NCBI GenBank assembly: GCA_033875325.1
Contig: JANRKA010000071.1
Coordinates: 8,980 to 72,979 of the forward strand
Direction: 5' to 3'
Length of the DNA stretch: 64,000 nucleotides
Source of the DNA: Elusimicrobiota bacterium
Lineage (GTDB): Bacteria; Elusimicrobiota; Elusimicrobia; UBA1565; UBA9628
Below are positions 1 through 64,000 of this stretch, one piece after another (within the stretch, counting starts at the first letter, position 1; each line of letters starts with the position of its first letter). The notes under the pieces were generated by a model. The model was not told the origin of the DNA and did no database searches. It saw only the letters and a list, made by a program, of their open reading frames with translations. A program made the position numbers and the translations under genes.

Positions 1-2423
<2,423 letters not shown>

Positions 2424-2443
2424 GCCTGGACGCGGCCGGCCAG

Positions 2444-3082
2444 ATGGCCTTGGACGAGGCTTGCCTCGACCTCGCCGCCGTCGGCGAGGTCGTCCTGCGC
2501 GTCTACGATTGGTCCGGCCGCGCCTGCACCTTCGGCTACGCGCGATCCCACGCCGAGGTCCGCGCCGCTCTCGACGAGAGGGGCTGGCGCGGCGTCGCTC
2601 CCGTGCGCCGCGCCACGGGCGGGGGCATCGTCTACCACGACGGCGACCTCACCTTCTCGCTCGTCTTCCCCTGGGACAAGGCCTTGGCCCCCGACCACGT
2701 GTACAAGAACGTCCACCGGGGCGTCTATCTCGCGCTCAAGGACCGCGGCGTGAGCACGGCCCTGTGGTCGCCGCGCGAGAAACCGCTCGGGGCCTCTCCG
2801 TGCTGCTTCGCGCGCGCCGAGCCGATGGACCTCGTGTCCCCGGACGGCACGAAGCTGCTCGGCGGCGCCTTGCGCAAGCGCGGGGGAAAGGGCTTATATC
2901 AGGGCTCGCTGAGGCCGGAAGGACTCGGCCTCGCCCGGGCGGAGCTGGCGGACGCCGTGGCCGACGGCGCCGCGCGCGAGTTCGGCCGCGCGCCGACGCG
3001 GGCGCTGCCGCAGGCCTGGCGCGACGCGGGACGGGCGCTGGAGGCCCGCTACCGCTCGCGGGAGTGGAACGAGAGGAGATGA
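2444..3082 (+). CDS. octanoyltransferase / lipoate-protein ligase family protein (BPL/LPL catalytic domain, LipB-like)
   Basis: The ATG is 20 nt after the gcvP stop. Motifs 'RRATGGGIVYHDGDLTFSLVF' and 'KLLGGALRKRGGKGLYQGSL' resemble the LipB/LplA catalytic core. Its position next to gcvP fits lipoylation of GcvH. Confidence 0.6.
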   Translation: MALDEACLDLAAVGEVVLRVYDWSGRACTFGYARSHAEVRAALDERGWRGVAPVRRATGGGIVYHDGDLTFSLVFPWDKALAPDHVYKNVHRGVYLALKDRGVSTALWSPREKPLGASPCCFARAEPMDLVSPDGTKLLGGALRKRGGKGLYQGSLRPEGLGLARAELADAVADGAAREFGRAPTRALPQAWRDAGRALEARYRSREWNERR

Positions 3083-3083
3083 C

Positions 3084-3314
3084 ATGAAGACCTTCGTGTT
3101 GTGCAAGCTGGCGCCGGGCAAGGAGCAGACGGCCGTGCGCGCCATCCGCTCCATCGAGGGCGTCACCGAGGTCTACATGGTGTTCGGCGGCTGGGACGTC
3201 GTGCTCGCCGCGGAGTCCGACACGGTGGACAAGCTCTCCAACCTCATCGTCAGCCGCGTGCGCTCCGTGGACGGCGTCACCGCCACCGAGACCCTCGTCA
3301 CCACCAACCTCTGA
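3084..3314 (+). CDS. stand-alone Lrp/AsnC C-terminal (RAM) domain protein
   Basis: This 76-aa ORF, 'MKTFVLCKL…VYMVFGGWDVVLAAESDT…', matches the RAM ligand-binding domain pattern. It starts 2 nt after the upstream stop. Confidence 0.55.
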   Translation: MKTFVLCKLAPGKEQTAVRAIRSIEGVTEVYMVFGGWDVVLAAESDTVDKLSNLIVSRVRSVDGVTATETLVTTNL

Positions 3315-3349
3315 GCGACCCGCGTCCGCCCTCGCGGCGCGACCTCGGC

Positions 3350-4906
3350 GTGGTCGCGGCCTTCGTCCTGGCGACCGGCCTGTGCCTGTGGGCCAAGCCC
3401 TGGCACATGGACGAGCCCTTCTTCCTGGCCATCGCGCGGCAGATCCTGAAGGACCCGGGCCGTCCGTTGTCCTTCTCGTTCAACTGGTACGGCTCGGCCG
3501 TGCCGATGGGGACCATCAACAACACGCCGCCCCTCCTGGCCTACCTGCTGGCGGCGGCCCTCAAGCTCGCCGGCGGGTCCGAGTTCTGGACCCGCGCCTT
3601 GTTCTTCCCTTTCGACCTCGCCGCGGCGTGGGGCCTGCTGGCGTTGGCCGCCCGTTTCTTGAAGAAGCCGTTGTGGCCGACGCTCATCGTGCTCGCCGGC
3701 CCGGCGTGGGCCCTGAACATGCACCACCTGATGGCGGAACGCGTGATGGCCGGCTTCGCCCTGCCGTGCCTGTGGCTGCTCGTCAAAGGCGTCGACGAGC
3801 GGTCGGCGCGCGCGTGGCGCGCGTCCGCCGCGCTGGCCTGCCTGGCCATCCTGTCGAAATACAACGCCGTCTTCCTTCTCCCCGCCGCCGTCGCCTACGG
3901 CGTCGCCGCGGGCGCGCCGTACCCGGCGCTCGCGGCCTGGTGCCTCGCCGCCGTGTCCGGCGCCGCCGCCTGGCAGTTGTGGTCGTGGGCGTCGGGCGCC
4001 AATCCGGGCCTGGCCGCCCTCGCCGTCACCGCGGAGGCCTCCGCCGGGTTCTGGTCGGCGCCCAGCCACAAGGCCCGCGCGCTCCTGGCGTTCACCGGCG
4101 GCTGCGGCCTGGCCGCGGCGTCGTGGGGCGCGCTGCTGCGGCCGCCGCGCGCGCTCGTCGCCGCCGCCGCCGTCTTGTCGGCGGTCCTGTTCGCGCCGTG
4201 GCTCGACCTGGCGCCCGTCGTGCGCGGCGTGGACCGCGCCACGGGCTTCATCCTGGCCTGGGGCGTGCTCGTCTCCGCCGGGGTCCTCGCGGCGGGCCGC
4301 CGGACCCGCGGAGCGCCCTTGTGGGCCGCCTGGGCGCTCTCCGTGGCCGCGCTCCAGCTCGCCTATTGGTCCGTGCTCGCGCGTTTCGTCGTCTTCCTCG
4401 TGCCGCCGCTGACCTTCTGGTTGGCGGAGCGTCTCGAGGAGAGGGGGGCCTCCTGGCGGCCGCACGCCGCCGTCTTCGCCGCGACCGCCGCGCTCGGGCT
4501 CGGCGTGGGCGTCGTGGATTGGACCTACGCCGCGGCTCAGCGCGAGGCCGCGCGACGCGTCGCCGCGGAGGGCGCGGGAGCGAGGCTCTGGACCACGGCG
4601 CATTGGGGCCTGCAGGAGTACCTCGTCGCCGCGGGCGGGCGGCCGCTGGACCTTGCGGCGGGCGGCTGGGACGCGGTGAGGCCGGGCGACCTCGTGGTCG
4701 TGACGCGGGCCAACTCCAACGCCTTCAAGCCGCCGCGTCCCATCGCGGCGAGCGTCTCGAGCTGGCGGGTCGAGAGCCCGGTGCCGCTGCGCCACCTCAG
4801 CGCGTGGACGGGCGAAGGCGCGTTTTATTCGTCCGTGATGGGCTTCCTGCCCTGGTCCTTCTCGACCGAGCCGGTCGAGGAGTTCACCGTCGTCTCGCCG
4901 CGCTGA
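3350..4906 (+). CDS. multi-pass membrane glycosyltransferase, GT39/GT83-like (PMT/ArnT family)
   Basis: It has a hydrophobic multi-TM N-terminus. Motifs 'DEPFFLAIARQIL', 'NNTPPLLAYLL' and 'LSKYNAVFLLPAAVAYG' are typical of PMT_2/ArnT-like glycosyltransferases. The start is uncertain: GTG 3350 or ATG 3407. Confidence 0.6.
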   Translation: MVAAFVLATGLCLWAKPWHMDEPFFLAIARQILKDPGRPLSFSFNWYGSAVPMGTINNTPPLLAYLLAAALKLAGGSEFWTRALFFPFDLAAAWGLLALAARFLKKPLWPTLIVLAGPAWALNMHHLMAERVMAGFALPCLWLLVKGVDERSARAWRASAALACLAILSKYNAVFLLPAAVAYGVAAGAPYPALAAWCLAAVSGAAAWQLWSWASGANPGLAALAVTAEASAGFWSAPSHKARALLAFTGGCGLAAASWGALLRPPRALVAAAAVLSAVLFAPWLDLAPVVRGVDRATGFILAWGVLVSAGVLAAGRRTRGAPLWAAWALSVAALQLAYWSVLARFVVFLVPPLTFWLAERLEERGASWRPHAAVFAATAALGLGVGVVDWTYAAAQREAARRVAAEGAGARLWTTAHWGLQEYLVAAGGRPLDLAAGGWDAVRPGDLVVVTRANSNAFKPPRPIAASVSSWRVESPVPLRHLSAWTGEGAFYSSVMGFLPWSFSTEPVEEFTVVSPR

Positions 4907-4944
4907 CGCGGGCCGGGCGGCGCGGTCCTGTGTATAATCGGGTC

Positions 4945-6360
4945 GTGAGCTCCGCCAGCCGGCCGGGGGCCGTGCCCGGCTCCTTCCGCGACCCCGCCGG
5001 CTTCGTCTTCCGCGAGGGGCGCGCCGTCCACCGGGCGCTCACGCGCGAAGGCGCGTCGGCGTTCCGCGCGTTGGCCGCGTCGGGCCTGCTGGAGAGGCTG
5101 ACGGCGTCGGGCGCCGTCGCGGCGACCGAGGAGGTCCCGGCGGACGCGCGGGCGCCGCTCGACGCGCGTTTCCCCGGCACGGAGGCTTTCCTGTCGCACC
5201 GCGAGGTGCCGTGGCTCGTCGAGCCGTGCGAGTGGACCTTCGAGATGCTGCGCGAGGCCGCGCTGCTGCACCTCGAGGTGCTGGAGCGCTCGCGCCGCGA
5301 GGGCTTCACGCTCCTGGACGCCTCCGCGTACAACGTGCAGTTCGTCCGGGGCCGCCCGCTGCTCATCGACACCTCCGCGCTCGCGCCGGACCCGGACCCC
5401 TCCTTGTGGCCGGCCTACGGTCGTTTCTGCCGCCACTTCGTCTACCCGCTCCTGCTCGGCTCCGCGGGCCTGGCGGACCCGGCGGAATACTTCCTGCCGC
5501 ACCTCGACGGCCTGGACCCGCGGGCCGTCGCGCGCCGGCTCGGGTGGGGGAGCCTGCGGCCGCGCGCTTTCTTCGACGTGTTCCTGCAGGCCGCGTCGCA
5601 GTCGCGGGCGGCCGCGGACCCGGAGGCGTTGGCGGCGGCGCTGGCCGGCCGCGGGCCGGCGGCGCGCGAGGGCGGCGCCGCGTTCCAAGGGTTGAACCTG
5701 CGCCGTCTCAGGCGCCTGGTCGAGGGCCTGCGCCCGCCCCGCCGCGCGCCGGCCTGGGCGGAGCACGATCCGCGCGACGCCCATCCCGCCGCCGCGCTCG
5801 AGTGGAAGCGGGGGCGCGTGGAGCGCTTCGTCGCGGAAGCGCGGCCCGCGACCTTGGTGGACCTGGGTTGCCGGGTGGGCGAGCACAGCCTGCCGGCCGC
5901 GGCCGCGGGCGCCAGCGTCGCGTGCGTGGACGCGGACCCCGCCGCCCTCGAGCGCCTGCGCGCCGGCGCGCGGGCGTCGGGCGCGGACGCGACCTGCCTG
6001 CGGGTGGACCTGCTCAGCCCCACGCCGGCGCTCGGCGTGGGCGCGGCGGAGCGGCCGGGCTTCTTCGCGCGAGTCCGCGGCGACGCGGCCCTCGCGCTCG
6101 GTCTGGCGCATCACCTGCTCTCGTCCGGCATGCCCGTGGACGCGTTCGCCGGTCTGCTCGACGCGGTCGCCGCGCGCCGGCTGCTCGTCGAGTTCGTCCC
6201 GCCCGAGGACCCGTTGTTCGCGCGCTTGAGCGCGCTGCGCCGTCCGGCGGGCGTCGGCCGCGGCGTCTTCCTCGCCGCTTTCGAAGGCCGCTTCCGCATG
6301 CTGCGCGAGGAGCCCGTGCCGGGCGGCGGCCGCGTCCTCTTCACCTTCGAGCGCGCATGA
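4945..6360 (+). CDS. two-domain protein: kinase-like N-terminal domain fused to class I SAM-dependent methyltransferase
   Basis: The N-terminal half has 'LLDASAYNVQF..GRPLLIDTSAL', reminiscent of the catalytic/DFG region of RIO/Kdo/LPS-kinase-like folds. The C-terminal half has SAM motif I 'LVDLGCRVGEH' and motif II 'VACVDADP'. A GTG start lies at 4945 after a RBS-like stretch. Confidence 0.5.
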   Translation: MSSASRPGAVPGSFRDPAGFVFREGRAVHRALTREGASAFRALAASGLLERLTASGAVAATEEVPADARAPLDARFPGTEAFLSHREVPWLVEPCEWTFEMLREAALLHLEVLERSRREGFTLLDASAYNVQFVRGRPLLIDTSALAPDPDPSLWPAYGRFCRHFVYPLLLGSAGLADPAEYFLPHLDGLDPRAVARRLGWGSLRPRAFFDVFLQAASQSRAAADPEALAAALAGRGPAAREGGAAFQGLNLRRLRRLVEGLRPPRRAPAWAEHDPRDAHPAAALEWKRGRVERFVAEARPATLVDLGCRVGEHSLPAAAAGASVACVDADPAALERLRAGARASGADATCLRVDLLSPTPALGVGAAERPGFFARVRGDAALALGLAHHLLSSGMPVDAFAGLLDAVAARRLLVEFVPPEDPLFARLSALRRPAGVGRGVFLAAFEGRFRMLREEPVPGGGRVLFTFERA

Positions 6361-7709
6361 GGGCCGACCTCTACCAAGGCCTGGTCCTCGCCTTCCTGCT
6401 GGCGACGCCGTACCTCGCCGAGAGCCAGGGCCACGCGCCGGCGGACCGCTGGCCGTGGGCGGACCCGGCGCTGTGGACGGTCGTCGCGGCGGCGGCCGCG
6501 GCGCTGGGCGGCTTGACGCGCCTGGCCGGGTCGAGGCGCGACGGGGGGCGCCTGCGCGCCGCGTGGCTGGCCGCGGCCTGGGCCGCGTGCGTGTGGCTCG
6601 CGTCGCGGCCGGCGGGCGGGGCTTTTTTCTCGTCGGAGCGGGTCTCGGACCCGGTCCTGCTCGCGGCGCTCGGGCTGTTCGTCGCGCTCGCGGCCGGGCC
6701 CGGCGCGGCGGCGGCCGCCCGCGCCTGCGAGACCGCGGCGCTCGCCATGGGGCCGGTGCTGCTGCTGAGCGCGTTCTCCTGCCTGCGCGCAGCGGGCGCG
6801 GCGCCGACGCCGCGCGTCCCGCTCCCCGCGCGCGCCGGCGACGCGCGGCCCAGCGTGTTCGTCTTCCTGTTCGACGGCTGGTCGCGCGAGCTCTCGTTCC
6901 CCGGCGGCCGGCCGCGCCCGGGGCTCGACAACCTGGCGGCGCTCATGGAGGTCTCCACCTTCCACGCCGACGCGCGTTCCCCGCACTTCGCCACGGAGGA
7001 GTCGGTGCCGCGCATCCTCTTCGGCGCCTGCGGCGACGCGGGGTGGCGCGGCCGCCCGTCGTTGTTCGTCGGCCCGCGCGCCGCGGGCTGGCGCACCGTG
7101 CTGGCGGGGTGGGTGGCGCCTTACCCGGCGCCGGACGAGCGGCAGGGCGTGGACCTGTTCGCGCTGACGGACGGGCGCCGCGCGCCGACGCCGTTCCTCG
7201 CCCGCCTGCCCATCTACGCCTACGCGCTCCTGCGGCCGCACCTGGCGCGCCTGCGCCCCGGCGAAGACGCCACGGGCTCGGTGCTGGTGCTCGCCACGCT
7301 GGGCCTGGAGGAGATCCACGCGCTGGCCATGGAGACCATCAGCCGCGACGACGAACCGCTGCTCGCGTTGTTCCACTACCCCATCCCGCATCCGCCGCTC
7401 GTCCACGGCCGCGCGGGTTTCGACCCGCGCGCGGAATACGCGCCAGACGCCGCCGCGGCCGGCCTGGAGCACCTCGACCGGGTCGTCGGCGAGCTCGTCG
7501 CGCGGCTGAAGGCCGCCGGCCGCTTCGACGCCTCCGCCATCGTCCTGCTGTCCGACCACGGGCGACGCTTCGCCGGGGAGGACCCGACCCGCGTCCCGCT
7601 GCTGGTCAAGGCGCCGGGCCAACGCGCCGCGCGCCGCGCGACGGGCCGCTTCGAGTTGTGCCGCCTGGACGCGCTCATCGGCGCCCTCGCCGCGGGGCGG
7701 TCGCCGTGA
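6357..7709 (+). CDS. membrane-anchored sulfatase / alkaline-phosphatase-superfamily protein (LTA-synthase/PEtN-transferase-like)
   Basis: The ATG overlaps the upstream stop (ATGA). It has N-terminal TM helices, then 'VFVFLFDGWSRE' and 'IVLLSDHGRRF' motifs typical of the sulfatase fold. Confidence 0.5.
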   Translation: MRADLYQGLVLAFLLATPYLAESQGHAPADRWPWADPALWTVVAAAAAALGGLTRLAGSRRDGGRLRAAWLAAAWAACVWLASRPAGGAFFSSERVSDPVLLAALGLFVALAAGPGAAAAARACETAALAMGPVLLLSAFSCLRAAGAAPTPRVPLPARAGDARPSVFVFLFDGWSRELSFPGGRPRPGLDNLAALMEVSTFHADARSPHFATEESVPRILFGACGDAGWRGRPSLFVGPRAAGWRTVLAGWVAPYPAPDERQGVDLFALTDGRRAPTPFLARLPIYAYALLRPHLARLRPGEDATGSVLVLATLGLEEIHALAMETISRDDEPLLALFHYPIPHPPLVHGRAGFDPRAEYAPDAAAAGLEHLDRVVGELVARLKAAGRFDASAIVLLSDHGRRFAGEDPTRVPLLVKAPGQRAARRATGRFELCRLDALIGALAAGRSP

Positions 7710-7815
7710 GCCAACCCTACTTCGACCCGGGCTCCGGCTCGCTGCTCGTGCAATACGCGGCGGGCCTCCTGCTGGGCGGCCTGCTCGCGTTGTGGCGCCG
7801 GCTGAGGGGGCGCCG

Positions 7816-8625
7816 CTAAGGCGCGAAGGCGCCTTCGTCCGGCGGGTAGCCCGGCGCCGCGGCCGTGCTGAGCGCCAGCTCCTCGAAGGCTTGGTCCGCG
7901 TCGTCGGCGTCCAAGGCCTCCGGCCACAGGCCGGACTTCTGCATGCGTCCGATGATGCGCCGCGAGTTGCGCTCCACGTATCGGCCGCGTTTGGCCGGGC
8001 TCCAGCGACGCGGGTTGGGCAGCACCACGGCCATGGCCACGGCTTCGTCCGGCGTCAGCTCCGCCGCGCTTTTGCCGAAGTAGGCCCGGGCCGCGGCCTC
8101 CGCGCCGAAGACGCCGTTGCCCCACTCCGCGCAGTTGAGATACAGCTCGAGGATGCGCCTCTTGCCGAGGACCTTCTCCAGGCGCCGCGCGATGAGGGCC
8201 TCCTTCACCTTGCGCAGCGGGTTGCGCGAGGGGGAGAGGTAGAGGTTCCGAGCCAGCTGCTGGGTGATGGTGCTGCCGCCGTGGGCGAGCTTGCGCTCGC
8301 TGAGGTTGCGCTCCCAGGCCACGCGCTGCGCGGCCCAGTCCACGCCGTCGTGACGCCAGAAACCGTCGTCCTCGGCCGTGACGACGGCGCTCTTGAGGTG
8401 CTCGGAGATCGCGCCGAGCGGCACGAAGTCCCAGCGCAGGGAGAAGGGTTTTCCCGCGGCCTTGGCCTGGCGCTTGCGCAGCTCGATGTAGGCCGTGGTC
8501 TTGGGTGGGCGCTTCTTCAGGGGCGCGGGGTCGGGCAGCCACAGGACCCAGCCGACGGCGGCGGCGAGGCCCAGCAGGAGGGCGGCGAGGGTCGCGCGTA
8601 GGACTGGCATGACGGGGACGCCCAT
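7816..8625 (-). CDS. mtgA: monofunctional biosynthetic peptidoglycan transglycosylase (GT51)
   Basis: It has a signal/TM N-terminus and the GT51 motifs 'AEDDGFWRHDGVD', 'GGSTITQQLARNLYL' and 'KRRILELYLNCAEWG'. Confidence 0.85.
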   Translation of the reverse strand: MGVPVMPVLRATLAALLLGLAAAVGWVLWLPDPAPLKKRPPKTTAYIELRKRQAKAAGKPFSLRWDFVPLGAISEHLKSAVVTAEDDGFWRHDGVDWAAQRVAWERNLSERKLAHGGSTITQQLARNLYLSPSRNPLRKVKEALIARRLEKVLGKRRILELYLNCAEWGNGVFGAEAAARAYFGKSAAELTPDEAVAMAVVLPNPRRWSPAKRGRYVERNSRRIIGRMQKSGLWPEALDADDADQAFEELALSTAAAPGYPPDEGAFAP

Positions 8626-8633
8626 GTTACCAT

Positions 8634-8960
8634 TTGGGCATGAACCGACTCCTGCTCGCCGTACTGCTGTCCGGCTCGGTCGCCGTCGCCCGCGCCGCCG
8701 ACGCGCCCGCCGCCGAGAAGCCCGCCAAAGGCGAGGCCAAGGACGAGGTGCGCGCCGAACGCGAGGCGTTCCGGGCGGCGCTGGCCGACGCCGAGGAAGC
8801 CTTCAAGCGCGACGGCGGGGACCCCGCCGAGCACCGCCGCAGGATGCGCGATTTGCGCAAGGCGCATCACGACAAGATCCGCGCCATGCGGCTCAAGCAG
8901 CGCCAGGAGCGCGTCGGACCCGACGGCAAGCCGCGGCCGAAGTCCGAGAAGAAGAAGTAG
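8634..8960 (+). CDS. secreted highly charged low-complexity protein
   Basis: It has a signal peptide 'MNRLLLAVLLSGSVAVARA' followed by a K/E/R-rich region. There is no recognisable domain. Confidence 0.4.
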   Translation: MGMNRLLLAVLLSGSVAVARAADAPAAEKPAKGEAKDEVRAEREAFRAALADAEEAFKRDGGDPAEHRRRMRDLRKAHHDKIRAMRLKQRQERVGPDGKPRPKSEKKK

Positions 8961-8968
8961 GCGGGCCG

Positions 8969-9370
8969 TCAGGCCTTGCCGGGGACCCGGCGCAGCAGCT
9001 TCAGGCGCGCCCGTATCGAGTGCCGCTCGGCGAGGGTCGCCTCCGGGCGCTCGAGCAGCGACTCGAAGAGCCCGCGGCTCTCGTCCTTGCGGCCCAGGCG
9101 CAGCAGGTAGTCGGCCTTCTTGAACACGGCCGAGAAGCGGCGGAAGGGCGCCTCCAGGGCGATGGCCTTGTCGAAGGCGGCCAACGCCGCGTCGGTCTCG
9201 CCCAGGCGGTCGTGAGCCTCCGCCGCGTAGACGCAGACGAGCGCGCGGTCGAGGTCGGGCAGGTCGGAGGCCGCCAGCTCGTTCAACACGGCGAGGGCCT
9301 CCCGGTGCGCGCCGCGGGTGGCGTGTTTCTCGGCCTTCTCCGTCGCGGCTCGGAAGTCGTCGAAGTCCAT
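8969..9370 (-). CDS. TPR-like repeat protein
   Basis: This 133-aa ORF shows TPR-like helical repeat periodicity ('EALAVLNELA', 'AALAAFDKAIALEA'). Confidence 0.45.
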   Translation of the reverse strand: MDFDDFRAATEKAEKHATRGAHREALAVLNELAASDLPDLDRALVCVYAAEAHDRLGETDAALAAFDKAIALEAPFRRFSAVFKKADYLLRLGRKDESRGLFESLLERPEATLAERHSIRARLKLLRRVPGKA

Positions 9371-9389
9371 GTCATGACGATGATACCTT

Positions 9390-10364
9390 TCACGGAGACG
9401 GCGGGTCCACGATGCCGGCCTGGTGGGCGTCCACGAAGACCTTCTCCTTGCCGTCCTCGCCCGTCCCGCCGGTGACGCGCACCGCGGTCTGCTCGAAGTT
9501 CACCGCGGCGGTGCCGCGCCGCGACATCATGATGGTCCAGCGCATGGTGGCGGTCTCCCCGGGCGCCAGCTCGGGCGCGGCGGCCGCGTGTCCGGCGTCC
9601 AGGCGGGGGCCGGCGGAGCCGTCGAGCATCAAGCCCTCCTGGGCGGCCTCGACGAAGAGGCCGCGCAGCGGCGCGGCGCCGTCGTTGCGCAGGGTCAGTT
9701 CCACGGTGACGGCGTCTCCCGCGAAGTAGATGGGGTGCTCGCGGCGCAGGACGGGCGGCACGCCTCCGGTCGCGGCGATGCGGTGCGGGGCGCGCCCGGG
9801 GAAGAGCATGGTGAAGCCGGTCGCGTCCGCGCGGTTGATGCCCCAGGGAGCGAGGTAGTCCACGCGCACGCTCAGCCCGTCGCCGCGCGACCAGAACCCG
9901 GTGAAGCGGTCCTTATAAGGGACCAGGGGGCGGCGCGTCACGGCGGCGAAGGCCTCCATCTCGCCGTAGGCGCCGATGACGCCGGAGCCGCCCGCGATGA
10001 GGATGCGGTCCACGGGTCGTCCTGACGGCGCGGGCTCGAGCGGCGGGAGCGCCTCCTCGGGCGGCGGCACGGCGACCGCGTCGCGGGCCGCCGGCGCGGG
10101 CGAGCGGTGCGCGGCCAAGGCTTCGTCGAGTCGCTGCGCGAGCCACGCGGCGACCGCGGCGGCGTCGCGCGACCAGGTCGAAGCCTTCCGCGGGGCGGTG
10201 GGCTTGGGCGCGGCGGCGGGAGCCGGGGCGAAGCGTCCCGGGGGCGGCGTGAGGGCCGCGCGCGCGGCGGGGCCCATCATCCCGGCGATCTCGGCGGCTC
10301 CGGTGGCCTGCGCGCTCAGCGCGAGGAGGCAGGCGACGGCGACGACGCGGCGACTGTGTCTCAT
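9390..10364 (-). CDS. secreted hypothetical protein
   Basis: The likely start is MRHSRRVVAVACLLALSAQA, a signal peptide. The ORF is long and the rest reads as beta-rich sequence. Confidence 0.45.
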   Translation of the reverse strand: MRHSRRVVAVACLLALSAQATGAAEIAGMMGPAARAALTPPPGRFAPAPAAAPKPTAPRKASTWSRDAAAVAAWLAQRLDEALAAHRSPAPAARDAVAVPPPEEALPPLEPAPSGRPVDRILIAGGSGVIGAYGEMEAFAAVTRRPLVPYKDRFTGFWSRGDGLSVRVDYLAPWGINRADATGFTMLFPGRAPHRIAATGGVPPVLRREHPIYFAGDAVTVELTLRNDGAAPLRGLFVEAAQEGLMLDGSAGPRLDAGHAAAAPELAPGETATMRWTIMMSRRGTAAVNFEQTAVRVTGGTGEDGKEKVFVDAHQAGIVDPPSP

Positions 10365-10504
10365 GGTCGGCTCCATAGGACTCCCGTCGATGGGAGCATA
10401 ACCCCGGACCTGTTGCGGCGCCATCACAAGACGGATAAATCACGGTAAAGATGCGGTAAGGCCCCTCCCTTGCGCCGCAGGGGTTCTTATGCCAGAATGA
10501 TGGC

Positions 10505-10903
10505 ATGACCGCCGGCGCGGATAAGCTCGTCCTGGTCGTCGACGACGACGACAGCGTGCGCGAGATGCTCGAGTTCATCGTCAAGAAGGAAGGTTTCCGC
10601 GTGGAGACCGCGGTGGACGGGGAGGACGGGGTGCAGAAGGCCCAGTCGCTCGCCCCCGACCTCATCATCCTCGACTTGATGCTGCCGCGCTACGGCGGCT
10701 TCGAGCTGTTGCGCCAACTCCAGTCGGGAGAACGGCGCGGCGTGCCCGTGGTGGTGGTGACCGGCCGCTACACCGACCGCTCCACCGCCGACCTCATCCG
10801 CCAGGAATCCAACGTCGTCGAGTTCCTGGAGAAGCCGGTCAAGCCGGCCGTGCTGGGCGCCGCGCTGCAGAAGATCATCGGACGCCGTCCGGGGACCTCG
10901 TGA
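10505..10903 (+). CDS. single-domain response regulator (REC only)
   Basis: It carries the CheY-like motifs 'LVLVVDDDDSVRE', 'DLIILDLMLP' and 'VVVVTGR'. Confidence 0.8.
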   Translation: MTAGADKLVLVVDDDDSVREMLEFIVKKEGFRVETAVDGEDGVQKAQSLAPDLIILDLMLPRYGGFELLRQLQSGERRGVPVVVVTGRYTDRSTADLIRQESNVVEFLEKPVKPAVLGAALQKIIGRRPGTS

Positions 10904-11319
10904 ACATGGAAGAAGGCAGGGAGTACGGCAAGCCCGCGGACAAGCTCGTGCTGCTCGTCGACGACGACGAGAGCCTGCTCGACCTGATGGACCACGTGGT
11001 CAAGAAGGAGGGCTTCCGCACGGACCGCGCCGCCGACGGGCACGAGGCGCTGCGCAAGGTCGAGGCTCTCAACCCGGACCTCGTCATCCTCGACTTCATG
11101 CTGCCCGGCATGGGCGGCTACGAGGCCCTGCGCCAGCTCCAGGCGCTCGGCTTCTCCTCGACGCCCATCATCATCGTCACCGGGCGGCAGATGGACCGGC
11201 AGAGCGTGGACATGGTGCGGCAGGAGTCCAACGTGCGCGAGTTCATGGAGAAACCCGTGCGCCCGGCCGCCCTCGCCGCGGCGCTGCACCGCATCCTGCG
11301 CACGGCGCCGGGCACCTGA
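10900..11319 (+). CDS. single-domain response regulator (REC only), tandem paralog
   Basis: It has 'LVLLVDDDESLLD', 'DLVILDFMLP' and 'IIIVTGR'. It shares the tail 'RQESNV.EF.EKPV.PA' with the upstream regulator. GTG 10900 overlaps the upstream stop; an alternative ATG is at 10906. Confidence 0.8.
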   Translation: MNMEEGREYGKPADKLVLLVDDDESLLDLMDHVVKKEGFRTDRAADGHEALRKVEALNPDLVILDFMLPGMGGYEALRQLQALGFSSTPIIIVTGRQMDRQSVDMVRQESNVREFMEKPVRPAALAAALHRILRTAPGT

Positions 11320-11762
11320 TGCGCCGGGTCCTGCTCACGGCGGCCGCGCTCGCGGCGGCCGTCTACGCCATGGCGCTGGGGGACGTGGTCCTGCGCGGGC
11401 GTTCCGCCTACCTCGAGGGCGAGAAGTGGCTCGAGTGGTCGCGCCGGCCCGAGCTCAAGAAAGCCCACTTCGACGCGGTCCTCGCGGAGCGGGAGAAGGC
11501 GTTGGCGAAGGAGAAGCCGTCGCTCGCCCCGGAGGCCTACGAGAAGAAGCTCGCGCTCGCGCGCTTCGAGCGCGACCAGGCCGTGGCCGAGAGCTCGCTC
11601 AAATACGCGTTCGTGTGGTACCGCACCGCCGTCGAGCTGTTCACGCCGCCCGAGACCCGCTGGACCCGCGCCGCGCGCGAGCGTTTGGCCGAGACCCGCG
11701 AGTTGTGGCGCGCGGAGCTGACGGCCCGCGGCGTGAAGGTCGCGGACCACATGCTCGAGTAG
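11319..11762 (+). CDS. hypothetical protein with N-terminal signal/TM
   Basis: This 147-aa ORF has a start overlapping the upstream stop. No domain was recognised. Confidence 0.4.
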   Translation: MRRVLLTAAALAAAVYAMALGDVVLRGRSAYLEGEKWLEWSRRPELKKAHFDAVLAEREKALAKEKPSLAPEAYEKKLALARFERDQAVAESSLKYAFVWYRTAVELFTPPETRWTRAARERLAETRELWRAELTARGVKVADHMLE

Positions 11763-11768
11763 CGGGCG

Positions 11769-12506
11769 ATGCTCCGACTGCTCGTCGGCCTCGCGCTCCT
11801 GCCTCTGTCGGCCTCGCTCTCCTGGGTGGGGGCCAAGACCCTCGCCGGCGTCGCCGTCGCCTCGGCGGGCGCCGCGCCGTTCGCGGCCGGGCTGGGCCTG
11901 TCGCTCGCGGGCTGGCTCGTGGCGCGTTTCGCCGTCGTGGACCCGCTGGGTCCCGTGGGCTGGGGCGTGCGCATGGCGCGCTGGACCTACGTGCTCGGCC
12001 ACGAGATGACGCACGCCCTCGCGGCCTGGGCGCTGGGCGGCAGCGTGTACGGCATCAAGGTCGCCGAGGACGGCGGGCACGTGGACCTGTCGCACTCCAA
12101 CGCCTTCATCGCGCTGGCCCCCTACTGCGTGCCGCTCTACGTCTTCGCGGTCGCGCTGGGCTACCGCGCCGTCTTGTGGCTGCGTCCGGACTTCGCGGGC
12201 GAGGCCCTGTTCCTCGGCCTGATGGGCGCGGCGCTGGCCTTCCACCTCCTGCTGACCTGGGACGCGCTCACGCAGTCGACGCAGCCCGACCTCAAGGCCG
12301 CGGGCGGGGTGGTGTTCTCCTGGGCGGTCATCGCGGCGGTCAACGGGGCGGTCGTGCTGGTCCTGCTCAAGGCGCTGTTCCCGGACTCGGTGGGACTGCT
12401 CGCCCGCTTCAAGGAGTCGGGCCGCATCGCGTTCTGGGCCTGGTCGGGCGCGTGGGCGGCGGGCAAACCCGCGGCCGTCGAGGCCTGGAGGAGGTTCGGC
12501 TCATGA
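11769..12506 (+). CDS. polytopic membrane protein with HExxH motif (putative membrane zinc metalloprotease)
   Basis: 'YVLGHEMTHALAAW' sits inside a hydrophobic multi-TM protein. Confidence 0.45.
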   Translation: MLRLLVGLALLPLSASLSWVGAKTLAGVAVASAGAAPFAAGLGLSLAGWLVARFAVVDPLGPVGWGVRMARWTYVLGHEMTHALAAWALGGSVYGIKVAEDGGHVDLSHSNAFIALAPYCVPLYVFAVALGYRAVLWLRPDFAGEALFLGLMGAALAFHLLLTWDALTQSTQPDLKAAGGVVFSWAVIAAVNGAVVLVLLKALFPDSVGLLARFKESGRIAFWAWSGAWAAGKPAAVEAWRRFGS

Positions 12507-13093
12507 GCCCCGAGCTCCTGCGCGAGTTCGCGCGCAAGGCGTTCCACATGCTCTCCTTGGCCTACCTGGCCGCCTTCCATCTGGCCGGCTGGCCGCTCGC
12601 CGGGCGCCTGATGGCCGTCTGGCTCCTGGTCTGCCTGGCCGTGGAGACCGCGCGACTCAAGGTCCCCGCGGTCGAACGCGTCCTCACGGGACTCTTCGCG
12701 GGGCTCATCCGCGAGACCGAGAAGAAACACTTCTCCGGCATCGTGCACACCACCGCGGGCTGCCTCATCGCGATGCTCGTGGGCGGCGGCGACTCCGTCA
12801 TCGTCACGGCCGCCATCCTCCAACTCGCCTTCGCCGACGCGGCGGCGGCGCTCGCGGGCAAGGCCTGGGGACACACGCGCCTCTTCGGCGGCAAGAAGAC
12901 GCTGGAGGGCAGCCTCGCGGGCTTCGCCGCGGGCCTGGCGTGCGCGCTCGCCGCGGGCGTGCCGCCCGGCCCGGCCGCCGCCTGCGCGCTGGCCGTCTCC
13001 CTCGTCGAGCTGCTCCCCACCACGGGCTGGTTCAACGACAACCTCACCATGCCCGCCGCCAGCGCGCTCGTCCTGCGGCTCCTCCTGCCGTGA
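12503..13093 (+). CDS. CdsA/dolichol-kinase-like CTP-transferase family membrane protein
   Basis: There is an ATGA overlap with the upstream gene. The motif 'RLFGGKKTLEGSLAGFAAG' is typical of phosphatidate cytidylyltransferase/polyprenol kinase family proteins. Confidence 0.5.
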   Translation: MSPELLREFARKAFHMLSLAYLAAFHLAGWPLAGRLMAVWLLVCLAVETARLKVPAVERVLTGLFAGLIRETEKKHFSGIVHTTAGCLIAMLVGGGDSVIVTAAILQLAFADAAAALAGKAWGHTRLFGGKKTLEGSLAGFAAGLACALAAGVPPGPAAACALAVSLVELLPTTGWFNDNLTMPAASALVLRLLLP

Positions 13094-14211
13094 AGCGGCG
13101 CCTGGCCCTCGTCGCGCGCCGCGTCGAGGGGCTCTCGGGCGCCTCGCGCATGATCGTGGAGCACGCGCGCCGCTTCGTCGCCGCGGGTTGGGAGGTGCAC
13201 GTCTTCGCGGGGCGCCTCGACGCGCCGGCCGTGACCGGCGCGGGCGCGACGCCGAACCTGGTGTTGTCCTGGCCGTGGGGCTCGTGGCTCAAGCGCGTCT
13301 CCTTCGCGCGGATGGCGGCGCGCGGCGCGCGCGGGTTCGACCTCGTGCACGGGCACGGCGACCTCTTCGACCAGGACGTCCTCAGCCTCCACAACTGCGT
13401 GCACGCCGCGCACGAGGCCGTGCGCGGGACGCCGCTGCCCGACTCCGACGCCACGGGCCGGCTGCACTCCCGGCAGCTGCGCGAGCGCCGCTTCCGCGTC
13501 CTCGTCGCCAACTCGCGCCTCATGAAGGACGACGCGACGCGCCGCTTCGGCGTTCCGCCGGAGAGCGTGGAGGTCGTCTACCCGGGCTTCGACCCGTCGC
13601 GCTTCACCCCGGCCGACCGCGAGCGCCTGGGCGCGCCCATGCGCGCCGAGCTCGGCGTCACGCCCGGGGAGACCTTGGTCGGCCTTGTCACCTCCGGGGA
13701 CTTCGAGAAGCGCGGCCTGCCGGCCTTCCTGCGCGCCTTCGCGCTGGCCGCGCGGACGCGCCCGGGCCTGCGCGCCCTCGTCGTGGGAAAGGAGACGCGA
13801 CCGGGCCCCTACAAGGCGCTCGCGGCCGGACTCGGCGTCGCCGAACGCGTCATCTGGCGCGAACCCAGCGCCGGCGTCGAGCGCTTCTACCACGCGTTGG
13901 ACCTCTACGCCCATCCCGCGCGTTGGGAGGAGTTCGGCATGAGCGTGCTCGAGGCGTTGGCCTGCGGCCTGCCCGTGGTGACCGGCTCGAAGGTCGGCGC
14001 CGCCGAGTTGATGACGGGGGGGCTGTCCGCGGGCGTGCTCGCCGACCCCGCCCCCGAGCCGCTGGCCGCGGCCTTCGGCGCGCTGGCCGACGACGCGGAC
14101 CGTCGCCGCGCCCTCGGCGCGCTCGGCCCCGCCGCCGCCGCGCCCTGCGCCTGGGACGCCTCCGCCGCCCGCCTGCTCGCGCTCTACGAGCGCCTCCTGC
14201 CGCCGCGCTGA
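13090..14211 (+). CDS. glycosyltransferase family 4 (GT1-fold)
   Basis: GTGA overlap with the upstream gene. The C-terminal 'EEFGMSVLEALACGLPVV' E-x7-E motif is present. Confidence 0.75.
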   Translation: MKRRLALVARRVEGLSGASRMIVEHARRFVAAGWEVHVFAGRLDAPAVTGAGATPNLVLSWPWGSWLKRVSFARMAARGARGFDLVHGHGDLFDQDVLSLHNCVHAAHEAVRGTPLPDSDATGRLHSRQLRERRFRVLVANSRLMKDDATRRFGVPPESVEVVYPGFDPSRFTPADRERLGAPMRAELGVTPGETLVGLVTSGDFEKRGLPAFLRAFALAARTRPGLRALVVGKETRPGPYKALAAGLGVAERVIWREPSAGVERFYHALDLYAHPARWEEFGMSVLEALACGLPVVTGSKVGAAELMTGGLSAGVLADPAPEPLAAAFGALADDADRRRALGALGPAAAAPCAWDASAARLLALYERLLPPR

Positions 14212-14302
14212 GCGGCGAGCTTTCATGCGCAAGCAGCAATACTGTTATTCATAATAATCAAACCTAACAAAAAATATTAGATTGCGATTTGCCGTGTCGT
14301 TG

Positions 14303-14325
14303 AGCCGGGGGACAGGCGCCCGGCT
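14303..14325 (+). repeat. hairpin with conserved loop motif GGGGACAGGC (same family as 26947-27036)
   Basis: The hairpin is AGCCGGG-GGACAGGCG-CCCGGCT. It lies in an AT-rich spacer 20 bp upstream of a TAGAAT -10-like hexamer. Confidence 0.5.
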
Positions 14326-14332
14326 TAACTGG

Positions 14333-14338
14333 TAGAAT
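14333..14338 (+). promoter_or_regulatory. -10-like hexamer TAGAAT, 8 nt upstream of the asmA GTG
   Basis: A (T/C)AGAAT hexamer recurs just upstream of several start codons (10486, 23252, 62873). Confidence 0.35.
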
Positions 14339-14346
14339 CGGGCATC

Positions 14347-16590
14347 GTGTCCGAGCATAGGCGAACGGCCTTGGAGGCGCTGCGGCGCGCGCTCCGGTTG
14401 CTGGCGCTGGCGGGGAGGACCCTCCTGCGCGGCTTCGGGTGGACCTTCGTCGTGCTCGTGGCGCTCGCCGCGGGGCTCGGGCTCTACGCCCAGCGTTTCC
14501 TCAGTCCCGAGAAGGCGCGCGTCATCATCATCGAGCAGCTCCAGGGCCTGCTCAACCGCGAGGTCCAGCTCGAGCGGGTCGTGCTGGCGCCTCGGGGCAT
14601 CAAGCTGCGCGGCCTGCGCGTGCGCTCGCGCCTGACGGGGGCCGAGGACCTCCTGGTCTGCGACACCCTGCTGGCGACCATCAAGCTCAAGCCGCTGCTC
14701 CAGCGCCGCGTCGAGCTGGACACTCTGCGCCTGGAGTCGCCGCGCATCTCGATGATCCGCACCGAGACCGGCGAGTGGGCCATCGCCGACCTGTTCACCT
14801 CCACGGCCGCCGCGCGTCGCAGCGCGCTCCCCTTCGACCTCGCCGCGGTCGAGACGCGCGTGGAGAACGGCGTGCTGCGCGTGGACGACCGGCTGCGAAA
14901 GCGCAAGGTCGTGCTCGACGGCCTCACCGCGCGCGTGGACGACTTCGCGCTCGCCAAGCCCTTCCCGGTCTCGGCGTCTTTCGCCACGACGGTCACCTTC
15001 GGCACGCGCACGGTGACCGCGCGCGCCGAGGCGGACGGTTCCCTCGACCTGGCGGGATTGAACTGGTCGAGCGCGACCGCGCGCGCCGACGCGTTCTCCG
15101 CCGTGGTGGACGGCACCAGCTTCTCCGGCGAGGTGGAGGCGAAGGGCTTCGTCGGCCCGTTGGTGACCTTCGAGGCCTCGGTGCCCGCGTTCGGGCCGGA
15201 GCAGTGGAAGCGGCATTTCGACCGCGCCTGGCCGCTGTCCCTGCCCGCCGGGCGGGTCGCGGGCGTCCTGCGCGTGCCCGCGCTCGGCCGCGTCGAGGTC
15301 GAGCGCCTGGAGACGCGCGTCGCCGGGGGGAGGGTGGTCGCCGAGGGCTCGGTCCTGTTCGTCTCGACGCCCACGCTGCGCGCCTCGGTGCGCGTCGAGG
15401 ACCTGGACCTCGCCCAGGCCGGGACCTGGTCCCCTTCGTGGGCCAAACGCTCCCTCATGGGCCGCCTCACCGGCCGCGTCTCTCTGGCCGGTTGGCCCGG
15501 ACGCCTGCAGGCCGAAGGCGGGGAGGTCGCGCTCAAGGGCTTCGGCGGCGTGTTCACGCGCCATCGGGTGGACGGCCTCGACGGGTACGGCTGGGCCGCC
15601 GACGAGTTCGCCGTGGCGCACGCGACCGTGAGCGCCGGGCGCCTGTCCTCCTTCGACAACGTGTTCGACGAGTTGTCGGGTTCGGCGTCCCTGCGCAAGC
15701 AGAACCTCGTGCTCGAGCGCCTCCGCACGAAGTGGGGCGGCTCCACCCTGAACCTCAAGGCCCGCGTCGAGCGCGTCTCCGACCCCAAGGAGGTCGCGGT
15801 GTCCGGCACCCTCGACAAGCTCGCCTGGGACGACGCTCAGCGCTTCGTGACCGCCTTCCGGGCCTCTCTCTCCACGAGGCCCGCCGTGCCCGAGGCGGAC
15901 CGGACCTGGGTGCGCGTCTTCAAATACGCCATCCCCAAACGCTTCCCCGACACCGTCGGGCACGTGCGCATCGGCGAGGTCCATCAAGCCAACTTCTGGT
16001 GCAAGGACGTGGACCTGCTGTGGACCCTGCGCGGGGTCACCCCCGACCTTCACGGCGTCAACGGCGAGGCGCGCCTGAGGCTGGGCACGGGCCGCGTGGC
16101 GGACATCCCCGCGGTCCAGGACGCGCACAAGTTCCTCAAAGTCATCTTCCTGCCCTTCATCTTCATGCACAAGATGAACAACCTGGCCGTGCTCAGCGCG
16201 GCGACCGCCTATCCCAAGACGCTCGATTTCCGGGCCATCGAGGGCGAATACGCCGTCTCGCGCGGCGTGGCGTCCACGCGCTACTTCACGGTGGACAGCG
16301 GCCAGCTCGTCGCCTACGCCGAGGGCGACGCCGATTTCGGCCGCGAGAAGGTGGACATGAACATCCTCACGCGCCTCACCGGCTACCGAGGCGCCGGCCT
16401 GCCCGAGTGGTGGACCGACGAGCAGGGCCGCGTGGCCATCGGCTTCCGCGTGAAGAACGACCTCAACTCGCCGGAGCTGGAGCCGCGCTTCAGCAAGATC
16501 GGCTCCGACGAGATCGAGAAGAAGGTCTCCGAAGGACGGGCCCGGGCCAAGAAGCGGTTCGAGGCCCTGGAGAAGCTCAAGACGCTGTAG
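14347..16590 (+). CDS. AsmA family outer-membrane biogenesis protein
   Basis: It has an N-terminal TM anchor, then 'IKLKPLLQRRVELDTLRLESPRISM', the AsmA N-domain signature. The protein is long and beta-rich. Confidence 0.7.
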   Translation: MSEHRRTALEALRRALRLLALAGRTLLRGFGWTFVVLVALAAGLGLYAQRFLSPEKARVIIIEQLQGLLNREVQLERVVLAPRGIKLRGLRVRSRLTGAEDLLVCDTLLATIKLKPLLQRRVELDTLRLESPRISMIRTETGEWAIADLFTSTAAARRSALPFDLAAVETRVENGVLRVDDRLRKRKVVLDGLTARVDDFALAKPFPVSASFATTVTFGTRTVTARAEADGSLDLAGLNWSSATARADAFSAVVDGTSFSGEVEAKGFVGPLVTFEASVPAFGPEQWKRHFDRAWPLSLPAGRVAGVLRVPALGRVEVERLETRVAGGRVVAEGSVLFVSTPTLRASVRVEDLDLAQAGTWSPSWAKRSLMGRLTGRVSLAGWPGRLQAEGGEVALKGFGGVFTRHRVDGLDGYGWAADEFAVAHATVSAGRLSSFDNVFDELSGSASLRKQNLVLERLRTKWGGSTLNLKARVERVSDPKEVAVSGTLDKLAWDDAQRFVTAFRASLSTRPAVPEADRTWVRVFKYAIPKRFPDTVGHVRIGEVHQANFWCKDVDLLWTLRGVTPDLHGVNGEARLRLGTGRVADIPAVQDAHKFLKVIFLPFIFMHKMNNLAVLSAATAYPKTLDFRAIEGEYAVSRGVASTRYFTVDSGQLVAYAEGDADFGREKVDMNILTRLTGYRGAGLPEWWTDEQGRVAIGFRVKNDLNSPELEPRFSKIGSDEIEKKVSEGRARAKKRFEALEKLKTL

Positions 16591-16603
16591 AAGGGGGGAC
16601 GCG

Positions 16604-17185
16604 ATGACGACGCCGGGAAAGATGGACGTGTTGGGGCTGCTGCAGGAGCATGGCGCCGTGGTGAGCGGGCACTTCCGTCTCGCCTCGGGCCTGCACACGC
16701 CGACTTATCTCCAGACCGCCCTCGTGCTGCAGTACCCGCACGTGGCGCAGAAGGTCGCCAAGACCCTCGCCGCCAAGTTCAGCGCGCCGGTGGACGTGGT
16801 CATCTCCACGGGCATGAGCTCGGTCGTGCTCGGCCAGGAGGTCGCGCGCGCCAAGAAGTGCCGCGCCATCTTCACCGAGCGGGCCCAGGGCGCGATGGCC
16901 TTCCGCCGGGACTTCACGCTGGCGCGCGGCGAGCGGGCGCTCGTCGTGGTGGACGTTCTCACCACCGGCCGCTCCAACGGCGAGGTCGTGGCGCTCGCGC
17001 GGGCCTACGGCGCGCGCGTCGTCGGCGTCGGCGCGATGGTGGACCGGTCCCAGGAGGCGTTGTGCCTCGGCGTGCCCGTGCGCTCCCTCATCGGCTATCC
17101 GCTGCACGCCGCGCCGCCCGAGGCGTGCCCGCAGTGCGCCGCCGGCGTCCCGCTGACCGGCGCCGCCCGTCCCGAGGCCGAGTGA
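16604..17185 (+). CDS. type I phosphoribosyltransferase, PyrE-like (orotate PRTase-like)
   Basis: It has 'GHFRLASGLHTPTYLQ' and the PRPP-binding loop 'VVVDVLTTGRS'. Confidence 0.6.
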   Translation: MTTPGKMDVLGLLQEHGAVVSGHFRLASGLHTPTYLQTALVLQYPHVAQKVAKTLAAKFSAPVDVVISTGMSSVVLGQEVARAKKCRAIFTERAQGAMAFRRDFTLARGERALVVVDVLTTGRSNGEVVALARAYGARVVGVGAMVDRSQEALCLGVPVRSLIGYPLHAAPPEACPQCAAGVPLTGAARPEAE

Positions 17186-17192
17186 GGCGACC

Positions 17193-18419
17193 GTGACGCC
17201 GCCGCCGGCCCGCACCTCGCTGCGCGCGCTCCTGCTCTGCCAGGCCGTGCTCGTGGGCGGGCTGACCCTGTCGTTCCCGTTCATGACGCTCTACCTCCAC
17301 CAGGAGCGCGGGCTGCCCATGGGCTTCGTCGGCCTGGTCATCAGCGCCTCGCTGCTGGCCACGGCCGCGGGCCAGGGCGTCGGCGGGGAATTGTCGGATT
17401 CGTGGGGCTGCAAACGCGTGATGGCCGCCGGCGTGGCGGGGAGAGCGGCGTTCACCGCGCTCCTGGCCGTGGCCATCGCGCGGGACTGGACGCTCGCCGC
17501 GCTGGCCGGGGCGCACTTGCTCGCCGCCTTCATGGGCAACCTGTACGACCCGGCGGTCAAATCCTGGATCGCGCAGGAGCACCCGGCCGAGGACCGCGCG
17601 CGGGCCTACGGCCTTCTGCGCATGGCGGCCAACGCGGCCTGGGCCGTGGGCCCGGCCCTCGGCGGCTTCATGGCGGGCCGTTCCTACGCGCTGATGTTCG
17701 GCACGACCGCCGCGGTGTGCGCGTTGGCGCTCGTGCTGCTCTTGTGGGCGGTGCCGCCGTCGCCGCCGGCGCAGGACCGCGAGGGTTTCGATCTGGTCGC
17801 CCTGCTCGCCGTCGCGCGCGACGGACGCTACCTGCGCTACTGCCTGCTCACCGTGGCCCTCGGCCTGATGACCGCCCAACTCGTGGCGCCGCTGTCGGTG
17901 CACGCCGTCGAACACGGGGGCTTGAGCGAGACCCAGCTCGGGGTGCTGTTCACGGTCAACGGGGCGCTGGTCGTGCTGCTGCAGACCGGGGCCAACGCGG
18001 CCATCGCCGGTAGCCGCCTGACCGCGGCTGCCGCCGTCGCCTGCCTGTTCTACGCCGCGGGTTGGCCCTTCATCGGTTTCGCCGCGGGCCTGCCCGCGCT
18101 CGCCGCCGGCATGGCCGTCGTCACCGTGGGCGAGGTGCTGCTCTCGCCGACGAGCAGCGCGCTGGCCGCCAACATGGCGCCGGCGCGCAACCGCGGCCGC
18201 TACCTGGGGTTCCACGGTCTCTCGTACCAGCTCGGGCACGCTCTGGGGCCGCTGCTGGGCGGCCTGGGCGCCGAGCACCTCAGCGGGCGCTGGGCGCCCG
18301 CGCCCTGGGTCGCCGCGGGCGCGATGGCGGGGGCGTGCGGCTGGGGCTTCCATCTGCTGGGCCGCGGCCTCAGCCGCGACGAACAAGGTCTCAGCCGCGA
18401 CAAGGAGAGCATCACATGA
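17193..18419 (+). CDS. MFS transporter
   Basis: It shows a 12-TM hydropathy pattern. An MFS motif-A-like 'G.LSD.WGCKR' is present. Confidence 0.7.
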   Translation: MTPPPARTSLRALLLCQAVLVGGLTLSFPFMTLYLHQERGLPMGFVGLVISASLLATAAGQGVGGELSDSWGCKRVMAAGVAGRAAFTALLAVAIARDWTLAALAGAHLLAAFMGNLYDPAVKSWIAQEHPAEDRARAYGLLRMAANAAWAVGPALGGFMAGRSYALMFGTTAAVCALALVLLLWAVPPSPPAQDREGFDLVALLAVARDGRYLRYCLLTVALGLMTAQLVAPLSVHAVEHGGLSETQLGVLFTVNGALVVLLQTGANAAIAGSRLTAAAAVACLFYAAGWPFIGFAAGLPALAAGMAVVTVGEVLLSPTSSALAANMAPARNRGRYLGFHGLSYQLGHALGPLLGGLGAEHLSGRWAPAPWVAAGAMAGACGWGFHLLGRGLSRDEQGLSRDKESIT

Positions 18420-19726
18420 TCGAGCGTTATTCCCGGCCCGCGATGGCCGCCATCTGGTCGGACGACAACCGCATGCGCGTCATGCTGCGCGTGGAGGAGG
18501 CCTACCTCGAGGTGCTGGCCAAGGAGAAATCCATCCCCGCCTCGGAGCTCAAGGCCTTCAAGCGCCTCATCGAGAAGTCCATGGTCGAGGCCGCGCGCCG
18601 CAAGGAGAACACCGCGGGTCATGAGGTCATCGGCATGATCTCCGCCGTCGCCGGGGAGCTCAAGAGCAAGGCGCCCAAGGTGGACCGCTATCTCCACTAC
18701 GGCCTGACCTCCTCCGACGTGCTCGATACCGCGCTCGCTGTTCAGCTGCGCGACTCGGCCGACCTGCTCATCGCGGGCTGGGAGGAGGCCTGCCGGCGCC
18801 TCAAGGCGTTGGCGCGCAAGCATGAGAAGACCGTCATGGTCGGCCGCACGCACGGCGTGCACGCCGAGCCCATCACCTTCGGGCACAAGGCCGCGGGCTG
18901 GCACGCCGAGGCCCAGCGCTGCCTGCGCCGCATGCGCCAGGCGCGCGACCTGGCCGCCTATGGGAAGATCTCCGGCGCGGTCGGCGGCTTCACCCACGCC
19001 GGGCCCGAGGTCGAGGCGGAGGTCCTCGACGCCCTCGGGCTGCGCCCCGAGCCCGTTTCCACGCAGGTCGTGCCCCGCGACCGCGTCGCGGAGTACTTCA
19101 CGGCCCTCGCCTTGTCGGCGGCGTGCATCGAACGCGTCGCCCTCGAGATCCGCCACCTCCAGAAGACCGAGACCCTCGAGGTCGAGGAGCCGTTCTCCGA
19201 GGGGCAGAAGGGCTCCTCGGCCATGCCGCACAAACGCAACCCCATCCTGTGCGAGAACCTCTGCGGCCTGGCGCGCCTCATCCGCTCCCAGTTGCCGGTC
19301 GTGTTCGAGAACTGCGCCCTCTGGCACGAGCGGGACATCTCGCACTCGTCCAACGAGCGCGTCGTGCTGCCGGACGCTCACATCGCGCTCGACTTCATGC
19401 TCCACCGCTTCTGCGGCGTCATCGACGGCCTGCAGGTGTATCCCGAGCGCATGAAGGCGAACCTGGAGTCCTCCAAGGGGCTCGTCTTCTCGCAGAAGGT
19501 CCTTCTCAAGCTCATCGACGCCGGTCTGGGCCGGCTCGAGGCCTACGAGATCGTCCAGCGGAACGCGATGAAGACCTGGAAAGGCGCCGGCCCCTTCAAG
19601 GCCGTGCTCGCCGCCGACCCCGAGGTCAAGCGCCGGCTCTCGACCAAGGAGCTCGACGCCTGCTTCGACCTGGCCGGCTACGCCGCGCATTCGCGCGAGA
19701 TCCTCAAGCGGGGGGGCTGTCTCTGA
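18416..19726 (+). CDS. purB: adenylosuccinate lyase
   Basis: The N-terminus is 'MIERYSRPAMAAIWSDDNRMRV'. The fumarate-lyase signature 'GSSAMPHKRNP' is present. ATGA overlap with the upstream gene. Confidence 0.9.
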   Translation: MIERYSRPAMAAIWSDDNRMRVMLRVEEAYLEVLAKEKSIPASELKAFKRLIEKSMVEAARRKENTAGHEVIGMISAVAGELKSKAPKVDRYLHYGLTSSDVLDTALAVQLRDSADLLIAGWEEACRRLKALARKHEKTVMVGRTHGVHAEPITFGHKAAGWHAEAQRCLRRMRQARDLAAYGKISGAVGGFTHAGPEVEAEVLDALGLRPEPVSTQVVPRDRVAEYFTALALSAACIERVALEIRHLQKTETLEVEEPFSEGQKGSSAMPHKRNPILCENLCGLARLIRSQLPVVFENCALWHERDISHSSNERVVLPDAHIALDFMLHRFCGVIDGLQVYPERMKANLESSKGLVFSQKVLLKLIDAGLGRLEAYEIVQRNAMKTWKGAGPFKAVLAADPEVKRRLSTKELDACFDLAGYAAHSREILKRGGCL

Positions 19727-20451
19727 GCGGGACCATCGCCCTCCTGACCGACTTCGGCCATCAGGACCCCTTCGTCGGGGTGATGAAGGCCGTCATCTGG
19801 TCGCGCGCGCCGCGGGCCCGCGTCGTGGACCTGTGCCACGGCATCCCGCCGGGAGACGCGCGCGCCGGGGCGCTCGCGCTCAGGTCGTCCGTGCCGTATT
19901 TCCCCGCGAAGACGCTGTTCGTGTGCGTCGTGGACCCCGGCGTGGGCTCGCGCCGCCGCGTCCTGTGGGCGCGCACGAAGAGACATTCGTTTTTGGCCCC
20001 GGACAACGGGCTTCTGTCGTGGCTCCCGGACCCCGTCCTCGAGCGCCGGGCCGTGACGGACGCCTCCTTGTTCCTCGAGCCGCTAAGCGGGACCTTCCAC
20101 GGGCGCGACCTGTTCGCTCCCGTCGCCGCCGCCCTCCTGAACCGCCGTCCGCCGTCGAGCCTCGGCCCGAGGGTGGACGCCGCCGTCGAGATCGCGTGGC
20201 CCGAGAACGAGATACTCGCCTTCGACCGCTTCGGCAACGCGGTCACGAGCATCCCCTCGAAGACGGCGGGCGGACGCGTCGTTTACAAGCGGCGCGACCT
20301 CGGCCCGTTGCGCACCCACTACGCCGCCGTGCCCTCCGGCAAGCCGCTCGCCGTGGCCGGTTCCTCCCATCTCGTCGAGCTGTCCGTGCGGGACGGTGAC
20401 TTCCGTACCCGCTTCCGCGCCTCCATAGGAGACCCCGTCCATGTCCGATAA
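19723..20451 (+). CDS. SAM hydroxide adenosyltransferase / fluorinase-chlorinase family (DUF62)
   Basis: It has 'IALLTDFGHQDPFVGVMKAVI' and a C-terminal beta domain. No ATG/GTG/TTG start lies upstream of the conserved N-terminus. A CTG at 19717/19723 or a sequencing error is possible. Confidence 0.6.
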   Translation: MSGTIALLTDFGHQDPFVGVMKAVIWSRAPRARVVDLCHGIPPGDARAGALALRSSVPYFPAKTLFVCVVDPGVGSRRRVLWARTKRHSFLAPDNGLLSWLPDPVLERRAVTDASLFLEPLSGTFHGRDLFAPVAAALLNRRPPSSLGPRVDAAVEIAWPENEILAFDRFGNAVTSIPSKTAGGRVVYKRRDLGPLRTHYAAVPSGKPLAVAGSSHLVELSVRDGDFRTRFRASIGDPVHVR

Positions 20452-21658
20452 CGCCGCCGTGCCCGAGACCGTCCACCGCGTCATCCTCAAGCCGGGCCAG
20501 GAGGACCGCATCCTGGCCGGCCATCTTTGGGTGTTCTCCAACGAGGTCCGCGAGGTGGCCGGCGCGGCCAAACCCGAGCCCGGCGACCTCGCCGTGGTCG
20601 CCACCGCGGGCGGGCGCGAGCTGGGGCTCGCGTTCTACAACCCGAAGAGCCTCATCGCGGCGCGCCTGCTCACGCGCAGCCCCGCCGAGCCCATCGACGC
20701 GGACTTCTTCCGGCGGCGCCTGGCCGACGCGATGGCCCATCGCGAGGCCGCTTATCCGGGCGAGAACGCCTACCGCCTGTGCTTCGGCGAGTCCGACGGG
20801 CTCCCCGGGCTCGTGGTGGACCGCTACGGCTCCATCCTCGTGCTCCAGGTGTTGTCGGCGGGCATCGAGCGGCGCCTGCCGCTCGTGCAGGCCGCGCTCG
20901 AGGAGCTGCTGGCTCCCAAGGGCATCTACCTCAAGAACGACCACCGGGTGCGCGCGCTCGAGGGCCTGCCGCTCGAGTGCAAGACCTTGATGGGCGCCAT
21001 CCCGGAGAAGGTCGCCATCGTCGAGGGCGGCATGCGTTTCGCCTCGCCCGTGGGCGAGGGTCAGAAGACCGGCCACTACTTCGACCAGCGCGACAACCGC
21101 GCCTTCCTGCGGCCGTATTTCGCGGGGCGTTCGGTGCTGGACCTGTACTGCTACACCGGCGGCTTCGCCGTGCACGCGGCCAAGGGCGGGGCCAAAAGCG
21201 TCTACGCGCTCGACAGCTCGGGCCCGGCGGTGGCCCTGGCGCGCGAGAACGCCAAGCTCAACGGCGTGGAAGGCGCGGTGTCGGTGGATGAAGGCGACGC
21301 CGAGCAGGCGTTGGAGTCCTTCGCGCGCCTGGAGCAGCCGTTCAAGCCCGATTTCATCCTGCTCGATCCGCCGAGTCTCGTGCCGGCGCGCAAACACCTG
21401 CCCAAGGCCATCCGCCTCTACGCCAAGCTCAACGCGCTGGCCATGAAGGCCCTGCCGCGCGGCGGCCTGCTCGCGACCGCGACCTGCTCGCACCACGTCT
21501 CGCGGGAGGCCTTCGTGGACATGCTGCGCCAGGCGCAGGCCAAGGCCCAGCGCCCGGCCACCTTGCTCGCCTTGCGCGGGCAGGCCGCCGACCACCCCGT
21601 CCTCCTGGCGATGCCGGAGACCGAATACCTGCACTTCGCCTTGCTGCGCATGGACTGA
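20441..21658 (+). CDS. rlmI: 23S rRNA m5C methyltransferase RlmI/RlmK-like (PUA + SAM MTase)
   Basis: It has 'LVVDRYGSILVLQ', the motif I 'VLDLYCYTGGFAVHAA' and 'FILLDPPS'. Confidence 0.8.
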   Translation: MSDNAAVPETVHRVILKPGQEDRILAGHLWVFSNEVREVAGAAKPEPGDLAVVATAGGRELGLAFYNPKSLIAARLLTRSPAEPIDADFFRRRLADAMAHREAAYPGENAYRLCFGESDGLPGLVVDRYGSILVLQVLSAGIERRLPLVQAALEELLAPKGIYLKNDHRVRALEGLPLECKTLMGAIPEKVAIVEGGMRFASPVGEGQKTGHYFDQRDNRAFLRPYFAGRSVLDLYCYTGGFAVHAAKGGAKSVYALDSSGPAVALARENAKLNGVEGAVSVDEGDAEQALESFARLEQPFKPDFILLDPPSLVPARKHLPKAIRLYAKLNALAMKALPRGGLLATATCSHHVSREAFVDMLRQAQAKAQRPATLLALRGQAADHPVLLAMPETEYLHFALLRMD

Positions 21659-21676
21659 CCCCGGACCGTCCTATTA

Positions 21677-22933
21677 ATGGAAGAAGACAAGTCCAAGACC
21701 TTCTCTCCGTCCAAGCTCTCCACCTACCAGAACTGCCCCAAGAAGTACCAGTTCCGGTACGTGGACCGCATCTCGCGCAAGCGCAAGACGCCCGAGACCG
21801 TGGTCGGCGTCGCGGTGCACGCGGCGTTCGAGGAGCTGCACGGCCTGGTCAACGGCGGGAAGGTCCCGACCTTGGCCGAGACCCAGGCGACCTTCGAGGC
21901 GGAGTTGGCCAAGGAATGGGACGACACGGTCAAGCTCCGCGACGAGCGCTTCACCAAGGACGACTGGCGGCGCGTCGGGCTCGACTGCGTCAAGAACTAC
22001 TACGACGCCGGTTTCCCCTTCGACCGGGACAAAACCGTCGCCGTGGAGAAACGCGTGGGTTTCCCCATCGACACGGAGGAGGGGGAGTACCGCATCGAGG
22101 GCTTCGTGGACCGGCTCGTGCTGGCCAAGGACGGCGCCTTCGAGATCCACGACTACAAAACCGCCAAGACCTTGCCCACGCAGGCCGACATGGACGAGGA
22201 CTGGCAGCTCGCCCTCTATGAGCTGGCCATCCGGCACGATTGGCCCGACACCAAGGAGGTGCGCCTGCGCTGGCACTTCGTGCGCCACGGCAAGGTCATC
22301 ACCTCCGTGCGCGACGCGGCCGCGCGCGAGAAGCTGCGCGCCGACGCGGCGGCCCTCATCGCGGCCATCAAGCGCGACCACGATTTCAAGCCGGTCGTCA
22401 CGGCGCTGTGCGACTGGTGCGAATACAAGGACCTATGCCCGGAGTTCGCCCACCCGGAGAAGGTCGCGGCCCTGCCGTCGGAGGAGCGCCGCAAGGACGA
22501 CGGAGTGAAGCTGGCCGACGCGTTCGCGGAGATCGAGGGCCGGCGCAAGAAGCTCAACGGCGAGCTCAAGGCCGCCGGCATCGAGAAGGAGCGCCTGGAG
22601 AAGCGGCTGGCGGCGTGGGCCGAGGAGCACGGCGTCGTCACGGTCGCGGGCACCGACGCGGAGGTGCACCTCACGCTGAAGGACGAGGTCGAGCTGCCCA
22701 CGAAGTCGCGCGAGCCGGAGCGGCACGACGAATTGGAGAAGGCGGCGCGCGCCCTGCCGCTGTGGGACGCCGTCGCGAAGCTCGACGGGCACGCCCTCGT
22801 GGAGGGCGTCAAGGCCAAGCGTTGGGCGGGCGACCTGCTGACGGCGGCCGAGGCGCTCCTGGAGCGCTACGGCAGGCGCGTCGTCAAGACGACGGCGCGG
22901 TTGCGCCGCCGCAAGGACGCCGACGAGGAGTAA
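21677..22933 (+). CDS. PD-(D/E)xK nuclease family protein with Cas4/AddB-type Fe-S cysteine cluster
   Basis: The N-terminal 'SPSKLSTYQNCPKKYQFRYV' and C-terminal 'CDWCEYKDLCPEF' give the C…CxxCx5C arrangement. Confidence 0.65.
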   Translation: MEEDKSKTFSPSKLSTYQNCPKKYQFRYVDRISRKRKTPETVVGVAVHAAFEELHGLVNGGKVPTLAETQATFEAELAKEWDDTVKLRDERFTKDDWRRVGLDCVKNYYDAGFPFDRDKTVAVEKRVGFPIDTEEGEYRIEGFVDRLVLAKDGAFEIHDYKTAKTLPTQADMDEDWQLALYELAIRHDWPDTKEVRLRWHFVRHGKVITSVRDAAAREKLRADAAALIAAIKRDHDFKPVVTALCDWCEYKDLCPEFAHPEKVAALPSEERRKDDGVKLADAFAEIEGRRKKLNGELKAAGIEKERLEKRLAAWAEEHGVVTVAGTDAEVHLTLKDEVELPTKSREPERHDELEKAARALPLWDAVAKLDGHALVEGVKAKRWAGDLLTAAEALLERYGRRVVKTTARLRRRKDADEE

Positions 22934-23307
22934 TCCCCGCCGTCAGTCGTAGCCGCCGCTGGACCCGTTGGAGCCGATGTTGAGCTGGGCCGCCAGGCTC
23001 GACCAGTCCATCTTGATGCGGTCGTGCTGGGCTTCCAGCTCGTGCCATCCCCGGTCGAACTCGACCGGCCGCTCCTTCCCGTGTTTGCGGCCCGTTCCCT
23101 TCTTCACGCGTGTCGGCGCTGTTTTCTTCATGGGGGCCTCTTCTCGCAGTATAGCCCCGACCCTCTTTTTCGTCAACGGGAAAGTGCCCCGGAGGACCCA
23201 TAAAAAAAGTGGGCCGGACCCATGTTTTTTATGGGCCCAATGGCCCCGCCTCATGCTAGAATCCGAGCGTCGTCACATGGCCGTCACATCGGGCACGAGA
23301 GGATGAA

Positions 23308-24522
<1,215 letters not shown>

Positions 24523-24677
24523 GCCTACGCGCCCTCTGGGGCGAAGGACCTATGGCATAGGTCCTTGGACCTATACGCATCTAGGCCCAATGCCCCATGG
24601 TGAAACTAGGTCTTTCAGTTAAAACCTGGTAGGTCTTCGGTGAAAGACCGGTAAGACGCAAGGGGAGGACGAAAGAG

Positions 24678-25958
<1,281 letters not shown>

Positions 25959-25978
25959 TCGGGCGCGCCGTCCGAAGG

Positions 25979-26016
25979 CCCCGGCCGACTCCCCTCGGCC
26001 GGGGCCGCTTTTTTGT
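25979..26016 (+). terminator. intrinsic terminator after second S8 protease
   Basis: A GC hairpin GGCCCCGGCCGA…TCGGCCGGGGCC is followed by TTTTTT. Confidence 0.7.
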
Positions 26017-26027
26017 ACCTTAGCCCC

Positions 26028-26948
26028 ATGGCCGCGCTCGACACGCTGTTCATCCTCAACCCCGCGGCCGGGCATGGGCGGGCGGGGGGGCGTTGGCGCG
26101 ACGCCTACGAACGCGTGAAGGGCCGCGCGGGGGCGCACCGCGTCGTGGAGACGGAGCGTCCCGGGCACGGCCGCGAGCTGGCCCGGGCCGCGTTCGAGGA
26201 CGGCGCGCGCCTCGTGGTCGCGGTCGGGGGCGACGGGACCGTCGGCGAGGTCGTGGACGGGCTGCTCGCCGCCTCGGCCGGCGCGCGCGCCAACGCGGCC
26301 ATGGCCACTTTCCCGGCCGGCTCCGGCTGCGACTTCGCGGGTCACGCGCGCATCCCGCGCGACCCGGCGGCCTGGGCCGACGCCTTCGCCTCGGGCACGG
26401 TCAAGCGCCTGGACGCCGGACGCGCGACCTTCCGAGTCGGCGGCGTCGAGCGCGTGCGCCACTTCCTCAACATGGCCGCCGCCGGCCTGCCCGGCGACGT
26501 CGCCTTGGCCGTGGAGAAACGCGGCAAACCGCTGGGCGGGACCTTGACCTACCTGTTGGAGGGCGCGCTCGCCGCGACGCTCTCGCGCGCCCGCCGCATG
26601 CGTCTGACGCTCGACGGCAAACCCGAGGAAGGCGACTTCCACCTCTTCACCGCGGCCAACACCAGCACCTTCGGCGGGGGCATGAAGGTCGCTCCCGACG
26701 CCGACACGGCCGACGGCCTGCTCGACATCGTGACCATCGGCGCCATGTCCAACGCGTCCCTGCTCGCGCTGCTGCCGAAGGCGCATTCCGGAGGCCACGT
26801 CGGCAAGCCGGGCGTCTCCATCCGCCGCGCGCGGCGCGTGGAGCTGTCCGGACCCGAGCGTTTGCCGCTCAACATCGACGGCGACGCCGAGGGCGAGGCG
26901 CCCGCCGTGTTCGAGGCCCTGCCCGGCGTCCTGCCCTTCCGTTATTAA
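26028..26948 (+). CDS. diacylglycerol/lipid kinase catalytic-domain protein (YegS/BmrU family)
   Basis: It has 'LFILNPAAGHGRAG' and 'VVAVGGDGTVGEVV'. An alternative TTG start lies at 26013. Confidence 0.75.
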   Translation: MAALDTLFILNPAAGHGRAGGRWRDAYERVKGRAGAHRVVETERPGHGRELARAAFEDGARLVVAVGGDGTVGEVVDGLLAASAGARANAAMATFPAGSGCDFAGHARIPRDPAAWADAFASGTVKRLDAGRATFRVGGVERVRHFLNMAAAGLPGDVALAVEKRGKPLGGTLTYLLEGALAATLSRARRMRLTLDGKPEEGDFHLFTAANTSTFGGGMKVAPDADTADGLLDIVTIGAMSNASLLALLPKAHSGGHVGKPGVSIRRARRVELSGPERLPLNIDGDAEGEAPAVFEALPGVLPFRY

Positions 26949-27036
26949 GCTGGGGGACAGGCACCCAGCTTAACAGACCTGTCCCACAACTTAAGGGGAC
27001 TGTCCCCGTAAGCTGGGTGCCTGTCCCCTAGCTTAC
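26947..27036. repeat. cluster of three palindromic elements sharing core GGGGACAG/CTGTCCCC between convergent genes (probable bidirectional terminator / REP-like)
   Basis: AAGCTGGG-GGACAGGCA-CCCAGCTT is at 26947-26971. The palindrome GGGGACTGTCCCC is at 26995-27007. The inverted copy GTAAGCTGGGTGCCTGTCCCCTAGCTTAC is at 27008-27036. They overlap the stop codons of dagK-like (+) and cupin (-). Confidence 0.55.
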
Positions 27037-27482
27037 TTGGGGAGGTCGGCGGGTTTGGAGTCGTAGGGGCCGTCGAAGGCGATGAGGAACTCCGCGCCGC
27101 CCCAGCCGCCGGTGGACAGGGAAAAGGCGGTCCCCGCCGGGATGAGGGCGTAGTCGCCGGCCTTCAGCGTCTCGGCGCGCGTCCCGAAGTCCAAGGTGAG
27201 CTTGCCTTTGAGGACGAGGAAGGTCTCGTGGCGGGAGTGGGTGTGCGGGGGGATGTGATACCCCTTGGGCACGCGCACCAGGGCCTGGACGGCGTGTGTC
27301 GCGGGGTCCTCCCAGACCAAGTGGTACTCCGCGCCGGGCGGCAGGGACCCGGAAGCCGCGAAACGCTGCTCGCCCGAGCGGCGCACCACGGGGCCCGCGG
27401 CGGCGCCGTCGGCGGGCGCGGACTGGGCCGCGGCGAGGGCCGCGTGAAGGGCGACGGCGACGACGAAGAGGGCGCGCCGCAT
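27033..27482 (-). CDS. secreted cupin-domain protein
   Basis: The start is MRRALFVVAVALHAALAAAQ, a signal peptide. The cupin motifs are 'HTHSRHETFLVLKG' and 'GDYALIPAG'. Confidence 0.6.
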   Translation of the reverse strand: MRRALFVVAVALHAALAAAQSAPADGAAAGPVVRRSGEQRFAASGSLPPGAEYHLVWEDPATHAVQALVRVPKGYHIPPHTHSRHETFLVLKGKLTLDFGTRAETLKAGDYALIPAGTAFSLSTGGWGGAEFLIAFDGPYDSKPADLPK

Positions 27483-27487
27483 CAAAA

Positions 27488-27532
27488 TGGTGGCGGGGGA
27501 CAGGATCGAACTGTCGACACCCGGTTTTTCAG
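27488..27532 (-). pseudogene. orphan 45-nt copy of tRNA-Phe 3' exon (anticodon loop to CCA), diverged direct repeat
   Basis: The RNA-sense sequence is CTGAAAAACCGGGTGTCGACAGTTCGATCCTGTCCCCCGCCACCA. This aligns to the 27703-27747 exon with 5 substitutions. No matching 5' half lies upstream. Confidence 0.6.
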
Positions 27533-27702
27533 ACTGGACTACATTTGGGAATGGTCGGACGAAAAAACATCTGTTTTTCCGTCGCTTTTCGATACTCAAA
27601 ACGGTCAAAAACGACCACTTCCAACGAATTTTTGTCGAGATGTGTGTCGAGATGAGCCCTTTTTCAGGGCCCATCCCGACATCACGCGACGGCTTTCAAA
27701 GA

Positions 27703-28021
27703 TGGTGGCGAGGGCCAGGATTGAACTGGCGACACCCGGTTTTTCAGCGTTTTGTTACCGCTCCACGCGGAGCAGGGCCGACCTTCCGACCTCTTCACGT
27801 TACCGTGAAGACCAGACTATATCTTCCGCTTCGAGAGCGGTTAGGCGTGTAGTCGTTACGGGTTCCCCGAGGTTTACGCTCCTCGAGGCCTTCCCTCGGT
27901 ATTGTCCTCCCAGCTCTCGCCGGGGTGGGAGTTCCACCGATATAGCCTAATGCAATTCCCGCCGTCGCCGGCGGGAGGGGCCGATTTGTTGACCGGTGCT
28001 CTACCACTGAGCTACCTCGCC
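27703..28021 (-). tRNA. tRNA-Phe(GAA) interrupted by a group I intron (5' exon 27992-28021, 3' exon 27703-27747)
   Basis: Joining the exons gives GGCGAGGTAGCTCAGTGGTAGAGCACCGGT|CTGAAAAACCGGGTGTCGCCAGTTCAATCCTGGCCCTCGCCACCA. This is a canonical cloverleaf. The anticodon loop CUGAAAA gives anticodon GAA. The variable loop GUGUC and the overall layout match E. coli tRNA-Phe. Confidence 0.8.
27748..27991 (-). ncRNA. group I intron (IC3-like) inserted between tRNA positions 31 and 32
   Basis: The 244-nt insert carries the conserved catalytic core 'GACUACACG' (R/P7 5') and 'AAGAUAUAGUC' (S/P7 3'). The 5' exon ends in U and the intron ends in G (omega-G). A candidate IGS GCCGG can pair with exon CCGGU to form a U•G wobble. 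Confidence 0.7.
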
Positions 28022-28103
28022 ACGGACTTACTTGGTAGAACAACGAGATTATGCCACATTCCCGGCTAGGTGGCAATGTAGACGAGATTCTGCGGGCGCG
28101 AGC

Positions 28104-29210
28104 TTAGGCGGCTAACACGCGAAGGAGGCTGCCGTCCTCGGCGACATGCAGCAGCTTGTTCGGTTGGGCGTGGGCCTTGAGCGGGATATCGAGCAGCTTT
28201 TCGAACTCCCACTTGTTCAGCGCTTCCACGACCGCCGCGTCGAGCCCGAACTCGAGACTGAGGGGGTGGTGGGGCTCCCATTCGGGCCGGCGCTCCGGCT
28301 TGCCAGGCGCCTCCAATCGGAGCGGGCCAATCTGTTTGATCAAGTCCGCCGTCTCGCCGTATTCGTCCCGCAGGAACGTCCTTCCTTCGTGCTGGATCTC
28401 GCCCTGAAACTTCGGCATCTTTTCCACGACAGGCCCCGGAATCCATTTCTTGGTTCGGACGATCTCGGAGCTTCTGCGCTCGATGGCGCTGGCGAGAGTC
28501 GCCATGCCCGCAAGGGCTGCCGCGCTTCGGTAATGCCGCGCGAGCTGTAGATAGCGTTCCTCAGTCGACGGCGGCTTCAGGTCCTCGTCCCCCGGGGGAT
28601 CGAAGATGAAGAGCTCGACCGGCGGCCCATCGTTCGGCAGAGAGGAAATCACGCCGTACTTGTAGTTGGCGACATGCGCGGCCTTCTTGGCAGCGAGGTC
28701 TTTGGAGGCGCCGCGCACCTGCGAGCGTCTGCTCCGTCCCCGCGCCTCATAGACGGCGGTGAAGCCTCGTGAAACCACGCGGAAGTCGCATCGCTTGCTC
28801 GTGGTGGTAATTCGGGTGATCTCCGCGAGCTTGACCGAGAGAGCCTTGCACATCGTCAAGGTCGCCAGCCCGACGCCGAGCACCTGGGAGACCGCCCCCG
28901 TCCACTCGTGATCGCCAGACGCTCTCAGATGCAGGGCCTCCGTGCCCGCGTCTCGATACATGGTTCCAGCGAGGTCATCGAAGGCCCGGACTATTCGCCG
29001 GGCGGGCCCGCAGTCGCGGATGAGATAATGAACGGAGGCGTAGTGGATCAGGGCGATGGGGCGAATCGTGATTCCGGTTCGCACAAGATTCCTGAGCACT
29101 CCACTGTGCGGGTAGCTGTTCGTGGCACAGGAGCCATCGCCGTCTCGCACGGGAATAGAACATTCCGCGAATAGGTCCCTGATGAAGCCGGGAATGCCTG
29201 AGTACAGCAT
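28104..29210 (-). CDS. hypothetical 368-aa protein (no recognisable domain), first gene of a 3-gene minus-strand cassette
   Basis: It is a long ORF with good codon usage and lies next to the tRNA. It contains an Rx4H stretch (RASGDH). Confidence 0.4.
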   Translation of the reverse strand: MLYSGIPGFIRDLFAECSIPVRDGDGSCATNSYPHSGVLRNLVRTGITIRPIALIHYASVHYLIRDCGPARRIVRAFDDLAGTMYRDAGTEALHLRASGDHEWTGAVSQVLGVGLATLTMCKALSVKLAEITRITTTSKRCDFRVVSRGFTAVYEARGRSRRSQVRGASKDLAAKKAAHVANYKYGVISSLPNDGPPVELFIFDPPGDEDLKPPSTEERYLQLARHYRSAAALAGMATLASAIERRSSEIVRTKKWIPGPVVEKMPKFQGEIQHEGRTFLRDEYGETADLIKQIGPLRLEAPGKPERRPEWEPHHPLSLEFGLDAAVVEALNKWEFEKLLDIPLKAHAQPNKLLHVAEDGSLLRVLAA

Positions 29211-29648
29211 CTACCGCGCTTCGAGCCGCCAACGTGCCTCGCGTTTGCCGAGGCTCCGCACCGCGATCAGCGCCGCGCGGTTCTTGTCGCGAGGCCTGGA
29301 GCGGCCGCCTTCCCAGGCCGAAACCGCTCCCGCGCTCGCTCCCACCAGCTTTCCAAAAGCCTCTCGTGAAAGACCCAGGCGGGCACGCTGCGAGCGGATC
29401 AAGTGAGGCCCGAGGTGCGCGTTCTTCACCTCTGCTCCCGAGGCGGTGGGGGGCGCAGTCATGCGCGCTCTATAGTCGGTCTGGAGCTTGGCGTTGTCTC
29501 GCCGCAGTTGGTCCGTGGTCCGGGACAGCTCCGCGACCTTGTGCTTGAGGGCGATGACATCCTTCCTGAGCTTGGCGTCTGCTTGGCGCGACACTCGGCG
29601 GGCCAATCGCTGGATTTCTTCTCTAAGAACCGCACCGATGTTGGGCAT
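29211..29648 (-). CDS. XRE-family helix-turn-helix protein with N-terminal coiled coil
   Basis: 'IRSQRARLGLSREAFGKLVGASAGAVSAWEGG' is an HTH_XRE. The N-terminal 60 aa show a heptad-like pattern. The stop abuts the start of the 368-aa gene. Confidence 0.55.
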   Translation of the reverse strand: MPNIGAVLREEIQRLARRVSRQADAKLRKDVIALKHKVAELSRTTDQLRRDNAKLQTDYRARMTAPPTASGAEVKNAHLGPHLIRSQRARLGLSREAFGKLVGASAGAVSAWEGGRSRPRDKNRAALIAVRSLGKREARWRLEAR

Positions 29649-29658
29649 GTCGTCCCTC

Positions 29659-30087
29659 CTAAAACTTCGTCGCGCAAACGAACGCGCCGATTCCGATGAA
29701 AAGAAGCACCGCCGCGCTGCATGCGTAATCCGCCGCGGTGTACCAGCACTCCGCCTTGCCCATTTCCGCGAATCGAGCGTCGAGCTCCTTCATCTGATCG
29801 TCGGCTGGGTCTTTACGCTCATGTTTGCCGAGCCATCGGCTCCAATGACGCAGGGATTTCGCTTGGTGCTGGCTTCCGAGATAATGCGCGAGCTGCTGGA
29901 CCAGGCAGGCACAGATAGGGACGAAGAACAGGCGCGCCATTCCTCGCAGCGAGGCTTCTTTCCCCAGCTCGTATAGCGCTCCGGTCGAAAGGCCGATGAC
30001 CGTTGTCATCAGCGCTAAGCCGACGCCGCGGTAGCGTTCGTGGGCCTGCTCGGCTTTCTCCGATTCGGCTTCGGTATCTAGTGCCAT
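29659..30087 (-). CDS. small membrane protein (2 predicted TM helices)
   Basis: It is 142 aa. Hydrophobic segments are 'GVGLALMTTVIGLSTGAL' and 'AAVLLFIGIGAFVCA'. Confidence 0.4.
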   Translation of the reverse strand: MALDTEAESEKAEQAHERYRGVGLALMTTVIGLSTGALYELGKEASLRGMARLFFVPICACLVQQLAHYLGSQHQAKSLRHWSRWLGKHERKDPADDQMKELDARFAEMGKAECWYTAADYACSAAVLLFIGIGAFVCATKF

Positions 30088-30091
30088 CGTT

Positions 30092-31627
30092 TCAAGGTTT
30101 CAGCTTCAGTCGTTTGATCCGCGGCACGAAGATCTCATGGAAGCGTTCGAGGGAATGGAGCATCCATTCGTACGCCTGGGGCCATGCCGCCCGGTCGAGG
30201 AGCTTGCCGTCGAAATGGGTCTGGATCTGGCTTTCCTTCTTCGTGGGGAGCGGCTCCCAGCGTAGAGGAGCGCCGAATTCCTTATCGATCGCCGCCTTCT
30301 CCGTCTTCAGCAGCTCGTAGTTCTTCTTGCGATCCGGACCCTTGATCGCGATGTAGACGGCGAGCCGGTTCTGGCTCGCGATGGCGACGTAAAGGAAACC
30401 CCCGGTGTTGATCGTCATCCAGCCCTTCGGGCGCGGGACTGGATAGCGTAGTTTGCTGCCGGCTTTCTCCGCGTAGTTGCGGAAGCCGCTCCAGAAGTCG
30501 AACTGCAGTTTCGTGACGCCGCCCGCCCCGTTGGTCGACGCGCGCCCCGGCAGCGCCTCGTCCAGGTAAGGCTTCAGGACCTCGATGAAGCGGTGGATGC
30601 GTCCGGCGATGAATTCCGGGTCATCGGGCACCGTCTCGTAGAGACAACTCGAAGGATGATCCTCCCAGGAAACTTTGTCGCCGAGGGCCTCCTCGATTTC
30701 GCGCCGGTGGGCGGTGAGCAGGGTCTTGAGCGCGCGGTTATGGCGAGGCTGGCAGTTGGTGTGTACCTGGAACGTGCGATCCGCGGGGTCGTAGTAGAGA
30801 GAGATACCCTCATAGATGGTCTTCCAGCGCGAGAAGACGCCTTGAACATACTGCTTGCTCCTGTGGAGCCTCCAGCCCTCGCCGGCGGGGCAGTCATCCT
30901 TTAACATTCCCTCCACGCCGTCGAGCAGCTTGGAAAAGCGTTCCTTCACGTCCGCAGGCACGTTTGCTGCTTCCCCATCCTCATTCTCGTCGTCTTCCTT
31001 TGCGGACTGTGCCGGCCGCGCGGAGTCGTGCAGGGGGTTTATCAGCAGGTATTCATCGTTCGTCGTCGTGACGAAATTTGAGAACTGCAGGACGCGGCAG
31101 TCGAATCGAAGGCCGCTGATCTGGGTGATGAAGTCGGAGTCGAAGTCTTCCGCCACTACGACGCCGACCTGTTCGTCGTTGAAGTCTGGTACGTGAGTGA
31201 CCTTGAAGTGCTCCTTGAAGCGTCGCACGAGGTTGTTGACTTCGCGGTCGAAGGGGATGAGGTTCGCCTTGCGCGCGAGCTCGCCGTCGGACCACCCGCT
31301 GATCGCGGTGAGGTAGTCGTTGAGCTGGGCGACGGTATCGCGGGGAGCCCTCCCGCGCTTCAATTCGATCACGACGACGCGGCCGTGCTGGTCGAGAGCG
31401 AGCAGATCGATGAACGCGCCGCGATCGGTCTTCACCTGCCGGCCGATGAGGAGGATGTCGTCGCCGAGCAGATGCGGATTGGCGCCGAGCCAGTCCTCGA
31501 GGTTCTTCTCCAGGCGCTCGAAGCCGAACTGCCTCTTCTGGATCGGCTGGAACACCCCGGCGTCCGACTTGAACAGCTTCATCGTCATGTTACAAGGATG
31601 ATACCAAGCACGGTCCAGCGAGTCCAC
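30092..31627 (-). CDS. NucS/DUF91-like PD-(D/E)xK nuclease fused to C-terminal DUF4268-like domain
   Basis: It has 'GAFIDLLALDQHGRVVVIELKRG', the D…ExK nuclease core. The C-terminal region is 'GWMTINTGGFLYVAIA…YIAIKGP'. An alternative start at Met14 (31588) overlaps, as ATGA, a small upstream ORF. Confidence 0.6.
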   Translation of the reverse strand: MDSLDRAWYHPCNMTMKLFKSDAGVFQPIQKRQFGFERLEKNLEDWLGANPHLLGDDILLIGRQVKTDRGAFIDLLALDQHGRVVVIELKRGRAPRDTVAQLNDYLTAISGWSDGELARKANLIPFDREVNNLVRRFKEHFKVTHVPDFNDEQVGVVVAEDFDSDFITQISGLRFDCRVLQFSNFVTTTNDEYLLINPLHDSARPAQSAKEDDENEDGEAANVPADVKERFSKLLDGVEGMLKDDCPAGEGWRLHRSKQYVQGVFSRWKTIYEGISLYYDPADRTFQVHTNCQPRHNRALKTLLTAHRREIEEALGDKVSWEDHPSSCLYETVPDDPEFIAGRIHRFIEVLKPYLDEALPGRASTNGAGGVTKLQFDFWSGFRNYAEKAGSKLRYPVPRPKGWMTINTGGFLYVAIASQNRLAVYIAIKGPDRKKNYELLKTEKAAIDKEFGAPLRWEPLPTKKESQIQTHFDGKLLDRAAWPQAYEWMLHSLERFHEIFVPRIKRLKLKP

Positions 31628-31712
31628 GGCGGGTCGGTCCGCGGGCGCTCCACCCCGTTGGGGTCCTGAACGAAGGAAGTGCTTTTCCCGGCTGCCGACA
31701 TAACGCAGGTCT

Positions 31713-31989
31713 TATTTTTCATAACCACCTCCCGCTCAGCCGGCCAGGAGTGAGCGGCGCCGCGCCTGCGGCATAAACGGTCACCCCCGCCGACGATCGG
31801 GAAATTCGGCCCAACCCCCGCCGTGCCCCAAATTGCCCGACAGCGCGCTCCGCGCGGCCGCCAGCTCGGCTGCGCCGGGGGCGGTCGCCAGGTGGGGACC
31901 CACCATTTATTCCTCATCGCGGCGCCGCTCCTCGGCCGCCTTCGACCCTTCGGGCGTTCGGAGGTGGTTATGAAAAATAAGACCTGCGT
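31713..31989. repeat. perfect 30-bp inverted repeat pair bracketing a 217-bp leader; the right copy contains the RBS+ATG+6 codons of the JAB gene
   Basis: 31713-31742 is ACGCAGGTCTTATTTTTCATAACCACCTCC. It is the exact reverse complement of 31960-31989, GGAGGTGGTTATGAAAAATAAGACCTGCGT. Confidence 0.7.
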
Positions 31990-32518
31990 GAAAGTCGTAA
32001 CGGACGGCAAGACGGACACGGCGCCGGTAGCTGGTGAGTCTCTGGCCACGGAAGCCATGAAGCGTTCGAGGGTGCCTCTCTACCGGGTGATGCTCGACCG
32101 GACGGGCTCTATCCTCAAGGAGGGGACGGCATTCGTCACGGAGCCGCGAGAGGCTGCGCGGTTGTTCCGTGAGTTCATCGGGGACGCACCGCAGGAGCAC
32201 TTCTGTCTGATGGTGCTCGACGCGAGAAAGCGGGTCATCGGAATCAACGAGGTCAGCGTAGGGACGCTCTCCGCGTCCTTGGTGCATCCGCGAGAGGTCT
32301 TCCGGGCGGCCATCCTGCTCAACGGCGCGGCCGTCGTGGTGGCGCACAACCACCCGAGCGGCGACCCGGCTCCTTCCCCGGAGGACCGCGAGGCGACCCG
32401 ACGGCTCCAACGCGCGGGAGAAATCCTCGGCATTCCCGTCGCGGACCACATCGTGCTGGGAGAGGGCGAAGGAGCCTCCCTACGCTTCTTCAGCTTCCGC
32501 GACGGCGGGTTGCTCTAG
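31970..32518 (+). CDS. RadC-like JAB/MPN domain protein (DUF2466)
   Basis: It has 'VVAHNHPSGDPAPSPEDREATRRL', the HNHPSG JAMM-like motif. Confidence 0.8.
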   Translation: MKNKTCVKVVTDGKTDTAPVAGESLATEAMKRSRVPLYRVMLDRTGSILKEGTAFVTEPREAARLFREFIGDAPQEHFCLMVLDARKRVIGINEVSVGTLSASLVHPREVFRAAILLNGAAVVVAHNHPSGDPAPSPEDREATRRLQRAGEILGIPVADHIVLGEGEGASLRFFSFRDGGLL

Positions 32519-32586
32519 GGCGTCCACGCCGCCGCCCTGGGGCGACCCGGGGCGGTCCGTGGGCGCCTTAGCCCAAGGAGAACACC

Positions 32587-33051
32587 ATGAACATGAATGA
32601 ATGCGTAAGCCGTGAGCGCGAGGCGTTGAAGGAGCGGCGGCGTCTGCTGGTCGAGAAGCTCAAGCCGTTCGGAGTCGTCAGGGTCGAGGTCGATTACGAC
32701 GGCTGCGGGGACTCGGGCGATATCCAGGAAGTCCGCGCCTTGAAGAAGGGCCCCCGCTCCGACAAGGAGCAGCCCGCGAACCTGGACGGGCAGAGCGTCA
32801 CAGTCGAGCGCTTCGAGAGCGTCTACAACACCGAGCGCAAGGACTGGGACCGCAAGCCCTACCAGGCCACGGTGACGCTCAAGGAGGCGTTGAGCGACTT
32901 CGCGCTGGACTTCCTCTCGTTCCTCGGCATCGACTGGTACAACAACGAGGGCGGCTACGGGACCATCGTCCTGGATGTGGCGGGGGACGAGGCCAAGGCC
33001 GAGCACAACTATCGCATCGAGTCCAGCGAGTATTCGGAGCACGCCCTGTGA
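32587..33051 (+). CDS. hypothetical protein (mobile-element-associated)
   Basis: It is 154 aa and acidic, with 'DYDGCGDSGDI'. It overlaps the next gene as ATGA. Confidence 0.4.
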   Translation: MNMNECVSREREALKERRRLLVEKLKPFGVVRVEVDYDGCGDSGDIQEVRALKKGPRSDKEQPANLDGQSVTVERFESVYNTERKDWDRKPYQATVTLKEALSDFALDFLSFLGIDWYNNEGGYGTIVLDVAGDEAKAEHNYRIESSEYSEHAL

Positions 33052-33422
33052 GCCATACCTACCACCATGCCGTGAGCTCGGCTCGACTGTTCGGCGGCAA
33101 GCCCGAGGACTACCAGGCCGTTCATGACTGGTTCGACGAGAGCAAGGCCCACTTGGCCGAAGCCAGGCACCGGGCCAAGCGCCACCACGCGGAAGGCATC
33201 TTCGAGGCCGAGCGCGTGTTCGGCAAGACCATCATCAACAGCAACGGGACGAAGGTGCCCGTGCGCTACATCGGCGAGCAGCACGTCAAGGAGGATTGCG
33301 GCGGCTTCATCCCGTCCGAGGCCGATTGGTGGCGCTGCATCGTGCGCCAGCCGTGGATGAACCGCGGCTACGAGAGCAAGGACGGCTCCAACGCGCGGGC
33401 GGTCCGCGCGTCGGAGCCGTAA
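33048..33422 (+). CDS. hypothetical protein
   Basis: It is 124 aa and translationally coupled to the upstream gene. A hairpin terminator follows it. Confidence 0.4.
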   Translation: MSHTYHHAVSSARLFGGKPEDYQAVHDWFDESKAHLAEARHRAKRHHAEGIFEAERVFGKTIINSNGTKVPVRYIGEQHVKEDCGGFIPSEADWWRCIVRQPWMNRGYESKDGSNARAVRASEP

Positions 33423-33436
33423 CGCAAAAGCGGTTC

Positions 33437-33465
33437 GGGGCCCGTCGGCGAAAACCGACGGGCCC
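33437..33465 (+). terminator. hairpin terminator GGGGCCCGTCGG-CGAAAA-CCGACGGGCCC
   Basis: It is a perfect 11-bp stem. The 3' U-tract is weak (TCTGCTTTG). Confidence 0.55.
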
Positions 33466-33469
33466 TCTG

Positions 33470-33650
33470 CTTTGCGGTGGATATTGCCGCGCCCGTGGAC
33501 GGCGTGGACGAGCAGGTCGCCCACCCCGCCCACCGCCGCTTGGATATCTCTGCCCTGCGGGGCGGATCGGTCCGCGACGCTCCACCCGCGCGAGAGGCCG
33601 CGGGGTCCCCGAGATCTCCACAATCTCCACCGCTCGGCGGCGGAGATTTT
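33470..33650 (+). repeat. partial copy (C) of island repeat family
   Basis: It shares 'GCGGTGGATA..CGTGGACGGCGTGGACGAGC.GGTCGCCCACCCCGCCCACCGCCGCTTGGAT', the palindrome GGCGGATCGGTCCGCG, and the tail 'CTCCACCGCTCGGCGGCGGAGATTT' with copies at 36961, 63775 and 35925. Confidence 0.6.
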
Positions 33651-33699
33651 TTCTTCTTCTCCTTCCACGGCACTTCCCGCTCCGCCGCCTCCCTTCTTC

Positions 33700-33923
33700 G
33701 GTCTGGTCCATTTCGCACCTTCTCTCGGGCCGCAGGAGTGAAGCCCGCCTGCGCTGCGGCATAAACGGTCACCCCTCTCGGCGACTCCCCGGCCGCTCCA
33801 GAGCCTTGCTCGTTCCGCTGGCCGGGTCCCTGCCGGGGGACCCACCATTTATTCCTCGCTTCGACGGACTTCCTCGCGACCCTCCACCCTCCGGGCGGGC
33901 GGAGGTGCGAAATGGCCCAGACC
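33700..33923. repeat. imperfect inverted repeat pair bracketing a 184-bp leader homologous to 31743-31959; right copy includes start codon of gene 33912
   Basis: 33700-33719 is GGTCTGGTCCATTTCGCACC. The reverse complement of 33904-33923 is GGTCTGGGCCATTTCGCACC. Similarity continues into the coding region: the left copy encodes MDQTEEGRRRSGK and the right gene begins MAQTYETRRRSGK. Confidence 0.6.
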
Positions 33924-34298
33924 TACGAGACTCGGCGGCGGAGCGGGAAGCACGAAGGCTCTGACGTGAAAGTCCAGGGACGGAGCCAAGCACCCCGGGA
34001 GAAGCACATGAAAACTGGAAAAGCGTTGGGCTTCAAGAAGGGGGACTTCGTCCACACGGGAGCGTTCCCCGGAATCATCATCAGCGACGTGCAGACGTTC
34101 GCGCCGTGTTGCGAGGTTTGGGGCTTCGAGCACGAGATGGGCTCGGCCTACGCCGAGGACATGACGCTTCTGACCTGGGAGAACTTCCAGGAACTCGCCA
34201 AGCGCTTCGGCTTCGACAGCACCGCCGACTCCAAGACGGCGCAGGAGGCCATCGCCAAGGCGAAGGCGGCGGCTTCGGGGGTTCCCGTAACTGCCTGA
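33912..34298 (+). CDS. hypothetical protein
   Basis: It is 128 aa with no recognised domain. It lies downstream of a conserved leader module. Confidence 0.4.
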   Translation: MAQTYETRRRSGKHEGSDVKVQGRSQAPREKHMKTGKALGFKKGDFVHTGAFPGIIISDVQTFAPCCEVWGFEHEMGSAYAEDMTLLTWENFQELAKRFGFDSTADSKTAQEAIAKAKAAASGVPVTA

Positions 34299-34364
34299 TT
34301 CGACCAGGGGTCCCGAGGGCGACCTCGGGGCCCCGAGCCGGGCCAGGCCCGGGAACTGAAACAC

Positions 34365-35894
34365 ATGGAGAAAACAATGAACGAGACGAAAGAGAAGGAA
34401 GCCATGAAGGTGCCGGAGCGCGCGCTGTTGAGCATCCCGCTCGACAAGGTCGAAATCGTGGAGAACGTCCGCAGGAACTTCGACGCGGCTGAAATGAAGG
34501 AACTCGCGGCGAACATTAAGAAGGTCGGCATCCTGCAGAACATCATCGTCATCCGCAACGGCAAGGGAGCCTACACGCTCTCGGCAGGCGAGCGCCGGGT
34601 GCGGGCCGCGCGGATGGCGGGGCTCGTCGAGATTCCCGCGTCCGTGTACGAGGAAGGCGTGGACCCGAAGATGCTCCAGGTGTTCGAGAACCTCCACCGC
34701 AAGGACGTGGGGCCCGTCGAGGAGGCGCGGGGCTTCAAGCACCTTCTCGACGAGGGCAAGCACACCATCGAGGGCCTGGCGCAGGCCGTGGACAAGTCGG
34801 TGAAGTACGTGACGCGCTCGATTCGGCTCCTCGAACTGCCGAAGGCGGCGGTCAAGGCCGTCGAGGCGGGAACGCTCTCGCCCGAGCACGGCCATCAAAT
34901 CCTCCGCGCCCCGGAGGACAAGCGCGAGACGTTCGTGACGTTCGCGCTGACGCCCAAGTGGGGCGGCGGGAGCGACGTGCTTCCCACCATCCACGACCTC
35001 AAGAACGAAATCGAGCGGCGTTTGGAGAAGGACCTCTCGAAGGCCTGCTTCCCGAAGGACAAGGAGTACGCGGGGGCCATGGCCTGCTCGCTCTGCCCGT
35101 TCAACACGGGCAACCAGGACGTGCTGTTCGAAGGGGCCAAGGACGGCAAGTGCACCGACGGCGGGTGCTTCGCCAAGAAAACGTCCACGTTCCTGCGGGA
35201 GTTCCGCGAGGATGCGGGCAAGAAGCTCGGCGGGGTCAAGTTCGCGGGCTACGCGGGCCAGGACCACGGCATGCCGCGCGAGGTCGGCGAGGGCGTCGTG
35301 CTGAGCGCCTCGGAGGCCAAGAGCGAGGCGGTCAAGGCGCTCCTCAAGAAGGACCCCAAGAAGTTCGGCTTCGCCGTGCTCAAGCCGTCGCGGTTCGGGA
35401 GCAAGTCGCCGAGCGCGGTCCTCGTCTGCAACGACAAGGACTTCGTGACGGCGAAGCTCCGCAAGTCCGAGGAGAAGGCCGAGCGCGGTATGAGCGAGGA
35501 GGAGCGGGCCAAGGCTCACTTCGTCGCGACTCATGAGAGCAAGGCGCTGTTCCTCGCGGCGGCGAAGTCGCTCAAGGCAGTCAAGAAGTCGCACTTGGTG
35601 GACGTGGTCATGGCCTTGAACGGCGAGGAGTTGGCGTTCGAGGCCATCGGCGTCGAGGCCGACGAGGACGCGGCGCGGGCGCTCAAGAAGTTGTCCGAGA
35701 AGGACCTCCTGCGCCTGGCGTGGCTGTGCACGGTCCAGCACTACGAGTTAGACGAGCGCCTCTCGGGCCTCATCGAGGTCAAGAAGGTCCGCAAGGAAGC
35801 GCGGACGTTCGCGCACTCTGAGTGGGAGCGCATCCAGAAGGAGGAGGCCGCGAAGGCCGAGGCTCCGAAGGAGGTTGAGCCCGCCGTGAAGTAG
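34365..35894 (+). CDS. ParB/Sulfiredoxin-like nuclease domain protein (plasmid/ICE type)
   Basis: The N-terminal 'ILQNIIVIRNGKGAYTLSAGERRVRAARMAGL' is the ParB GERR-like motif. The long K/E-rich C-terminus has a Cys cluster 'CSLCPFN…CTDGGC'. Confidence 0.7.
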   Translation: MEKTMNETKEKEAMKVPERALLSIPLDKVEIVENVRRNFDAAEMKELAANIKKVGILQNIIVIRNGKGAYTLSAGERRVRAARMAGLVEIPASVYEEGVDPKMLQVFENLHRKDVGPVEEARGFKHLLDEGKHTIEGLAQAVDKSVKYVTRSIRLLELPKAAVKAVEAGTLSPEHGHQILRAPEDKRETFVTFALTPKWGGGSDVLPTIHDLKNEIERRLEKDLSKACFPKDKEYAGAMACSLCPFNTGNQDVLFEGAKDGKCTDGGCFAKKTSTFLREFREDAGKKLGGVKFAGYAGQDHGMPREVGEGVVLSASEAKSEAVKALLKKDPKKFGFAVLKPSRFGSKSPSAVLVCNDKDFVTAKLRKSEEKAERGMSEEERAKAHFVATHESKALFLAAAKSLKAVKKSHLVDVVMALNGEELAFEAIGVEADEDAARALKKLSEKDLLRLAWLCTVQHYELDERLSGLIEVKKVRKEARTFAHSEWERIQKEEAAKAEAPKEVEPAVK

Positions 35895-35906
35895 GCCTGT
35901 TGACTT

Positions 35907-35932
35907 GGCCCATCCGGGAAACCGGGTGGGCC
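35907..35932 (+). terminator. hairpin terminator GGCCCATCCGGG-AAA-CCGGGTGGGCC
   Basis: It is a stable GC hairpin immediately after the ParB-like stop. Confidence 0.5.
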
Positions 35933-36070
35933 TCTGTGAGCGGGTCGTGCCTGGATGAACGGGGAAAACTTCGATGGCCGGAGTTCGCCCCCTGGCGGGG
36001 CGCGGACCGGTCCGCGAGCGCTCCTCCCTGCCGGATCGGCCGCAGGGACCGCGAACTCCGGTGGAACTAA
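35925..36070 (+). repeat. diverged copy (D) of island repeat family
   Basis: It contains the perfect palindrome CGCGGACCGGTCCGCG at 36001-36016, followed by 'GCTCCTCCCTGCCGG…GGGACCGCGAACTCC'. This is similar to the tail of the copy at 63775. Confidence 0.5.
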
Positions 36071-36479
36071 ACGCGGGGGTCGTTCGTATAGCTTGTGTGG
36101 ATCAGGAGACCCCCGACGCATTCCGGTGGGAGGAATGGGACTGGCGGCCGCTGGCGCGCCTCATCGCCTGGGTCCTCCTCGCCGCCCTTTGGGCGCGCTC
36201 GCGAGACATCGTCTCGCTCGCGCTCATTCAGCGCGTTCTCCGCGAGCTCCTGCTCGGCTGGCTGCTCTCCTTCGGCCTGCTGACTTATGTCCAAGCGCTG
36301 ATCGCCACCGCGGCCTTCCGCCTCGCGCTCGCGCTCGACGACGCCGCTTACGGCCTGTCGGAACGCCTCGTGAGGCTCTTCATGCGCCGCGCGTCGTTCG
36401 CCGCGACTTTCGTCGCGGCGTTCGGCGTCGAGCTCACGTTCGTTCTCGGCGCGCTTTGTCTCGTCGTGGGGGCGCTGCG

Positions 36480-36899
36480 ATGATTACGAGCCTGCGGGTC
36501 GTGCACGCGGGCCGCCGCCCAGGGCCTCTCATCCGTTCGGCCGAGGACGCCTACCGCGTGCTGTGCCCGCTGGCGCGGGGCCTCGACCGCGAGCACTTCT
36601 GGCGGCTCGACCTCGATTCGCGGCGGCGGTTGCTCGGCTGCGAGCTCGTCTCGATGGGAAGTCTCGACGCCTCGATCGTCCATCCGCGCGAAGTGTTCAA
36701 AGGTGCGCTCCTGAACAACGCGCACAGCATCATGGTCGCGCACAATCATCCGTCCCATGACTTGAGGCCTAGCCAGGCGGACCGACGGACCACGAAGCAA
36801 CTCCTGTTCGTCGCGTGCATGCTCCAGGTGGACCTGGTCGACCATCTCATCGTCGGCGACGACAGCTACTTCAGTTTCAAGAAAGCGGGACTTCTCTAG
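36480..36899 (+). CDS. RadC-like JAB/MPN domain protein, second copy
   Basis: It has 'IMVAHNHPSHDLRPSQADRRTTKQL'. The ATG overlaps the stop of an upstream hydrophobic ORF (35974-36483) that may encode a small membrane protein. Confidence 0.7.
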   Translation: MITSLRVVHAGRRPGPLIRSAEDAYRVLCPLARGLDREHFWRLDLDSRRRLLGCELVSMGSLDASIVHPREVFKGALLNNAHSIMVAHNHPSHDLRPSQADRRTTKQLLFVACMLQVDLVDHLIVGDDSYFSFKKAGLL

Positions 36900-36960
36900 A
36901 AAAGAGGAAGCCCAGCGCCGAGAGCGCCGGGCCTCCTGTCGAACGAAGCAGCTCCTGGGG

Positions 36961-37270
36961 GAAAAGCTTCGCTCAAGGCGAGTATAGAGCGCGAAGCGTG
37001 GAGCGCGCAAGACCCAAAAAGATAACCCAGCCCCCCATCCGTAAGAGCCGGGTCATCGTCCTATCGAGGGTTGCCTTACGAGGGGCCCCCGACAGAACGG
37101 AGCATAATCCCGGCGCCCGGATATTTCAAGACCCAAAAGTCCCAGGGCTGCGGTGGATACCGCCGCGTCCGTGGACGGCGTGGACGAGCGGGTCGCCCAC
37201 CCCCGCCCACCGCCGCTTGGATTTCTCCGCGCCTGCGGCGCGCGCGGACCGGTCCGCGTGCGCTCCTCCC
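36961..37270 (+). repeat. full-length copy (A) of ~300-bp island repeat family with internal 110-bp insertion
   Basis: 'GAGTATAGAGCGCGAAGC…GCGGTGGATACCGCCGCGTCCGTGGACGGCGTGGACGAGCGGGTCGCCCACCCCCGCCCACCGCCGCTTGGATTTCTCCGCGCCTGCGGCGCGCGCGGACCGGTCCGCGTGCGCTCCTCCCCGCCG' is ~95% identical to 63775-63950. Confidence 0.75.
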
Positions 37271-37395
37271 CGCCGGCGATCCGAAAACCTGGCCCAACCC
37301 CAGCCTAGCCCTTAGTTTTCGAACGGCTAGCGTGCCGCGAGGCGGCCAGCCCGGCTGCACACTCGAACAAGACTAGTGTCGCTCGTCTCGCGAAT

Positions 37396-37412
37396 ATACC
37401 CACCCCCAGTAT
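37396..37412 (+). promoter_or_regulatory. candidate CsoR/RcnR-type operator ATACCCACCCCCAGTAT
   Basis: It is a G/C-tract flanked by inverted TAC…GTA arms. This resembles RcnR/CsoR operators (TACT-G6-N-AGTA type). It lies 15 bp upstream of the regulator's ATG. Confidence 0.55.
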
Positions 37413-37426
37413 GCTATGCTAGGGAC

Positions 37427-37678
37427 ATGTCTCACGGGACAACCAAGAAGCGCGGACTCCTCAACCGCGTCAATAGAATCCGCGGGCAGGTCGAGGCGAT
37501 CGGCCGCGGCCTCGAAGACGAGCGTGACTGCTCGAGCCTTCTGCAGACCATCGCTGCGTGTCGAGGCGCCATCGATGGCCTCATGGCGGAGGTGATCGAG
37601 GATCACATCAAATCCCATCTCACCGAGCCCCGCGCGACCCGAACGCTGCTCGCCGTCGTCCGTTCATATTTGAAGTAA
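37427..37678 (+). CDS. CsoR/RcnR/FrmR-family metal-sensing transcriptional repressor
   Basis: 'LNRVNRIRGQVEAIGRGLEDERDCSSLLQTIAACRGAIDGLMAEVIEDHIKSH' gives the C-H-C ligand pattern of DUF156. Confidence 0.75.
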   Translation: MSHGTTKKRGLLNRVNRIRGQVEAIGRGLEDERDCSSLLQTIAACRGAIDGLMAEVIEDHIKSHLTEPRATRTLLAVVRSYLK

Positions 37679-37696
37679 AGACAAGAAGAGGACATT

Positions 37697-37963
37697 ATGG
37701 ACCCGAAGATCGTGATGACCGCATTCTCGATGCTGTTCCTCGCCGAGATGGGGGATAAGACCCAGCTCGCCGTGCTCACTTTGAGCGCATCGAGCGGCAG
37801 GCCCGGGTCGGTGTTCATCGGCGCGGCGGCGGCCTTGATCGCGGTCACGGCGCTCGGGGCCTTTATAGGCGCCGCTACTGGACGGTTCGTTTCGCCCGTG
37901 CTGCTCAACCGGGTCGCGGCGACGTCCTTTATCGCCATAGGCTTATGGATGTGGGCGCGCTGA
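37697..37963 (+). CDS. UPF0016 (GDT1/TMEM165/MneA) half-size cation transporter subunit
   Basis: It has the signature 'E-x-G-D-K-T-Q' (EMGDKTQL) in TM1 and 3 TM helices. Confidence 0.7.
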   Translation: MDPKIVMTAFSMLFLAEMGDKTQLAVLTLSASSGRPGSVFIGAAAALIAVTALGAFIGAATGRFVSPVLLNRVAATSFIAIGLWMWAR

Positions 37964-37964
37964 T

Positions 37965-38918
37965 ATGCACAACGAATCAATAGAGCGTTGGACCCATGAC
38001 CACGTCTTCGGCCAAGATCGCCCGCGGTCGGGAGAAAGCCGGACGCAACTCGTGATCGTCATCACGGCGGTCATGATGGCGCTTGAGATCGGAGCCGGAA
38101 TCGCCTACGGCTCGATGGCGCTGCTGGCGGACGGGCTCCACATGGCCTCGCACGCTTCCGCGCTTGCCATCTCAGCGTTGGCCTATTACTACACCAGGCG
38201 GCACGCCCATGACGCGCGCTTCAACTTCGGCACAGGCAAGATCAACTCGCTGGCCGCCTTCGCGAGCGCGACGCTGCTCGCGGCATTCTCCGTGATCATG
38301 ACCTGGCAGAGCGCGGCGCGGCTCCTCGCTCCGGTCAAGATCGAGTTCAACCAGGCGATCCTCGTCGCCACCCTGGGATTGGCGGTCAACGGCGTCTGCC
38401 TGCTCATCCTCAAAAACCGCGGGCACTCGCACGACGACGAGCACGAGCATGCTCACGACGATCATGGGCACGCCGAGGATAGCGATCACAACCTCTGGTC
38501 CGCCTATTTGCACGTCCTGGCCGACGCCCTCACTTCGGTCTTGGCGATCGCGGCGCTGCTCGCCGGAAAGCGATTCGGCATGACATGGATGGACCCGGCC
38601 ATGGGCATGCTGGGCGCCGCGCTCGTCATCCGCTGGGCCTGGCAGCTTCTGCGCGCATCAAGCCATGTCCTCCTGGATATGCAGGCCCCGGAGACGATGC
38701 GGCGGGCCATCTGCGAGGCGATCGAGCGGCGCGGGAATGCCCGAGTGACGGACCTCCACGTATGGTCCGTGGGTCCTGGAATCTATGCGGCGGAGATCGG
38801 CGTCGTCGCCTCGGAGCCCGCGAGCGCGGACGAATACCGCAAGCTTCTTCCTGAAGCGCTTGGCGTCGTCCATGTCACGGTCGAGGCGCAGCGCTGCGAG
38901 TCGCGCGCCTCGGCATAG
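37965..38918 (+). CDS. czcD: cation diffusion facilitator (CzcD-type) metal efflux transporter
   Basis: It has the CDF TM core ('HMASHASALAIS', 'YLHVLADALTSV'), a His-rich loop 'HSHDDEHEHAHDDHGHAED' and a C-terminal cytoplasmic domain. Confidence 0.85.
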   Translation: MHNESIERWTHDHVFGQDRPRSGESRTQLVIVITAVMMALEIGAGIAYGSMALLADGLHMASHASALAISALAYYYTRRHAHDARFNFGTGKINSLAAFASATLLAAFSVIMTWQSAARLLAPVKIEFNQAILVATLGLAVNGVCLLILKNRGHSHDDEHEHAHDDHGHAEDSDHNLWSAYLHVLADALTSVLAIAALLAGKRFGMTWMDPAMGMLGAALVIRWAWQLLRASSHVLLDMQAPETMRRAICEAIERRGNARVTDLHVWSVGPGIYAAEIGVVASEPASADEYRKLLPEALGVVHVTVEAQRCESRASA

Positions 38919-38927
38919 GCCGATCTC

Positions 38928-40145
38928 GTGGCGGATTCAATCGAAACCACCCCTTCTCGCGCGATCCCGCGCGGCGTCTGGGTGCTGGGCTTCGTGAGCC
39001 TGTTCATGGATGTTTCGTCCGAGATGGTCCACAGCCTGCTGCCCGTGTTCATGGTCTCCGCGCTCGGAGCCGGCGCCTTTGCCGTCGGCCTAGTGGAGGG
39101 CGTCGCCGAGGCCACGGCTCTCATCGTCAAAGTGTTCTCCGGCACGCTCAGTGATTATCTCGGCCGCCGCAAGGAATTGGCCGCCTTCGGCTACGGCCTA
39201 GGGGCGTTGTCCAAACCCCTGTTCGCCCTGGCCGGGACGGTGAACGGCGTCCTTGCCGCCCGCTTCATCGACCGGATTGGAAAAGGGATGCGCGGGGCTC
39301 CCCGAGACGCGCTCGTCGCCGATCTGACGCCGGAGCCGATCCGCGGCGCGGCCTACGGCCTTCGACAATCCTTGGACACGGTCGGAGCCTTCCTCGGGCC
39401 GGTGCTGGCCATGGCGCTCATGCTGCTTTGGGCCGGGGATTTCCGAAAAGTTTTTTGGTTCGCCGTCATTCCCGGCATTCTCTCCGTGACGCTGCTCTTG
39501 TCCGGGGTCCGGGAGCCGGAGGCATCGAAGAAGCCCGGCGAGCCCCGGAGTCCGGTCCACTGGCGGACGCTGAAGCTCTTTGACAAGGCGTATTGGTGGG
39601 TCGTCGCCGTGGGCGCGGTGTTCACGCTCGCACGCTTCAGCGAGGCTTTCTTGATCCTGCGCGCACGCCAGAACGGCCTTTCCGACGCCTTGGCCCCGAC
39701 CGTGCTCGTCTTGATGAACGCGGTCTACGCCTCCACGGCCTATCCCGCCGGAAAGCTCGCGGACCGGATGGACCGCCGCCTTTTGCTCGCAGCCGGACTA
39801 CTCGTCTTGCTGCTCGCGGATCTAGCGCTGGCCCGGGCCGAGGGGTTGACGCTCGTCGCCGTCGGCATCGCCTTGTGGGGCCTGCATATGGGCATCACGC
39901 AAGGCCTGCTCGCGACGATGGTCGCCGCCGCCGCGCCGTCGCACCTGCGCGGGAGCGCCTTCGGCTTCTTCAATCTCGCCGGCGGCTGCGCGATGCTGGC
40001 GGCGAGCATGCTGGCCGGACTTTTGTGGGAACAGTTCGGCGCTCCCTCGACGTTCTATGCCGGAGCCGCGTTCTCGGCCGCCGCGCTGGTCCTCCTCGCC
40101 GCGAAGCCTGCCGACACCATCCCGACCGAACGCCGTTTGTCGTAA
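38928..40145 (+). CDS. MFS transporter
   Basis: It shows 12-TM hydropathy and a motif A-like 'GTLSDYLGRRK'. Confidence 0.7.
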   Translation: MADSIETTPSRAIPRGVWVLGFVSLFMDVSSEMVHSLLPVFMVSALGAGAFAVGLVEGVAEATALIVKVFSGTLSDYLGRRKELAAFGYGLGALSKPLFALAGTVNGVLAARFIDRIGKGMRGAPRDALVADLTPEPIRGAAYGLRQSLDTVGAFLGPVLAMALMLLWAGDFRKVFWFAVIPGILSVTLLLSGVREPEASKKPGEPRSPVHWRTLKLFDKAYWWVVAVGAVFTLARFSEAFLILRARQNGLSDALAPTVLVLMNAVYASTAYPAGKLADRMDRRLLLAAGLLVLLLADLALARAEGLTLVAVGIALWGLHMGITQGLLATMVAAAAPSHLRGSAFGFFNLAGGCAMLAASMLAGLLWEQFGAPSTFYAGAAFSAAALVLLAAKPADTIPTERRLS

Positions 40146-40213
40146 GATCAAAGACGGGCTCGAGACCAGGGCGCTGTCCAGCAGGGCAGCTATAGCGAAA
40201 AACACGATTTTTC

Positions 40214-40279
40214 TTATTGAGATTGATTTTCAATAAGAATTGTGTTAGGCTCTCCCTTATTGAAATGACATTTCAATAA
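40214..40279 (+). promoter_or_regulatory. two AT-rich palindromic operators (TTATTGAGATTGATTTTCAATAA and perfect TTATTGAAATG-A-CATTTCAATAA) upstream of siderophore locus
   Basis: It is an AT-rich island in GC-rich DNA. The second site is a perfect 11+1+11 palindrome immediately before the RBS AAAGGAGG. A Fur/metalloregulator-box-like architecture is possible. Confidence 0.55.
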
Positions 40280-40292
40280 GAAAGGAGGGCCG

Positions 40293-40505
40293 GTGCGCGA
40301 GAAGATAGCTGATGACGGGACCCGGGGCGAGGTCACGCTTTGCGGTTCCTGCGATGACGCGCACGTCCGCTGGGGCCGCCTGACGCTCAGCATTCCCCGA
40401 GAGGAATTCCTCAGGCTCGCGGACATGCTCGCTCGCGCCGCCGCCGATCTCTCGCGTGAGCCCGCCAAGAGGCCCGCGTGGAACGCGGCAGGACCGCTGC
40501 AGTGA
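40293..40505 (+). CDS. small hypothetical protein (70 aa) with Cys pair CGSC
   Basis: It has a strong RBS. It overlaps (GTGA) a possible GTG start of the synthetase. Confidence 0.3.
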   Translation: MREKIADDGTRGEVTLCGSCDDAHVRWGRLTLSIPREEFLRLADMLARAAADLSREPAKRPAWNAAGPLQ

Positions 40506-42238
40506 AGACCGCCCGCCACGAGGTGCTTGAGCGCGTCTTCAACGCCCTGTGGCGGGAAGGCTTCAGCGAGTCCAAGCGCTGGTCCGGCGGTCTCGCCACC
40601 GTGAGACTGCCCGGGGGCGCCGAAGTGGCCGCTCCGGCCGTGCGGATGGCCAGCCTGGGGGTCGTGCGAACCGGCTTTCCTTATTATGTCCGGGTGCCCG
40701 GCGGCCCGGTGGAGTCGCTCTCGGAGCCGGAACATCTGGTCGAGCTTCTTCCCGAAAGCGACGGCATGAGAAAGCGCTGGAGCGACGAAGTCGCTCAGAG
40801 CGCCGAGAACATGGGCTTCTTCCTGGACCGAGCCCTGGCTCGCCGCGCGGAACTAGGCTCCGCGCGGACGCTTTTGGAAGCCGCGCCCGCCGCGGCTCGC
40901 CGCTTGAATATAAGGCCTGAGGAATACCTGGAGTCCTGGGTGCTCCGCGGCCATCCGCTCCATCCCGGCTGCAAGACGCGCTGGGGCTTCGATCAAGACG
41001 ACTTAGCCCGATACTCTCCGGAGCTCGGCCGCCCCGTGGCGCTCTCGTTCTTCGCGCTGCGCCGCGACCACGTTCAAGAGACGCTGTCGCGTCCTGATGC
41101 GCCTGCCGCGTACCCCAGCTGCTGGACGGGGGTATTCGACGCGGAGCTGTCGGGCCTCGGCTTTGAGCCGTCCGAGTACGCGATCCTTGCCGCTCATCCC
41201 TGGCAGGCGGAGCGAGTGCTGCGTCGCTTGTTCGCGGACGAGCTGCGCTCGAAGGTCATCCTGCCTCTTTCGGCGACGTTCTTCGCGCAGCCGCTGACAT
41301 CGGTGCGCACGATGGCGCCGCTCTCCGCCTGCTCGCCCGTGCACTTGAAGCTGCCGCTCGCCATCCAATCGACGAGCGCCGAGCGCACGGTCTCGGCTCC
41401 TTCCGTGCGCAACGGCCCGGCGCTCTCACGCTGGATCGCGGCCGCGCTCGCGGCGGCTCCCAGGGTTTCCGAGATCCTCGAACTGCAGGAGGAAGTCCGC
41501 GGCCTCCACTATCGCGCGCCAGGCTCGGCCGAGAGCGACCCAGCCGCCCTCGAAAAGGCGCGTCACCTCTCTTTGCTTGCCCGAGTGCGGCCAAGCGAAC
41601 GCCCAGGAACTTCACTCGTTCCGGCCGCGCTGCTTTCGGAGCTGTCGCCGCTTGATGGAAGGCCGGTGGCGGCCGAGCTCGCCGAACGCCGCGGCGATGC
41701 CGCGCTTTTCTTCGCCGAGTGCGCCGAGGTGACGGCGCGCGCGCTCCTGCCGCTGCTCGCGCGAGGCTTGGCGCTTGAGGCCCACGGTCAAAACGTTCTT
41801 TTCCGCTTGGACGAGCGCGCCCGGCCGATCTCGTGGGTGCTGCGAGACCTGGGCGGCGTGCGCTTCCTCGCCTCGTGGATGAAGGATATCCATGCCTTCG
41901 AGCCGCATCCCGCCACGCTCATCGCCGCGGCCGACGAGGGCGAGCTGGTCGGAAAGCTGCACCACGCCTGGCTGCAGGGCCTTCTCGCGCCGCTCGCCGA
42001 CGCGCTCGTCGAAGGCTGTCACACGAATGACGAAGCCCTCTGGGAGGCGGCTCGACCGCGGGTTCGCACCGCGTGGAACCAGGCCTCGCCCGGCGGCGCG
42101 CGCGGCGCGCTGCTCGAACGGCTGCTCTTCGCTCCGCGCGTGCGGGTCAAGGCTCTCACGCGCATGCGCCTCAACCGGCGCTACGCGACCTACGACTGGT
42201 GCGAGATCGACAATCCGCTGTCGGAGGCCCGCGCTTGA
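40478..42238 (+). CDS. IucA/IucC-family NRPS-independent siderophore synthetase
   Basis: 'RWSDEVAQSAENMGFFLDRALARR', 'HPWQAERVLRRLF' and a FhuF-like C-terminus are present. Alternative GTG start at 40502. Confidence 0.8.
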   Translation: MERGRTAAVKTARHEVLERVFNALWREGFSESKRWSGGLATVRLPGGAEVAAPAVRMASLGVVRTGFPYYVRVPGGPVESLSEPEHLVELLPESDGMRKRWSDEVAQSAENMGFFLDRALARRAELGSARTLLEAAPAAARRLNIRPEEYLESWVLRGHPLHPGCKTRWGFDQDDLARYSPELGRPVALSFFALRRDHVQETLSRPDAPAAYPSCWTGVFDAELSGLGFEPSEYAILAAHPWQAERVLRRLFADELRSKVILPLSATFFAQPLTSVRTMAPLSACSPVHLKLPLAIQSTSAERTVSAPSVRNGPALSRWIAAALAAAPRVSEILELQEEVRGLHYRAPGSAESDPAALEKARHLSLLARVRPSERPGTSLVPAALLSELSPLDGRPVAAELAERRGDAALFFAECAEVTARALLPLLARGLALEAHGQNVLFRLDERARPISWVLRDLGGVRFLASWMKDIHAFEPHPATLIAAADEGELVGKLHHAWLQGLLAPLADALVEGCHTNDEALWEAARPRVRTAWNQASPGGARGALLERLLFAPRVRVKALTRMRLNRRYATYDWCEIDNPLSEARA

Positions 42239-43398
42239 GACTCCCGGCGCTCATCGCCTCTCATGCGCTCGCCGTAGCCGGCGTCGAGGCGGTTTTTTCG
42301 TTGTCGCCCTTGGTCCTGGCGCGCGCCGGCGCCGCGGGCGCCGGGCAGCAGGCGGCCTGGGCGGGCCTCGCGGCCGCCGCCGGAGTGGGGGCTTCCATGG
42401 CCGCCGCGCCTCTCTGGGCCCGGCTGGCCGACGCGGGCTATCGCCGAGGGATGCTCGCGCGCGCCTACGCCGGAATGGCGCTGGCCGCGATCGCCGCTCT
42501 GCTGGCCGCCGGGCCCTGGCAGTTCGTCGCGGCCCGCGTGCTGCTCGGCCTGCTCGGCGGCGGCACGCTCGCCGCGTCGTCGCTCGTCGCCGCGGGACCC
42601 GCCGGCGCGGCGGCGGTCTCGCGCGTGCAAGCCGCCTCGCTCTGGGGCGCCGCGCTGGGCCCCGTAGTTGGAGGCTGGCTGCTGGCCTCGGGACGGATAT
42701 GGGTGATCGGCCTATGGGCCACGCTCGGCGCCGTCGCGGCCGCCGCCGCGGCCGCCGCCGCGACGCTTCGCCTGCGCGTCGATGAGACTCCCGCGCCGCA
42801 AGAAGACGAGCCGGCAGCTTCCGCGTCCTCCTTCGGGCTCAGGGCGGGTCTCGCTTCGGCCGGCCGCTCCCTGGAAGACCCCTGGATTCCGCTCCTGGCG
42901 GGCGGCGACGCCGCCTTGGCCGGCGCCGCGCTCAGCGTGTCCCGAACGGCCGCGGCCTTGGCCGCGCCGGCCTGGGGAGCCGCCGCCTCGCGTCGCGGCC
43001 CGCGTCGCGTTTTGATTGCCGCTCTGGCCGCCGCGGGCGCTCTCACGGCCGCCCAGGCGCTTCCGCTCGGCGCGGGCGCGTTCCTCAGCGTGCGGGCGCT
43101 GCTCGGAGCCGCCGCCGGAGGACTCTCCGCCCTGCTCATGGCCGACGCCGTCGTCCTTTTAGGCGAACGGCGGCGCGGCGCCGCCTGCGCCGCCGTGGCT
43201 GTCGGGGCCGACGCCGGCAAGGCGGCAGCCGGCCTGGCCGCGGCGGCCTTGCCGGGCGCGACAGCCGCCGTCGCGCTCGGCGGAGCCGTTCTGCTCGTGC
43301 TTCCCCGCTTTCTTGTCAGTCAAAATCGTTGGAGGAGTTCATGCGACGTTTCGTCTTTGACGCCCACATCTACGCCGGTCGAATCGCCGGCGGCCTAG
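42235..43398 (+). CDS. MFS transporter (putative siderophore exporter)
   Basis: The TTG start overlaps the synthetase stop. The protein is Ala-rich with 12 TM helices. Confidence 0.55.
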   Translation: MRLPALIASHALAVAGVEAVFSLSPLVLARAGAAGAGQQAAWAGLAAAAGVGASMAAAPLWARLADAGYRRGMLARAYAGMALAAIAALLAAGPWQFVAARVLLGLLGGGTLAASSLVAAGPAGAAAVSRVQAASLWGAALGPVVGGWLLASGRIWVIGLWATLGAVAAAAAAAAATLRLRVDETPAPQEDEPAASASSFGLRAGLASAGRSLEDPWIPLLAGGDAALAGAALSVSRTAAALAAPAWGAAASRRGPRRVLIAALAAAGALTAAQALPLGAGAFLSVRALLGAAAGGLSALLMADAVVLLGERRRGAACAAVAVGADAGKAAAGLAAAALPGATAAVALGGAVLLVLPRFLVSQNRWRSSCDVSSLTPTSTPVESPAA

Positions 43399-46300
43399 TC
43401 CTGCTCTGGTCGCTCACGGGATCGCTGATGATCCTGGACCCGATCCTGCGGCGCGGCCTCGACCGCGTCCCGAAGCAGGCGGCTTTGGCTCGCGTCGACG
43501 CGGCGACGGTCTCGCCCTCCGCGCTGCGCGCCGCCTCCGGTCCCGCGACCGCCGTGCGCCTGCGTGCGGACGGGAGACGGACTTGGCTCGAAGTAGAGCG
43601 GCCGAAGGGTCCGCTCGAGGCCTACGACGCCGCGACCGGCCGGCCGACGCATGCCCTGTTGCAGCTTGATGAGGCGCTCGCGCTTCTCGGCAAACAGCTC
43701 GAAGGGGGGAAGTGGCGTCCGGTTTCCGCCGAGCGCATCGACGCGTACGACTATGATTACAAGACCGGCGAGCTGCCGGCCTTCCGTATCCGGCTTGAAG
43801 GGCCCGGTGGGATCGTCCTCTATGTTTCCGCGCGCGATGGCTCGTGGCAGAAGACGACGACGGTCTGGGCCCGCGCGTTCAAGAGGCTCGGGATGGGCCT
43901 GCACACTTGGAACTGGCAGTTCCTGCGTGGGCCGTGGGACGACACTCGCCGCTGGGCGCTGGTGCTCCTCATCGGACTTCCGTGCACGCTCCTGGGGGCG
44001 CTCGGCCTGATCCTTCTGCGGCTTCGCAGCAAGGCGGCGGCCGCGGCTCCGAAGGCGGCCGCGCGGCGGGCCGTCGCCGCAGGCGCCGCGGTCTCGGTGC
44101 TTCTCTCATGCGTCCCGCAGGCCTCGGCCCAAGCGATGGCCCGCGCCGTCTCTTCGCGGCCGGTCGGCGCGCCCGGCGTCACGATGATCGTGCCGGGCGC
44201 AAGCGTCTCGGCGCATTCGTCGCTGGCGCCTGCCACCTCCATCGGGTTGATTCCACCGGCCCACATCAACGCGCCGTCCGTCACGCCGCCGCAGCAGCCA
44301 GCGCCTCTCGCGAGCCGGGTAGCGGTAATCCCCGCCGCGCTCGCCATCCCGATGCCGCTTCCAGCGTCCGCCATCGCTCAACCGCGCTCCGCGATCGGCG
44401 CTGCCAGTCTCAAGCCCGAAATCGAGCTCGCGTCGCCTCGCCAGCTTGCGACGAGGCTGACTCCCTCGATACCGGAGACCGCCGTCGCGCCCCAGGCGTC
44501 CGACGCTTCAGCCGAATCTTTCGCCGTAGCCGGTCGCATCCTCTTCGACGGAGCCGGAGCCGCGGCGGCCGACGGCGCGCCCGTTCCAGCCGCGCCGCAC
44601 TCTGGAGGCAGGAGCAACGGTCTGGCGCCTCCGGGCGGCAACTCCGATGAACCGCCGCGCCCTCCGCGCCGCTCGGGCGCCTTCGGGCTCTACGCCACGC
44701 ACGCCGCCCATATGGCGGTCATGTCCTCGGTCTGGCGCGTGGCCTGGCCGCTTTTCGCGCTCGATACGATCGGCAAAGCCGGACTCGCCTGGGTCGGCTC
44801 GACCGCGGGCCTCGCGACGATGGGCGGCGGGCTCATCGCGGGCGTTCTCGTCGACCGATTTCTTCCGCGCCGCTCGCTCGTGGGCTCGGCGCTCGTGCGC
44901 GCCGCGCTGGCCGCGGGCGTCGCCGTGGCCGCGTTCACCGCTTCTCCGGGCGTCGCGTTCTTCCTGGCCGCGGCGACGGCGCACTCCTTCGCCACGATGA
45001 CCGTCCATATCGGCCAGTCGGCGCTCTCGCCCCGCGTGGCGGGCGGCGACGAGACGAAGCTGCAGAGGATCAACACGACGCTCAAACTCATCTCCGCAGC
45101 GGTCTCGATCCCAGGAGCTCTCGTGGGGGGTTGGCTCGCGGCCTCGGTCGGAGTTCCCGGCGCCTTCCTTGCCTACGCCGCCGTGTCGCTCTTGATCTTG
45201 GCGCCCGCGTATCACTTCCTTCTGCCCGAGGCCGGTTCCGCGAACGACGCGCCCGAAGAAAAGAAGCCGAAGGGCGGCTTCTTGGAGACCGCGCGCGTCA
45301 TCCTCTCCAGCCGGCCCGCGCTGGCGGCGATGGCCGCCATGGCCCTTCTCACGCTGATGAACGCGCCGCTCCAGGGCACGACTTTGCCGATCCTCGCGCG
45401 CGAAGGCCTGTCGGGCGGCGCGCAGTCGGTCGGAGCGCTCCTGTCGGCGTTCAGCGCCGGCCAGTTCGTCGGCATCCTGGCTCAGCTTACCCTCGCCAAG
45501 AAGCTGCCGCCCAAGGCCTGGGTCTGGCTCGGCGCCGCGGGCATGGCGGCGTTCTCGCTGCTGACACTGACGTTGCCGGCCTTCTGGCCTACCGCCGCGG
45601 CGGTCGCGCTCCTCGCGGCGCTGACGCAGCCGGCCTCGGTCGCGCTCAAGACGATCTTCCAAAAGGAAGTCGCCGCCCGGCGCCCCGAGCTGCTCGGCCG
45701 CGCCATGGGCCTGAACAGCCTGGCCTACGAGCTGGCGGTCGTCGGCGGGGGAGCGCTGCTCGCCCTTGCCGTCGCCGGTACGCTGGCTTCGGCCCTGTCT
45801 ACGCTGGCGCTCGTCTATGCCGGCCTGGGTCTCGCCGTCGGGGCGGCTGCGTGGTGGATGGGCCGCAAGCCCCGACCCAAGGATGGGTCCGGCTCGAAGC
45901 TGCACGGCTTTGCGCTCGGCGCGCTGCCGCTCGCGCTCGGCGCCGGAACGCCCGCGGCATGGCACGTCCTCGCGGGGACCGCGTTCGGCGCGCTGATCCT
46001 TCTCTATTCGATCACCGGCACGGTGAGCCTGATCTCGCCATGGCTCAAGCAGGTCTTCGATCCGAAGCTTCCCGCCTATCCCGAGGTCCGGGTCGAGGCC
46101 GAGCAGTTCCCGCTGTCGCCCGCGACCGCGGTCCTGGCTCTCACGCAGGAGGAGCGCGCCCAGCTCAAGCCCGGCATGCCGAGGCTTCGCGCCGCGCCGG
46201 GCTCTCCGCCCAAGCGCTGGTACGCTTTCGAGCTGGCCGACGGCTCGCTGGTAGACGTCCACGCCCGCACCGGCCGCCGCATGCGCTCGCCTCGCTCGCC

Positions 46301-47396
46301 GGCGTTCGTCCGCTCGCAGGTCCGCCGCTGGCTGGCCGGCACGCCGTGGAAGGCGCGCGGCCGGCCCGTCCTGATGACCGCGCAGGGAGACCACTACCGA
46401 AAGGGGGAGACGCCCCACTACCGCGTGGATCTCGACGGCCCAGGGGGGTATCAAGCGTTCTTTTCGGTCAAGGACGGCAGGCTTCTCGAAACGCACTCTC
46501 GCCTGTCGCGCTTCCTGCGGCTGACCGGCAAGGGCCCGCATACTTGGGCGATCAAGGCGCTCGACCGTCACGATATTCTCAAGCGCCTGCTCACGCCGCT
46601 GTTGCTGGGCCTGCCCATGCTCGCCATCGCTGCGACGGCGTTCTGGCTCAAGGTTCGCCACGGCTTCTCGATCGAGATTCCGTCTTTCGGCTCGGACGTC
46701 GGCGTCTGGCATCGCTTTCTCGGCACCTATTCCTTGTTCGCGCTGGCGCTTATGTCGGTCACGGGCCCGCTGACTTTGCTGATGCCCGTCGTGACCAAGA
46801 AGCTCACGCCTAAGCTACCTTCCGCGAAAGTCCTTGGGCCAGAGGCCTTCACGATCTCGCCGCTCGAGGCCGCCGAGCGTCTGGGCTCGGATGTACAGCC
46901 CGTCTCGGCGTCGTTGCGCGCCACGAGCCGCCGCGCCTGGTATGAGTTCGTGTTGGCTGACGGCACGCGCCGGGCCATCTCGGCCCAGGACGGCGGCGAA
47001 CTGCCAGTCCTGATGACGCCTCAGGAGATCGAGACGGAGACACGAGACTGGCTCGAAGGGAGCGCATGGTCGGTCAAGGGCACGCCGCTGCTGCTCGAGA
47101 CCTTTGACGCGCATTACAAGGACTTTCAAGAAGCCGAACTTCCGGTTTACCGCGTAGAGCTGAACGGCCCTAAGGGTCTGCGGCTCTATCTCTCGGCGCG
47201 TGACGGCCGGCCGGTCAACATGCTCTCGGTCCGCACGCGCCTTTCGCGCTGGCTCGCCGTCGGCGTAAAGGCGGTGCACGCCTTCGAATGGGGGCCGTTC
47301 GGGCGCAACGAGACGCTGCGGCGCTTGGCGATGATCCTCCTGCTCACGCTGCCGCTCGCGGCGACCGTAATCCTCGGCTTCATCGCGAGGCTATGA
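43329..47396 (+). CDS. 1355-aa multidomain membrane protein: PepSY-TM module + Ala/Pro-rich linker + MFS-like transporter core + two further PepSY-TM modules
   Basis: The N-terminus 'FVFDAHIYAGRIAGGLVLLWSLTGSLMI' is the PepSY_TM helix. Residues ~450-850 have MFS-like hydropathy ('LVDRFLPRRSL'). The C-terminal repeats 'LTGKGPHTWAIKALDRH…' and 'HAFEWGPFGRNETLRRL' are PepSY-TM-like. It is one uninterrupted frame. Confidence 0.55.
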   Translation: MEEFMRRFVFDAHIYAGRIAGGLVLLWSLTGSLMILDPILRRGLDRVPKQAALARVDAATVSPSALRAASGPATAVRLRADGRRTWLEVERPKGPLEAYDAATGRPTHALLQLDEALALLGKQLEGGKWRPVSAERIDAYDYDYKTGELPAFRIRLEGPGGIVLYVSARDGSWQKTTTVWARAFKRLGMGLHTWNWQFLRGPWDDTRRWALVLLIGLPCTLLGALGLILLRLRSKAAAAAPKAAARRAVAAGAAVSVLLSCVPQASAQAMARAVSSRPVGAPGVTMIVPGASVSAHSSLAPATSIGLIPPAHINAPSVTPPQQPAPLASRVAVIPAALAIPMPLPASAIAQPRSAIGAASLKPEIELASPRQLATRLTPSIPETAVAPQASDASAESFAVAGRILFDGAGAAAADGAPVPAAPHSGGRSNGLAPPGGNSDEPPRPPRRSGAFGLYATHAAHMAVMSSVWRVAWPLFALDTIGKAGLAWVGSTAGLATMGGGLIAGVLVDRFLPRRSLVGSALVRAALAAGVAVAAFTASPGVAFFLAAATAHSFATMTVHIGQSALSPRVAGGDETKLQRINTTLKLISAAVSIPGALVGGWLAASVGVPGAFLAYAAVSLLILAPAYHFLLPEAGSANDAPEEKKPKGGFLETARVILSSRPALAAMAAMALLTLMNAPLQGTTLPILAREGLSGGAQSVGALLSAFSAGQFVGILAQLTLAKKLPPKAWVWLGAAGMAAFSLLTLTLPAFWPTAAAVALLAALTQPASVALKTIFQKEVAARRPELLGRAMGLNSLAYELAVVGGGALLALAVAGTLASALSTLALVYAGLGLAVGAAAWWMGRKPRPKDGSGSKLHGFALGALPLALGAGTPAAWHVLAGTAFGALILLYSITGTVSLISPWLKQVFDPKLPAYPEVRVEAEQFPLSPATAVLALTQEERAQLKPGMPRLRAAPGSPPKRWYAFELADGSLVDVHARTGRRMRSPRSPAFVRSQVRRWLAGTPWKARGRPVLMTAQGDHYRKGETPHYRVDLDGPGGYQAFFSVKDGRLLETHSRLSRFLRLTGKGPHTWAIKALDRHDILKRLLTPLLLGLPMLAIAATAFWLKVRHGFSIEIPSFGSDVGVWHRFLGTYSLFALALMSVTGPLTLLMPVVTKKLTPKLPSAKVLGPEAFTISPLEAAERLGSDVQPVSASLRATSRRAWYEFVLADGTRRAISAQDGGELPVLMTPQEIETETRDWLEGSAWSVKGTPLLLETFDAHYKDFQEAELPVYRVELNGPKGLRLYLSARDGRPVNMLSVRTRLSRWLAVGVKAVHAFEWGPFGRNETLRRLAMILLLTLPLAATVILGFIARL

Positions 47397-48004
47397 TGAC
47401 GATGCGCGCCCTCATCTCAGCGATTCTGCTTTCGTGGTCCGCGGTGAGCGAAGCCGCGGGACCCCGAAGGCCCGCGGCTCCACCGAACGGCGGCGCGTCG
47501 ACGCCTTCCGTCCCTCGCGTCTCGCTGCCGATATTACCTGCTCAGACCTTCAACTCCCCGCCTACGCCGCCCTCAACGGGCGGAACGCAACCGCTGCGTC
47601 TCTCGCGCGATGTCGCGCGGGACGAGGCCGCCGCGACGCTGGCCGCCGCCGGCTTTCCCGAGCGCTTGCGAGAGCACGGGCTGGTCGTCTGGCAGATCCT
47701 GCGCGCAAAGACTCGCGGAGGGGAGAAGGCCTTCCTCACGGTCGGCCTTCCCGCGGACGGCATTCCGCTTGAGCGCGGCTCCGGGAATCCCGAGCGCCGC
47801 GCAGAGCTGGACCGGCGGCTCGAGGCCGCGCGCGACTTCATCGTCTCCGAGGCGTCGCGCCTGCTCGGGATGCCCGAGGACATGGTCTCAGTGAACGCGC
47901 GGCTCGTCGCGACCTGCTGCGGCGCGGGCTGTCAGTCGTGTCTCATCACCAAGCCCGAGCACGCCGAGCGCTGGACCGGACAGAAGCCGCGTCCCACGAA
48001 ATAA
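47393..48004 (+). CDS. secreted hypothetical protein with C-terminal CCGAGCQSC motif
   Basis: It has a signal peptide MMTMRALISAILLSWSAVSEA and a Pro-rich segment. ATGA overlap with the upstream gene. Confidence 0.4.
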   Translation: MMTMRALISAILLSWSAVSEAAGPRRPAAPPNGGASTPSVPRVSLPILPAQTFNSPPTPPSTGGTQPLRLSRDVARDEAAATLAAAGFPERLREHGLVVWQILRAKTRGGEKAFLTVGLPADGIPLERGSGNPERRAELDRRLEAARDFIVSEASRLLGMPEDMVSVNARLVATCCGAGCQSCLITKPEHAERWTGQKPRPTK

Positions 48005-48047
48005 AGAGAGCATTGCGCGCCTTGCGAATGTCTGCTAGACTCAAGCG

Positions 48048-48323
48048 ATGACTTCGCGTTTGCGTTCGCTAATCTGCGCTCTGGCCCTATTCGTCTGTGG
48101 GCTGGACATCGGCGTGGACGCGTTCGGCCGCTGCGAGGAATCCAAGAGCGTCGCGACCGCGTGTCACGTCTGCGCCTGCGCGAATCACTTCTTCAATCCG
48201 AGCGAAGCGGAGAAGTCCTTGCGCATCGATCGTCCTCAGCCTTCGTATTCCTCCTACCAGCAGCCGGTCTACTCGCTCCTCCTGGTCGAGTCGATCTTCC
48301 AGCCTCCTAAGCTCACCGCCTAG
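48048..48323 (+). CDS. small secreted Cys/His-rich protein (possible metal-binding)
   Basis: It has a signal peptide and the motif 'ACHVCACANH'. Confidence 0.3.
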   Translation: MTSRLRSLICALALFVCGLDIGVDAFGRCEESKSVATACHVCACANHFFNPSEAEKSLRIDRPQPSYSSYQQPVYSLLLVESIFQPPKLTA

Positions 48324-48415
48324 CGGAAGAGCTTTCCCCCGCGCGATCCGTTCCTGAGCCCTATCTTGCCGCCTTGTCGCGGCGGCTTTCGCGCTCAGGT
48401 TGTTGAACGATCCCA

Positions 48416-49660
48416 TTGTCGAGCAGGATACTTATGACCCAGTTGATATTTCTCTTCATCTTGGCGACGGCCCCCGCCATCGCCGCCGAGCCCGCATGCC
48501 CCGCGCTGTCGAGCCCGCAATCCGTGCTCGATTGCGTGCTCCGCGTGCATCCCGCAGCCAAGGGATCGGCGGCGTTGCTGTTGCAGGCGGAGGCGCTCGG
48601 AAGCGCGGCCGGGCAGCGGCCGAACCCGGAGGCCGCGGGCACCGGGGTTTTCGGCGACTCGCAGGATCAAATGCAGGTCTCGCTCCTTCATACGTTCGAG
48701 ACCGGCGGCAAGAGAGGTCGTCGGCTGGATCGCGCGCGCGCCGAGGCCCTCGAACTGGGGGCCGAAGCGTTGAGCGTCAAGGAGGAGATCGCTGTCGACA
48801 CCGTCTCCGACCTTTTCCGTCTCCGCCAGATCCGCGAGGAGCTCAAGCTGTTGCAGGAGGCTTTGGACACCTTCTCGAGGATCGCCCGGCAGCTGCGGGC
48901 GCGTCCGCGCCGGTCTCCCGAGCAGGAGGTCTCGTTGTCGGTGTTCCAGCTCGCCGAGCGTGATTATTCCGTCAAGCGCTCGGCCCTCGAAGGCGAGACA
49001 CTCGCCCTCCGCAGGGAGCTCGAACTCGGGTTAGGGGCGCCGCTCCCGGATTCCGATTCAGTGCTCCCTGCGCGGCGCACCCAATGGCCCGACCTGGGCG
49101 CGCCGGGTTCGCCGGCGGCGCTTCGAGGCTCGTCGGCTCTGCGCGCCACGGCGGCGCTCGAGGCGGCGCAAGCCGAGCTAGGCTCGGCCCGGGCGGCGGC
49201 TTATCCGGACGTCCAACTTGGACCGAGCGTCCAAAGGCAAAAGAACGGACCCGGCGAGGGCTCGTCGACCTTGCTCGGCGCGAGTTTTTCGCTGCCGCTT
49301 CCTCTTTACCAGCGCAACGCGGGCGGCAAGCGATTAGCGACACGAGCGGTCGAGACTGCCCAGGCGAGGTCCGCGGCGGCAATGGCGGCTCTCGGCGCGC
49401 AGAGGGACGCGGAACTCGCGCGCTACCGTGCCGCTACTTCGACGCTCGCCCAGGCCGGCGACACCGAGAAGCTCGAAGCCGAGCACGAGAAGATGGAAGG
49501 GCTCTATGAACGAGGCCTGATTCCCAGCGCGCTCGTCATCGAGGCTCACCGGCAGATGGTCGACTATACGCGCGACCTCAACGAGCAGGAGCTGGGCGCC
49601 GTCCGCGCTCTCTGGACGATCTATGCGATCGAAGGCCGCGTTCTCACGGAGAAACTGTGA
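48416..49660 (+). CDS. TolC/CusC/CzcC-like outer membrane efflux factor
   Basis: It has a signal peptide and two OEP repeats rich in coiled-coil heptads ('LSVFQLAERDYSVKRSALEGETLALRRELE'). Confidence 0.8.
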   Translation: MSSRILMTQLIFLFILATAPAIAAEPACPALSSPQSVLDCVLRVHPAAKGSAALLLQAEALGSAAGQRPNPEAAGTGVFGDSQDQMQVSLLHTFETGGKRGRRLDRARAEALELGAEALSVKEEIAVDTVSDLFRLRQIREELKLLQEALDTFSRIARQLRARPRRSPEQEVSLSVFQLAERDYSVKRSALEGETLALRRELELGLGAPLPDSDSVLPARRTQWPDLGAPGSPAALRGSSALRATAALEAAQAELGSARAAAYPDVQLGPSVQRQKNGPGEGSSTLLGASFSLPLPLYQRNAGGKRLATRAVETAQARSAAAMAALGAQRDAELARYRAATSTLAQAGDTEKLEAEHEKMEGLYERGLIPSALVIEAHRQMVDYTRDLNEQELGAVRALWTIYAIEGRVLTEKL

Positions 49661-50271
49661 ACATGATCAAGCTGATTCCCATCGCCTTGCTGCTGCTGGC
49701 GGCTCCCTCGCAGGCGAGCGACGAGCACAAAGATCACAAACCGGGCGAAAAGCATGCGGATGCTCGCAAGAAGGAAGTTGGCCCGGCAAAAGACGAGCAC
49801 GATCATGAGCCGGGTGAAAAGCACGCTGAAGATCACAAAAAGGAAGGCGCCCCCGCGAAAGACGAGCACGAAGGCGAAGAGGGACACGGCGAGGAGCACG
49901 GGGAAGAAGAAGAGGCAAGCCCCAATGTCGGCCCCGGCAAGGGCGTGGAGGCCTTCGGACATGAAGGCATGAAGCTGTCGGCGAAGGCGGCGGCGAGCTT
50001 GGGTTTCAAGACATCGCCCATCGCGGGCAACGGCGCGGTCAAGGTGCCTGTGTCGGCCCTGGTCTTCTTCCAAGACGAGGTCGGCGTCTATCGATCGCGC
50101 GGGGGCTGGATCAAGCTCGTCGAGGTCGAGCTTGCGGAGCGGACGAAGCGCGACGCCATCGTGCGCTCCAAGGAGCTAAAGCCGGGCGATCAATTGGTCG
50201 TCGCGGGAGCCGCCGCGATCCGGGTCATCGAGCTCGACCTGACCAGCGGCGACGTGGGCCACGGGCACTGA
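49657..50271 (+). CDS. short (204 aa) periplasmic adaptor-like protein with His/Glu-rich repeats
   Basis: It has a signal peptide, then three 'DEHxxxPGEKHA' repeats. The C-terminal ~100 aa ('VPVSALVFFQDEVGVYRSRGGWIKLVEVELAERTKRDAIVRSKELKPGDQLVVAGAAAIRVIE') resemble the beta-barrel/membrane-proximal end of HlyD-family adaptors. It lacks the lipoyl and alpha-hairpin domains. Confidence 0.45.
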   Translation: MNMIKLIPIALLLLAAPSQASDEHKDHKPGEKHADARKKEVGPAKDEHDHEPGEKHAEDHKKEGAPAKDEHEGEEGHGEEHGEEEEASPNVGPGKGVEAFGHEGMKLSAKAAASLGFKTSPIAGNGAVKVPVSALVFFQDEVGVYRSRGGWIKLVEVELAERTKRDAIVRSKELKPGDQLVVAGAAAIRVIELDLTSGDVGHGH

Positions 50272-50281
50272 GGACTATTCC

Positions 50282-53200
50282 ATGATAAACAAGATCATTC
50301 ATTTTTCCGTCTACAACCGCGGCGTCGTGCTGCTCTTCACGGTGCTGGCGGCCCTCGCGGGCTGGTCAGCGTTCGAGAACCTTCCCATCGACGCCGTGCC
50401 GGACATCACGAACGTCCAGGTCCAGGTGAACTCTCAAGTGGACGGCCTGGCCCCCGAGGAGATCGAGCGCGGCGTGACCTTCCCGATCGAGGCCGCCATG
50501 AGCGGCATCGCGGGAGTCGAGCAGGTGCGCTCCATCACCCGCTTCGGCCTTTCCCAGGTGACGGTGATCTTCGAGGAAGGGACGGACATCTATCGGGCGC
50601 GTCAGATGGTTTCCGAGCGTCTGCAGAACGCGTCAGGGCAGCTTCCCGCGGGCGTCTTGCCCCGTCTCGGACCCATCAGCACGGGCCTGGGCGAGATCTT
50701 CTATTACACGCTCGAAGCCGAGAAGCCGGCCGAGGGCGAGGAGCGAATAAGGCAGCTAATGGAGCTTCGAGCGCTTCATGATTGGACCGTTAAGCCCCGC
50801 CTCTTGACCGTCAAGGGCGTCGCCGAGGTCAACGTCATCGGCGGCTACGAGAAGCAATACCACGTTCAGCCCCGGCCGGCTGCTCTCGCGCGCTACGGCT
50901 TGCGCTTCTCGGACCTCAAGGAGGCCCTGGAGCGGACCAACCGCAACGCGGGAGGCGGCTACGTGCAGCAGACCGGCGAGCAATTCCTCGTCCAGGCGGT
51001 CGGGCTCTTGAAGACGCCCGAGGAGATCCGCCGCGTCCCGATCAAGTCCCTCGAGACGCTCAAGACGGTCACGATCGGAGACGTGGCCGCCGTCGGCCTC
51101 GCGACGGAGCTTCGCACCGGCGCCGCGCTCGTGCGCGGCCGCGAGGGGGTGCTCGGCAGTACGCTCATGCTCATGGGCGCGAACAGCCGCTCGGTCTCCC
51201 TGCGCGTCGCCGAGCGGCTTGCCGAGATCCAGAAGAACCTGCCTCCCGGCTACAAGCTCGAGACTCTCTACGACCGCTCCGTGCTGGTCAACGCCACGCT
51301 GGGCACGGTCGAGCACAACCTCGTGACGGGAGCCGCGCTCGTCATCGTGATCCTTCTGCTTCTGCTCGGCAACGTCCGCGCCGCTTTGATCACGGCCGTG
51401 ACGATCCCGCTGACCTTGCTCATGACCTTCATCGTCATGCGCTGGTTCGGCATGTCGGGAAACCTCATGAGCCTGGGCGCGCTCGACTTCGGCATCATCA
51501 TCGACGGCGCGGTGATCGTCCTGGACAACTGCGTCCGCATGGTGCATCTGCGCGCCAAGCAGCTCGGCCGCGGGCTCACGGGACCGGAGGTCCAGAAGAC
51601 GGTCTACGAGGCCGCCGTCGAGATCCGGACGGCGGCCGGCTTCGGCGAGCTCATCATCGTCGTCGTCTTCCTGCCCATCTTCGCGCTCGTCGGCATCGAG
51701 GGCAAGATGTTCGTGCCGATGGCGGGAACGTTCTGCGCGGCGGTGCTGTGCGCGCTGATCCTCTCGTTCACGACGGCGCCGGCTTTGGCGAGCCTCTTCC
51801 TCAAAGGCGACACGGACGACAAGGAGCCTTGGCTCATGCGCAAGGTGCGGGCCGGCTACGCGCCGATACTCTCAGGCGCCGTGACCCGCCGCAAATGGAC
51901 CGTCGGGGTCGGCCTGTCCGCCGTTGCCTTGGGCGGCATCCTTTACGTGCGACTGGGCGGCGAGTTCCTTCCTCAGCTCAACGAGGGCTCGTTCACCTTC
52001 CAGTTCGTGCGTCCCGTCAACGTCAGCCTCGACCAGTCCATCGCGTTCCAGGAACGCTCCGAGAAGCTGCTCGGAGCGTTCGAAGAGGTCTCGGTCGTCT
52101 TCTCGCGCATGGGCACGGCGGAGATCGCCACCGACCCGATGGGCGTGAACATCTCCGACACCTACGTCATGCTCAAGGACAAGAAGGATTGGCCGCTCGT
52201 CGACGGCAGGAGACGGACCAAGGACGAGCTGGGAGCCGCGATGAGCAAGCGGCTGGCGGAGGAGATCCCAGGCCAGCGCGCGCTGGCGAGCCAGCCCATC
52301 GAGATGCGCTTCAACGAGTTGTTGGAGGGCACCAGGGCCGACATCGCGATCAAGGTCTTCGGCGACGACTTGGACAAGCTCACGCAGGTCACCAAGGAGA
52401 TCGCCGAGATCGTGGGCAAGGTGCAAGGGGCCGGCGAGGTCGAGCCTGAGCTGCGCGGCAAGTCGCCGCTCTTGCGCGTGGTTCCGCGCGAGGGCGTCCT
52501 GCGCACGCTCGGCGTCTCGACCATCGAAGTGCTCGAGACGATCGGGATCGCGCTCGGCGGCGAGGAGGCCGGTCAGATCTATGAGGGCGTCCGGCGCTTC
52601 CCGATCATCGTGCGCTTGAGCCCGACCGACCGCACGGACCTAGACTCCATCCGGAAGCTCCCCGTTGGCATCGGAGCCAACGCCACGATCCCTCTCACTG
52701 AGGCGGCGGAGGTGTCTTTCACCGAGGCTTACGGCGCGGTCACGCGCGAGGACGCCAAGCGAAGGGCCGCCGTCCTCGTCAACCTCGCCGGGCGGGACAC
52801 GGAGAGCTTCGTCGGGGAGGCCCAGGCTGCCGTCGAGGCCAAGGTCAAGCTGCCGCCGGGCTACTACGTCGAATGGGGGGGAAACTTCAAGAATCTTCAG
52901 AAGGCGCGCGCCCGGCTGATGCTCTTGACCCCCGTGGCGTTGGTCCTGGTCCTTATGATGATCTACGCCGCGTTCAAGAACGTCTATGAGACGATGCTGA
53001 TCTTCTCCTGCGTGCCGCTGGCGCTGGTCGGCGGCGTCCTCGGTCTCATGCTCAACGGCCTGCCGTTCAGCATCTCGGCCGGCGTCGGGTTCATCGCGCT
53101 GACCGGCATCGCGGTGCTCAACGGCGTCGTGCTCGTGCACTACTTCAACGACCTGCGAGCAGCCGAGGGGCTGTCTGGCTGGAAGCTGGTGGAGAAGGGA

Positions 53201-53422
53201 ACGTTGATCCGGCTGCGGCCTGTGCTCATGACGGCGCTCGTCGAGATCTTCGGCTTCCTACCGATGATGCTCGCGACGGGCCTGGGCGCGGAGGTGCAGC
53301 GTCCTCTGGCGTCGGTCGTGATCGGCGGCGTCATCTCGTCGACGACGCTGACGTTGCTCGTGCTTCCCACGCTCTATCTGATGTTCGAGCGCTACATGGC
53401 GGCCCCGGAGGTAGAAATATGA
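50282..53422 (+). CDS. heavy-metal-efflux RND transporter, CusA/CzcA family
   Basis: 1046 aa. It has the RND/AcrB architecture and HME-type motifs ('GAVIVLDNCVRMV', 'AIKVFGDDLDKL'). Confidence 0.9.
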   Translation: MINKIIHFSVYNRGVVLLFTVLAALAGWSAFENLPIDAVPDITNVQVQVNSQVDGLAPEEIERGVTFPIEAAMSGIAGVEQVRSITRFGLSQVTVIFEEGTDIYRARQMVSERLQNASGQLPAGVLPRLGPISTGLGEIFYYTLEAEKPAEGEERIRQLMELRALHDWTVKPRLLTVKGVAEVNVIGGYEKQYHVQPRPAALARYGLRFSDLKEALERTNRNAGGGYVQQTGEQFLVQAVGLLKTPEEIRRVPIKSLETLKTVTIGDVAAVGLATELRTGAALVRGREGVLGSTLMLMGANSRSVSLRVAERLAEIQKNLPPGYKLETLYDRSVLVNATLGTVEHNLVTGAALVIVILLLLLGNVRAALITAVTIPLTLLMTFIVMRWFGMSGNLMSLGALDFGIIIDGAVIVLDNCVRMVHLRAKQLGRGLTGPEVQKTVYEAAVEIRTAAGFGELIIVVVFLPIFALVGIEGKMFVPMAGTFCAAVLCALILSFTTAPALASLFLKGDTDDKEPWLMRKVRAGYAPILSGAVTRRKWTVGVGLSAVALGGILYVRLGGEFLPQLNEGSFTFQFVRPVNVSLDQSIAFQERSEKLLGAFEEVSVVFSRMGTAEIATDPMGVNISDTYVMLKDKKDWPLVDGRRRTKDELGAAMSKRLAEEIPGQRALASQPIEMRFNELLEGTRADIAIKVFGDDLDKLTQVTKEIAEIVGKVQGAGEVEPELRGKSPLLRVVPREGVLRTLGVSTIEVLETIGIALGGEEAGQIYEGVRRFPIIVRLSPTDRTDLDSIRKLPVGIGANATIPLTEAAEVSFTEAYGAVTREDAKRRAAVLVNLAGRDTESFVGEAQAAVEAKVKLPPGYYVEWGGNFKNLQKARARLMLLTPVALVLVLMMIYAAFKNVYETMLIFSCVPLALVGGVLGLMLNGLPFSISAGVGFIALTGIAVLNGVVLVHYFNDLRAAEGLSGWKLVEKGTLIRLRPVLMTALVEIFGFLPMMLATGLGAEVQRPLASVVIGGVISSTTLTLLVLPTLYLMFERYMAAPEVEI

Positions 53423-53727
53423 AGGAGATAAAGGCGATCATCCGCACTACGAAGCTTGAGAAGGTCGTCGAAGCACTGCAGTCGATCAAGGACCTGCCCG
53501 GCTGCATCGTCTCGCACGTCCACGGATACGGCGCCAGCACCGGCCATGAGGCCGCGGAGTTCACGAAGCTCGAGATCGTAGTCGACGATGCCGCCGTCTC
53601 TAAGGTTCTGACCTCCATCCGGGAGAACGCGTATACCGGCAATACAGGCGACGGGAAGATATTCGTGATTTCTTGCGCTGACGCCGTGCGAATCAAGGAC
53701 GGCAAACGCGGCAAAGCCGCCCTCTGA
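53419..53727 (+). CDS. P-II (GlnB-like) family protein associated with cation efflux operon
   Basis: 'MKEIKAIIRTTKLEKVVEAL…GDGKIFV' is the P-II fold signature. It is translationally coupled (ATGA) to the RND gene. Confidence 0.7.
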   Translation: MKEIKAIIRTTKLEKVVEALQSIKDLPGCIVSHVHGYGASTGHEAAEFTKLEIVVDDAAVSKVLTSIRENAYTGNTGDGKIFVISCADAVRIKDGKRGKAAL

Positions 53728-53732
53728 ATCAT

Positions 53733-54521
53733 ATGGATTTCCTTTCCCGGGGGCTTGAAGAAGCTTGTCGACGGCGAGCTCAAGGAACAGCAACGGTGGT
53801 AAGCGTGAGAGTCCTCGCTCTCGGCGCCGCAATCCTCTGCGCAACTCCGGCCGCCGCGCAATACGTGGAGCCCGAGCTGCAGGTCCAGAAAATATCCGCG
53901 AAGGCGTACCCTCCCGTCGCGGAGGACGAGTCGTCCATCATAAGCTCCGACGAGTTCTACAAACGGAGAAACTCGGTCTTTTCCGTTGAGGAGATCGCCG
54001 TCATCCGATTCGTCTTCAAGGGCCCGTGGTACAAGTCCGCCGATTACCTGGCGCGGGAGAAGGCGGCTTTGCTGGGCGCAAACGGGCTCGTCCTCGTGGA
54101 GTCCATCGGGCGCGAAGATATGGGCGCCGGCGCGATTCGGACCTACAAGGCGTTCCGGCTGGCGAACTCCTCCGGCAACCCGATTTATATGAAGCCCTCT
54201 GAGGAGGCGCCGCCCGCCCAGCCATCCGCGGCCTCGAGCACGAATCCAGCCGCAACGCCGAAACCGGCGAAGACCGCTTCCGCCGCGCCTTCGGAGCCGC
54301 CCAGAAAGCACCGCCATTTTGAATGGGTTTGGACGAAAGACGCCTCGGTCCTCTCCCATCGCCTCGGCTTCGACGCGGCCCGCGCGAGCAAGGACGAATT
54401 GGAGCAGTTGAAGCTGTACGTCCGGGAGAATTTCCGCGCCGCGGAATATAAGAAATTAATCAGAGCGTCCGGGAAACGCTCCAAGGTCATGCTAGATTTC
54501 GTGAATGGGGCGATCGAATGA
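53733..54521 (+). CDS. secreted hypothetical protein (paralog of next gene)
   Basis: It shares 'LAREKAALLGANGLVLVESIGRED…YKAFRL' with the next ORF. Confidence 0.4.
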   Translation: MDFLSRGLEEACRRRAQGTATVVSVRVLALGAAILCATPAAAQYVEPELQVQKISAKAYPPVAEDESSIISSDEFYKRRNSVFSVEEIAVIRFVFKGPWYKSADYLAREKAALLGANGLVLVESIGREDMGAGAIRTYKAFRLANSSGNPIYMKPSEEAPPAQPSAASSTNPAATPKPAKTASAAPSEPPRKHRHFEWVWTKDASVLSHRLGFDAARASKDELEQLKLYVRENFRAAEYKKLIRASGKRSKVMLDFVNGAIE

Positions 54522-55219
54522 GGCGCATGGTCCTGCTCGGCGTACTGTTGTGCGCCTCCTCGCGTGCCGGGGCCCAATACCCGCCCGAGGTGGAGGTCAC
54601 CCAGGTTCTTAAAGAGAAGCGTCCTCACATGCTCGCCTCGAAAGTGGCCGTCGCCGACTGCTACACGAGCTCGCTCCCGGGCGCGCAAAGAGAAGAGGTG
54701 GCGCTGGTCAAAGTGACCGTCCGCGGAGCCTGGGAGAGGAGCGCTCAGCATCTGGCCTCGGAGAAGGCCGCGGAGCTCGGAGCCAACTGCCTCCTCGTCG
54801 TCTCATCCTTCGGCAAAGACAACGCCGAGTATCCCGTCCATCGTTCCTACAAGGCGTTCCGGGTCACCGTTCCCTACGGACCGTGGCGCGTCCCAGCGTC
54901 GCCCGAGAGCCTCGCTTCGGCCGCGACCTCCGGCTCCGCTGGATTCGACTTCCCGCTGCCGAAGCTCAAGGCGCCGGTCATCGAGAAGAAACCCTCCAAG
55001 GCGCACGGCGACCACCTCAGTCGCGCCATGGGCGAGGCCGTCTACGTCCATGAGATCGTGCTTGACCCCGCCCGCGCCGACTCGGAGACGTGGGCGGACG
55101 TCGTTCAGGACGTGAAGGAATATTTCGGCGAAGCTGAGGCGGAGAAGCTGGTCCGGCTCGTTGCGGCGGGAAGGACGGTCCGGATCGATCTGAAGACGGG
55201 CGCGGTGTCGGGGCTATGA
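54518..55219 (+). CDS. secreted hypothetical protein (paralog)
   Basis: Signal peptide. It has 'LASEKAAELGANCLLVVSSFGKDN…YKAFRV'. Confidence 0.4.
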   Translation: MRRMVLLGVLLCASSRAGAQYPPEVEVTQVLKEKRPHMLASKVAVADCYTSSLPGAQREEVALVKVTVRGAWERSAQHLASEKAAELGANCLLVVSSFGKDNAEYPVHRSYKAFRVTVPYGPWRVPASPESLASAATSGSAGFDFPLPKLKAPVIEKKPSKAHGDHLSRAMGEAVYVHEIVLDPARADSETWADVVQDVKEYFGEAEAEKLVRLVAAGRTVRIDLKTGAVSGL

Positions 55220-55677
55220 ACCGGCATAGAACAAGACGAGCGGCCGCGGCGATCGGCGTGCTGTGCTTGACGCTGCTGGGATGCGATGTCACGCCGCTCA
55301 TCAAAGAGGATAAGGCGTGGGTCAATCCCCAGGCTCTTTGGCGGCAGGCAAGAAACGATTTCGTCGTTGTTTTCGAGGCGATCCCTCGAACGCCGGCACA
55401 GGGGCGGGAAGCCGATTTCCAAGTCACCATTCATGACGACTCCAAGGAACCGCCCCAACCGGTCTCGGATGCGAAGATCATAGGGATCGCGGTGATCCCG
55501 AGCATGCCGGGGCACGTTCGTGAACTGGAGTTGAAGCCCGGCCTGGCAGCGGCTGCGCCGGGAATCTATCGGGCGCGCTCGACCTTCGATACCAAAGGAA
55601 AATGGCTGGCGAAGCTGCTGATCCATCTCTCCTCAGGAGAGAAGATAAACGTCGAGTTCCCGTTCGAGGTCCGCTGA
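55216..55677 (+). CDS. lipoprotein, Ig-like/YtkA-FixH-like (possible periplasmic metal-binding)
   Basis: The lipobox is 'LTLLGC'. The profile is beta-rich, with 'IPSMPGHV'. Confidence 0.45.
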   Translation: MNRHRTRRAAAAIGVLCLTLLGCDVTPLIKEDKAWVNPQALWRQARNDFVVVFEAIPRTPAQGREADFQVTIHDDSKEPPQPVSDAKIIGIAVIPSMPGHVRELELKPGLAAAAPGIYRARSTFDTKGKWLAKLLIHLSSGEKINVEFPFEVR

Positions 55678-55916
55678 TGGCGGCGGAAGACATGGACCGC
55701 GGCGCCTTGGCGACGGTCGAGGTAGTCTACCCCGACGGGAGAGCCAAGATTCTATCCTTGGATTTTCCCAGTGCCTTTGAAAAAACTCAGTGGCTCGGAA
55801 TCAACATGTGCGAGTGCGGCGGAGACATCCGGTACAAGTGGGATGACGCTCATACCCGTCGGCAGGCCGTCTGTCCCGCATGCGGCATCACCTTCCTGGT
55901 ACGAAAAGGCCGGTAA
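55677..55916 (+). CDS. small zinc-ribbon protein (CxCGG…CPACG)
   Basis: It is 80 aa and starts at an ATGA overlap. Confidence 0.35.
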   Translation: MAAEDMDRGALATVEVVYPDGRAKILSLDFPSAFEKTQWLGINMCECGGDIRYKWDDAHTRRQAVCPACGITFLVRKGR

Positions 55917-56051
55917 TGGATGAGATGGGCATGCGGGGTTATGTCGCCGCCGCCTGCATGCTCGGAGGCGTCGCCTTTATCGTCGTTGCCCTTCATACGT
56001 TGTGTAAGCATCGGGAAGATGATCATTAGAGAGCAGTTAGGAGTCGTCTAA

Positions 56052-56534
56052 ATGCAGATCGTCGATAATACGCCTCAGTCCTATGCACCGCTGCTGAAGG
56101 TGACGCTGCGCGAGCTGATCGACTGCGCTCCCGCCCAGCGCCTCAAAGGCATTCGGCTGATGTTCTGGGAGATTGGCGGCGACACCTCTGACGAATCCCG
56201 AGTGACCACGCGATATTCACATCAAAACGGGCAAGCCGTGGTGCACGTCGAATTGGGTGCGATCCTCCGGCTGACGGGCCTTGAGTGGCGCCCGTGGGCA
56301 TTGGGTCGCCGGACGGCTCATGCGTTGTCGTTTGCCTTGGCGAACCATGCCGTCCATCATGGTGGAGTAAACCGGGCTCACTTGGCGACCGAGGCGCGGC
56401 GCATCCAGGTCGAGTTGCTGAAATCCTGGTCGGAGCGGTTGATTGCGCGAATGGAACTTCCGAACTTCGCCAAGCGCCTCATGTCTGCCTTTGTGGCGCG
56501 CCGGCTTGCCGTCATCGCCGCAAAAAAGACTTAA
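56052..56534 (+). CDS. hypothetical protein
   Basis: It is 160 aa, preceded by RBS AGGAG. No domain was recognised. Confidence 0.35.
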   Translation: MQIVDNTPQSYAPLLKVTLRELIDCAPAQRLKGIRLMFWEIGGDTSDESRVTTRYSHQNGQAVVHVELGAILRLTGLEWRPWALGRRTAHALSFALANHAVHHGGVNRAHLATEARRIQVELLKSWSERLIARMELPNFAKRLMSAFVARRLAVIAAKKT

Positions 56535-56590
56535 CCGGCGGCCGCGGAAGCGGCTGATCGACGTGAAACAGATTTTAGGAGAACGATAAG

Positions 56591-58795
56591 ATGAGCGCCG
56601 AGACGAGCAGTTTTAAGATACGCGGGATGGATTGCGCCGAAGAAGTCTCCACCTTGAAACGGGAAGTTGGGCCTCTGGTCGGCGGCGAGGGCAAGCTCTC
56701 CTTTGACCTTCTCAACGGCAAGATGACGGTGCAGTCGCCGGCGGCGCCTTCTTCCGCGATCGTCGAGGCCGTCGCGCGGACGGGAATGCACGCGCAGCCG
56801 TGGGATGGAACGGTTGATTCCGGCGATTCGAGCTCTCAAGCCCCACAGCGAGCGATTCTCACGGGCGCGAGCGGCCTCTGTCTTGTGTCGGGATACCTAG
56901 CCCACGCCTGGCTTTCCGGGAGCTTCTTGGCTGCGATGGGGTCGGAAGGGCTCGGCCTGGCCCATGGCGTGCCCATGGCGGCGCGCGCCCTCTACGGCTT
57001 CGGGATATTGGCGGGTTCCTGGCTGATCCTGCCGAAGGCGATATTCGCGGCGAGGCGCCTGCGGCCCGATATGAACCTGCTGATGACCGTCGCCGTCATC
57101 GGGGCGATCGGCATAGGGGAATGGTTCGAGGGCGCCACCGTCTCCTTCTTGTTTTCCGTGGCGCTGCTCCTCGAGTCATGGAGCGTCGGACGCGCGCGTC
57201 GGGCAATCGCGGCGCTCATGGAGTTGTCGCCGTCCGTCGCGCACCTGAAGCTCGAGGACGGCACGTTGCGCGAAACTCCTGCCGGCGAGGTGCCGGTGGG
57301 CGCCGTCTTCGTGGTCAAGCCGGGAGACAAGATCCCGCTCGACGGCCTCGTGGTCGCGGGCGAGAGCGCTGTCAATCAGGCGCCGATAACGGGAGAGAGC
57401 ATGCCCGCGGCGAAGGCACCAGGCGGCGTCGTGTATGCCGGCACAATCAACGGCGACGGAGCGCTCGAGGTCAAGTCGACGAAGGCCGCGGGACAGACGA
57501 CTTTGGCCCACATCATCCGGCTGGTGGGGGAAGCCCAGAGCAAGCGCTCGCCCTCGGAGCAGTGGGTGGAGAAATTCGCGAGGATCTATACGCCCGCCGT
57601 CATGCTCCTCTCCCTCGCCGTCCTCCTCGTCCCGCCCTTGCTCTTCGGAAGCCCTTGGACGCCGTGGCTTTACCGCTCCTTGGTCCTGCTCGTCATCGGC
57701 TGCCCCTGCGCGCTCGTCATCTCGACGCCGGTGACGGTCGTCGCCGCCCTCGCTGCCGCCGCCAAGAACGGCGTGCTGCTTAAAGGGGGGACTTTTGTCG
57801 AGACGCCGGCGCGGCTGAAGGCCGTCGCGTTCGACAAGACCGGAACTTTGACGAAGGGCGAGCCGGCGGTCGTGTCGGTCGCGGCGCTCGGCGGGCACAC
57901 CGAGACCGAGCTGCTCGAGATCGTCGCCGCCATGGAGGCGCATAGCGGTCATCCGCTGGCGAAATCCATCATGGCCTACGCCCAACAGAAGGGCATCCGA
58001 CCGGCCGCGGCAAGCGGCTTCGAGATCATCCAGGGCAAAGGCGCGACGGCGACCGTGAACGGAGAACGATACTGGCTCGGCTCGCATCGCTACCTGGAGG
58101 AGCGCAAGCAGGAGACGAAAGAAGTCCACGATATGCTCGAGACCATGACGAGCTCGGGGCGCAGCGTCGTGATCGTCGGGGATGAAAAGCACGTCTGCGG
58201 ACTCATCGCGCTCGCGGATACGGTCCGGCCCGAGGCCCGAAGGACTTTGGAGGCGCTGCACGCGGAGGGCATCGAGCACCTCGTGATGCTCACCGGCGAC
58301 AACAAGGGAACGGCGGACGCGATCGCCAAAGAACTGGGTCTCGACGAAGTCTACGCCGAGTTGCTCCCTCAAGACAAAGTCTCCGCGATCGAGAAGCTGG
58401 TCTCACGCTACGGCTCGGCGGCGATGGTAGGAGACGGCGTCAACGACGCGCCCGCCCTCGCGGCCTCGACCATGGCGGTGGCGATGGGCGCCGCGGGAAG
58501 CGACGCGGCGATCGAGACCGCCGACGTGGCGCTGATGTCGGACGACCTTTTGAAGCTGCCTTGGCTCATGCGCCACTCCCGGCGCAGCCTTCGGATCATC
58601 CGTCAGAACATAGGCCTATCACTCTTGACCAAGGCCGCCTTCGTGCTGCTGACGTTTCTAGGTTACGCTTCGCTGTGGAGCGCGATCGCGGCGGATATGG
58701 GTGTGTCGTTGATCGTGATCTTCAACGCCTTGCGGCTGCTCGCTGATTCAGGGCAGGACCATCGAACCGGTAATGACTCGGCGAAAGGGCGATAA
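56591..58795 (+). CDS. heavy-metal translocating P1B-type ATPase (CPC motif)
   Basis: It has an N-terminal HMA-like domain ('FKIRGMDCAEEV'), the TM6 'CPC', 'DKTGTLT', 'GDGVNDAPAL' and 'HEGSTVVV'-like hinge motifs. Confidence 0.9.
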   Translation: MSAETSSFKIRGMDCAEEVSTLKREVGPLVGGEGKLSFDLLNGKMTVQSPAAPSSAIVEAVARTGMHAQPWDGTVDSGDSSSQAPQRAILTGASGLCLVSGYLAHAWLSGSFLAAMGSEGLGLAHGVPMAARALYGFGILAGSWLILPKAIFAARRLRPDMNLLMTVAVIGAIGIGEWFEGATVSFLFSVALLLESWSVGRARRAIAALMELSPSVAHLKLEDGTLRETPAGEVPVGAVFVVKPGDKIPLDGLVVAGESAVNQAPITGESMPAAKAPGGVVYAGTINGDGALEVKSTKAAGQTTLAHIIRLVGEAQSKRSPSEQWVEKFARIYTPAVMLLSLAVLLVPPLLFGSPWTPWLYRSLVLLVIGCPCALVISTPVTVVAALAAAAKNGVLLKGGTFVETPARLKAVAFDKTGTLTKGEPAVVSVAALGGHTETELLEIVAAMEAHSGHPLAKSIMAYAQQKGIRPAAASGFEIIQGKGATATVNGERYWLGSHRYLEERKQETKEVHDMLETMTSSGRSVVIVGDEKHVCGLIALADTVRPEARRTLEALHAEGIEHLVMLTGDNKGTADAIAKELGLDEVYAELLPQDKVSAIEKLVSRYGSAAMVGDGVNDAPALAASTMAVAMGAAGSDAAIETADVALMSDDLLKLPWLMRHSRRSLRIIRQNIGLSLLTKAAFVLLTFLGYASLWSAIAADMGVSLIVIFNALRLLADSGQDHRTGNDSAKGR

Positions 58796-59073
58796 CAAGA
58801 GGAGGACTCGGCGTTCTAGGGTCTGGTATGCGTGGATTTTCCGTGCGGTCATTCTGACGATTGTCGTGGGCGGGGGCACCTTGCTCTTTCGTCGTGCGGC
58901 GGAATCGATCGAATGCTCTTCGTCGGAGCACAAGCGCCGTTTCCACGGCCCCTTGCCTGCCGGCGGCAAGCGTGAAGAGTGTCCGTGCCGTTGACGGCTG
59001 CCATCTTCCGGCCGTTGCCCAGCGATAAGCGATAACCTTGACAAACTTCGACATGAGGGTTATAAATGACACG

Positions 59074-59472
59074 ATGATCAGAGGCCTTGCGCCGTGCACG
59101 AAGTTTATAGCGGGCGCCCTCATTGCCGCGCTGACTGCCATCGCCACGCAAGCGCCGCTCATCGCCCACGCGGTCGGGCACTGGGCCGCGTCCGCTCACG
59201 AGCACAGCCACGGCGAAGCGATTCACCGCCACGACCATGACGCCCAGCACGATCACGAGTTGCGCATCCAGACAAGTCCGCTGTCGGTCGTGCCCGCCAA
59301 GTTCGTCAATAAGTTTGACCAGAACCTCCTACCGCTCTGTGTTCTGACCTCCGTGACGGCCGCGCTTCACATGAACATCGTCTCCGCCGATGCGTGGAAG
59401 GTGCGGGGCCCGCCTCTCCCGCTCTCGCGTTCCTTCCCTCCCGCCTACAGCACGGCTCCTCCGGCCGTCTAG
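59074..59472 (+). CDS. secreted His-rich protein
   Basis: It has a signal peptide and then 'HAVGHWAASAHEHSHGEAIHRHDHDAQHDHE'. Confidence 0.4.
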   Translation: MIRGLAPCTKFIAGALIAALTAIATQAPLIAHAVGHWAASAHEHSHGEAIHRHDHDAQHDHELRIQTSPLSVVPAKFVNKFDQNLLPLCVLTSVTAALHMNIVSADAWKVRGPPLPLSRSFPPAYSTAPPAV

Positions 59473-59592
59473 CTTCCGGGTCCCGTCCTGGGAACCGGCT
59501 TTCTCCGCGTCAGTCGCCGGGCACGCCCCGCCGAAAGGGTCGTGTAAATTGAGCGGCCACGAAGAATTAAACGTCTAACGGGGAATCAAATC

Positions 59593-60321
59593 ATGCATCA
59601 GGAAAACATTCAGCTTGAGAGCCGCCGACGCGGATTTAGCAAAGCGTTTATCTTTATGGCCTTGTTCGCGGCGTTGGCGGTGTTCATCCCGGACGCCGGC
59701 GCTCACGGGGTGACTGCGGGCGACAAGGGCTATATCCAGGAAAGTTCCGGCAGCCTGGTTTTTCCGTTCATCTACCTGGGCGCAAAGCACATGGTCACGG
59801 GGTACGATCACCTGCTGTTCCTGTTCGGCGTGATCTTTTTCCTCTACCGCTTCAGAGACATCGGCGTTTACGTCAGCCTGTTCGCGGTGGGGCATACGGT
59901 CACGCTCCTATTGGGCACGCTGATGAAGATAAGCGTCAGCGCCTACCTGATCGATGCCGTGATCGGCTTCTCGATCGTCTATAAGGCTCTCGATAATATG
60001 GGGGCGTATCAGAGGTGGTTCGGCTTTCAGCCTAACACCAAGGCGGCCACGCTGATCTTCGGCCTGTTCCATGGGTTCGGTCTTGCCACCAAGATCCTTG
60101 AGTACAAGGTCTCGCCGGACGGGCTTTTCTTGAATCTCGTCTCTTTCAACGTCGGAGTGGAGTTGGGACAACTGCTGGGCCTGGCCATGATCCTCATCGG
60201 CATGGGCTTTTGGCGGCGGTCGGACAACTTCATGCGGCACGCTTACGCCGCGCAGGTGGTTTTGATGACGGGAGGTTTCCTCCTGGTTGGATATCAACTT
60301 GCCGGATTTTTTGTCGCTTAA
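59593..60321 (+). CDS. HupE/UreJ-family metal (Ni/Co) transporter
   Basis: It has 'GAKHMVTGYDHLLFLFGV' (H-x4-G-x-DH signature) and 6 TM helices. Confidence 0.7.
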   Translation: MHQENIQLESRRRGFSKAFIFMALFAALAVFIPDAGAHGVTAGDKGYIQESSGSLVFPFIYLGAKHMVTGYDHLLFLFGVIFFLYRFRDIGVYVSLFAVGHTVTLLLGTLMKISVSAYLIDAVIGFSIVYKALDNMGAYQRWFGFQPNTKAATLIFGLFHGFGLATKILEYKVSPDGLFLNLVSFNVGVELGQLLGLAMILIGMGFWRRSDNFMRHAYAAQVVLMTGGFLLVGYQLAGFFVA

Positions 60322-60332
60322 GGAGAACACTC

Positions 60333-60974
60333 ATGTACAACGCGAACATGCCTGACAAATCAGAACTCCCTTCAACGGAGAAGCTCGTCAAGTCCACCAT
60401 CCTGGCCGCCGTTTCGGCCGGCGTTCTTTTGGTCACGGTCGTTATGCCGGCTGAATATGGCATCGACCCTACCGGCGTGGGCCGCATTCTAGGCTTGAAG
60501 AGAATGGGGGACATTAAAGTATCCCTGGCACGAGAAGCCGCTGCCCAGCAGACCGCGGACCCGGCCGCCGGCGACCAAACTGCGGCCCGGCCCATAGAGG
60601 CGGCAGTGCCTGCCGTCGCGCCGGAGACAAAGCCAGCCGCAGCCGCGGCGGGAAATCGCGCCGACGAAATGCAGGTAACCCTCGCCCCCAATGAAGGAAC
60701 CGAGATCAAGGTCGAACTGGCCAAAGGCAGGAAGGTTGATTACATCTGGGCGACCGACGGCGGCCCCGCCAACTTCGACCTTCACGGCGATTCCAAAAAG
60801 CTGAAAATCGATTATCACGGATACGGCAAGGGTTCGGAGCAGAAGAGCCAAGGCACTCTAATGGCCGCGTTCGACGGGAGCCACGGCTGGTTCTGGAGAA
60901 ACCGAACGCCCAATACGCTCACCGTGACTCTTAAGGTTCACGGCGAACACACCGGCATCAAGCACATGAAGTAA
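60333..60974 (+). CDS. membrane-anchored hypothetical protein
   Basis: It has an N-terminal TM segment, an Ala/Pro-rich linker and a beta-rich C-terminus 'DYIWATDGGPANFDLHGD'. Confidence 0.4.
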   Translation: MYNANMPDKSELPSTEKLVKSTILAAVSAGVLLVTVVMPAEYGIDPTGVGRILGLKRMGDIKVSLAREAAAQQTADPAAGDQTAARPIEAAVPAVAPETKPAAAAAGNRADEMQVTLAPNEGTEIKVELAKGRKVDYIWATDGGPANFDLHGDSKKLKIDYHGYGKGSEQKSQGTLMAAFDGSHGWFWRNRTPNTLTVTLKVHGEHTGIKHMK

Positions 60975-61089
60975 GGACCTTTTCAATGAAAAGCGCACAC
61001 GACCACGATCAGACGACGTCGCAGGGACACAAGCACGGCGATGCCGCGATCCACGTCGATCCGTCGGGGAGAGGAAGGGGACCTTCATC

Positions 61090-62322
61090 ATGACGCGCAC
61101 TGAAACCGAGATGAACCGCCGGTCCAGCCTCGACTCTCTTTTCCCGCTGAACTACGACCGCGGAATCTGGCTGCCGGCGGGTTTGGCCGTGGTAGGGTTC
61201 GCAGGATTGGAGATGGTCTTTCACCTCGGCGGCGCCGCAGCCCAGGCGGGGATGCCTGACTTCCTCACGGAGGTCCGGGAAAGGACAGGATTCCGATTCT
61301 GGGATTTTCTATACCGCATCGGCTACTCGCTCCTGGTAATCCCCTTCCTCCTGCCCGCCGCAAGGGCTATTCAGGGGGCCTTGCGGAGACTCCTCGTCGC
61401 CTATCTATTGGCCCTGGGCGCCGGGGGACTGCTGGCGATATCTCTTCGGCCGGGAACCCTTGAGGCCGTCCCTTGTCTGCTGATCGCGGGCTGCGCCATC
61501 GTCACGCTGTTCTTCGCCAGGAGCGGGTTCTTCGCGATGACGGCTTTGGCGGCCGGCGCGACCACGACCGCGGCGTTGGCAACGTTCATGATCGAGCTCC
61601 ATGGCCCCATCGACATCGTTTCCGGCCTCGCATTGGGAACAATCGCCTTCCATCTCGCCTTCTCGAAGCCTCTGTTCTTTCTCGATCGCCCCAGTCCCTG
61701 GACGGGGATCGAGCACGAACTGGACAACCTTTGGAATCTCTTCGTCTCCAATACCCGACAGAAGTGGGAGCGCAACTACGCCTCGGGCTCGTGGGATTTC
61801 CTGAATTCGCCGTCGCAGCGCGGGCGCCACTACGCGATCGCGGGAATCGTCGCCGATCGTCATCCGGACGGAGGAGCCCGGGTCCTCGACGTGGGCTGCG
61901 GGCTCGGCACGCTGTACCCGCTGCTGAAGGGGCGCGTCTGTTCGTACTCGGGCCTCGACCTTTCCGAGGAGGTGATCAAGCGCTGTCGTTCCGCCTTCGC
62001 GGACGATCCGAACTGCACTTTCGCCAGCGGAGCCTTCGAGGATTTTCCGGCGCAGGAGCCCTTCGACGTCGTCGTGCTCAACGAGGTCCTGTACTACTTT
62101 CCCGTCTCGCGAGCCGTCGAGGTCTTCCAGAAGGCGCTCTCGCACGCCGGAGACGATGGTTTCGTCGTCGTCTCCATGAACCGTTCATGGAAAGGGCGCC
62201 TGATCCGGGCGCGACTGAACGCGATCTCGCCTCCGGTTCAAAGCCTGAGGATCACCAATCTCCAGACGGGAAGCTACTGGACCGTCGAAGTCTACAGCCG
62301 TGCCAAAGGAGAACATGGATGA
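61090..62322 (+). CDS. membrane domain fused to class I SAM-dependent methyltransferase
   Basis: It has 5-6 N-terminal TM helices. The C-terminus has motif I 'RVLDVGCGLGTLY' and motif post-I 'YSGLDLSEEV'. Confidence 0.5.
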   Translation: MTRTETEMNRRSSLDSLFPLNYDRGIWLPAGLAVVGFAGLEMVFHLGGAAAQAGMPDFLTEVRERTGFRFWDFLYRIGYSLLVIPFLLPAARAIQGALRRLLVAYLLALGAGGLLAISLRPGTLEAVPCLLIAGCAIVTLFFARSGFFAMTALAAGATTTAALATFMIELHGPIDIVSGLALGTIAFHLAFSKPLFFLDRPSPWTGIEHELDNLWNLFVSNTRQKWERNYASGSWDFLNSPSQRGRHYAIAGIVADRHPDGGARVLDVGCGLGTLYPLLKGRVCSYSGLDLSEEVIKRCRSAFADDPNCTFASGAFEDFPAQEPFDVVVLNEVLYYFPVSRAVEVFQKALSHAGDDGFVVVSMNRSWKGRLIRARLNAISPPVQSLRITNLQTGSYWTVEVYSRAKGEHG

Positions 62323-62771
62323 TGACAAGACTAGCCGTGCTATTCGCCGCGCTTCTGGCCGCTTCGACCTCTCTCGCCCACGACGAAGGCCACGGTCCCA
62401 GGCTCATGGAGGAGCCTCCCAAGCAAGGCGGGCTCATCGCTTCGGTCGTAGACGCGAAGGACGCAAAACTCGGGCCGGAGGCTCCGCTCGTCTATAAAGC
62501 CGAGTTGATCCGCTCGGATGACGGGACGATGCGTCTTTTCCTTTATGACGCCAAGATGGCGCCGCTAGATGGGGCCGCCTTCGAGAAGAAGGCGAACGCG
62601 ATCATTCTATCAGGGAAAAAGAAGAACAAGAAGCGCAGCTTCTCGCTGAGCAGGGAAGGCGGCGTCTACTCCGGCGTTGCTCCCAAGGCCCCGAGCCGCC
62701 CCTTCAACCTCGAGGTCTCGCTCAAAGACGGTAAGCGGTCCTTGCTCGTGGCGTTTGAGAATCTAGACTGA
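62319..62771 (+). CDS. secreted hypothetical protein
   Basis: Signal peptide MMTRLAVLFAALLAASTSLA. It is followed by 'HDEGHG'. Confidence 0.35.
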   Translation: MMTRLAVLFAALLAASTSLAHDEGHGPRLMEEPPKQGGLIASVVDAKDAKLGPEAPLVYKAELIRSDDGTMRLFLYDAKMAPLDGAAFEKKANAIILSGKKKNKKRSFSLSREGGVYSGVAPKAPSRPFNLEVSLKDGKRSLLVAFENLD

Positions 62772-62877
62772 CGCCGCACATCTGGCCCTCGTGGCTCATT
62801 GGTGTTTGGGTCTCGTCTAGTCCTGCGAGTCGCACGCTGCCTTCCGCGCGACCTAGAAAAATTCTTTAATTGCAGAA

Positions 62878-62932
62878 TAGGCGATGGAGTTCGCCTGAAC
62901 CGCCTCCGCCCAGGAGGCTGATGACTCCTACC
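62878..62932 (+). ncRNA. fluoride riboswitch (crcB RNA motif)
   Basis: 'GGCGATGGAGTTCGCC…AACCGCC…CTGATGACTCCTAC' matches the aptamer consensus (P1 GGCGAUGG/GUUCGCC, pseudoknot ACCGCC, 3' CUGAUGAnUCCUAC). It lies directly upstream of crcB. Confidence 0.85.
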
Positions 62933-62966
62933 GGAAGACGTTCTGGTAGGAGTCATTTTCATTTTA
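62921..62966 (+). terminator. riboswitch expression-platform terminator (ATGACTCCTACC…GGTAGGAGTCAT + TTTCATTTT)
   Basis: The 5' arm of the hairpin is the 3' strand of the aptamer. This is a mutually exclusive fold, typical of transcriptional ON riboswitches. Confidence 0.65.
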
Positions 62967-62980
62967 GAGGAGTGAGCAAT

Positions 62981-63355
62981 ATGGATAAGTCAATACCGCT
63001 TGTTTTCGGCGCGATCTTGGGTGTATTCGCGCGTTATCTGGTCGCGACGAGGATCTACATGATGACTGGGACCGGCTTCCCGTTTGGAACCTTGGCCGTC
63101 AATATCTCCGGCTGCCTCCTAGTAGGAGTCTTTGACAGCTGGGCAGGGGACCGCGGACTGATCGGGCCGGCGGGGCGCCTATTTCTCATGACCGGGTTCT
63201 GCGCGACCTACACGACCTTCTCGACTCTCATCCTCGAGAGTGCGCACCTCATCAGCAACGGGCAGATCGCCCGCGCCCTGGCGTACTATCTCGGGAGTGG
63301 CGTCCTGGGATTCGTGAGCTTCCGTCTGGGCGCGTTCCTTGGGAGAATATTCTAG
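62981..63355 (+). CDS. crcB: fluoride ion channel CrcB/FluC
   Basis: It has 'IPLVFGAILGVFARYLV…GTLAVNISGCLLVG' and 4 TM helices. It is preceded by RBS GGAG. Confidence 0.85.
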   Translation: MDKSIPLVFGAILGVFARYLVATRIYMMTGTGFPFGTLAVNISGCLLVGVFDSWAGDRGLIGPAGRLFLMTGFCATYTTFSTLILESAHLISNGQIARALAYYLGSGVLGFVSFRLGAFLGRIF

Positions 63356-63774
63356 GAGGCGGCATGGAGAAGGAGGTGCGCTGGCTAGGAAGCCTCCATG
63401 GCGGGTTATTGTCCCCACGCAGCGCGCGTGGATGAAGCCACTAAAATTCGTATTTGACTCGGCCGCCTGATTCGGGGCGAGTCATCCACCGCGGGTCCTG
63501 GCCAGCGATAACTTGGAGAAGAAGGGGAAGGTCTTGATGACGCGAACCGAGGCCTCCGCAGCACTGGGTCGCAGCAGCATGGCCTGAAGCCAATGGCCGA
63601 TGCGTAGGCGCGCGGCGAATCGGCGTAACCGTTCAAGCTGCCGAGTGTCCGTTCGTCGTTGTAGTCCGTCCGTCAGGCTTCGATCACGCCTTTCGCCTCG
63701 ACAATCGTCACGAACCGATTGTCGTGAGGTATTCCTCGCGAAAACGTCTGTTTAGGGGAAAAGATTCGCTCGAG

Positions 63775-64000
63775 CCGAGTATAGAGCGCGAAGCAGTACC
63801 TGCGTAAGACCCAATGCTTGCGGTGGATACCGACGCGTCCGTGGACGGCGTGGACGAGCGGGTCGCCTACCCCGCCCACCGCCGCTTGGATTTCTCCGCG
63901 CCTGCGGCGCGCGCGGATCGGTCCGCGTGCGCTCCTCCCCGCCGTGCGGCCGGCGGGGACCGAGAACTCCACCGTCTCCACCGCTCGGCGGCGGAGATTT
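63775..64000 (+). repeat. copy (B) of ~300-bp island repeat family, running off window end
   Basis: It is near-identical to 36969-37270 minus the 110-bp insert. It continues into the 'CCACCGCTCGGCGGCGGAGATTT' tail shared with copy C (33630-33650). Confidence 0.75.

What the first reader, a model, noticed from the sequence alone, without database searches (positions are those of the whole stretch)
43329..47396. Giant single-ORF fusion of three PepSY-TM modules with an MFS-like transporter core, downstream of an IucA/IucC siderophore synthetase
PepSY-TM proteins (PiuB-like) normally are ~400-aa stand-alone ferric-siderophore reductase/uptake components. MFS exporters are separate genes. Here a 1355-aa frame strings together PepSY-TM, an Ala/Pro-rich linker, ~400 aa with MFS-like hydropathy, and two more PepSY-TM units. 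It lies immediately after an MFS gene and the siderophore synthetase. This architecture is not one I know as described.
Basis: partly seen in the sequence, partly recalled or inferred. Interest (0 to 1): 0.6.

Follow-up and report, generated by a model that had tools for sequence, protein, structure and literature searches.

The report
Siderophore reductase units fused to transporter
An uncultured Elusimicrobia bacterium encodes one 1351-residue membrane protein that joins a 12-helix MFS transporter to three heme-type PepSY_TM ferric-reductase units inside a siderophore operon, an undescribed architecture suggesting that iron release from siderophores and membrane transport are physically coupled.

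Summary
The ORF is real. It runs 43329-47396 (+); the likely true start is ATG 43341, giving 1351 aa.

Frame-specific GC3, Pfam hits above cut-off, and intact single-ORF homologues (40-96% identity) from independent assemblies exclude a frameshift artefact.

The three units are paralogous (30-33% identity). Each is half of a FoxB-like reductase: two TM helices around a periplasmic lobe. Each keeps both candidate heme-ligand histidines.

The spacer is the native N-terminal extension of this Elusimicrobia MFS clade.

The gene sits in a translationally coupled, probably metal-regulated operon: small Cys protein, FslA-like NIS synthetase, FslB/MdtG-like MFS, the fusion, and a novel ~200-aa protein with a CCGAGCQSC motif. 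In some relatives that last protein is inserted into the fusion, and in one genome the fusion is split into separate genes.

All named relatives are Elusimicrobia; I found no description in the literature.

Best reading: an inner-membrane module that couples reductive iron release from a citrate-type siderophore to MFS transport. Transport direction, heme binding and the Cys protein's role are inferred, not shown.

This is a new variant of known kinds.

The parts
40214..40236 (.). Operator-like inverted repeat TTATTGA-N9-TCAATAA, copy 1
   Evidence: 2 matches in the window, 0 in 100 shuffles. The same motif lies upstream of the cassette in L007 and L009. In L001 it lies between a ferritin gene and iron-transport genes.
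40257..40279 (.). Operator-like inverted repeat, copy 2, just upstream of the RBS of the first gene
40293..40505 (+). 70-aa protein with C-x2-C...H-x-R-W motif, first gene of the cassette; function unknown
   Evidence: ORF. The 73-74-aa genes in the same position in L001, L003 and L004 hit it by tblastn at E 4e-13 to 9e-12. No Pfam or NCBIfam hit.
40502..42238 (+). NIS siderophore synthetase (IucA/IucC plus FhuF-type C-terminal domain), FslA-like
   Evidence: Pfam IucA_IucC E 2e-51 and FhuF E 3e-19. Best NCBIfam hit is FslA rhizoferrin synthetase, E 3e-34, below cut-off. The start at GTG 40502 is inferred from the GTGA overlap and the homologue N-termini.
42235..43398 (+). Stand-alone MFS, candidate siderophore exporter (MdtG/FslB-like)
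   Evidence: Pfam MFS_1. NCBIfam best hits are MdtG (E 7e-11) and FslB rhizoferrin exporter (E 2e-4). The TTGA start/stop overlap was read from the sequence.
43341..47396 (+). The fusion gene (1351 aa from ATG 43341; ORF opens at 43329)
43341..44033 (+). PepSY_TM unit 1 (aa 5-235): TM, ~170-aa periplasmic lobe, TM; His13 and His192
   Evidence: Pfam piece E 2e-6. Paralogous to units 2 and 3. Both His are invariant. Stand-alone ~250-aa homologues exist.
44034..44693 (+). Ala/Pro/Ser-rich spacer (aa 236-455) opening with a signal-peptide-like hydrophobic stretch (RRAVAAGAAVSVLLSCVPQASAQA)
   Evidence: Composition. Only 34% of substitutions fall at third positions, with no indels against L006. 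The same element heads unfused MFS relatives P0035, P0039, P0050 and P0057.
44694..45866 (+). 12-TM MFS core (aa 456-846), DHA3-like by sequence
   Evidence: Pfam MFS_1 E 2e-20. TIGR00900 E 8e-24, below cut-off. Foldseek aligns ~400-440 columns to 12-TM MFS structures. K+R count is 24 inside and 2 outside.
45906..46658 (+). PepSY_TM unit 2 (aa 860-1110); His879 and His1071
46659..47393 (+). PepSY_TM unit 3 (aa 1111-1355); His1128 and His1317
47393..48004 (+). 203-aa 'CC protein': Sec-like N-terminus, Ala/Pro spacer, ~135-aa domain ending in the CCGAGCQSC...WTG motif (only the last Cys varies, in one relative); its start overlaps the fusion's stop (ATGA)
   Evidence: Identical JGI protein P0010. 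The domain is inserted between the MFS and unit 2 in P0005 and P0007. AF2 pLDDT 89. No Pfam, PDB-sequence or PDB-fold relative.

Best explanation
The gene encodes an inner-membrane machine for using the cell's own citrate-type (NIS, rhizoferrin-like) siderophore. Three FoxB/PiuB-type PepSY_TM half-units would each contribute one histidine at each face of the membrane. Together they would bind b-type hemes and carry electrons from the cytoplasm to ferric siderophore held by the periplasmic PepSY lobes. The covalently attached 12-TM MFS would then move the product across the membrane. That product is most likely the anionic siderophore or its iron complex, because the transport cavity has become basic. 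The neighbouring genes supply the rest: an FslA-like synthetase, an FslB/MdtG-like exporter, and a Cys4-motif protein that is a candidate redox or metal-handling partner. Shown here: the ORF, its domains, conservation of the histidines, the synteny, and the fused and split variants. Inferred: heme binding, reductase activity, the substrate, the direction of transport and the role of the Cys protein.
For: Domain content. The only columns invariant across nine units, including canonical two-unit PepSY_TM proteins, are the His before each TM, a Gly in the first TM and a Pro in the lobe; all six His are present here. FoxB is a 4-TM, two-PepSY, di-heme ferric-siderophore reductase with His ligands, and a His N-terminal to each TMD is a family hallmark. 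Every locus with upstream sequence has the order small ORF / IucA-IucC / MFS / fusion. The synthetase is nearest to FslA and the first MFS nearest to MdtG/FslB. This matches the fsl/lbt layout of one synthetase, one exporter MFS and one importer MFS. Gene fusion and fission: the unit1-MFS, CC and unit2-unit3 genes are separate in L007, in the same order as the domains of P0005. Where unfused relatives have Glu in TM4 and Asp/Glu in TM5, the fused clade has Gln and Lys, plus an added Arg in TM1. An operator-like repeat is shared with ferritin and iron-transport genes in L001. FoxB can replace the MFS permease RhtX in schizokinen use, so the two activities serve the same end.
Against: By sequence the MFS core sits with DHA3/EntS-type exporters, not with known siderophore importers. 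An odd number of half-units cannot form complete FoxB-like four-helix pairs within one chain. The AF2 model (mean pLDDT 62, pTM 0.40) says nothing reliable about packing. No sequence match to FoxB or any other solved structure. No outer-membrane receptor was found in the conserved cassette. There are no experimental data of any kind; all relatives come from metagenomes.
Confidence: 0.55

Rival explanations
1. The MFS core is a siderophore exporter, as its DHA3/EntS-like sequence suggests. Fusion to the reductase units only ensures co-assembly of export (or re-export of apo-siderophore) with periplasmic reductive iron release. The released Fe2+ enters through a separate transporter encoded elsewhere.
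For: TIGR00900 and MFS_3 are the best family matches. Relatives hit Tap, Mef and EntS models. Known PepSY_TM systems hand the released iron to separate transporters such as FpvDE or FeoAB.
Against: The cassette already has an FslB/MdtG-like exporter. The fused clade has lost the membrane-embedded Glu and Asp/Glu that its unfused relatives carry in TM4 and TM5. Reading those as proton-coupling residues is my inference. Export and periplasmic reduction are not consecutive steps, so a conserved covalent fusion is harder to explain.
Confidence: 0.22
2. The system handles copper or another metal rather than iron, as CrpH (a PepSY_TM protein) and CcoA (an MFS copper importer) do.
For: A PepSY_TM subfamily linked to copper exists. 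The window neighbours are metal-efflux genes: CDF, RND and a P-type ATPase. L001 has an SCO1/SenC gene upstream.
Against: Linkage to an IucA/IucC synthetase and an FslB-like MFS is conserved, while the efflux genes and SCO1 are not. The shared operator sits next to ferritin and P19/FtrD-type iron genes in L001.
Confidence: 0.06
3. The giant ORF is an assembly or frameshift artefact that joins separate genes.
For: A split arrangement exists naturally in L007. One MAG (L009, protein P0024) shows false mega-ORFs caused by frameshifts.
Against: Single ORFs of 1330-1477 aa were recovered from many independent assemblies at 42-96% identity. There is no indel against L006, and the substitution pattern is that of coding sequence. 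GC3 stays in frame throughout.
Confidence: 0.02
4. The PepSY_TM units no longer bind heme and serve only as periplasmic substrate-capturing or regulatory lobes for the transporter.
For: Pfam scores for the single units are weak. There is no detectable sequence similarity to FoxB. The unit number is odd.
Against: Both His of every unit are conserved in all relatives, while the rest of the units diverged to ~30% identity.
Confidence: 0.1

Closest known systems
FoxB (P. aeruginosa PA2465) and other PepSY_TM/PiuB-type periplasmic ferric-siderophore reductases (FpvG, FhuB of B. cenocepacia, HiuB)
   Same: TM / periplasmic PepSY lobe / TM units with a conserved His before each TM and a (S/T)G in the first TM. 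Pfam PF03929 is above cut-off. The gene sits in a siderophore locus.
   Different: Known members are stand-alone ~380-530-aa proteins with two units (4 TM). This protein has three units (6 TM), split 1+2 around a 12-TM MFS. Each lobe is ~170 aa and is predicted as two alpha+beta subdomains. There is no detectable pairwise similarity to the solved FoxB.
fsl / lbt rhizoferrin systems (FslA/LbtA synthetase, FslB/LbtB exporter MFS, FslD/LbtC importer MFS)
   Same: One NIS synthetase followed by two MFS genes. The synthetase is nearest to FslA and the first MFS nearest to MdtG/FslB.
   Different: All scores are far below the equivalog cut-offs. The second MFS is DHA3-like and fused to reductase units. 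No FslE/LbtU-type receptor or FslC decarboxylase is present. Some relatives add an ATP-grasp gene.
DHA3 / EntS-type MFS (TIGR00900, PF05977)
   Same: Best sequence-family match, 12 TM, motif A (GVLVDRFLPRRS).
   Different: 84.6 bits against a cut-off of 319.6. TM4/TM5 acidic residues are replaced by Gln and Lys, and TM1 gains an Arg. There is a long N-terminal spacer and PepSY_TM units at both ends.
FhuF-type ferric-siderophore reductases (FSR; 2Fe-2S on C-C-x10-C-x2-C)
   Same: The downstream or inserted CC domain ends in C-C-x3-C-x2-C, the same pattern of two adjacent Cys followed by CxxC. It also sits in a siderophore system.
   Different: The spacing is 3, not 10. There is no Pfam, PDB-sequence or fold match, so the domain is not a detectable FhuF homologue.

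Membership tests
PepSY_TM (PF03929 / COG3182, FoxB-PiuB type) | Pfam PF03929 match above the gathering score | tested here: met
   44.0 bits against 28.8 for the whole protein. Single units score 13.6-28.2 bits, below the cut-off on their own.
PepSY_TM (PF03929 / COG3182, FoxB-PiuB type) | Conserved His N-terminal to each transmembrane domain (heme axial ligands in FoxB) | tested here: met
   H13, H192, H879, H1071, H1128 and H1317 are present. They are conserved in homologues and invariant across nine aligned units. Feature as defined.
PepSY_TM (PF03929 / COG3182, FoxB-PiuB type) | (S/T)G motif near the C-terminal end of each TMD | tested here: inconclusive
   Present in the first TM of each unit (LTG, ITG, VTG), with the Gly invariant. 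Absent from the second TM of each unit.
PepSY_TM (PF03929 / COG3182, FoxB-PiuB type) | Four-helix bundle from two tandem units in one stand-alone polypeptide | tested here: not met
   Three units, arranged 1 + MFS + 2. Packing could not be modelled reliably (pTM 0.40).
PepSY_TM (PF03929 / COG3182, FoxB-PiuB type) | Periplasmic PepSY-fold lobes | tested here: met
   AF2 lobes have pLDDT 70-89 with helix plus 3-4 strands, twice per unit. Pfam PepSY PF03413 matches the L007 orthologue at E 9e-6.
PepSY_TM (PF03929 / COG3182, FoxB-PiuB type) | Bound b-type heme and ferric-siderophore reductase activity | not testable with these tools
   Needs purified protein.
Major facilitator superfamily (PF07690) | Pfam match above cut-off, 12 TM, motif A between TM2 and TM3, MFS fold | tested here: met
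   64-73 bits against 33.4. Twelve hydrophobic segments with K+R 24 inside and 2 outside, and DRFLPRRS after TM2. Foldseek TM-score up to 0.73 relative to 12-TM MFS structures.
DHA3 H+ antiporters (TIGR00900) | Score above the curated cut-off | tested here: not met
   81.5-84.6 bits against 319.6. Nearest family only.
Siderophore-importing MFS (FslD/LbtC, RhtX/FptX) | Sequence similarity to a characterised importer | tested here: inconclusive
   No such model appeared in the NCBIfam or Pfam scans. I could not confirm that models for these importers are in the libraries.
fsl/lbt-type rhizoferrin cluster | FslA and FslB equivalog scores | tested here: not met
   FslA 118 bits against 1000; FslB 20.5 bits against 600. 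Only the layout and the nearest-family relation agree.
FhuF-type ferric-siderophore reductase (FSR) | C-C-x10-C-x2-C motif and FhuF fold | tested here: not met
   The motif is C-C-x3-C-x2-C. No Pfam, PDB-sequence or Foldseek match.

The most novel reading that the evidence does not exclude
The fusion and the Cys4-motif domain form a self-contained transmembrane redox-transport unit. A cytoplasmic metal- or Fe-S-binding CC domain feeds electrons into the cytoplasmic heme of the PepSY_TM units. Ferric siderophore is reduced in the periplasmic lobes, and the product is passed directly into the attached MFS. In some relatives the CC domain is inserted between the cytoplasmic C-terminus of the MFS and the cytoplasmic-face His of unit 2. 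If this reading is right, it would name both the electron donor and the transport partner, which remain unidentified for FoxB-type reductases.
Probability: 0.15. Interest if true: 0.75.

Novelty: new variant of a known kind. Interest (0 to 1): 0.55.

Why it matters
Two things are still unknown for PepSY_TM (FoxB/PiuB-type) reductases: where the electrons come from, and how the released iron crosses the inner membrane. The transporter for FoxB and FhuB 'remains to be identified'. A natural fusion that is conserved, and that also exists as separate adjacent genes, is Rosetta-stone evidence that a PepSY_TM reductase and an MFS permease act as one unit. It also points to a small Cys4-motif domain as a third partner. 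The result is a compact candidate for biochemical and structural work on coupled reduction and transport. It also documents a siderophore system in the uncultured phylum Elusimicrobia.

Tried and rejected
**Searches that gave nothing**
- Sequence search of units 2+3 and of the MFS core against PDB chains found nothing, even at E 10 and 0.1. A profile of the MFS clade gave only noise.

**Structure work that did not resolve the question**
- The AF2 model of a linker-deleted construct was too uncertain to read unit packing or heme sites (pLDDT 62, pTM 0.40). Foldseek on it returned only generic MFS hits, with ferroportin no better than drug pumps.

**Leads on the CC domain that failed**
- My recollection that CCGxGCxxC resembles Pfam 'Oxidored-like' was not supported: no Pfam hit at E 10.
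- FhuF kinship was not supported.

**Readings I rejected**
- L009/P0024 looked like an MFS-unit1-MFS-unit2 mega-fusion, but its junctions are out-of-frame Arg-rich text, so they are assembly frameshifts.
- I tested whether the linker is a cleaved internal signal peptide or a membrane pass. Charge counts put both ends of the spacer in the cytoplasm, so a single pass is excluded. The element remains unexplained.
- The window has no ATP-grasp homologue of the gene found downstream in L001, L004 and L005 and no second paralogue of the fusion.
Full report

An ORF of 1355 codons lies at exactly 43329..47396 on the + strand. The DNA is about 70% G+C, so long spurious ORFs are expected. A 734-codon antisense ORF (44508-46712) and a 560-codon ORF in another frame (45131-46813) do overlap it, and both give Arg-rich translations.

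Four lines of evidence show the reported frame is the coding one.
- GC3 is 0.77-0.93 in that frame in every 300-nt block.
- Pfam finds MFS_1 and PepSY_TM above their gathering scores.
- Full-length homologues exist at 42-96% identity.
- Against a 96%-identical copy from an independent MAG (L006) there is no indel over the shared sequence. Substitutions are 72-76% at third codon positions in unit 1, unit 2 and the MFS core.

The TTG at 43329 is only the first possible start. A GGAGGAG site precedes the ATG at 43341 and all homologues begin MRRF, so the protein is most likely 1351 aa.

**2. Anatomy** (numbering from the TTG)

- *Unit 1, aa 5-235.* His13, a TM helix containing LTG, a ~170-aa soluble region, His192, and a second TM helix.
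- *Spacer, aa 236-455.* Composition is 25% Ala, 15% Pro and 11% Ser. It opens with a signal-peptide-like stretch, RRAVAAGAAVSVLLSCVPQASAQA. Its substitutions are spread evenly over codon positions (34% at the third), yet it keeps the frame. It therefore looks like a low-constraint tether.
- *MFS core, aa 456-846.* It has twelve hydrophobic segments, and motif A (GVLVDRFLPRRS) follows TM2. Lys+Arg counts are 24 in loops predicted to be cytoplasmic against 2 in periplasmic ones. The core therefore has the standard N-in, C-in topology. Foldseek aligns 400-440 columns of the model to 12-TM MFS structures.
- *Units 2 and 3, aa 860-1110 and 1111-1355.* They repeat the plan of unit 1, with His879/His1071 and His1128/His1317.

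The three units match each other over ~230 aa at 30-33% identity, E 1e-22 to 1e-37. I aligned them with two stand-alone single units and the four halves of two canonical PepSY_TM proteins. Only four columns are invariant: the His before each TM, a Gly in the first TM and a Pro in the lobe.

In the AF2 model each lobe is predicted, at pLDDT 70-89, as two helix-plus-sheet subdomains. The TM packing is not trustworthy (mean pLDDT 62, pTM 0.40).

Each 'module' is therefore one half of a FoxB-type protein. FoxB is a four-helix bundle capped by two PepSY domains. It holds two b-hemes coordinated by conserved His residues.

**3. Relatives and how the fusion arose**

The family is small.
- The 5.8-billion-protein search gave 9 clusters. 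A profile search added none.
- The exhaustive search of 1.84 billion representatives gave 185 hits at E <= 1e-3 and 16 at E <= 1e-30.
- The scan of 185,579 species genomes gave four loci, all in Elusimicrobia MAGs.
- Every source name available says Elusimicrobia, with labels such as 'PepSY domain-containing protein' or 'MFS transporter'.

The parts occur in several combinations.
- Three-unit proteins like this one: P0001-P0006, P0019, P0020.
- Two-unit proteins (unit 1 - MFS - one unit): P0007, P0008, P0023. L008 is of this type and comes from the same MAG as the 96% copy.
- Unit 1 - MFS alone: P0026, 831 aa.
- Units 2+3 alone: P0028.
- Single ~250-aa units alone: P0029-P0032.

In L007 the system is split into adjacent genes: unit1-spacer-MFS (830 aa), a DUF6607 gene, a CC-protein gene, then a 711-aa unit2-unit3 protein.

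Unfused MFS relatives from Elusimicrobia (P0035, P0039, P0050, P0057) already carry the signal-like stretch and a ~200-aa Ala/Pro spacer at their N-termini. The 'linker' is therefore ancestral to the MFS clade and is not a by-product of fusion.

**4. Context**

In every locus that extends far enough, the order is: a ~70-aa Cys protein, an IucA/IucC+FhuF synthetase, an MFS, then the fusion.

In the window the genes overlap: GTGA at 40502, TTGA at 42235, 58 nt at 43341-43398, and ATGA at 47393. Such overlaps are typical of translational coupling.

Two copies of an AT-rich inverted repeat, TTATTGA-N9-TCAATAA, lie just upstream (40214-40236 and 40257-40279). None is expected by chance. The motif recurs upstream of the cassette in L007 and L009. 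In L001 it lies between a ferritin gene and an outer-membrane/P19/FtrD-type gene set. A metalloregulator site is the natural reading, but that is an inference.

The synthetase is nearest to FslA (rhizoferrin). The first MFS is nearest to MdtG and FslB. All scores are far below the curated cut-offs. The published fsl/lbt systems have this same layout: one NIS synthetase, an exporter MFS (FslB/LbtB) and an importer MFS (FslD/LbtC).

**5. The downstream CC protein**

The gene at 47393-48004 encodes a 203-aa protein that is identical to a JGI hypothetical protein. It has a Sec-like N-terminus with an AxA site, an Ala/Pro spacer, and a ~135-aa domain ending in the motif CCGAGCQSC...WTG, in which only the last Cys varies, in one relative.

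The domain is present in every related locus with downstream sequence except L005. In P0005 and P0007 it is inserted between MFS TM12 and unit 2. This Rosetta-stone link makes it part of the system.

Its AF2 model is confident (pLDDT 89, pTM 0.84). It has no Pfam, PDB-sequence or PDB-fold relative.

The motif has the same pattern as the C-C-x10-C-x2-C 2Fe-2S site of FhuF-type ferric-siderophore reductases, but the spacing differs. I treat this as a lead only.

**6. An unexplained conflict**

Charge counts place the MFS C-terminus in the cytoplasm. No hydrophobic segment lies between TM12 and the inserted CC domain in P0005 or P0007. The inserted domain should therefore be cytoplasmic, next to the cytoplasmic-face His of unit 2.

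Yet the stand-alone CC proteins and the 711-aa L007 protein begin with what look like cleavable Sec signals. The same element sits inside the fusion between two cytoplasmic ends. I could not resolve this with the tools available.

**7. Most likely mechanism**

The protein most likely couples FoxB-type transmembrane electron transfer, and periplasmic reduction of the cell's own ferric siderophore, to an MFS that carries the product across the membrane.

The cavity residues point to an anionic substrate, not to Fe2+. Unfused relatives have Glu in TM4 and Asp/Glu in TM5. The fused clade has Gln and Lys there, an added Arg in TM1, and two His in TM4. A citrate-based siderophore or its iron complex would fit.

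Direction is open. By family the core is DHA3/EntS-like, that is exporter-like. On the other hand the cassette already has an exporter candidate, and the acidic TM4/TM5 residues of the unfused relatives (which I read as the proton-coupling positions) are gone from the fused clade.

With three half-units, one chain cannot form only complete FoxB-like pairs. Dimerisation, an idle unit or a six-helix arrangement are all possible. PepSY_TM proteins with up to six TM helices are reported.

Confidence is about 0.55 for the reductase-plus-permease utilisation reading and about 0.2 for the exporter variant.

**8. Comparison with what is known, and novelty**

The parts belong to known kinds: PepSY_TM, MFS and an NIS cluster. 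The combination is not described in the papers I could search. A survey of more than 195,000 PepSY_TM proteins that I read does not mention it.

The literature states that the transporter acting after FoxB and FhuB is unidentified. It also reports that FoxB can substitute for the MFS permease RhtX. A conserved natural fusion of the two activities therefore bears on an open question.

I rate it a new variant of a known kind, of moderate interest. It is limited by its narrow distribution in uncultured bacteria and by the complete absence of experimental data.

Noticed in passing
window 40214-40236 and 40257-40279; L007 4615-4637; L009 4580-4602; L001 15944-15966: An AT-rich inverted repeat, TTATTGA-N9-TCAATAA, occurs twice upstream of the cassette (0 expected by chance). 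It is conserved in related loci and also sits next to ferritin and iron-transport genes in L001. It is probably a metalloregulator operator. It does not match the classical Fur-box consensus as I recall it.
   Followed up: partly
window 40293-40505 (+): A 70-aa protein with a CGSC...HVRW motif heads the cassette. It is conserved in the same position in L001, L003 and L004. No family match; function unknown.
   Followed up: partly
window 44064-44135 (fusion aa 246-269), window 47393-47470 (CC protein N-terminus); L007 ~12009-12110: A Sec-signal-like hydrophobic stretch with an AxA site, followed by an Ala/Pro spacer, precedes three different modules whose following end should be cytoplasmic: the MFS core, the CC domain, and units 2+3 in L007. 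Its topology and role are unexplained.
   Followed up: partly
L009 6738-11153 (database protein P0024, 1420 aa): An apparent MFS-unit1-MFS-unit2 mega-protein in a 3.1-Mb MAG contig is an artefact of frameshifts. Its junctions read as Arg-rich out-of-frame text, yet it is stored in protein databases as a real sequence.
   Followed up: yes
window 37965-40145 and 48416-58795: Metal- and efflux-type genes flank the cassette: a CDF (37965-38918), an MFS (38928-40145), an OEP (48416-49660), a 204-aa ORF with no family hit where an RND adaptor would be expected (49657-50271), an AcrB-type pump (50282-53422), a P-II protein (53419-53727) and a P-type ATPase (56591-58795). None of these is conserved next to the cassette in relatives.
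   Followed up: no
window 30092-36899: Two RadC-like JAB genes (31823-32518 and 35955-36899), a ParB-like gene (34365-35894) and a NucS/DUF4268 gene (30092-31627, minus strand) lie together here. They may mark a mobile or defence island bordering the metal gene cluster.
   Followed up: no
L001 14431-15411, L004 7237-8235, L005 5055-6026, L008 ~3445-4416: A ~325-aa RimK-like ATP-grasp gene follows the fusion or the CC gene in several relatives but is absent from the window. It may modify the siderophore in those genomes.
   Followed up: partly
L007 ~4690-4820 and L009 ~4708-4822: Between the operator repeats and the synthetase, these loci carry a short ORF with CxC...CxxC spacing, read by eye from the sequence and not tested.
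   Followed up: no
window 44508-46712 (-) and 45131-46813 (+): Long ORFs of 734 and 560 codons overlap the gene in other frames. Their Arg-rich translations suggest they are by-products of the high G+C content. I did not search them against any family library.
   Followed up: partly
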